Origin: Utricularia gibba
Lineage: Eukaryota; Plantae; Magnoliophyta
Reading direction: 5' to 3'
Assembly (NCBI GenBank): GCA_002189035.1
Contig: NEEC01000250.1
Location: 1-44,933 of the forward strand
Length of the DNA stretch: 44,933 bases
In this document: positions 1 to 44,933 of the stretch, piece by piece
Layout of the letters: each line of letters opens with the position of its first letter
How positions within the stretch are numbered: the first letter of the stretch is position 1
Program-made: the position numbers and the translations under genes
Notes under the pieces: model-generated
What the model was told of the DNA's origin: nothing
The model's database searches: none
What the model saw: only the letters and a program-made list of their open reading frames with translations

Positions 1-2167
1 CGCGCTCTGGCCCATAGTCATTTGTAGCCGGCCAAAAAAGTGATGCATTTATTAACGTTGGGTTTTCGCGGCTGCCTACATGCTTTTTCAAGGAAAAGTT
101 GTCGTTTTTTGGCGGGTGCTGTTGTTGGGAACTTCGTCCGGACCCAAGGTTCGGTCTGACTTCACAGCACAATAAGGTCCATTCGACGAAAATCGTGATA
201 CCTTTATTGAAGTGAGGATCTCATGACCACCCAAATGCTTTTTTCAACAGCATGCTTTAAACTTGAGAAGGCGCTTTTGTGGGTCACCAGATCGGCCGGA
301 ATTCGGGTCGGGCTTGGGGGACAAAGTCAGCTGTAGCCGTCAAAAGAAGTGATGCATTTATTAACGTTGGTTGTCGGGCTGCCACATGGTTTTTCAAGCA
401 ACAGCTTGCCGTTTTAAGGTGGGTGCTGTCGTTGGCAGCTTTGTAAGGGCCCAAGGTTTGGTCTGGCTCCTTAGCCCAATCGGGTCCTACTCGATGAAAA
501 TCGTGATGCATTTAATGAAGTTAGGATGTCATGAGCGCCCCAAATGGTTTTCTCAACAACCTGATTTATATTTGACGAGGTGCTCTAGGCTGGCACTAGT
601 ATCGAGCAAATGGTCGAGTCGCGCTCTGGCCCATAGTCATTTGTAGCCCGGCCAAAAAGTGATGCATTTATTAACGTTGGGTTTTCGGCGGCTGCCTACA
701 TGCTTTTTCAAGGAAAAGTTGTCGTTTTTTGGCGGGTGCTGTTGTTGGGAACTTCGTCCGGACCCAAGGTTCGGTCTGACTTCACAGCACAATAAGGTCC
801 ATTCGACGAAAATCGTGATACCTTTATTGAAGTGAGGATCTCATGACCACCCCAAATGCTTTTTTCAACAGCATGCTATAACTTGAGAAGGCGCTTTTGT
901 GGGTCACGAGATCGGGCCGGAATTCGGGTCGGGCTTGGGGGACAAAGTCAGCTGTAGCCCGTCAAAAGAAGTGATGCATTTATTAACGTTGGGTTGTCGG
1001 CGGCTGCCCACATGGTTTTTCAAGCAACAGCTTGCCGTTTTAAGGTGGGTGCTGTCGTTGGCAGCTTTGTAAGGGCCCAAGGTTTGGTCTGGCTCCTTAG
1101 CCCAATCGGGTCCTACTCGATGAAAATCGTGATGCATTTAATGAAGTTATGATGTCATGAGCGCCCCAAATGGTTTTCTCAACAACCTGATTTATATTTG
1201 ACGAGGTGCTCTAGGCTGGCACTAGTATCGAGCAAATGGTCGAGTCGCGCTCTGGCCCATAGTCATTTGTAGCCCGGCCAAAAAAGTGATGCATTTATTA
1301 ACGTTGGGTTTTCGGCGGCTGCCTACATGCTTTTTCAAGGAAAAGTTGTCGTTTTTTGGCGGGTGCTGTTGGGAACTTCGTCCGGACCAAGGTTCGGTCT
1401 GACTTCACAGCACAATAAGGTCCCATTCGACGAAAATCGTGATACCTTTATTGAAGTGAGGATCTCATGACCACCCCAAATGCTTTTTTCAACAGCATGC
1501 TATAAACTTGAGAAGGCGCTTTTGTGGGTCACCCAGATCGGGCCGGAATTCGGGTCGGGCTTGGGGACAAAGTCAGCTGTAGCCCGTCAAAAGAAGTGAT
1601 GCATTTATTAACGTTGGGTTGTCGGCGGCTGCCCACATGGTTTTTCAAGCAACAGCTTGCCGTTTTAAGGCGGGTGCTGTCGTTGGCAGCTTTGTAAGGG
1701 CCCAAGGTTTGGTCTGGCTCCTTAGCCCAATCGGGTCCTACTCGATGAAAATCGTGATGCATTTAATGAAGTTATGATGTCATGAGCGCCCAAATGGTTT
1801 TCTCAACAACCTGATTTATATTTGACGAGGTGCTCTAGGCTGGCACTAGTATCGAGCAAATGGTCGAGTCGCGCTCTGGCCCATAGTCATTTGTAGCCCG
1901 GCCAAAAAAGTGATGCATTTATTAACGTTGGGTTTTCGGCGGCTGCCTACATGCTTTTTCAAGGAAAAGTTGTCGTTTTTTGGCGGGTGCTGTTGTTGGG
2001 AACTTCGTCCGGACCCAAGGTTCGGTCTGACTTCACAGCACAATAAGGTCCCATTCGACGAAAATCGTGATACCTTTATTGAAGTGAGGATCTCAAGACC
2101 ACCCCAAATGCTTTTTTCAACAGCATGCTTTACACTTGAGAAGGCGCTTTTGTGGGTCACCGAGATC

Positions 2168-2195
2168 GGGCCGGAATTCGGGTCGGGCTTGGGGG
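2168..2195 (+). other. Putative G-quadruplex motif in a2 (GGG-CCGGAATTC-GGG-TC-GGG-CTT-GGGGG); recurs in a2 of domain 1 and many trimers
   Basis: Four G-runs with loops of 9, 2 and 3 nt. Relaxed G4 pattern only. Confidence 0.35.
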
Positions 2196-2537
2196 ACAAA
2201 GTCAGCTGTAGCCCGTCAAAAGAAGTGATGCATTTATTAACGTTGGGTTGTCGGCGGCTGCCCACATGGTTTTTCAAGCAACAGCTTGCCGTTTTAAGGT
2301 GGGTGCTGTCGTTGGCAGCTTTGTAAGGGCCCAAGGTTTGGTCTGGCTCTTAGCCCAATCGGGTCCTACTCGATGAAAATCGTGATGCATTTAATGAAGT
2401 TAGATGTCATGAGCGCCCCAAATGGTTTTCTCAACAACCTGATTTATATTTGACGAGGTGCTCTAGGCTGGCACTAGTATCGAGCAAATGGTCGAGTCGC
2501 GCTCTGGCCCATAGTCATTTGTAGCCCGGCCAAAAAA

Positions 2538-3166
2538 GTGATGCATTTATTAACGTTGGGTTTTCGGCGGCTGCCTACATGCTTTTTCAAGGAAAAGTTG
2601 TCGTTTTTTGGCGGGTGCTGTTGTTGGGAACTTCGTCCGGACCCAAGGTTCGGTCTGACTTCACAGCACAATAAGGTCCCATTCGACGAAAATCGTGATA
2701 CCTTTATTGAAGTGAGGATCTCATGACCACCCCAAATGCTTTTTTCAACAGCATGCTATACACTTGAGAAGGCGCTTTTGTGGGTCACCGAGATCGGGCC
2801 GGAATTCGGGTCGGGCTTGGGGACAAAGTCAGCTGTAGCCCGTCAAAAGAAGTGATGCATTTATTAACGTTGGGTTGTCGGCGGCTGCCCACATGGTTTT
2901 TCAAGCAACAGCTTGCCGTTTTAAGGTGGGTGCTGTCGTTGGCAGCTTTGTAAGGGCCCAAGGTTTGGTCTGGCTCCTTAGCCCAATCGGGTCCTACTCG
3001 ATGAAAATCGTGATGCATTTAATGAAGTTATGATGTCATGAGCGCCCCAAATGGTTTTCTCAACAACCTGATTTATATTTGACGAGGTGCTCTAGGCTGG
3101 CACTAGTATCGAGCAAATGGTCGAGTCGCGCTCTGGCCCATAGTCATTTGTAGCCCGGCCAAAAAA
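2538..3166 (+). repeat. Reference dimer: a1 2538-2694, a2 2695-2851, b1 2852-3009, b2 3010-3166
   Basis: Near-consensus copy (629 nt, one G short in the a2 G5 run), used to define subunit boundaries. Confidence 0.95.
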
Positions 3167-6100
3167 GTGATGCATTTATTAACGTTGGGTTTTCGGCGGC
3201 TGCCTACATGCTTTTTCAAGGAAAAGTTGTCGTTTTTTGGCGGGTGCTGTTGTTGGGAACTTCGTCCGGACCCAAGGTTCGGTCTGACTTCACAGCACAA
3301 TAAGGTCCCATTCGACGAAAATCGTGATACCTTTATTGAAGTGAGGATCTCATGACCACCCCAAATGCTTTTTTCAACAGCATGCTTTAAACTTGAGAAG
3401 GCGCTTTTGTGGGTCACCCAGATCGGGCCGGAATTCGGGTCGGGCTTGGGGGACAAAGTCAGCTGTAGCCCGTCAAAAGAAGTGATGCATTTATTAACGT
3501 TGGGTTGTCGGCGGCTGCCCACATGGTTTTTCAAGCAACAGCTTGCCGTTTTAAGGGGTGCTGTCGTTGGCAGCTTTGTAAGGGCCCAAGGTTTGGTCTG
3601 GCTCCTTAGCCCAATCGGGTCCTACTCGATGAAAATCGTGATGCATTTAATGAAGTTATGATGTCATGAGCGCCAAATGGTTTTCTCAACAACCTGATTT
3701 ATATTTGACGAGGTGCTCTAGGCTGGCACTAGTATCGAGCAAATGGTCGAGTCGCGCTCTGGCCCATAGTCATTTGTAGCCCGGCCAAAAAAGTGATGCA
3801 TTTATTAACGTTGGGTTTTCGGCGGCTGCCTACATGCTTTTTCAAGGAAAAGTTGTCGTTTTTTGCGGGTGCTGTTGTTGGGAACTTCGTCCGGACCCAA
3901 GGTTCGGTCTGACTTCACAGCACAATAAGGTCCCATTCGACGAAAATCGTGATACCTTTATTGAAGTGAGGATCTCAAGACCACCCAAATGCTTTTTTCA
4001 ACAGCATGCTATACACTTGAGAAGGCGCTTTTGTGGGTCACCCAGATCGGGCCGGAATTCGGGTCGGGCTTGGGGGACAAAGTCAGCTGTAGCCCGTCAA
4101 AAGAAGTGATGCATTTATTAACGTTGGGTTGTCGGCGGCTGCCCACATGGTTTTTCAAGCAACAGCTTGCCGTTTTAAGGTGGGTGCTGTCGTTGGCAGC
4201 TTTGTAAGGGCCCAAGGTTTGGTCTGGCTCCTTAGCCAATCGGGTCCTACTCGATGAAAATCGTGATGCATTTAATGAAGTTATGATGTCATGAGCGCCC
4301 CAAATGGTTTTTCTCAACAACCTGATTTATATTTGACGAGGTGCTCTAGGCTGGCACTAGTATCGAGCAAATGGTCGAGTCGCGCTCTGGCCCATAGTCA
4401 TTTGTAGCCCGGCCAAAAAAGTGATGCATTTATTAACGTTGGGTTTTCGGCGGCTGCCTACATGCTTTTTCAAGGAAAGTTGTCGTTTTTTGGCGGGTGC
4501 TGTTGTTGGGAACTTCGTCCGGACCCAAGGTTCGGTCTGACTTCACAGCACAATAAGGTCCCATTCGACGAAAATCGTGATACCTTTATTGAAGTGAGGA
4601 TCTCAAGACACCCCAAATGCTTTTTTCAACAGCATGCTATACACTTGAGAAGGCGCTTTTGTGGGTCACCGAGATCGGGCCGGAATTCGGGTCGGGCTTG
4701 GGGACAAAGTCAGCTGTAGCCGTCAAAAGAAGTGATGCATTTATTAACGTTGGGTTGTCGGCGGCTGCCCACATGGTTTTTCAAGCAACAGCTTGCCGTT
4801 TTAAGGTGGGTGCTGTCGTTGGCAGCTTTGTAAGGGCCCAAGGTTTGGTCTGGCTCCTTAGCCCAATCGGGTCCTACTCGATGAAAATCGTGATGCATTT
4901 AATGAAGTTATGATGTCATGAGCGCCCCAAATGGTTTTCTCAACAACCTGATTTATATTTGACGAGGTGCTCTAGGCTGGCACTAGTATCGAGCAAATGG
5001 TCGAGTCGCGCTCTGGCCCATAGTCATTTGTAGCCCGGCCAAAAAAGTGATGCATTTATTAACGTTGGGTTTTCGGCGGCTGCCTACATGCTTTTTCAAG
5101 GAAAAGTTGTCGTTTTTTGGCGGGTGCTGTTTTGGGAACTTCGTCCGGACCCAAGGTTCGGTCTGACTTCACAGCACAATAAGGTCCCATTCGACGAAAA
5201 TCGTGATACCTTTATTGAAGTGAGGATCTCAAGACCACCCCAAATGCTTTTTTCAACAGCATGCTATACACTTGAGAAGGCGCTTTTGTGGGTCACCGAG
5301 ATCGGGCCGGAATTCGGGTCGGGCTTGGGGGACAAAGTCAGCTGTAGCCCGTCAAAAGAAGTGATGCATTTATTAACGTTGGGTTGTCGGCGGCTGCCCA
5401 CATGGTTTTTCAAGCAACAGCTTGCCGTTTTAAGGTGGGTGCTGTCGTTGGCAGCTTTGTAAGGGCCCAAGGTTTGGTCTGGCTCCTTAGCCCAATCGGG
5501 TCCTACTCGATGAAAATCGTGATGCATTTAATGAAGTTATGATGTCATGAGCGCCCCAAATGGTTTTCTCAACAACCTGATTTATATTTGACGAGGTGCT
5601 CTAGGCTGGCACTAGTATCGAGCAAATGGTCGAGTCGCGCTCTGGCCCATAGTCATTTGTAGCCCGGCCAAAAAAGTGATGCATTTATTAACGTTGGGTT
5701 TTCGGCGGCTGCCTACATGCTTTTTCAAGGAAAAGTTGTCGTTTTTTGGCGGGTGCTGTTGTTGGGAACTTCGTCCGGACCCAAGGTTCGGTCTGACTTC
5801 ACAGCACAATAAGGTCCCATTCGACGAAAATCGTGATACCTTTATTGAAGTGAGGATCTCATGACCACCCCAAATGCTTTTTTCAACAGCATGCTTTAAC
5901 TTGAGAAGGCGCTTTTGTGGGTCACCCATCGGGCCGGAATTCGGGTCGGGCTTGGGGGACAAAGTCAGCTGTAGCCCGTCAAAAGAAGTGATGCATTTAT
6001 TAACGTTGGGTTGTCGGCGGCTGCCCACATGGTTTTTCAAGCAACAGCTTGCCGTTTTAAGGTGGGTGCTGTCGTTGGCAGCTTTGTAAGGGCCCAAGGT

Positions 6101-9100
6101 TTGGTCTGGCTCCTTAGCCCAATCGGGTCCTACTCGATGAAAATCGTGATGCATTTAATGAAGTTATGATGTCATGAGCGCCCCAAATGGTTTTCTCAAC
6201 AACCTGATTTATATTTGACGAGGTGCTCTAGGCTGGCACTAGTATCGAGCAAATGGTCGAGTCGCGCTCTGGCCCATAGTCATTTGTAGCCCGGCCAAAA
6301 AAGTGATGCATTTATTAACGTTGGGTTTTCGGCGGCTGCCTACATGCTTTTTCAAGGAAAAGTTGTCGTTTTTTGGCGGGTGCTGTTGTTGGAACTTCGT
6401 CCGGACCCAAGGTTCGGTCTGACTTCACAGCACAATAAGGTCCCATTCGACGAAAATCGTGATACCTTTATTGAAGTTAGGATCTCATGACCACCCCAAA
6501 TGCTTTTTTCAACAGCATGCTTTACACTTGAGAAGGCGCTTTTGTGGGTCACCCAGATCGGGCCGGAATTCGGTCGGGCTTGGGGGACAAAGTCAGCTGT
6601 AGCCCGTCAAAAGAAGTGATGCATTTATTAACGTTGGGTTGTCGGCGGCTGCCCACATGGTTTTTCAAGCAACAGCTTGCCGTTTTAAGGCGGGTGCTGT
6701 CGTTGGCAGCTTTGTAAGGGCCCAAGGTTTGGTCTGGCTCCTTAGCCCAATCGGGTCCTACTCGATGAAAATCGTGATGCATTTAATGGAGTTATGATGT
6801 CATGAGCGCCCCAAATGGTTTTCTCAACAACCTGATTTATATTTGACGAGGTGCTCTAGGCTGGCACTAGTATCGAGCAAATGGTCGAGTCGCGCTCTGG
6901 CCCATAGTCATTTGTAGCCCGGCCAAAAAAGTGATGCATTTATTAACGTTGGGTTTTCGGCGGCTGCCTACATGCTTTTTCAAGGAAAAGTTGTCGTTTT
7001 TTGGCGGGTGCTGTTGTTGGGAACTTCGTCCGGACCCAAGGTTCGGTCTGACTTCACAGCACAATAAGGTCCCATTCGACGAAAATCGTGATACCTTTAT
7101 TGAAGTGAGGATCTCAAGACCACCCAAATGCTTTTTTCAACAGCATGCTTTAAACTTGAGAAGGCGCTTTTGTGGGTCACCGAATCGGGCCGGAATTCGG
7201 GTCGGGCTTGGGGGACAAAGTCAGCTGTAGCCCGTCAAAAGAAGTGATGCATTTATTAACGTTGGGTTGTCGGCGGCTGCCCACATGGTTTTTCAAGCAA
7301 CAGCTTGCCGTTTTAAGGTGGGTGCTGTCGTTGGCAGCTTTGTAAGGGCCCAAGGTTTGGTCTGGCTCCTTAGCCCAATCGGGTCCTACTCGATGAAAAT
7401 CGTGATGCATTTAATGAAGTTATGATGTCATGAGCGCCCCAAATGGTTTTCTCAACAACCTGATTTATATTTGACGAGGTGCTCTAGGCTGGCACTAGTA
7501 TCGAGCAAATGGTCGAGTCGCGCTCTGTTAGTCATTTGTAGCCCGGCCAAAAAAGTGATGCATTTATTAACGTTGGGTTTTCGGCGGCTGCCTACATGCT
7601 TTTTCAAGGAAAAGTTGTCGTTTTTTGGCGGGTGCTGTTGTTGGAACTTCGTCCGGACCCAAGGTTCGGTCTGACTTCACAGCACAATAAGGTCCCATTC
7701 GACGAAAATCGTGATACCTTTATTGAAGTTAGGATCTCATGACCACCCCAAATGCTTTTTTCAACAGCATGCTTTAAACTTGAGAAGGCGCTTTTGTGGG
7801 TCACCCAGATCGGGCCGGAATTCGGTCGGCTTGGGGGACAAAGTCAGCTGTAGCCCGTCAAAAGAAGTGATGCATTTATTAACGTTGGGTTGTCGGCGGC
7901 TGCCCACATGGTTTTTCAAGCAACAGCTTGCCGTTTTAAGGCGGGTGCTGTCGTTGGCAGCTTTGTAAGGGCCCAAGGTTTGGTCTGGCTCCTTAGCCCA
8001 ATCGGGTCCTACTCGATGAAAATCGTGATGCATTTAATGAAGTTATGATGTCATGAGCGCCCCAAATGGTTTTCTCAACAACCTGATTTATATTTGACGA
8101 GGTGCTCTAGGCTGGCACTAGTATCGAGCAAATGGTCGAGTCGCGCTCTGGCCCATAGTCATTTGTAGCCCGGCCAAAAAAGTGATGCATTTATTAACGT
8201 TGGGTTTTCGGCGGCTGCCTACATGCTTTTTCAAGGAAAAGTTGTCGTTTTTTGGCGGTGCTGTTGTTGGGAACTTCGTCCGGACCCAAGGTTCGGTCTG
8301 ACTTCACAGCACAATAAGGTCCCATTCGACGAAAATCGTGATACCTTTATTGAAGTGAGGATCTCAAGACCACCCCAAATGCTTTTTTCAACAGCATGCT
8401 TTAAACTTGAGAAGGCGCTTTTGTGGGTCACCCAGATCGGGCCGGAATTCGGGTCGGGCTTGGGGGACAAAGTCAGCTGTAGCCCGTCAAAAGAAGTGAT
8501 GCATTTATTAACGTTGGGTTGTCGGCGGCTGCCCACATGGTTTTTCAAGCAACAGCTTGCCGTTTTAAGGTGGGTGCTGTCGTTGGCAGCTTTGTAAGGG
8601 CCCAAGGTTTGGTCTGGCTCCTTAGCCCAATCGGGTCCTACTCGATGAAAATCGTGATGCATTTAATGAAGTTATGATGTCATGAGCGCCCCAAATGGTT
8701 TTCTCAACAACCTGATTTATATTTGACGAGGTGCTCTAGGCTGGCACTAGTATCGAGCAAATGGTCGAGTCGCGCTCTGGCCCATAGTCATTTGTAGCCC
8801 GGCCAAAAAAGTGATGCATTTATTAACGTTGGGTTTTCGGCGGCTGCCTACATGCTTTTTCAAGGAAAAGTTGTCGTTTTTTGCGGGTGCTGTTGTTGGG
8901 AACTTCGTCCGGACCCAAGGTTCGGTCTGACTTCACAGCACAATAAGGTCCCATTCGACGAAAATCGTGATACCTTTATTGAAGTGAGGATCTCATGACC
9001 ACCCCAAATGCTTTTTTCAACAGCATGCTTTAAACTTGAGAAGGCGCTTTTGTGGGTCACCCAGATCGGGCCGGAATTCGGGTCGGGCTTGGGGGACAAA

Positions 9101-12100
9101 GTCAGCTGTAGCCCGTCAAAAGAAGTGATGCATTTATTAACGTTGGGTTGTCGGCGGCTGCCCACATGGTTTTTCAAAGCAACAGCTTGCCGTTTTAAGG
9201 TGGGTGCTGTCGTTGGCAGCTTTGTAAGGGCCCAAGGTTTGGTCTGGCTCCTTAGCCCAATCGGGTCCTACTCGATGAAAATCGTGATGCATTTAATGAA
9301 GTTATGATGTCATGAGCGCCCCAAATGGTTTTCTCAACAACCTGATTTATATTTGACGAGGTGCTCTAGGCTGGCACTAGTATCGAGCAAATGGTCGAGT
9401 CGCGCTCTGGCCCATAGTCATTTGTAGCCCGGCCAAAAAAGTGATGCATTTATTAACGTTGGGTTTTCGGCGGCTGCCTACATGCTTTTTCAAGGAAAAG
9501 TTGTCGTTTTTTGCGGCTGGGAACTTCGTCCGGACCCAAGGTTCGGTCTGACTTCACAGCACAATAAGGTCCCATTCGACGAAAATCGTGATACCTTTAT
9601 TGAAGTTAGGATCTCATGACCCCCCAAATGCTTTTTTCAACAGCATGCTTTAAACTTGAGAAGGCGCTTTTGTGGGTCACCCAGATCGGGCCGGAATTCG
9701 GTCGGCTTGGGGGACAAAGTCAGCTGTAGCCCGTCAAAAGAAGTGATGCATTTATTAACGTTGGGTTGTCGGCGGCTGCCCACATGGTTTTTCAAGCAAC
9801 AGCTTGCCGTTTTAAGGCGGGTGCTGTCGTTGGCAGCTTTGTAAGGGCCCAAGGTTTGGTCTGGCTCCTTAGCCCAATCGGGTCCTACTCGATGAAAATC
9901 GTGATGCATTTAATGAAGTTATGATGTCATGAGCGCCCCAAATGGTTTTCTCAACAACCTGATTTATATTTGACGAGGTGCTCTAGGCTGGCACTAGTAT
10001 CGAGCAAATGGTCGAGTCGCGCTCTGGCCCATAGTCATTTGTAGCCCGGCCAAAAAAGTGATGCATTTATTAACGTTGGGTTTTCGGCGGCTGCCTACAT
10101 GCTTTTTCAAGGAAAAGTTGTCGTTTTTTGGCGGGTGCTGTTGTTGGGAACTTCGTCCGGACCAAGGTTCGGTCTGACTTCACAGCACAATAAGGTCCCA
10201 TTCGACGAAAATCGTGATACCTTTATTGAAGTGAGGATCTCAAGACCACCCCAAATGCTTTTTTCAACAGCATGCTATACACTTGAGAAGGCGCTTTTGT
10301 GGGTCACCGAGATCGGGCCGGAATTCGGGTCGGGCTTGGGGGACAAAGTCAGCTGTAGCCCGTCAAAAGAAGTGATGCATTTATTAACGTTGGGTTGTCG
10401 GCGGCTGCCCACATGGTTTTTCAAGCAACAGCTTGCCGTTTTAAGGTGGGTGCTGTCGTTGGCAGCTTTGTAAGGGCCCAAGGTTTGGTCTGGCTCCTTA
10501 GCCCAATCGGGTCCTACTCGATGAAAATCGTGATGCATTTAATGAAGTTATGATGTCATGAGCGCCCCAAATGGTTTTCTCAACAACCTGATTTATATTT
10601 GACGAGGTGCTCTAGGCTGGCACTAGTATCGAGCAAATGGTCGAGTCGCGCTCTGGCCCATAGTCATTTGTAGCCCGGCCAAAAAAGTGATGCATTTATT
10701 AACGTTGGGTTTTCGGCGGCTGCCTACATGCTTTTTCAAGGAAAAGTTGTCGTTTTTTGGCGGGTGCTGTTGTTGGGAACTTCGTCCGGACCCAAGGTTC
10801 GGTCTGACTTCACAGCACATAAGGTCCCATTCGACGAAAATCGTGATACCTTTATTGAAGTGAGGATCTCAAGACCACCCCAAATGCTTTTTTCAACAGC
10901 ATGCTATACACTTGAGAAGGCGCTTTTGTGGGTCACCGAGATCGGGCCGGAATTCGGGTCGGGCTTGGGGGACAAAGTCAGCTGTAGCCCGTCAAAAAAG
11001 TGATGCATTTATTAACGTTGGGTTGTCGGCGGCTGCCCACATGGTTTTTCAAGCAACAGCTTGCCGTTTTAAGGTGGGTGCTGTCGTTGGCAGCTTTGTA
11101 AGGGCCCAAGGTTTGGTCTGGCTCCTTAGCCCAATCGGGTCCTACTCGATGAAAATCGTGATGCATTTAATGAAGTTATGATGTCATGAGCGCCCCAAAT
11201 GGTTTTCTCAACAACCTGATTTATTTTGACGAGGTGCTCTAGGCTGGCACTAGTATCGAGCAAATGGTCGAGTCGCGCTCTGGCCCATAGTCATTTGTAG
11301 CCCGGCCAAAAAAGTGATGCATTTATTAACGTTGGGTTTTCGGCGGCTGCCTACATGCTTTTTCAAGGAAAAGTTGTCGTTTTTTGGCGGGTGCTGTTGT
11401 TGGGAACTTCGTCCGGACCCAAGGTTCGGTCTGACTTCACAGCACAATAAGGTCCCATTCGACGAAAATCGTGATACCTTTATTGAAGTGAGGATCTCAT
11501 GACCACCCCAAATGCTTTTTTCAACAGCATGCTTTAAACTTGAGAAGGCGCTTTTGTGGGTCACCCAGATCGGGCCGGAATTCGGTCGGGCTTGGGGGAC
11601 AAAGTCAGCTGTAGCCCGTCAAAAGAAGTGATGCATTTATTAACGTTGGGTTGTCGGCGGCTGCCCACATGGTTTTTCAAGCAACAGCTTGCCGTTTTAA
11701 GGCGGGTGCTGTCGTTGGCAGCTTTGTAAGGGCCCAAGGTTTGGTCTGGCTCCTTAGCCCAATCGGGTCCTACTCGATGAAAATCGTGATGCATTTAATG
11801 AAGTTAGGATGTCATGAGCGCCCCAAATGGTTTTCTCAACAACCTGATTTATATTTGACGAGGTGCTCTAGGCTGGCACTAGTATCGAGCAAATGGTCGA
11901 GTCGCGCTCTGGCCCATAGTCATTTGTAGCCCGGCCAAAAAAGTGATGCATTTATTAACGTTGGGTTTTCGGCGGCTGCCTACATGCTTTTCAAGGAAAA
12001 GTTGTCGTTTTTTGGCGGGTGCTGTTGTTGGGAACTTCGTCCGGACCCAAGGTTCGGTCTGACTTCACAGCACAATAAGGTCCCATTCGACGAAAATCGT

Positions 12101-15100
12101 GATACCTTTATTGAAGTGAGGATCTCAAGACCACCCCAAATGCTTTTTTCAACAGCATGCTTTAAACTTGAGAAGGCGCTTTTGTGGGTCACCGAGATCG
12201 GGCCGGAATTCGGGTCGGGCTTGGGGACAAAGTCAGCTGTAGCCCGTCAAAAGAAGTGATGCATTTATTAACGTTGGGTTGTCGGCGGCTGCCCACATGG
12301 TTTTTCAAGCAACAGCTTGCCGTTTTAAGGTGGGTGCTGTCGTTGGCAGCTTTGTAAGGGCCCAAGGTTTGGTCTGGCTCCTTAGCCCAATCGGGTCCTA
12401 CTCGATGAAAATCGTGATGCATTTAATGAAGTTATGATGTCATGAGCGCCCCAAATGGTTTTCTCAACAACCTGATTTATATTTGACGAGGTGCTCTAGG
12501 CTGGCACTAGTATCGAGCAAATGGTCGAGTCGCGCTCTGGCCCATAGTCATTTGTAGCCCGGCCAAAAAAGTGATGCATTTATTAACGTTGGGTTTTCGG
12601 CGGCTGCCTACATGCTTTTTCAAGGAAAAGTTGTCGTTTTTTGGCGGGTGCTGTTGTTGGGAACTTCGTCCGGACCCAAGGTTCGGTCTGACTTCACAGC
12701 ACAATAAGGTCCCATTCGACGAAAATCGTGATACCTTTATTGAAGTGAGGATCTCAAGACCACCCCAAATGCTTTTTTCAACAGCATGCTATACACTTGA
12801 GAAGGCGCTTTTGTGGGTCACCGAGATCGGGCCGGAATTCGGTCGGGCTTGGGGGACAAAGTCAGCTGTAGCCCGTCAAAAGAAGTGATGCATTTATTAA
12901 CGTTGGGTTGTCGGCGGCTGCCCACATGGTTTTTCAAGCAACAGCTTGCCGTTTTAAGGTGGGTGCTGTCGTTGGCAGCTTTGTAAGGGCCCAAGGTTTG
13001 GTCTGGCTCCTTAGCCCAATCGGGTCCTACTCGATGAAAATCGTGATGCATTTAATGAGTTATGATGTCATGAGCGCCCCAAATGGTTTTCTCAACAACC
13101 TGATTTATATTTGACGAGGTGCTCTAGGCTGGCACTAGTATCGAGCAAATGGTCGAGTCGCGCTCTGGCCCATAGTCATTTGTAGCCCGGCCAAAAAAGT
13201 GATGCATTTATTAACGTTGGGTTTTCGGCGGCTGCCTACATGCTTTTTCAAGGAAAAGTTGTCGTTTTTTGGCGGGTGCTGTTGTTGGGAACTTCGTCCG
13301 GACCCAAGGTTCGGTCTGACTTCACAGCACAATAAGGTCCCATTCGACGAAAATCGTGATACCTTTATTGAAGTGAGGATCTCAAGACCACCCCAAATGC
13401 TTTTTTCAACAGCATGCTTTACACTTGAGAAGGCGCTTTTGTGGGTCACCGAGATCGGGCCGGAATTCGGGTCGGGCTTGGGGGACAAAGTCAGCTGTAG
13501 CCCGTCAAAAGAAGTGATGCATTTATTAACGTTGGGTTGTCGGGGCTGCCCACATGGTTTTTCAAGCAACAGCTTGCCGTTTTAAGGTGGGTGCTGTCGT
13601 TGGCAGCTTTGTAAGGGCCCAAGGTTTGGTCTGGCTCCTTAGCCCAATCGGGTCCTACTCGATGAAAATCGTGATGCATTTAATGAAGTTATGATGTCAT
13701 GAGCGCCCCAAATGGTTTTCTCAACAACCTGATTTATATTTGACGAGGTGCTCTAGGCTGGCACTAGTATCGAGCAAATGGTCGAGTCGCGCTCTGGCCC
13801 ATAGTCATTTGTAGCCCGGCCAAAAAAGTGATGCATTTATTAACGTTGGGTTTTCGGCGGCTGCCTACATGCTTTTTCAAGGAAAAGTTGTCGTTTTTTG
13901 GCGGGTGCTGTTGTTGGAACTTCGTCCGGACCCAAGGTTCGGTCTGACTTCACAGCACAATAAGGTCCCATTCGACGAAAATCGTGATACCTTTATTGAA
14001 GTGAGGATCTCATGACCACCCCAAATGCTTTTTTCAACAGCATGCTATACACTTGAGAAGGCGCTTTTGTGGTCACCGAGATCGGGCCGGAATTCGGGTC
14101 GGGCTTGGGGGACAAAGTCAGCTGTAGCCCGTCAAAAGAAGTGATGCATTTATTAACGTTGGGTTGTCGGCGGCTGCCCACATGGTTTTTCAAGCAACAG
14201 CTTGCCGTTTTAAGGTGGGTGCTGTCGTTGGCAGCTTTGTAAGGGCCCAAGGTTTGGTCTGGCTCCTTAGCCCAATCGGGTCCTACTCGATGAAAATCGT
14301 GATGCATTTAATGAGTTATGATGTCATGAGCGCCCCAAATGGTTTTCTCAACAACCTGATTTATATTTGACGAGGTGCTCTAGGCTGGCACTAGTATCGA
14401 GCAAATGGTCGAGTCGCGCTCTGGCCCATAGTCATTTGTAGCCCGGCCAAAAAAGTGATGCATTTATTAACGTTGGGTTTTCGGCGGCTGCCTACATGCT
14501 TTTCAAGGAAAAGTTGTCGTTTTTTGGCGGGTGCTGTTGTTGGGAACTTCGTCCGGACCCAAGGTTCGGTCTGACTTCACAGCACAATAAGGTCCCATTC
14601 GACGAAAATCGTGATACCTTTATTGAAGTGAGGATCTCAAGACCACCCCAAATGCTTTTTTCAACAGCATGCTATACACTTGAGAAGGCGCTTTTGTGGG
14701 TCACCCAGATCGGGCCGGAATTCGGGTCGGGCTTGGGGACAAAGTCAGCTGTAGCCCGTCAAAAAAGTGATGCATTTATTAACGTTGGGTTGTCGGCGGC
14801 TGCCCACATGGTTTTTCAAGCAAAGCTTGCCGTTTTAAGGTGGGTGCTGTCGTTGGCAGCTTTGTAAGGGCCCAAGGTTTGGTCTGGCTCCTTAGCCCAA
14901 TCGGGTCCTACTCGATGAAAATCGTGATGCATTTAATGAAGTTATGATGTCATGAGCGCCCCAAATGGTTTCTCAACAACCTGATTTATATTTGACGAGG
15001 TGCTCTAGGCTGGCACTAGTATCGAGCAAATGGTCGAGTCGCGCTCTGGCCCATAGTCATTTGTAGCCCGGCCAAAAAAGTGATGCATTTATTAACGTTG

Positions 15101-15999
15101 GGTTTTCGGCGGCTGCCTACATGCTTTTCAAGGAAAAGTTGTCGTTTTTTGGCGGGTGCTGTTGTTGGGAACTTCGTCCGGACCCAAGGTTCGGTCTGAC
15201 TTCACAGCACAATAAGGTCCCATTCGACGAAAATCGTGATACCTTTATTGAAGTGAGGATCTCAAGACCACCCCAAATGCTTTTTTCAACAGCATGCTTT
15301 AAACTGAGAAGGCGCTTTTGTGGGTCACCGAAATCGGGCCGGAATTCGGGTCGGGCTTGGGGGACAAAGTCAGCTGTAGCCCGTCAAAAGAAGTGATGCA
15401 TTTATTAACGTTGGGTTGTCGGCGGCTGCCACATGGTTTTTCAAGCAACAGCTTGCCGTTTTAAGGCGGGTGCTGTCGTTGGCAGCTTTGTAAGGTCCCA
15501 AGGTTCGGTCAGGCTCCTGAGCCCAAATCGGGTCCTACTCGATGAAAATCGTGATGCATTTGCTTTTGTTAGGATGTCATGAGAACCCCAAATGGGTTTT
15601 CTCCACACTCTACTTTATATTTGAGAAGGCGCTCTCGGGGGGTTTTGGGATTGGGCCAGAGGTCGGGTCGGGCTCACGCCCATAGTCAGTTGTAGCCCGG
15701 AAAATAAGTGATGCATTTATCAACGTTGGGTTTTCGGCGGCTGCCTAAATGGTTTTTCAAGCAACAGCTTGCCGTTTTAAGGCGGGTGCTGTCGTTGGCA
15801 GCTTTGTAAGGGCCCAAGGTTTGGTCTGGCTCCTGAGCCCAATCGGGTCCTACTCGATGAAAATCGTGATGCATTTAATGAAGTTAGGATGTCATGATGA
15901 CGCCAAAATGGTCGACGAGGTGCTCTAGGCTGGCACTAGTATCGAGCAAATGGTCGAGTCGCGCTCTGGCCCATAGTCATTTGTAGCCCGGCCAAAAAA

Positions 16000-17225
16000 G
16001 TGATGCATTTATTAACGTTGGGTTTTCGGCGGCTGCCTACATGCTTTTTCAAGGAAAAGTTGTCGTTTTTTGGCGGGTGCTGTTGTTGGGAACTTCGTCC
16101 GGACCCAAGGTTCGGTCTGACTTCACAGCACAATAAGGTCCATTCGACGAAAATCGTGATACCTTTATTGAAGTTAGGATCTCATGACCACCCCAAATGC
16201 TTTTTTCAACAGCATGCTTTAAACTGAGAAGGCGCTTTTGTGGGTCACCGATCGGGCCGGAATTCGGGTCGGGCTTGGGGACAAAGTCAGCTGTAGCCCG
16301 TCAAAAGAAGTGATGCATTTATTAACGTTGGGTTGTCGGCGGCTGCCCACATGGTTTTTCAAGCAACAGCTTGCCGTTTTAAGGCGGGTGCTGTCGTTGG
16401 CAGCTTTGTAAGGTCCCAAGGTTCGGTCAGGCTCCTGAGCCCAATCGGGTCCTACTCGATGAAAATCGTGATGCATTTGCTTTTGTTAGGATGTCATGAG
16501 AACCCCAATGGGTTTTCTCAACACTCTACTTTATATTTGAGAAGGCGCTCTCGGGGGGTTTTGGGATGGGCCAGAGGTCGGGTCGGGCTCACGCCCATAG
16601 TCAGTTGTAGCCCGGAAAATAAGTGATGCATTTATCAACGTGGGTTTTCGGCGGCTGCCAAATGGTTTTTCAAGCAACAGCTTGCCGTTTTAAGGCGGGT
16701 GCTGTCGTTGGCAGCTTTGTAAGGGCCCAAGGTTCGGTCTGGCTCCTGAGCCAATCGGGTCCTACTCGATGAAAATCGTGATGCATTTGCTTTTGTTAGG
16801 ATGTCATGAGAACCCCAATGGTTTTCTCCACACTCTACTTTATATTTGAGAAGGCGCTCATTGGGCCAGAGTCGGGTCGGGCTCACGCCATAGTCAGTTG
16901 TAGCCCGGAAAATAAGTGATGCATTTATCAACGTTGGGTTTTCGGCGGCTGCCTAAATGGTTTTTCAAGAACAGCTTGCCGTTTTAAGGCGGGTGTGTCG
17001 TTGGCAGCTTTGTAAGGGCCCAAGGTTTGGTCTGGCTCCTGAGCCCAATCGGGTCCTACTCGATGAAAATCGTGATGCATTTAATGATTAGGATGTCATG
17101 AGCGCCCAAATGGTTTTCTCAACAACCTGATTTATATTTGACGAGGTGCTCTAGGCTGGCACTAGTATCGAGCAAATGGTCGAGTCGCGCTCTGGCCCAT
17201 AGTCATTTGTAGCCCGGCCAAAAAA
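16000..17225. repeat. Tetrameric HOR 1: a1-a2-b1'-c2-d1'-c2-d1-b2
   Basis: Two c2 starts (16468, 16778) and two d1-type starts (16623, 16916) lie between a1 starts at 16000 and 17226. Confidence 0.88.
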
Positions 17226-18160
17226 GTGATGCATTTATTAACGTTGGGTTTTCGGCGGCTGCCTACATGCTTTTTCAAGGAAAAGTTGTCGTTTTTTGGC
17301 GGGTGCTGTTGTTGGGAACTTCGTCCGGACCCAAGGTTCGGTCTGACTTCACAGCACAATAAGGTCCCATTCGACGAAAATCGTGATACCTTTATTGAAG
17401 TTAGGATCTCGTGACCACCCCAAATGCTTTTTTCAACAGCATGCTATACACTCGAGAGGGCGCTTTTGTGGGTCACCGAGATCGGGCCGGAATTCGGGTC
17501 GAGCTCGGGCCCAAAGTCAGTTGTAGCCCGTCAAAAGAAGTGATGCATTTATTAACGTTGGGTTCGGCGGCTGCCCACATGTTTTTCAAGCAACAGCTTG
17601 CCGTTTTAAGGCGGGTGCTGTCGTTGGCAGCTTTGTAAGGGCCCAAGGTTCGGTCAGGCTGAGCCTAATCGGGTCCTACTCGATGAAAATCGTGATGCAT
17701 TTGCTTTTGTTAGGATGTCATGAGAACCCCAATGGGTTTTCTCCACACTCTACTTTATATTTGAGAAGGCGCTCTCGGGGGGTTTTGGGATTGGGCCTGA
17801 GGTCGGGTCGGGCTCACCCATAGTCAGTTGTAGCCCGGAAAATAAGTGATGCATTTATCAACGTTGGGTTTTCGGCGGCTGCCTAAATGGTTTTTCAAGC
17901 AACAGCTTGCCGTTTTAAGGCGGGTGCTGTCGTTGGCAGCTTTGTAAGGGCCCAAGGTTTGGTCTGGCTCCTGAGCCCAATCGGGTCCTACTCGATGAAA
18001 ATCGTGATGCATTTAATGATGTTAGGATGTCATGAGCGCCCCAAATGGTTTTCTCAACAACTTGATTTATATTTGACGAGGTGCTCTAGGCTGGCACTAG
18101 TATCGAGCAAATGGTCGAGTCGCGCTCTGGCCCATAGTCATTTGTAGCCCGGCCAAAAAA

Positions 18161-19105
18161 GTGATGCATTTATTAACGTTGGGTTTTCGGCGGCTGCCTA
18201 CATGCTTTTTCAAGGAAAAGTTGTCGTTTTTTGGCGGGTGCTGTTGTTGGGAACTTCGTCCGGACCCAAGGTTCGGTCTGACTTCACAGCACAATAAGGT
18301 CCCATTCGACGAAAATCGTGATACCTTTATTGAAGTTAGGATCTCATGACCACCCCAAATGCTTTTTTCAACAGCATGCTTTAAACTTGAGAAGGCGCTT
18401 TTGTGGGTCACCCAGATCGGGCCGGAATTCGGGTCGGGCTTGGGGGACAAAGTCAACTGTAGCCCGTCAAAAGAAGTGATGCATTTATTAACGTTGGGTT
18501 GTCGGCGGCTGCCCACATGGTTTTTCAAGCAACAGCTTGCCGTTTTAAGGCGGGTGCTGTCGTTGGCAGCTTTGTAAGGTCCCAAGGTTCGGTCAGGCTC
18601 CTGAGCCCAATCGGGTCCTACTCGATGAAAATCGTGATGCATTTGCTTTTGTTAGGATGTCATGAGAACCCCAATGGGTTTTCTCCACACTCTACTTTAT
18701 ATTTGAGAAGGCGCTCTCGGGGGGTTTTGGGATTGGGCCAGAGGTCGGGTCGGGCTCACGCCCATAGTCAGTTGTAGCCCGGAAAATAAGTGATGCATTT
18801 ATCAACGTTGGGTTTTCGGCGGCTGCCTAAATGGTTTTTCAAGCAACAGCTTGCCGTTTTAAGGCGGGTGCTGTCGTTGGCAGCTTTGTAAGGGCCCAAG
18901 GTTTGGTCTGGCTCCTGAGCCCAATCGGGTCCTACTCGATGAAAATCGTGATGCATTTAATGAAGTTAGGATGTCATGAGCGCCCCAAATGGTTTTCTCA
19001 ACAACCTGATTTATATTTGACGAGGTGCTCTAGGCTGGCACTAGTATCGAGCAAATGGTCGAGTCGCGCTCTGGCCCATAGTCATTTGTAGCCCGGCCAA
19101 AAAAA
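18161..19105 (+). repeat. Reference trimer: a1 18161, b1' 18476, c2 18634, d1 18790, b2 18948
   Basis: Near-consensus copy (945 nt, one extra A in the terminal A run). Confidence 0.95.
18719..18754 (+). other. Putative G-quadruplex motif in c2 (GGGGGG-TTTT-GGG-ATT-GGG-CCAGAGGTC-GGG-TC-GGG); homologous motif in most c2 copies
   Basis: Five G-runs of 3 or more with loops of 4, 3, 9 and 2 nt. Matches a relaxed (loop up to 12 nt) G4 pattern. Folding is not demonstrated. Confidence 0.4.
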
Positions 19106-20043
19106 GTGATGCATTTATTAACGTTGGGTTTTCGGCGGCTGCCTACATGCTTTTTCAAGGAAAAGTTGTCGTTTTTTGGCGGGTGCTGTTGTTGGGAACT
19201 TCGTCCGGACCCAAGGTTCGGTCTGACTTCACAGCACAATAAGGTCCCATTCGACGAAAATCGTGATACCTTTATTGAAGTTAGGATCTCATGACCACCC
19301 AAATGCTTTTTTCAACAGCATGCTTTAAACTTGAGAAGGCGCTTTTGTGGGTCACCCAGATCGGGCCGGAATTCGGGTCGGGCTCTGGGGACAAAGTCAG
19401 CTGTAGCCCGTCAAAAGAAGTGATGCATTTATTAACGTTGGGTTGTCGGCGGCTGCCCACATGGTTTTTCAAGCAACAGCTTGCCGTTTTAAGGCGGGTG
19501 CTGTCGTTGCTTTGTAAGGGCCCAAGGTTCGGTCAGGCTCCTGAGCCAATCGGGTCCTACTCGATGAAAATCGTGATGCATTTGCTTTTGTTAGGATGTC
19601 ATGAGAACCCCAATGGGTTTTCTCCACACTCTACTTTATATTTGAGAAGGCGCTCTCGGGGGGTTTTGGGATTGGGCCAGAGGTCGGGTCGGGCTCACGC
19701 CCATAGTCAGTTGTAGCCCGGAAAATAAGTGATGCATTTATCAACGTTGGGTTTTCGGCGGCTGCCTAAATGGTTTTTCAAGCAACAGCTTGCCGTTTTA
19801 AGGCGGGTGCTGTCGTTGGCAGCTTTGTAAGGGCCCAAGGTTTGGTCTGGCTCCTGAGCCCAATCGGGTCCTACTCGATGAAAATCGTGATGCATTTAAT
19901 GAAGTTAGGATGTCATGAGCGCCCCAAATGGTTTTCTCAACAACCTGATTTATATTTGACGAGGTGCTCTAGGCTGGCACTAGTATCGAGCAAATGGTCG
20001 AGTCGCGCTCTGGCCCATAGTCATTTGTAGCCCGGCCAAAAAA

Positions 20044-21205
20044 GTGATGCATTTATTAACGTTGGGTTTTCGGCGGCTGCCTACATGCTTTTTCAAGGAA
20101 AAGTTGTCGTTTTTGGCGGGTGCTGTTGTTGGGAACTTCGTCCGGACCCAAGGTTCGGTCTGACTTCACAGCACAATAAGGTCCCATTCGACGAAAATCG
20201 TGATACCTTTATTGAAGTTAGGATCTCGTGACCACCCAAATGCTTTTTTCAACAGCATGCTATACACTCGAGAGGGCGCTTTTGTGGGTCACCGAGATCG
20301 GGCCGGAATTCGGGTCGAGCTCGGGCCCAAAGTCAGTGTAGCCCGTCAAAAGAAGTGATGCATTTATTAACGTTGGGTTGTCGGCGGCTGCCCACATGGT
20401 TTTTCAAGCAACAGCTTGCCGTTTTAAGGCGGGTGCTGTCGTTGGCAGCTTTGTAAGGTCCCAAGGTTCGGTCAGGCTCCTGAGCCCAATCGGGTCCTAC
20501 TCGATGAAAATCGTGATGCATTGCTTTTGTTAGGATGTCATGAGAACCCCAATGGGTTTTCTCAACACTACTTTATATTTGAGAAGGCGCTCTCGGGGGG
20601 TTGGGATGGGGCCAGAGGTCGGGTCGGGCTCACGCCCATAGTCAGTTGTAGCCCGGAAAATAAGTGATGCATTTATCAACGTTGGGTTTTCGGCGGCTGC
20701 CAAATGGTTTTTCAAGCAACAGCTTGCCGTTTTAAGGCGGGTGTGTCGTTGGCAGTTTTGTAAGGGCCCAGGTTCGGTCTGGCTCCTGAGCCCAATCGGG
20801 TCCTACTCGATGAAAATCGTGATGCATTTGCTCCCCAATGGGTTTTTCCACACTCTACTCTCGGCTCGGGTCGGGCTCATGCCCATAGTCAGCCCGGGAA
20901 CATTTATCAACGTTGGGTTTTCGGCGGCTGCCTAAATGGTTTTTCAAGCACAGCTTGCCGTTTTAAGGCGGGTGCTGTCGTTGGCAGCTTTGTAAGGGCC
21001 AAGGTTTGGTCTGGCTCCTGAGCCCAATCGGCCTACTCGATGAAAATCGTGATGCATTTAATGATGTTAGGATGTCATGAGCGCCCCAAATGGTTTTCTC
21101 AACAACCTGATTTATATTTGACGAGGTGCTCTAGGCTGGCACTAGTATCGAGCAAATGGTCGAGTCGCGCTCTGGCCCATAGTCATTTGTAGCCCGGCCA
21201 AAAAA
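20044..21205. repeat. Tetrameric HOR 2; second c2 reduced to ~82 nt
   Basis: c2 near 20512, d1' at 20664, ragged second c2 at 20819-20900, headless d1 from 20901. Confidence 0.75.
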
Positions 21206-24014
21206 GTGATGCATTTATTAACGTTGGGTTTTCGGCGGCTGCCTACATGCTTTTTCAAGGAAAAGTTGTCGTTTTTTGGCGGGTGCTGTTGTTGGGAACT
21301 TCGTCCGGACCCAAGGTTCGGTCTGACTTCACAGCACAATAAGGTCCCATTCGACGAAAATCGTGATACCTTTATTGAAGTTAGGATCTCATGACCACCC
21401 CAAATGCTTTTTTCAACAGCATGCTATAAACTTGAGAAGGCGCTTTTGTGGGTCACCGAGATCGGGCCGGAATTCGGGTCGGCTCGGGCCAAAGTCAGTT
21501 GTAGCCCGTCAAAAGAAGTGATGCATTTATTAACGTTGGGTTGTCGGCGGCTGCCCACATGGTTTTTCAAGCAACAGCTTGCCGTTTTAAGGCGGGTGCT
21601 GTCGTTGGCAGCTTTGTAAGGGCCCAAGGTTCGGTCAGGCTCCTGAGCCTAATCGGGTCCTACTCGATGAAAATCGTGATGCATTTGCTTTTGTTAGGAT
21701 GTCATGAGAACCCCAATGGGTTTTCTCCACACTCTACTTTATATTTGAGAAGGCGCTCTCGGGGGGTTTGGGATTGGGCCTGAGGTCGGGTCGGGCTCAC
21801 GCCCATAGTCAGTTGTAGCCCGGAAAATAAGTGATGCATTTATCAACGTTGGGTTTTCGGCGGCTGCCTAAATGGTTTTTCAAGCAACAGCTTGCCGTTT
21901 TAAGGCGGGTGCTGTCGTTGGCAGCTTTGTAAGGGCCCAAGGTTTGGTCTGGCTCCTGAGCCCAATCGGGTCCTACTCGATGAAAATCGTGATGCATTTA
22001 ATGATGTTAGGATGTCATGAGCGCCCCAAATGGTTTTCTCAACAACCTGATTTATATTTGACGAGGTGCTCTAGGCTGGCACTAGTATCGAGCAAATGGT
22101 CGAGTCGCGCTCTGGCCCATAGTCATTTGTAGCCCGGCCAAAAAAGTGATGCATTTATTAACGTTGGGTTTTCGGCGGCTGCCTACATGCTTTTTCAAGA
22201 AAAGTTGTCGTTTTTTGGCGGGTGCTGTTGTTGGGAACTTCGTCGGACCCAAGGTTCGGTCTGACTTCACAGCACAATAAGGTCCCATTCGACGAAAATC
22301 GTGATACCTTTATTGAAGTTAGGATCTCATGACCACCCCAAATGCTTTTTTCAACAGCATGCTTTAAACTTGAGAAGGCGCTTTTGTGGGTCACCCAGAT
22401 CGGGCCGGAATTCGGGTCGGGCTGGGGACAAAGTCAGCTGTAGCCCGTCAAAAGAAGTGATGCATTTATTAACGTTGGGTTGTCGGCGGCTGCCCATGGT
22501 TTTTCAAGCAACAGCTTGCCGTTTTAAGGCGGGTGCTGTCGTTGGCAGCTTTGTAAGGGCCCAAGGTTCGGTCAGGCTCCTGAGCCTAATCGGGTCCTAC
22601 TCGATGAAAATCGTGATGCATTTGCTTTTGTTAGGATGTCATGAGAACCCCAATGGTTTTTCTCCACACTCTACTTTATATTTGAGAAGGCGCTCTCGGG
22701 GGGTTTGGGATTGGGCCAGAGGTCGGGTCGGGCTCACGCCCATAGTCAGTTGTAGCCGGAAAATAAGTGATGCATTTATCAACGTTGGGTTTCGGCGGCT
22801 GCCTAAATGGTTTTTCAAGCAACAGCTTGCCGTTTTAAGGCGGGTGCTGTCGTTGGCAGCTTTGTAAGGGCCCAAGGTTTGGTCTGGCTCCTGAGCCAAT
22901 CGGGTCCTACTCGATGAAAATCGTGATGCATTTAATGAAGTTAGGATGTCATGAGCGCCCCAAATGGTTTTCTCAACAACCTGATTTATATTTGACGAGG
23001 TGCTCTAGGCTGGCACTAGTATCGAGCAAATGGTCGAGTCGCGCTCTGGCCCATAGTCATTTGTAGCCCGGCCAAAAAAGTGATGCATTTATTAACGTTG
23101 GGTTTTCGGCGGCTGCCTACATGCTTTTTCAAGGAAAAGTTGTCGTTTTTTGGCGGGTGCTGTTGTGGGAACTTCGTCCGGACCCAAGGTTCGGTCTGAC
23201 TTCACAGCACAATAAGGTCCCATTCGACGAAAATCGTGATACCTTTATTGAAGTTAGGATCTCGTGACCACCCCAAATGCTTTTTTCAACAGCATGCTAA
23301 CACTCGAGAGGGCGCTTTTGTGGGTCACCGAGATCGGGCCGGAATTCGGGTCGGGCTCGGGACAAAGTCAGCTGTCCCGTCAAAAGAAGTGATGCATTTA
23401 TTAACGTTGGGTTGTCGGCGCCTGCCCACATGGTTTTTCAAGCAACAGCTTGCCGTTTTAAGGCGGGTGCTGTCGTTGGCAGCTTTGTAAGGTCCCAAGT
23501 TCGGTCAGGCTCCTGAGCCTAATCGGGTCCTACTCGATGAAAATCGTGATGCATTTGCTTTTGTTAGGATGTCATGAGAACCCCAATGGGTTTTCTCCAC
23601 ACTCTACTTTATATTTGAGAAGGCGCTCTCGGGGGGTGGGATTGGGCCAGAGGTCGGGTCGGGCTCACGCCCATAGTCAGTTGTAGCCCGGAAAATAAGT
23701 GATGCATTTATCAACGTTGGGTTTTCGGCGGCTGCCTAAATGGTTTTTCAAGCAACAGCTTGCCGTTTTAAGGCGGGTGCTGTCGTTGGCAGCTTTGTAA
23801 GGGCCCAAGGTTTGGTCTGGCTCCTGAGCCCAATCGGGTCCTACTCGATGAAAATCGTGATGCATTTAATGAAGTTAGGATGTCATGAGCGCCCCAAATG
23901 GTTTTCTCAACAACCTGATTTATATTTGACGAGGTGCTCTAGGCTGGCACTAGTATCGAGCAAATGGTCGAGTCGCGCTCTGGCCCATAGTCATTTGTAG
24001 CCCGGCCAAAAAAA

Positions 24015-25116
24015 GTGATGCATTTATTAACGTTGGGTTTTCGGCGGCTGCCTACATGCTTTTTCAAGGAAAAGTTGTCGTTTTTTGGCGGGTGCTGTTG
24101 TTGGGAACTTCGTCCGACCCAAGGTTCGGTCTGACTTCACAGCAATAAGGTCCCATTCGACGAAAATCGTGATACCTTTATTGAAGTTAGGATCTCGTGA
24201 CCACCCCAAATGCTTTTTTCAACAGCATGCTATACACTCGAGAGGGCGCTTTTGTGGGTCACCGAGATCGGGCCGGAATTCGGGTCGAGCTCGGGCCCAA
24301 AGTCAGCTGTAGCCGACAAAAGAAGTGATGCATTTATTAACGTTGGGTTGTCGGCGGCTGCCCACATGGTTTTTCAAGCAACAGCTTGCCGTTTTAAGGC
24401 GGGTGCTGTCGTTGGCAGCTTTGTAAGGGCCCAAGGTTCGGTCAGGCTCCTGAGCCCAATCGGGTCCTACTCGATGAAAATCGTGATGCATTTGCTTTTG
24501 TTAGGATGTCATGAGAACCCCAATGGGTTTTCTCAACACTCTACTTTATATTTGAGAAGGCGCTCTCGGGGGTTTGGGATGGGCCTCGGGTCGGGCTGCC
24601 CATAGTCAGTTGTAGCCCGGAAAATAAGTGATGCATTTATCAACGTTGGGTTTTCGGCGGCTGCCAAATGGTTTTTCAAGCAACAGCTTGCCGTTTTAAG
24701 GCGGGTGCTGTCGTTGGCAGCTTTGTAAGGGCCCAAGGTTCGGTCTGGCTCCTGAGCAATCGGGTCCTACTCGATGAAAATCGTGATGCATTTAGGATGC
24801 CCGAGAAGAAAAAAGTCAGTTGTAGCCTAAGTGATGCATTTATAACGTTGGGTTTTCGGCGGCTGCAAATGGTTTTTCAAGGCTTGCCGTTTTAAGAGCT
24901 TTGTAAGGGCCCAAGGTTTGGTCTGGCTCTGAGCCCAATCGGGTCCTACTCGATGAAAATCGTGATGCATTTAATGAAGTTAGGATGTCATGAGCGCCCA
25001 AATGGTTTTCTCAACAACCTGATTTATATTTGACGAGGTGCTCTAGGCTGGCACTAGTATCGAGCAAATGGTCGAGTCGCGCTCTGGCCCATAGTCATTT
25101 GTAGCCCGGCAAAAAA
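24015..25116. repeat. Tetrameric HOR 3; second c2 reduced to ~48 nt and second d1 partly deleted
   Basis: c2 at 24483, d1' near 24628, c2 remnant at 24783-24830, d1 at 24831 with internal gaps. Confidence 0.65.
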
Positions 25117-28100
25117 GTGATGCATTTATTAACGTTGGGTTTTCGGCGGCTGCCTACATGCTTTTTCAAGGAAAAGTTGTCGTTTTTTGGCGGGTGCTGT
25201 TGTTGGGAACTTCGTCCGGACCCAAGGTTCGGTCTGACTTCACAGCACAATAAGGTCCCATTCGACGAAAATCGTGATACCTTTATTGAAGTTAGGATCT
25301 CATGACCACCCCAAATGCTTTTTTCAAACAGCATGCTGAGAAGGCGCTTTTGTGGGTCACCGAGATCGGGCCGGAATTCGGGTCGGCTCGGGCCCAAAGT
25401 CAGCTGTAGCCCGTCAAAAGAAGTGATGCATTTATTAACGTTGGGTTGTCGGCGGCTGCCCACATGGTTTTTCAAGCAACAGCTTGCCGTTTTAAGGCGG
25501 GTGCTGTCGTTGGCAGCTTTGTAAGGGCCCAAGGTTCGGTCAGGCTCCTGAGCCAATCGGGTCCTACTCGATGAAAATCGTGATGCATTTGCTTTTGTTA
25601 GGATGTCATGAGAACCCCAATGGGTTTTCTCCACACTCTACTTTATATTTGAGAAGGCGCTCTCGGGGGTTTTGGGATTGGGCCGAGGTCGGGTCGGGCT
25701 CACGCCCATAGTCAGTTGTAGCCCGGAAAATAAGTGATGCATTTATCAACGTTGGGTTTTCGGCGGCTGCCTAAATGGTTTTTCAAGCAACAGCTTGCCG
25801 TTTTAAGGCGGGTGCTGTCGTTGGCAGCTTTGTAAGGGCCCAAGGTTTGGTCTGGCTCCTGAGCCCAATCGGGTCCTACTCGATGAAAATCGTGATGCAT
25901 TTAATGAAGTTAGGATGTCATGAGCGCCCAAATGGTTTTCTCAACAACCTGATTTATATTTGACGAGGTGCTCTAGGCTGGCACTAGTATCGAGCAAATG
26001 GTCGAGTCGCGCTCTGGCCATAGTCATTTGTAGCCCGGCCAAAAAAGTGATGCATTTATTAACGTTGGGTTTTCGGCGGCTGCCTACATGCTTTTTCAAG
26101 GAAAAGTTGTCGTTTTTTGGCGGGTGCTGTTGTTGGGAACTTCGTCCGGACCCAAGGTTCGGTCTGACTTCACAGCACAATAAGGTCCCATTCGACGAAA
26201 ATCGTGATACCTTTATTGAAGTTAGGATCTCATGACCACCCCAAATGCTTTTTTCAACAGCATGCTTTAAACTTGAGAAGGCGCTTTTGTGGGTCACCAG
26301 ATCGGGCCGGAATTCGGGTCGGGCTTGGGGACAAAGTCAGCTGTAGCCCGTCAAAAGAAGTGATGCATTTATTAACGTTGGGTTGTCGGCGGCTGCCCAC
26401 ATGGTTTTTCAAGCAACAGCTTGCCGTTTTAAGGCGGGTGCTGTCGTTGGCAGCTTTGTAAGGGCCCAAGGTTCGGTCTGGCTCCTGAGCCCAATCGGGT
26501 CCTACTCGATGAAAATCGTGATGCATTTGCTTTTGTTAGGATGTCATGAGAACCCCAATGGGTTTTTCTCACACTCTACTTTATATTTGAGAAGGCGCTC
26601 TCGGGGGGTTTTGGGATTGGGCCAGAGGTCGGGTCGGGCCCATAGTCAGTTGTAGCCCGGAAAAAGTGATGCATTTATCAACGTTGGGTTTTCGGCGGCT
26701 GCCTAAATGGTTTTTCAAGCAACAGCTTGCCGTTTTAAGGCGGGTGCTGTCGTTGGCAGCTTTGTAAGGGCCCAAGGTTTGGTCTGGCTCCTGAGCCCAA
26801 TCGGGTCCTACTCGATGAAAATCGTGATGCATTTAATGAAGTTAGGATGTCATGAGCGCCCCAAATGGTTTTCTCAACAACCTGATTTATATTTGACGAG
26901 GTGCTCTAGGCTGGCACTAGTATCGAGCAAATGGTCGAGTCGCGCTCTGGCCCATAGTCATTTGTAGCCCGGCCAAAAAAGTGATGCATTTATTAACGTT
27001 GGGTTTTCGGCGGCTGCCTACATGCTTTTTCAAGGAAAAGTTGTCGTTTTTTGGCGGGTGCTGTTGTTGGGAACTTCGTCCGGACCCAAGGTTCGGTCTG
27101 ACTTCACAGCACAATAAGGTCCCATTCGACGAAAATCGTGATACCTTTATTGAAGTTAGGATCTCATGACCACCCAAATGCTTTTTTCAACAGCATGCTA
27201 TACACTTGAGAAGGCGCTTTTGTGGGTCACCGAGATCGGGCCGGAATTCGGGTCGGGCTCGGGGACAAAGTCAGCTGTAGCCCGTCAAAAGAAGTGATGC
27301 ATTTATTAACGTTGGGTTGTCGGCGGCTGCCCACATGGTTTTTCAAGCAACAGCTTGCCGTTTTAAGGCGGGTGCTGTCGTTGGCAGCTTTGTAAGGGCC
27401 CAAGGTTCGGTCAGGCTCCTGAGCCCAATCGGGTCCTACTCGATGAAAATCGTGATGCATTTGCTTTTGTTAGGATGTCATGAGAACCCCAATGGGTTTT
27501 CTCCACACTCTACTTTATATTTGAGAAGGCGCTCTCGGGGGGTTGGGATTGGGCCAGAGGTCGGGTCGGGCTCACGCCCATAGTCAGTTGTAGCCCGGAA
27601 AATAAGTGATGCATTTATCAACGTTGGGTTTTCGGCGGCTGCCTAAATGGTTTTTCAAGCAACAGCTTGCCGTTTTAAGGCGGGTGCTGTCGTTGGCAGC
27701 TTTGTAAGGGCCAAGGTTTGGTCTGGCTCCTGAGCCCAATCGGGTCCTACTCGATGAAAATCGTGATGCATTTAATGAAGTTAGGATGTCATGAGCGCCC
27801 CAAATGGTTTTCTCAACAACCTGATTTATATTTGACGAGGTGCTCTAGGCTGGCACTAGTATCGAGCAAATGGTCGAGTCGCGCTCTGGCCCATAGTCAT
27901 TTGTAGCCCGGCCAAAAAAGTGATGCATTTATTAACGTTGGGTTTTCGGCGGCTGCCTACATGCTTTTTCAAGGAAAAGTTGTCGTTTTTTGGCGGGTGC
28001 TGTTGTTGGGAACTTCGTCCGGACCCAAGGTTCGGTCTGACTTCACAGCACAATAAGGTCCCATTCGACGAAAATCGTGATACCTTTATTGAAGTTAGGA

Positions 28101-31100
28101 TCTCATGACCACCCAAATGCTTTTTTCAACAGCATGCTATAACTTGAGAAGGCGCTTTTGTGGGTCACCGAGATCGGGCCGGAATTCGGGTCGAGCTCGG
28201 GCCAAAGTCAGCTGTAGCCCGACAAAAGAAGTGATGCATTTATTAACGTTGGGTTGTCGGCGGCTGCCCACATGGTTTTTCAAGCAACAGCTTGCCGTTT
28301 TAAGGCGGGTGCTGTCGTTGGCAGCTTTGTAAGGGCCCAAGGTTCGGTCAGGCTCCTGAGCCAATCGGGTCCTACTCGATGAAAATCGTGATGCATTTGC
28401 TTTTGTTAGGATGTCATGAGAACCCCAATGGGTTTTCTCCACACTCTACTTTATATTTGAGAAGGCGCTCTCGGGGGGTTTTGGGATTGGGCCAGAGGTC
28501 GGGTCGGGCTCACGCCCATAGTCAGTTGTAGCCCGGAAAATAAGTGATGCATTTATCAACGTTGGGTTTTCGGCGGCTGCCTAAATGGTTTTTCAAGCAA
28601 CAGCTTGCCGTTTTAAGGCGGGTGCTGTCGTTGGCAGCTTTGTAAGGGCCCAAGGTTTGGTCTGGCTCCTGAGCCCAATCGGGTCCTACTCGATGAAAAT
28701 CGTGATGCATTTAATGAAGTTAGGATGTCATGAGCGCCCCAAATGGTTTTCTCAACAACCTGATTTATATTTGACGAGGTGCTCTAGGCTGGCACTAGTA
28801 TCGAGCAAATGGTCGAGTCGCGCTCTGGCCCATAGTCATTTGTAGCCCGGCCAAAAAAGTGATGCATTTATTAACGTTGGGTTTTCGGCGGCTGCCTACA
28901 TGCTTTTTCAAGGAAAAGTTGTCGTTTTTTGGCGGGTGCTGTTGTTGGGAACTTCGTCCGGACCCAAGGTTCGGTCTGACTTCACAGCACAATAAGGTCC
29001 CATTCGACGAAAATCGTGATACCTTTATTGAAGTTAGGATCTCATGACCACCCAAATGCTTTTTTCAACAGCATGCTTTAAACTTGAGAAGGCGCTTTTG
29101 TGGGTCACCGAGATCGGGCCGGAATTCGGGTCGGGCTTGGGGACAAAGTCAGCTGTAGCCCGTCAAAAGAAGTGATGCATTTATTAACGTTGGGTTGTCG
29201 GCGGCTGCCCACATGGTTTTTCAAGCAACAGCTTGCCGTTTTAAGGCGGGTGCTGTCGTTGGCAGCTTTGTAAGGGCCCAAGGTTCGGTCAGGCTCCTGA
29301 GCCCAATCGGGTCCTACTCGATGAAAATCGTGATGCATTTGCTTTTGTTAGGATGTCATGAGAACCCCAATGGGTTTTCTCCACACTCTACTTTATATTT
29401 GAGAAGGCGCTCTCGGGGGGTTTGGGATTGGGCCAGAGGTCGGGTCGGGCTCACGCCCATAGTCAGTTGTAGCCCGGAAAATAAGTGATGCATTTATCAA
29501 CGTTGGGTTTTCGGCGGCTGCCTAAATGGTTTTTCAAGCAACAGCTTGCCGTTTTAAGGCGGGTGCTGTCGTTGGCAGCTTTGTAAGGGCCCAAGGTTTG
29601 GTCTGGCTCCTGAGCCCAATCGGGTCCTACTCGATGAAAATCGTGATGCATTTAATGAAGTTAGGATGTCATGAGCGCCCCAAATGGTTTTCTCAACAAC
29701 CTGATTTATATTTGACGAGGTGCTCTAGGCTGGCACTAGTATCGAGCAAATGGTCGAGTCGCGCTCTGGCCCATAGTCATTTGTAGCCCGGCCAAAAAGT
29801 GATGCATTTATTAACGTTGGGTTTTCGGCGGCTGCCTACATGCTTTTTCAAGGAAAAGTTGTCGTTTTTTGGCGGTGCTGTTTGTTGGGAACTTCGTCCG
29901 GACCCAAGGTTCGGTCTGACTTCACAGCACAATAAGGTCCCATTCGACGAAAATCGTGATACCTTTATTGAAGTTAGGATCTCATGACCACCCCAAATGC
30001 TTTTTTCAACAGCATGCTTTAAACTTGAGAAGGCGCTTTTGTGGGTCACCGATCGGGCCGGAATTCGGGTCGGGCTTGGGGGCAAAGTCAGCTGTAGCCC
30101 GTCAAAAGAAGTGATGCATTTATTAACGTTGGGTTGTCGGCGGCTGCCCACATGGTTTTTCAAGCAACAGCTTGCCGTTTTAAGGCGGGTGCTGTCGTTG
30201 GCAGCTTTGTAAGGGCCCAAGGTTCGGTCAGGCTCCTGAGCCCAATCGGGTCCTACTCGATGAAAATCGTGATGCATTTGCTTTTGTTAGGATGTCATGA
30301 GAACCCCAATGGTTTTTCTCCACACTCTACTTTATATTTGAGAAGGCGCTCTCGGGGGATGGGATTGGCCAGAGGTCGGGTCGGGCTCATGCCCATAGTC
30401 AGTTGTAGCCCGGAAAATAAGTGATGCATTTATCAACGTTGGGTTTTCGGCGGCTGCCTAAATGGTTTTTCAAGCAACAGCTTGCCGTTTTAAGGCGGGT
30501 GCTGTCGTTGGCAGCTTTGTAAGGGCCCAAGGTTTGGTCTGGCTCCTGAGCCCAATCGGGTCCTACTCGATGAAAATCGTGATGCATTTAATGAAGTTAG
30601 GATGTCATGAGCGCCCCAAATGGTTTTCTCAACAACCTGATTTATATTTGACGAGGTGCTCTAGGCTGGCACTAGTATCGAGCAAATGGTCGAGTCGCGC
30701 TCTGGCCCATAGTCATTTGTAGCCCGGCCAAAAAAGTGATGCATTTATTAACGTTGGGTTTTCGGCGGCTGCCTACATGCTTTTTCAAGAAAAGTTGTCG
30801 TTTTTTGGCGGGTGCTGTTGTTGGGAACTTCGTCCGGACCCAAGGTTCGGTCTGACTTCACAGCACAATAAGGTCCCATTCGACGAAAATCGTGATACCT
30901 TTATTGAAGTTAGGATCTCATGACCCCCAAATGCTTTTTTCAACAGCATGCTTAACTTGAGAAGGCGCTTTTGTGGGTCACCGAGATCGGGCCGGAATTC
31001 GGTCGGCTCGGGCCCAAAGTCAGCTGTAGCCCGTCAAAAGAAGTGATGCATTTATTAACGTTGGGTTGTCGGCGGCTGCCCACATGGTTTTTCAAGCAAC

Positions 31101-33207
31101 AGCTTGCCGTTTTAAGGCGGGTGCTGTCGTTGGCAGCTTTGTAAGGGCCCAAGGTTCGGTCAGGCTCCTGAGCCCAATCGGGTCCTACTCGATGAAAATC
31201 GTGATGCATTTGCTTTTGTTAGGATGTCATGAGAACCCCAATGGGTTTTCTCCACTCTACTTTATATTTGAGAAGGCGCTCTCGGGGGGTTTTGGGATTG
31301 GGCCAGAGGTCGGGTCGGGCTCACGCCCATAGTCAGTTGTAGCCCGGAAAATAAGTGATGCATTTATCAACGTTGGGTTTTCGGCGGCTGCCTAAATGGT
31401 TTTTCAAGCAACAGCTTGCCGTTTTAAGGCGGGTGCTGTCGTTGGCAGCTTTGTAAGGGCCCAAGGTTTGGTCTGGCTCCTGAGCCCAATCGGGTCCTAC
31501 TCGATGAAAATCGTGATGCATTTAATGAAGTTAGGATGTCATGAGCGCCCCAAATGGTTTTCTCAACAACCTGATTTATATTTGACGAGGTGCTCTAGGC
31601 TGGCACTAGTATCGAGCAAATGGTCGAGTCGCGCTCTGGCCCATAGTCATTTGTAGCCCGGCCAAAAAAGTGATGCATTTATTAACGTTGGGTTTTCGGC
31701 GGCTGCCTACATGCTTTTTCAAGGAAAAGTTGTCGTTTTTTGGCGGGTGCTGTTGTTGGGAACTTCGTCCGGACCCAAGGTTCGGTCTGACTTCACAGCA
31801 CAATAAGGTCCCATTCGACGAAAATCGTGATACCTTTATTGAAGTTAGGATCTCATGACCACCCAAATGCTTTTTTCAACAGCATGCTTTAACTTGAGAA
31901 GGCGCTTTTGTGGGTCACCGAGATCGGGCCGGAATTCGGGTCGGGCTGGGGACAAAGTCAGCTGTAGCCCGTCAAAAGAAGTGATGCATTTATTAACGTT
32001 GGGTTGTCGGCGGCTGCCCACATGGTTTTTCAAGCAACAGCTTGCCGTTTTAAGGCGGGTGCTGTCGTTGGCAGCTTTGTAAGGCCCAAGGTTCGGTCAG
32101 GCTCCTGAGCCAATCGGGTCCTACTCGATGAAAATCGTGATGCATTTGCTTTTGTTAGGATGTCATGAGATCCCCAATGGTTTTTCTCCACACTCTACTT
32201 TATATTTGAGAAGGCGCTCTCGATTGGGCAGAGGTCGGGTCGGGCTCACGCCCATAGTCAGTTGTAGCCCGGAAAATAAGTGATGCATTTATCAACGTTG
32301 GGTTTTCGGCGGCTGCCTAAATGGTTTTTCAAGCAACAGCTTGCCGTTTTAAGGCGGGTGCTGTCGTTGGGCTTTGTAAGGGCCCAAGGTTTGGTCTGGC
32401 TCCTGAGCCCAATCGGGTCCTACTCGATGAAAATCGTGATGCATTTAATGAAGTTAGGATGTCATGAGCGCCCCAAATGGTTTTCTCAACAACCTGATTT
32501 ATATTTGACGAGGTGCTCTAGGCTGGCACTAGTATCGAGCAAATGGTCGAGTCGCGCTCTGGCCCATAGTCATTTGTAGCCCGGCCAAAAAAGTGATGCA
32601 TTTATTAACGTTGGGTTTTCGGCGGCTGCCTACATGCTTTTTCAAGGAAAAGTTGTCGTTTTTTGGCGGGTGCTGTTGTTGGGAACTTCGTCCGGACCCA
32701 AGGTTCGGTCTGACTTCACAGCACAATAAGGTCCCATTCGACGAAAATCGTGATACCTTTATTGAAGTTAGGATCTCATGACCACCAAATGCTTTTTTCA
32801 ACAGCATGCTATACACTTGAGAAGGCTTTTGTGGGTCACCGAGATCGGGCCGGAATTCGGGTCGAGCTCGGCCCAAAGTCAGCTGTAGCCCGACAAAAGA
32901 AGTGATGCATTTATTAACGTTGGGTTGTCGGCGGCTGCCCACATGGTTTTTCAAGCAACAGCTTGCCGTTTTAAGGCGGGTGCTGTCGTTGGCTTTTGTA
33001 AGGGCCCAAGGTTTGGTCTGGCTCCTGAGCCCAATCGGGTCCTACTCGATGAAAATCGTGATGCATTTAATGAAGTTAGGATGTCATGAGCGCCCCAAAT
33101 GGTTTTCTCAACAACCTGATTTTATTGACGAGGTGCTTTAGCTGGCTTAGTATCGAGCAAATGGTCGAGTCGCGCTCTGGCCCAGTCATTTTAGCCCGGC
33201 CAAAAAA

Positions 33208-33813
33208 GTGATGCATTTATTAACGTTGGGTTTTCGGCGGCTGCCTACATGCTTTTTCAAGGAAAAGTTGTCGTTTTTTGGCGGGTGCTGTTGTTGGGAA
33301 CTTCGTCCGGACCCAAGGTTCGGTCTGACTTCACAGCACAATAAGGTCCCATTCGACGAAAATCGTGATACCTTTATTGAAGTTAGGATCTCATGACCAC
33401 CCAAATGCTTTTTTCAACAGCATGCTATACACTTGAGAAGCGCTTTTTGGGTCACCGAGATCGGGCCGGGTCGGGCTCGCCCATAGTCAGTTGTAGCCCG
33501 GAAAATAAGTCATGCATTTATCAACGTTGGGTTTCGGCGGCTGCCTAAATGGTTTTTCAAGCTTGCCGTTTAAGGCGGGTGCTGTCGTTGGCAGCTTTGT
33601 AAGGGCCCAAGGTTTGGTCTGGCTCCTGAGCCCAATCGGTCCTACTCGATGAAAATCGTGATGCATTTAATGAAGTTAGGATGTCATGAGCGCCCCAAAT
33701 GGTTTTCTCAACAACCTGATTTATATTTGACGAGGTGCTCTAGGCTGGCACTAGTATCGAGCAAATGGTCGAGTCGCGCTCTGGCCCATAGTCATTTGTA
33801 GCCCGGCCAAAAA
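33208..33813. repeat. AD dimer: a1 - a2/c2 chimera - d1 - b2
   Basis: The even subunit begins as a2 (GTGATACCTTT...GAGATCGGGCC) and ends as c2 (CCCATAGTCAGTTGTAGCCCGGAAAATAA). d1 follows directly. Confidence 0.8.
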
Positions 33814-34439
33814 GTGATGCATTTATTAACGTTGGGTTTTCGGCGGCTGCCTACATGCTTTTTCAAGGAAAAGTTGTCGTTTTTTGGCGGGTGCTGTTGT
33901 TGGGAACTTCGTCCGGACCCAAGGTTCGGTCTGACTTCACAGCACAATAAGGTCCCATTCGACGAAAATCGTGATACCTTTATTGAAGTTAGGATCTCAT
34001 GACCACCCCAAATGCTTTTTTCAACAGCATGCTATACACTTGAGAAGGCGCTTTTGTGGGTCACCGAGATCGGCCGGAATTCGGGTCGAGCTCGGGCCCA
34101 AAGTCAGCTGTAGCCCGACAAAGAAGTGATGCATTTATTAACGTTGGTTGTCGGCGGCTGCCCACATGGTTTTTCAAGCAACAGCTTGCCGTTTTAAGGC
34201 GGGTGCTGTCGTTGGCAGCTTTGTAAGGGCCCAAGGTTTGGTCTGGCTCCTGAGCCCAATCGGGTCCTACTCGATGAAAATCGTGATGCATTTAATGAAG
34301 TTAGGATGTCATGAGCGCCCCAAATGGTTTTCTCAACAACCTGATTTATATTTGACGAGGTGCTCTAGGCTGGCACTAGTATCGAGCAAATGGTCGAGTC
34401 GCGCTCTGGCCCATAGTCATTTGTAGCCCGGCCAAAAAA

Positions 34440-35376
34440 GTGATGCATTTATTAACGTTGGGTTTTCGGCGGCTGCCTACATGCTTTTTCAAGGAAAAGT
34501 TGTCGTTTTTTGGCGGGTGCTGTTGTTGGGAACTTCGTCCGGACCCAAGGTTCGGTCTGACTTCACAGCACAATAAGGTCCCATTCGACGAAAATCGTGA
34601 TACCTTTATTGAAGTTAGGATCTCATGACCCCCAAATGCTTTTTTCAACAGCATGCTTTAAACTTGAGAAGGCGCTTTTGTGGGTCACCGAGATCGGGCC
34701 GGAATTCGGGTCGGGCTTGGGGACAAAGTCAGCTGTAGCCCGTCAAAAGAAGTGATGCATTTATTAACGTTGGTTGTCGGCGGCTGCCCACATGGTTTTT
34801 CAAGCAACAGCTTGCCGTTTTAAGGCGGGTGCTGTCGTGGCAGCTTTGTAAGGCCCAAGGTTCGGTCTGGCTCCTGAGCCCAATCGGGTCCTACTCGATG
34901 AAAATCGTGATGCATTTGCTTTTGTTAGGATGTCATGAGAACCCCAATGGGTTTTCTCCACACTCTACTTTATATTTGAGAAGGCGCTCTCGGGGGTTTT
35001 TGGGATTGGGCCAGAGGTCGGGTCGGGCTCACGCCCATAGTCAGTTGTAGCCCGGAAAATAAGTGATGCATTTATCAACGTTGGGTTTTCGGCGGCTGCC
35101 TAAATGGTTTTTCAAGCAACAGCTTGCCGTTTTAAGGCGGGTGCTGTCGTTGGCAGCTTTGTAAGGGCCCAAGGTTTGGTCTGGCTCCTGAGCCCAATCG
35201 GTCCTACTCGATGAAAATCGTGATGCATTTAATGAAGTTAGGATGTCATGAGCGCCCCAAATGGTTTTCTCAACAACCTGATTTATATTTGACGAGGTGC
35301 TCTAGGCTGGCACTAGTATCGAGCAAATGGTCGAGTCGCGCTCTGGCCCATAGTCATTTGTAGCCCGGCCAAAAAA
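34440..35376. repeat. Isolated trimeric HOR inside domain 3
   Basis: Complete a1-a2-b1'-c2-d1-b2. Its a2 has the GGGCTTGGGGACAAAG allele typical of domain 2. Confidence 0.9.
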
Positions 35377-36001
35377 GTGATGCATTTATTAACGTTGGGT
35401 TTTCGGCGGCTGCCTACATGCTTTTTCAAGGAAAAGTTGTCGTTTTTTGGCGGGTGCTGTTGTTGGGAACTTCGTCCGGACCCAAGGTTCGGTCTGACTT
35501 CACAGCACAATAAGGTCCCATTCGACGAAAATCGTGATACCTTTATTGAAGTTAGGATCTCATGACCACCCCAAATGCTTTTTTCAACAGCATGCTATAC
35601 ACTTGAGAAGGCGCTTTTGTGGGTCACCGAGATCGGGCCGGAATTCGGGTCGAGCTCGGGCCCAAAGTCAGCTGTAGCCCGACAAAAGAAGTGATGCATT
35701 TATTAACGTTGGGTTGTCGGCGGCTGCCCACATGGTTTTTCAAGCAACAGCTTGCCGTTTTAAGGCGGGTGCTGTCGTTGGCAGCTTTGTAAGGGCCCAA
35801 GGTTTGGTCTGGCTCCTGAGCCCAATCGGGTCCTACTCGATGAAAATCGTGATGCATTTAATGAAGTTAGGATGTCATGAGCGCCCCAAATGGTTTTCTC
35901 AACAACCTGATTTTTATTTGACGAGGTGCTTTAGCTGGCTCTAGTATCGAGCAAATGGTCGAGTCGCGCTCTGGCCCATAGTCATTCTAGCCCGGCAAAA
36001 A

Positions 36002-37856
36002 GTGATGCATTTATTAACGTTGGGTTTTCGGCGGCTGCCTACATGCTTTTTCAAGGAAAAGTTGTCGTTTTTTGGCGGGTGCTGTTGTTGGGAACTTCGT
36101 CCGGACCAAGGTTCGGTCTGACTTCACAGCACAATAAGGTCCCATTCGACGAAAATCGTGATACCTTTATTGAAGTTAGGATCTCATGACCACCCCAAAT
36201 GCTTTTTTCAATAGCATGCTATACACTTGAGAAAGCGCTTTTCTGGGTCACCGAGATCGGGCCAGAGGTCGGGTCGGCTCTTGCCCATAGTCAGTTGTAG
36301 CCCGGAAAATAAGTCATGCATTTATCAACGTTGGTTTCCGGCGGCTGCCTAAATGGTTTTTCAAGCAAAGCTTGCCGTTTAAGGCGGGTGCTGTCGTTGG
36401 CAGCTTTGTAAGGGCCCAAGGTTTGGTCTGGCTCCTGAGCCCAAATCGGGTCCTACTCGATGAAAATCGTGATGCATTTAATGAAGTTAGGATGTCATGA
36501 GCGCCCCAAATGGTTTTCTCAACAACCTGATTTTTATTCGACGAGGTGCTTTAGCTGGCACTAGTATCGAGCAAATGGTCGAGTCGCGCTCTGGCCCATA
36601 GTCATTTTGGCCCGGCCAAAAAGTGATGCATTTATTAACGTTGGGTTTTTCGGCGGCTGCCTACATGCTTTTTCAAGGAAAAGTTGTCGTTTTTGGCGGG
36701 TGCTGTTGTTGGGAACTTCGTCCGGACCCAAGGTTCGGTCTGACTTCACAGCACAAGGTCCCATTCGACGAAAATCGTGATACCTTTATTGAAGTTAGGA
36801 TCTCATGACCACCCCAAATGCTTTTTCAATAGCATGCTATACACTTGAGAAAGCGCTTTTGGGTCACCGAGATCGGGCCAGAATTCGGGTCGGGCTCTTG
36901 CCCATAGTCAGTGTAGCCCGGAAAAAGTGATGCATTTATCAACGTTGGGTTTCGGCGGCTGCCTAAATGGTTTTTCAAGCAACAGCTTGCCGTTTTAAGG
37001 CGGGTGCTGTCGTTGGCAGCTTTGTAAGGGCCCAAGGTTTGGTCTGGCTCCTGAGCCCAATCGGTCCTACTCGATGAAAATCGTGATGCATTTAATGAAG
37101 TTAGGATGTCATGAGCGCCCCAAATGGTTTTCTCAACAACCTGATTTTTATTCGACGAGGTGCTTTAGCTGGCTCTAGTATCGAGCAAATGGTCGAGTCG
37201 CGCTCTGGCCCATAGTCATTTTGGCCCGGCCAAAAAAGTGATGCATTTATTAACGTTGGGTTTTCGGCGGCTGCCTACATGCTTTTTCAAGGAAAAGTTG
37301 TCGTTTTTTGGCGGGTGCTGTTGTTGGGAACTTCGTCCGGACCCAAGGTTCGGTCTGACTTCACAGCACAATAAGGTCCCATTCGACGAAAATCGTGATA
37401 CCTTTATTGAAGTTAGGATCTCATGACCACCCCAAATGCTTTTTCAATAGCATGCTATACACTTGAGAAGGCGCTTTTTTGGGTCACCGAGATCGGGCCA
37501 GAGGTCGGGTCGGGCTCGCCCAAGTCAGTTGTAGCCCGGAAAATAAGTCATGCATTTTTCAATGTTGGGTTTCGGCGGCTGCCTAAATGGTTTTTCAAGC
37601 AACAGCTTGCCGTTTAAGGCGGGTGCTGTCGTTGGCAGCTTTGTAAGGGCCCAAGGTTTGGTCTGGCTCCTGAGCCCAATCGGTCCTACTCGATGAAAAT
37701 CGTGATGCATTTAATGAAGTTAGGATGTCATGAGCGCCCCAAATGGTTTTCTCAACAACCTGATTTATATTTGACGAGGTGCTCTAGGTGGCACTAGTAT
37801 CGAGCAATGGTCGAGTCGCGCTCTGGCCCATAGTCATTTGTAGCCCGGCCAAAAAA
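36002..37856. repeat. Run of three AD dimers (36002, 36623, 37238)
   Basis: Same a2/c2 junction as at 33208. Private variants: CAATAGCATG in all three; GAAAGCGCT and CTCTTGCCC in the first two; AAGTCATGCA in the first and third. Confidence 0.88.
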
Positions 37857-39735
37857 GTTATGCATTTATTAACGTTGGGTTTTCGGCGGCTGCCTACATG
37901 CTTTTTCAAGGAAAAGTTGTCGTTTTTTTGGCGGGTGCTGTTGTTGGGAACTTCGTCCGGACCCAAGGTTCGGTCTGACTTCACAGCACAATAAGGTCCC
38001 ATTCGACGAAAATCGTGATACCTTTATTGAAGTTAGGATCTCATGACCACCCCAAATGCTTTTTTCAACAGCATGCTATACACTTGAGAAGGCACTTTTG
38101 TGGGTCACCGAGATCGGGCCGGAATTCGGGTCGAGCTCGGGCCCAAAGTCAGCTGTAGCCCGACAAAAGAAGTGATGCATTTATTAACGTTGGGTTGTCG
38201 GCGGCTGCCCACATGGTTTTTCAAGCAACAGCTTGCCGTTTTAAGGCGGGTGCTGTCGTTGGCAGCTTTGTAAGGGCCCAAGGTTTTGGTCTGGCTCCTG
38301 AGCCCAATCGGGTCCTACTCGATGAAAATCGTGATGCATTTAATGAAGTTAGGATGTCATGAGCGCCCCAAATGGTTTTCTCAACAACCTGATTTATATT
38401 TGACGAGGTGCTCTAGGCTGGCACTAGTATCGAACAAATGGTCGAGTCGCGCTCTGGCCCATAGTCATTTGTAGCCCGGCCAAAAAGTGATGCATTTATT
38501 AACGTTGGGTTTTCGGCGGCTGCCTACATGCTTTTTCAAGGAAAAGTTGTCGTTTTTTGGCGGGTGCTGTTGTTGGAACTTCGTCCGGACCCAGGTTTGG
38601 TCTGACTTCACAGCACAATAAGGTCCCATTCGACGAAAATCGTGATACCTTTATTGAAGTTAGGATCTCATGACCACCCCAAATGCTTTTTTCAACAGCA
38701 TGCTATACACTTGAGAAGGCGCTTTTGTGGGTCACGAGATCGGGCCGGAATTCGGGTCGAGCTCGGGCCCAAAGTCAGCTGTAGCCCGACAAAAGAAGTG
38801 ATGCATTTATTAACGTTGGGTTGTCGGCGGCTGCCCACATGGTTTTTCAAGCAACAGCTTGCCGTTTTAAGGCGGGTGCTGTCGTTGGCAGCTTTGTAAG
38901 GGCCCAAGGTTTGGTCTGGCTCCTGAGCCCAATCGGGTCCTACTCGATGAAAATCGTGATGCATTTAATGAAGTTAGGATGTCATGAGCGCCCCAAATGG
39001 TTTTCTCAACAACCTGATTTATATTTGACGAGGTGCTCTAGGCTGGCACTAGTATCGAACAAATGGTCGAGTCGCGCTCTGGCCATAGTCATTTGTAGCC
39101 CGGCCAAAAAAGTGATGCATTTATTAACGTTGGGTTTTCGGCGGCTGCCTACATGCTTTTTCAAGGAAAAGTTGTCGTTTTTTGGCGGGTGCTGTTGTTG
39201 GGAACTTCGTCCGGACCCAAGGTTCGGTCTGACTTCACAGCACAATAAGGTCCCATTCGACGAAAATCGTGATACCTTTATTGAAGTTAGGATCTCATGA
39301 CCACCCAAATGCTTTTTTCAACAGCATGCTTTAACTTGAGAAGGCGCTTTTGTGGGTCACGATCGGGCCGGAATTCGGGTCGAGCTCGGGCCCAAAGTCA
39401 GCTGTAGCCCGACAAAAGAAGTGATGCATTTATTAACGTTGGGTTGTCGGCGGCTGCCCACATGGTTTTTCAAGCAACAGCTTGCCGTTTTAAGGCGGGT
39501 GCTGTCGTTGGCAGCTTTGTAAGGGCCCAAGGTTTCGTCTGGCTCCTTAGCCCAATCGGGTCCTACTCGATGAAAATCGTGATGCATTTAATGAAGTTAG
39601 GATGTCATGAGCGCCCCAAATGGTTTTCTCAACAACCTGATTTATATTTGACGAGGTGCTCTAGGCTGGCACTAGTATCGAGCAAATGGTCGAGTCGCGC
39701 TCTGGCCCATAGTCATTTGTAGCCCGGCCAAAAAA

Positions 39736-40352
39736 GTGATGCATTTATTAACGTTGGGTTTTCGGCGGCTGCCTACATGCTTTTTCAAGGAAAAGTTGTC
39801 GTTTTTTTGGCGGGTGCTGTTGTTGGGAACTTCGTCCGGACCCAAGGTTCGGTCTGACTTCACAGCACAATAAGGTCCCATTCGACGAAAATCGTGATAC
39901 CTTTATTGAAGTTAGGATCTCATGACCACCCCAAATGCTTTTTTCAATAGCATGCTATACACTTGAGAAAGCGCTTTTGTGGGTCACCGAGATCGGGGTC
40001 GGGTCGGGCTCTTGCCCAAGTCAGTTGTAGCCCGGAAAATAAGTCATGCATTTATAATGTTGGGTTTCGGCGGCTGCCAAATGGTTTTTCAAGCAACAGC
40101 TTGCCGTTTTAAGGCGGGTGCTGTCGTTGGCAGCTTTGTAAGGGCCCAAGGTTTGGTCTGGCTCCTGAGCCCAATCGGTCCTACTCGATGAAAATCGTGA
40201 TGCATTTAATGAAGTTAGGATGTCATGAGCGCCCCAAATGGTTTTCTCAACAACCTGATTTATATTTGACGAGGTGCTCTAGGCTGGCACTAGTATCGAA
40301 CAAATGGTCGAGTCGCGCTCTGGCCCATAGTCATTTGTAGCCCGGCCAAAAA
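39736..40352. repeat. AD dimer
   Basis: a2/c2 chimera carrying CAATAGCATG, GAAAGCGCT, CTCTTGCCC and AAGTCATGCA. Confidence 0.85.
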
Positions 40353-40980
40353 GTGATGCATTTATTAACGTTGGGTTTTCGGCGGCTGCCTACATGCTTT
40401 TTCAAGGAAAAGTTGTCGTTTTTTGGCGGGTGCTGTTGTTGGGAACTTCGTCCGGACCCAAGGTTCGGTCTGACTTCACAGCACAATAAGGTCCCATTCG
40501 ACGAAAATCGTGATACCTTTATTGAAGTTAGGATCTCATGACCACCCCAAATGCCTTTTTCAACAGCATGCTATACACTTGAGAAGGCGCTTTTGTGGGT
40601 CACCGAGATCGGGCCGGAATTCGGGTCGAGCTCGGGCCCAAAGTCAGCTGTAGCCCGAAAAAGAAGTGATGCATTTATTAACGTTGGGTTGTCGGCGGCT
40701 GCCCACATGGTTTTTCAAGCAACAGCTTGCCGTTTTAAGGCGGGTGCTGTCGTTGGCAGCTTTGTAAGGGCCCAAGGTTTGGTCTGGCTCCTGAGCCCAA
40801 TCGGGTCCTACTCGATGAAAATCGTGATGCATTTAATGAAGTTAGGATGTCATGAGCGCCCCAAATGGTTTTCTCAACAACCTGATTTTTATTCGACGAG
40901 GTGCTTTAAGCTGGCTCTAGTATCGAGCAAATGGTCGAGTCGCGCTCTGGCCCATAGTCATTTGTAGCCCGGCCAAAAAA

Positions 40981-41894
40981 GTGATGCATTTATTAACGTT
41001 GGGTTTTCGGCGGCTGCCTACATGCTTTTTGAAGAAAAGTTGTCGTTTTTTGGCGGGTGCTGTTGTTGGGAACTTCGTCCGGACCAAGGTTCGGTCTGAC
41101 TTCACAGCACAATAAGGTCCCATTCGACGAAAATCGTGATACCTTTATTGAAGTTAGGATCTCATGACCACCCCAAATGCTTTTTTCAACAGCATGCTAT
41201 ACACTTGAGAAGGCGCTTTGTGGGTCACCGAGATCGGGCCGGAATTCGGGTCGAGCTCGGGCCCAAAGTCAACTGTAACCCGACAAAGAAGTGATGCATT
41301 TATTAACGTTGGGTTGTCGGCGGCTGCCCACATGGTTTTTCAAGCAACAGCTTGCCGTTTTAAGGCGGGTGCTGTCGTTGGCAGCTTTGTAAGGGCCCAG
41401 GTTCGGTCTGGTTCCTAAGCCCAATCGGGTCCTAGTCGATGAAAATCGTGATGCATTTGCTTTTGTTAGGATGTCATGAGAACCCAATGGGTTTTCTCCA
41501 CACTCTACTTTATAATTGAGAAGGCGCTCTCGGGGGTTTTGGGAAAGGGTCGGTCGGGGGTCAGTGTAGCCCGACAAAAGAAGTGATGCATTTATTAACG
41601 TTGGGTTTCGGCGGCTGCCTAAATGGTTTTTCAAGCAACAGCTTGCCGTTTTAAGGCGGGTGCTGTCGTTGGCAGCTTTGTAAGGGCCCAAGGTTTGGTC
41701 TGGCTCCTGAGCCCAATCGGGTCCTACGATGAAAATCGTGATGCATTTAATGAAGTTAGGATGTCATGAGCGCCCCAAATGGTTTTCTCAACAACCTGAT
41801 TTATATTTGACGAGGTGCTCTAGGCTGGCACTAGTATCGAGCAAATGGTCGAGTCGCGCTCTGGCCCATAGTCATTTGTAGCCCGGCCAAAAAA
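40981..41894. repeat. Isolated degenerate/mosaic trimeric HOR
   Basis: c2 starts near 41448 but ends with an a2-type tail (GTAGCCCGACAAAAGAA). The next odd subunit mixes alleles (TATTAAC with GCCTAAATGG). Several singleton substitutions. Confidence 0.7.
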
Positions 41895-44800
41895 GTGATG
41901 CATTTATTAACGTTGGGTTTTCGGCGGCTGCCTACATGCTTTTTCAAGGAAAAGTTGTCGTTTTTTGGCGGGTGCTGTTGTTGGGAACTTCGTCCGGACC
42001 CAAGGTTCGGTCTGACTTCACAGCACAATAAGGTCCCATTCGACGAAAATCGTGATACCTTTATTGAAGTTAGGATCTCATGACCACCCCAAATGCTTTT
42101 TTCAACAGCATGCTATACACTTGAGAAGGCGCTTTTGTGGTCACCGAGATCGGGCCGGAATTCGGGTCGAGCTCGGGCCCAAAGTCAGCTGTAGCCCGAC
42201 AAAAGAAGTGATGCATTTATTAACGTTGGTTGTCGGCGGCTGCCCACATGGTTTTTCAAGCAACAGCTTGCCGTTTTAAGGCGGGTGCTGTCGTTGGCAG
42301 CTTTGTAAGGGCCCAAGGTTTGGTCTGGCTCCTGAGCCCAATCGGGTCCTACTCGATGAAAATCGTGATGCATTTAATGAAGTTAGGATGTCATGAGCGC
42401 CCCAAATGGTTTTCTCAACAACCTGATTTATATTTGACGAGGTGCTCTAGGCTGGCACTAGTATCGAGCAAATGGTCGAGTCGCGCTCTGGCCCATAGTC
42501 ATTTGTAGCCCGGCCAAAAAAGTGATGCATTTATTAACGTTGGTTTTCGGCGGCTGCCTACATGCTTTTTCAAGGAAAAGTTGTCGTTTTTTGGCGGGTG
42601 CTGTTGTTGGGAACTTCGTCCGGACCCAAGGTTCGGTCTGACTTCACAGCACAATAAGGTCCCATTCGACGAAAATCGTGATACCTTTATTGAAGTTAGG
42701 ATCTCATGACCACCCAAATGCTTTTTTCAACAGCATGCTATACACTTGAGAAGGCGCTTTTGTGGGTCACCGAGATCGGCCGGAATTCGGGTCGAGCTCG
42801 GGCCCAAAGTCAGCTGTAGCCCGACAAAAGAAGTGATGCATTTATTAACGTTGGGTTGTCGGCGGCTGCCCACATGGTTTTTCAAGCAACAGCTTGCCGT
42901 TTTAAGGCGGGTGCTGTCGTTGGCAGCTTTGTAAGGGCCCAAGGTTTGGTCTGGCTCCTGAGCCCAATCGGGTCCTACTCGATGAAAATCGTGATGCATT
43001 TAATGAAGTTAGGATGTCATGAGCGCCCCAAATGGTTTCTCAACAACCTGATTTATATTTGACGAGGTGCTCTAGGCTGGCACTAGTATCGAGCAAATGG
43101 TCGAGTCGCGCTCTGGCCCATAGTCATTGTAGCCCGGCCAAAAAAGTGATGCATTTATTAACGTTGGGTTTTCGGCGCTGCCTACATGCTTTTTCAAGGA
43201 AAGTTGTCGTTTTTTTTGGGGTGCTGTTGTTGGGAACTTCGTCCGGACCCAAGGTTCGGTCTGACTTCACAGCACAATAAGGTCCCATTCGACGAAAATC
43301 GTGATACCTTTATTGAAGTTAGGATCTCATGACCACCCCAAATGCTTTTTTCAACAGCATGCTATACACTTGAGAAGGCGCTTTTGTGGGTCACCGAGAT
43401 CGGGCCGGAATTCGGGTCGAGCTCGGCCCAAAGTCAGCTGTAGCCCGACAAAAGAAGTGATGCATTTATTAACGTTGCGTTGTCGGCGGCTGCCCACATG
43501 GTTTTTCAAGCAACAGCTTGCCGTTTTAAGGCGGGTGCTGTCGTTGGCAGCTTTGTAAGGGCCCAAGGTTTGGTCTGGCTCCTGAGCCCAATCGGGTCCT
43601 ACTCGATGAAAATCGTGATGCATTTAATGAAGTTAGGATGTCATGAGCGCCCCAAATGGTTTTCTCAACAACCTGATTTTTATTCGACGAGGTGCTTTAA
43701 GCTGGCTCTAGTATCGAGCAAATGGTCGAGTCGCGCTCTGGCCCATAGTCATTTTGGCCCGGCCAAAAAAGTGATGCATTTATTAACGTTGGTTTTCGGC
43801 GGCTGCCTACATGCTTTTTCAAGGAAAAGTTGTCGTTTTTTGGCGGGTGCTGTTGTTGGGAACTTCGTTCGGACCCAAGGTTCGTCTGACTTCACAGCAC
43901 AATAAGGTCCCATTCGACGAAAATCGTGATACCTTTATTGAAGTTAGGATCTCATGACCACCCCAAATGCTTTTTTTCAACAGCATGCTATACACTTGAG
44001 AAGGCGCTTTTGTGGGTCACCGAGATCGGGCCGGAATTCGGGTCGAGCTCGGGCCCAAAGTCAGCTGTAGCCCGACAAAAGAAGTGATGCATTTATTAAC
44101 GTTGGGTTGTCGGCGGCTGCCCACATGGTTTTTCAAGCAACAGCTTGCCGTTTTAAGGCGGGTGCTGTCGTTGGCAGCTTTGTAAGGGCCCAAGGTTTGG
44201 TCTGGCTCCTGAGCCCAATCGGGTCCTACTCGATGAAAATCGTGATGCATTTAATGAAGTTAGGATTCATGAGCGCCCCAAATGGTTTTCTCAACAACCT
44301 GATTTATATTTGACGAGGTGCTCTAGGCTGGCACTAGTATCGAGCAAATGTCGAGTCGCGCTCTGGCCCATAGTCATTTGTAGCCCGGCCAAAAAAGTGA
44401 TGCATTTATTAACGTTGGGTTTTCGGCGGCTGCCTACATGCTTTTTCAAGGAAAAGTTGTCGTTTTTGGCGGGTGCTTGTTGGAACTTCGTCCGGACCCA
44501 AGGTTCGGTCTGACTTCACAGCACAATAAGGTCCCATTCGACGAAAATCGTGATACCTTTATTGAAGTTAGGATCTCATGACCACCCAAATGCTTTTTTC
44601 AACAGCATGCTATACACTTGAGAAGGCGCTTTTGTGGGTCACCGAGATCGGGCCGGAATTCGGGTCGAGCTCGGGCCCAAAGTCAGCTGTAGCCCGACAA
44701 AAGAAGTGATGCATTTATTAACGTTGGTTGTCGGCGGCTGCCCACATGGTTTTTCAAGCAACAGCTTGCCGTTTTTAAGGCGGGTGCTGTCGTTGGCAGC

Positions 44801-44933
44801 TTTGTAAGGGCCCAAGGTTTGGTCTGGCTCCTGAGCCCAATCGGGTCCTACTCGATGAAAATCGTGATGCATTTAATGAAGTTAGGATGTCATGAGCGCC
44901 CCAAATGGTTTTCTCAACAACCTGATTTTTATT

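Follow-up and report, generated by a model that had tools for sequence, protein, structure and literature searches.

Introduction

HOR variants of human alpha satellite, such as the 16-, 15-, 14- and 13-monomer forms of the chromosome-17 array, have been catalogued in hg38 and T2T-CHM13 (PMC9549924; PMC9248890). As these catalogues describe them, the variants depart from the main unit in whole-monomer steps, have at the junction two monomers of that unit fused into a hybrid of conserved length, and are explained by out-of-register exchange, with local amplification of the variants (PMC9549924; PMC9248890). The satellite array of Utricularia gibba described below is alike in these three respects. 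Unlike human alpha satellite, it is a plant array of ~157-bp monomers arranged in odd/even pairs; the exchange step is a 314-bp pair instead of a single monomer; the unit holds the same monomer type twice, instability being built in; and deletion forms and putative gain forms lie within one 45-kb stretch. For alpha satellite, Waye and Willard in 1986 and Warburton, Waye and Willard in 1993 reportedly placed such junctions in a favoured portion of the monomer.

In the model of Smith (1976; cited in PMC9549924), misaligned homologous repeats give rise to a deletion and a duplication, and repeated rounds homogenise the array and expand variants. The model deals with populations of events, unlike the present array, where the sequence can tell neither crossover from annealing or slippage, nor one event from several. 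Cascading HORs, whose units contain a monomer type more than once, are described for chromosomes 3 and 15 of T2T-CHM13 (PMC11050224; PMC11157248). The plant unit a1-a2-b-c2-b-b2 is alike in holding type b twice; as presented in those sources, cascading is a classification, with no tested link between recurrence and unit length (PMC11050224; PMC11157248). Unit-length variants with hybrid monomers are already standard in human alpha satellite, and the array described here is a clean plant example and no new type of system.

Results

Organization of the array

A period of ~314 bp (2 x ~157 bp) extends across the entire window, the whole 44.9-kb stretch of DNA that was analysed, which is a single tandem array. 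The window was cut at a conserved anchor into 289 monomers, and these were sorted into classes a1, a2, b2, c2, an a2/c2 hybrid and one odd class comprising b1, b1', d1 and d1'. The class string consisted of regular units of four, six and eight monomers with monomer order and register kept, including 36 dimers (a1-a2-b1-b2, ~627 bp), 20 trimers (a1-a2-b1'-c2-d1-b2, ~940 bp) and three tetramers (a1-a2-b1'-c2-d1'-c2-d1-b2, nominally 1257 bp). What separates variant units from the parent unit is a whole odd/even pair. The decomposition into ~157-bp monomers suggested in the initial annotation thus recovered all three unit types, and the formula given there, a1-a2-b1-[c2-d1]n-b2 with n = 0, 1 or 2, describes the window correctly. 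The locations of the units are listed in Table 1. This plant satellite array, with its monomer of nucleosome size and its higher-order organization, is a candidate centromeric repeat; an Rfam scan of 3 kb of the array matched no family.

Table 1. Units and selected monomers along the array (positions in the window)
Feature	Positions	Strand	Remarks
Domain 1, 24 dimers a1-a2-b1L-b2	40..15079	+	~627 bp each
b1 copy cited as example in the initial annotation	2852-3009		inside domain 1
First trimer, a1-a2-b1'-c2-d1-b2	15080..15999	+	domain boundary; b2 lacks 25 nt
Tetramer 1	16000..17225	+	1226 bp; best preserved of the three; monomers: b1' 16310, first c2 16468, d1' 16623, second c2 16778, d1 16916
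d1' of tetramer 1	16623..16777	+	marker-free 73-nt block at ~16662-16734
Three trimers after tetramer 1	17226..20043	+	
Tetramer 2	20044..21205	+	1162 bp; monomers: d1' 20664, second c2 20819, next d1 20899
Three trimers after tetramer 2	21206..24014	+	
Tetramer 3	24015..25116	+	1102 bp; monomers: d1' 24628, second c2 24783, next d1 24831
Eight trimers after tetramer 3	25117..32592	+	
Domain 3, mixed zone	32593..44863	+	12 dimers with exact-hybrid b1R; in addition five dimers a1-(a2/c2 hybrid)-d1-b2 and two trimers, at 34440 and 40981

Origin of the four-monomer unit

The odd monomers b1' and d1 are 96% identical, and the even monomers adjoining them are 24-29% apart. Six sites of 158 separate b1' from d1, four on the 5' side (14, 26, 39 and 41) and two on the 3' side (115 and 120). 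The alleles previously listed for b1' (TATTAAC, TTGTCGG, GCCCACATGG and GGTTCGGTC) and for d1 (TATCAAC, TTTTCGG, GCCTAAATGG and GGTTTGGTC) were confirmed by the monomer-by-monomer marker pattern, and site 120, overlooked at that time, was added (most b1' copies have A here, whereas d1 and d1' have T). An identical block lies between the two groups of sites as reported, its true length being 73 nt (positions 42-114) and not the at least 63 nt given. With the six sites written in this order and a slash at the block, the haplotype of b1 is TGCC/TT in 36 of 36 copies, that of d1 is CTTA/TT, and b1' carries either TGCC/CA (n = 17) or TGCC/CT (n = 3).

The dimer is clearly the trimer minus one monomer pair, removed by out-of-register exchange. 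All 36 b1 copies combine the four 5' alleles of b1' with both 3' alleles of d1; the initial annotation had described b1 as a 5' b1' part plus a 3' d1 part. In a scan of three sequences, with a2-b1'-c2 and c2-d1-b2 as the parents of a2-b1-b2, a single switch, after 49 sites of the first parent and before 40 of the second, explained 89 of 89, the odd monomer alone contributing only six informative sites (4 + 2), so that the placement of the junction rests on few. The b1R consensus of domain 3 is identical to the predicted b1'/d1 hybrid at 158 of 158 positions, with no private change, and b1L differs from the exact hybrid by two private substitutions while keeping TGCC/TT in 24 of 24 copies. With a1 as the outgroup, b1 combines the b1'-derived G26 and C39 with the d1-derived T115; since it holds derived alleles of both lineages, the direction of change was from trimer to dimer. 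Between c2 and b2 there are 38 edits, and between c2 and a2 there are 46 (24-29% apart); the trimer is therefore not a recent duplication of the dimer. Relative to the trimer, the dimer is missing the 3' part of b1', the entire c2 and the 5' part of d1, and what remains is b1, a length-conserving hybrid. The junction lies most likely inside the 73-nt block identical in b1' and d1.

DNA structure within this block was considered as a cause of exchange, and its folding was unremarkable (z = -1.5 for the block, -1.9 for the monomer). No match was found when public metagenome contigs were scanned with a 34-nt piece of the block.

The placement of the junction in this block rests mainly on one CpG site, T115, where independent mutation is possible. 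Had T115 mutated independently, the junction would fall in the following stretch of identity, made up of positions 121-158 and 11 nt of the even monomer.

Eight-monomer units and the d1' monomer

The tetramers, given as 1257 bp in the initial annotation, are all shorter (Table 1); scattered deletions have eroded the second c2 and the d1 after it, which accounts for the difference. The presence of c2 directly after d1' was seen as described, albeit in eroded form and in tetramer 3 as fragments. The corresponding scan of the tetramer explained 87 of 89 sites. All three d1' copies carry C, T, a 1-nt loss and A at the 5' sites followed by C and T at the 3' sites, the loss falling in GCC[T/C]AAATGG; d1' thus reads GCCAAATGG, and not GCCTAAATGG as first recorded. 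At sites 14 and 41 it has the d1-derived C and A; sites 26, 115 and 120 are in the ancestral state, and none of its alleles is b1'-derived. Its sole b1'-like state is C115, the ancestral CpG state found also in a1. Of the earlier description of d1' as a d1-type 5' part joined to a b1'-type 3' part, the former stands and the latter is reduced to this ancestral C115. A hybrid nature of d1' is compatible with the sequence, at a single site of ancestral state.

The first c2 of all three tetramers carries A53, which together with the d1' haplotype is absent from the trimers of the window, and the units after tetramers 1 and 2 have private variants in common. Since the three tetramers share private markers, they go back to one amplified event, not three. 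It is plausible that the eight-monomer units are duplications, poorly assembled. As the counterpart of the loss in the dimer, each would have gained one c2-d pair at that offset; the tetramer may have arisen once from a b1' with the C115/T120 allele, and a ~4-kb block made up of it and the adjoining units may then have been copied. A clean 4-kb super-repeat, with the tetramers as simple copies, was found to be only partly true, as the three tetramers are unlike in a2 haplotype.

Tetramers in the assembly and in short-read contigs

The second c2 (~155 nt) has lost 17, 75 and 107 nt in tetramers 1, 2 and 3, respectively. In tetramer 1, 14 of the 17 lost nucleotides lie in a G-rich stretch that is deleted also in some trimer c2. 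The loss in tetramer 2 is in scattered pieces, and the next d1 lacks 8 nt; in tetramer 3 the second c2 is down to 48 nt, as fragments only, and the next d1 lacks 27 nt. The shredding of the second c2 in tetramers 2 and 3 is the signature of a consensus artefact and suggests that many reads were without the extra pair. Six monomers, the sixth and seventh of each tetramer, carry 236 of the 617 deleted nucleotides of the window, and outside these six monomers 381 nt are deleted against 56 inserted relative to the class consensus. Apparently the assembly is deletion-prone, and the tetramers, especially 2 and 3, sit where reads disagreed on unit length.

Short-read contigs were compared over 16505-16812, a stretch that runs from the first c2 through d1' into the second c2. 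They show the majority letter at the 1-nt deletions of the window at 16566, 16640 and 16750, and the best runs hold 0.40-0.47 of the sampled 31-mers. The contigs break at the identical block, which forms a 69-nt unitig of its own (16666-16734), and the 5' and 3' markers are unlinkable there. Independent samples have the C115/T120 allele in their short-read contigs, where its depth is close to that of the T115 allele. The 1-nt loss of d1' was found in none of the short-read contigs spanning the site, a comparison with little power for a three-copy variant.

On this evidence the tetramers, at least 2 and 3, might be assembly artefacts over real trimers, the extra 314 bp having been partly polished away from a noisy long-read draft. 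The concentration of deletions in the sixth and seventh monomers, the graded lengths (1226, 1162 and 1102 bp), intermediate between 944 and 1257 bp, the excess of deletions elsewhere in the window, the letters restored by the short-read contigs and their limited 31-mer coverage all point in this direction. We nevertheless consider such an artefact unlikely: tetramer 1 is nearly intact, and its 14-nt loss recurs in ordinary trimer c2; reads from neighbouring trimers would not create A53 or the d1' haplotype; an overlap offset by 314 bp would pair monomers 18-29% apart, too poor for an assembler; and real tetramers would draw mis-mapped trimer reads and suffer the same erosion.

The Southern blot with EcoRI or SpeI proposed earlier is not decisive because fragments of tetramer size arise without tetramers: lost EcoRI and SpeI sites between 32.6 and 44.9 kb predict fragments of 1222-1251 bp and one of 1541 bp with no tetramer involved.

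Sources of the d1' haplotype

The tetramers could also be real and d1' not a hybrid, being instead a copy of the d1 lineage with the ancestral CpG at 115. CpG is the most mutable type of site in methylated plant repeats. The CpG context of site 115, the lack of any b1'-derived allele in d1', its C14 and A41, and the closeness of the [c2-d1'] and [c2-d1] pairs (~3 differences in 314 positions) fit such a copy. More steps would be needed, however, with T115 homogenised across the trimer d1 and the last d1 of the tetramer while skipping d1', whereas one exchange in the 73-nt block gives C115 and T120 without mutation if the donor b1' carried T120. Donors of this type exist, both in the short-read contigs and in the window (b1' copies at 26360, in the eight-trimer stretch and with the allele of d1', and at 34752 and 41291), and the non-hybrid origin of d1' is accordingly held to be improbable, about as much so as an artefact.

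Several variants of a non-hybrid history can be distinguished: the pair could predate the spread of C115T, or a short conversion could have regained C, and the trimers could derive from a longer unit.

Mechanism of unit-length change

Taken as a whole, the array is probably best explained by formation of the dimer through loss of a pair and of the tetramer through gain of a pair, both by the same kind of misalignment. One odd monomer type occurs in the six-monomer unit both as b1' and as d1, and units can therefore pair 314 bp out of register. Dimer and tetramer would then reflect one kind of misalignment and not two products of one event. Candidate routes include unequal sister-chromatid exchange, single-strand annealing, template switching and slippage. 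The deletion may equally have come from single-strand annealing or slippage. These two processes yield no reciprocal product.

The opposite order, with an ancestral dimer and a trimer formed by insertion of a c2-containing pair, agrees with the abundance of dimers (36 + 5 against 20 + 3 longer units), but is very unlikely. It is rejected by the polarisation with a1, under which three reversions to the a1 state would be needed (26 and 39 in d1, 115 in b1'); c2 differs by 24-29% from every other even monomer and is no recent copy of a2 or b2; and b1R is without private change against the hybrid of the neighbouring trimers.

Least probable of all is the proposal of the initial annotation that dimer and tetramer are the reciprocal products of one single unequal exchange, both kept here: the two switches do share a 73-nt interval and a 314-bp offset, which is as much of the proposal as is supported, but this interval is the only marker-free one and the junction nucleotides of both forms can be placed only within it, giving no resolution; d1' has T120 where b1' of the same tetramer units and of the neighbouring units has A120; and the two dimer subfamilies, one with two extra fixed changes on a different a2 and b2 background, indicate separate histories, dimers and tetramers likewise standing on different a2 and b2 backgrounds. 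A single exchange is also unlikely as stated because, by established genetics, reciprocal products separate onto different chromatids, and their retention in the same array needs further events.

Pair loss and pair gain by a common kind of misalignment, the explanation preferred above, could be narrowed further to the 73-nt block as a preferred exchange site, the array being a cassette a1-a2-b-[c2-b]n-b2 in which n changes recurrently both ways, with both directions caught in cis. This narrower form is quite unlikely. If it were true, one could measure directly how fast the unit length of a plant satellite changes and which sites are preferred.

Unit-length change in two registers

The base-for-base match of the hybrid monomer is useful for teaching and for annotating the U. 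gibba satellite, and the points of unit-length change are the least reliable places of the assembly. Within one array, the change from six to four monomers is seen twice, in two registers, and a change to eight perhaps once. The second collapse was independent of the first and took place at the same 314-bp offset but between even monomers, leaving an a2/c2 hybrid followed by d1, an arrangement present five times.

Organization of the satellite array

Tandem Repeats Finder identified the whole window as a single tandem array with a period of 314 bp and 143.8 copies. Base composition is flat along the window, and no RNA family was matched in the 3 kb scanned. The array was cut at a conserved anchor into 289 monomers, each about 157 bp long, which clustered into the odd-position class a1, the even-position classes a2, b2 and c2, a hybrid of a2 and c2 (five copies) and one tight odd class, the last being divided according to neighbouring monomers into b1, b1', d1 and d1'. 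Short-read contigs from four samples of three studies, whose labels name one organism or a plant metagenome, also contain the satellite in abundance.

By consensus comparison, c2 is 38 edits away from b2 and 46 from a2, whereas only 6 edits separate b1' from d1, indicating that c2 is old and that the similarity of the two odd monomers has been maintained. Across all units b1' and d1 share 96% identity, against a divergence of 24-29% among the adjoining even monomers (c2, b2 and a2), so that either homogenisation acted on the odd positions or the unit was assembled from pairs with a common odd type. The a2 monomers of trimers and tetramers (15237-32000) fall into two haplotypes with at least 10 linked differing sites, in a mosaic mix among adjacent units; the trimer at 40981 has the a2 haplotype of the right-hand dimers.

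Units of the array, haplotypes of the odd monomers (positions 14, 26, 39, 41; then 115, 120) and clusters of deletions
Feature	Coordinates	Copies	Composition or haplotype
Dimers	40-15079	24	a1-a2-b1-b2
Trimer	15080-15999	1	a1-a2-b1'-c2-d1-b2
Tetramers, followed by 3, 3 and 8 trimers	starts 16000, 20044, 24015	3	a1-a2-b1'-c2-d1'-c2-d1-b2
Mixed zone	32593 to window end		12 dimers, 5 a2/c2-hybrid-type dimers, 2 trimers
a2/c2-hybrid dimers	33208-33813, 36002-37856, 39736-40352	5	
b1		36/36	TGCC; TT
b1'		17	TGCC; CA
b1'		3	TGCC; CT
d1		17 clean, 3 with gap or variant	CTTA; TT
d1'		3/3	C, T, 1-nt loss, A; C, T
Deletion clusters	9441, 15866, 16778, 20819, 24783, 24831, 32137, 33365, 41448		

Markers of the odd monomers

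The consensus sequences of b1' and d1 differ at 6 of 158 positions, four of them 5' (14, 26, 39 and 41) and two 3' (115 and 120) of an identical block of 73 nt. When haplotypes were scored per copy at these positions, they agreed with the marker pattern of the initial annotation, which is real. The identical block of 63 nt described there exists and is slightly longer; the alleles were described correctly, but position 120, the 1-nt loss of d1' (GCCAAATGG) and the erosion of the tetramers were left out. With a1 as outgroup, G26, C39 and A120 are derived in b1', and C14, A41 and T115 in d1. The A120 allele (GGTTCGGTCAGG) is present in 17 of 20 b1' copies (15393-32138). It was absent, with a threshold of 1%, from the short-read contigs of four runs, in which GGTTCGGTCTGG is common, and may be specific to the array of the window or to the assembled accession.

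The dimer as a deletion derivative

In a three-sequence scan of a2-b1-b2 against a2-b1'-c2 and c2-d1-b2, 49 first-parent sites were followed by 40 second-parent sites, and a single switch, located between positions 41 and 115 of b1, accounted for 89 of 89 sites. In the right-hand dimers (32593-44863) the consensus of b1 is exactly the predicted hybrid; in the left-hand dimers (40-15079) it carries two private substitutions in addition. Relative to the a1 outgroup, b1 combines b1'-derived G26 and C39 with d1-derived T115 in 5'-to-3' order. Together with the uniform haplotype of all 36 copies, these results bear out the proposal that b1 consists of 5' b1' and 3' d1. The dimer is proven to be a deletion derivative of the trimer, with b1 as a true b1'/d1 hybrid monomer. 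A dimer-first history was rejected, three reversions to the a1 state being required, and the age of c2 rules out a recent origin of the trimer by duplication of the dimer. The d1-derived 3' site in b1 is T115 alone, a CpG-to-TpG change. Such changes can recur, and if T115 is recurrent the b1 junction would lie in the next identical stretch instead of the 73-nt block. Wherever the junction falls, the deletion itself is not in doubt.

The tetramer as a possible gain product

In the scan of c2-d1'-c2, a switch in the 73-nt block accounted for 87 of 89 sites, almost all of these 87 lying in the flanking even monomers and only restating the position of d1' between two c2 monomers. This position and the 5' d1 states are compatible with the proposed duplication product, but the sole b1'-like state within d1' is C115, an ancestral CpG state also present in a1. 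Among the six marker sites, with a1 as outgroup, no b1'-derived allele was found in d1'. Position 120 is T in d1' and A in b1' of the same tetramers, indicating that d1' was not derived from the present neighbouring units. T120 is ancestral, and the combination of C115 and T120 occurs in three b1' copies of the window (26360, 34752 and 41291); one short-read contig that carries C115, T120 and the sequence beyond them is covered to about the same depth as the T115 contig. T120 in d1' is compatible with a hybrid origin and is not a contradiction. The 1-nt loss of d1' can be interpreted either as the absence of T39 from a d1 sequence or as the shortening of a C run that has the b1' allele; all short-read contigs spanning the site have T, a three-copy variant not being expected to be visible there. 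The tetramer is a plausible candidate for the gain product of a 314-bp misalignment of b1' with d1.

A53, which is confined within the window to the first c2 of the tetramers, is present in all three, and the d1' haplotype is likewise identical among them, so that the three tetramers represent one event, not three. The a2 haplotypes of the tetramers are not all alike. The trimers directly after tetramers 1 and 2 (17226-18160 and 21206-22145) share private variants unseen in other units, supporting a real block duplication of about 4 kb; these variants are missing from the unit that follows tetramer 3.

Assembly quality at length changes

Relative to the class consensus, the window has 617 nt deleted, 56 inserted and 330 substituted. 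The sixth and seventh monomers of each tetramer (six monomers) hold 236 of the 617 deleted nt. Losses in the second c2 amount to 17 nt in tetramer 1, 75 nt in tetramer 2 and 107 nt in tetramer 3; in the latter two they are spread over many small pieces, with hardly any substitutions. Further deletion clusters are located where unit length changes (15866, 32137, 33365 and 41448). Outside these six monomers, deleted exceed inserted nucleotides by about 7 to 1, again clustered at changes of unit length. At the 1-nt deletions of tetramer 1 (16566, 16640 and 16750), short-read contigs have the majority letter; the best runs contain just 0.40-0.47 of the sampled 31-mers.

The deletion bias is typical of noisy long-read consensus errors, not of real mutation, and the tetramer erosion is the pattern of such a consensus with reads disagreeing over the extra 314 bp. 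The cause may be genuine tetramers to which trimer reads were wrongly mapped, heterogeneity of the locus, or an error of the draft assembly at the tetramers. That all three are artefacts is unlikely, as tetramer 1 is comparable to ordinary units in quality and the substitution markers common to the tetramers argue that at least one is real.

One exchange or one kind of misalignment

The two products of one unequal exchange sit on different chromatids and part at division, so that the presence of both in one array requires further events. In addition, the breakpoint interval common to dimer and tetramer is simply the sole marker-free one, the dimers fall into two subfamilies, each on its own a2 and b2 backgrounds, and T120 of d1' is a mismatch to its present neighbours. 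The initial interpretation of dimer and tetramer as reciprocal products of one exchange is therefore unlikely as stated. A weaker statement is defensible, namely that both are the forms expected from a 314-bp misalignment of b1' with d1, which would generate a loss form, the dimer, and a gain form, the tetramer. The deletion could equally have arisen by single-strand annealing or slippage, yielding no reciprocal product. An EcoRI/SpeI blot would be confounded, because site losses within 32528-44333 cause dimer pairs to release fragments of 1222-1251 bp (about 1.24 kb) and, in one case, 1541 bp, which would resemble tetramer bands.

In human alpha satellite, whole-monomer unit-length variants with length-conserving hybrid monomers are described as abundant, and unequal exchange is given as their origin (PMC9549924, section 2.5.2; PMC9248890), the general model being traced to Smith 1976 as cited in PMC9549924. 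The plant satellite likewise has whole-monomer length variants and a length-conserving hybrid monomer, and is thus a plant case of an already known kind of unit-length variation; it stands out in that its parent unit holds one monomer type twice. A literature search, from which the long-read genome paper of the organism was absent, found no published description of this satellite.

A second deletion form in the right-hand zone

Five dimers of the right-hand zone have the structure a1-(a2/c2 hybrid)-d1-b2, which is the deletion expected if a2 pairs with c2 at a 314-bp offset. The offset being identical to that of b1' and d1, misalignment occurred more than once. Unlike the b1'/d1 junction in its 73-nt block, the a2/c2 junction lies within just 5 shared nucleotides (GGGCC) of parent monomers that are 71% identical, and resembles microhomology-mediated joining, or exchange accompanied by mismatch repair, more closely than long-block exchange. 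The hybrid copy at 36777 retains the EcoRI site of a2 just past the junction, indicating that this copy is mosaic or that its junction is slightly different.
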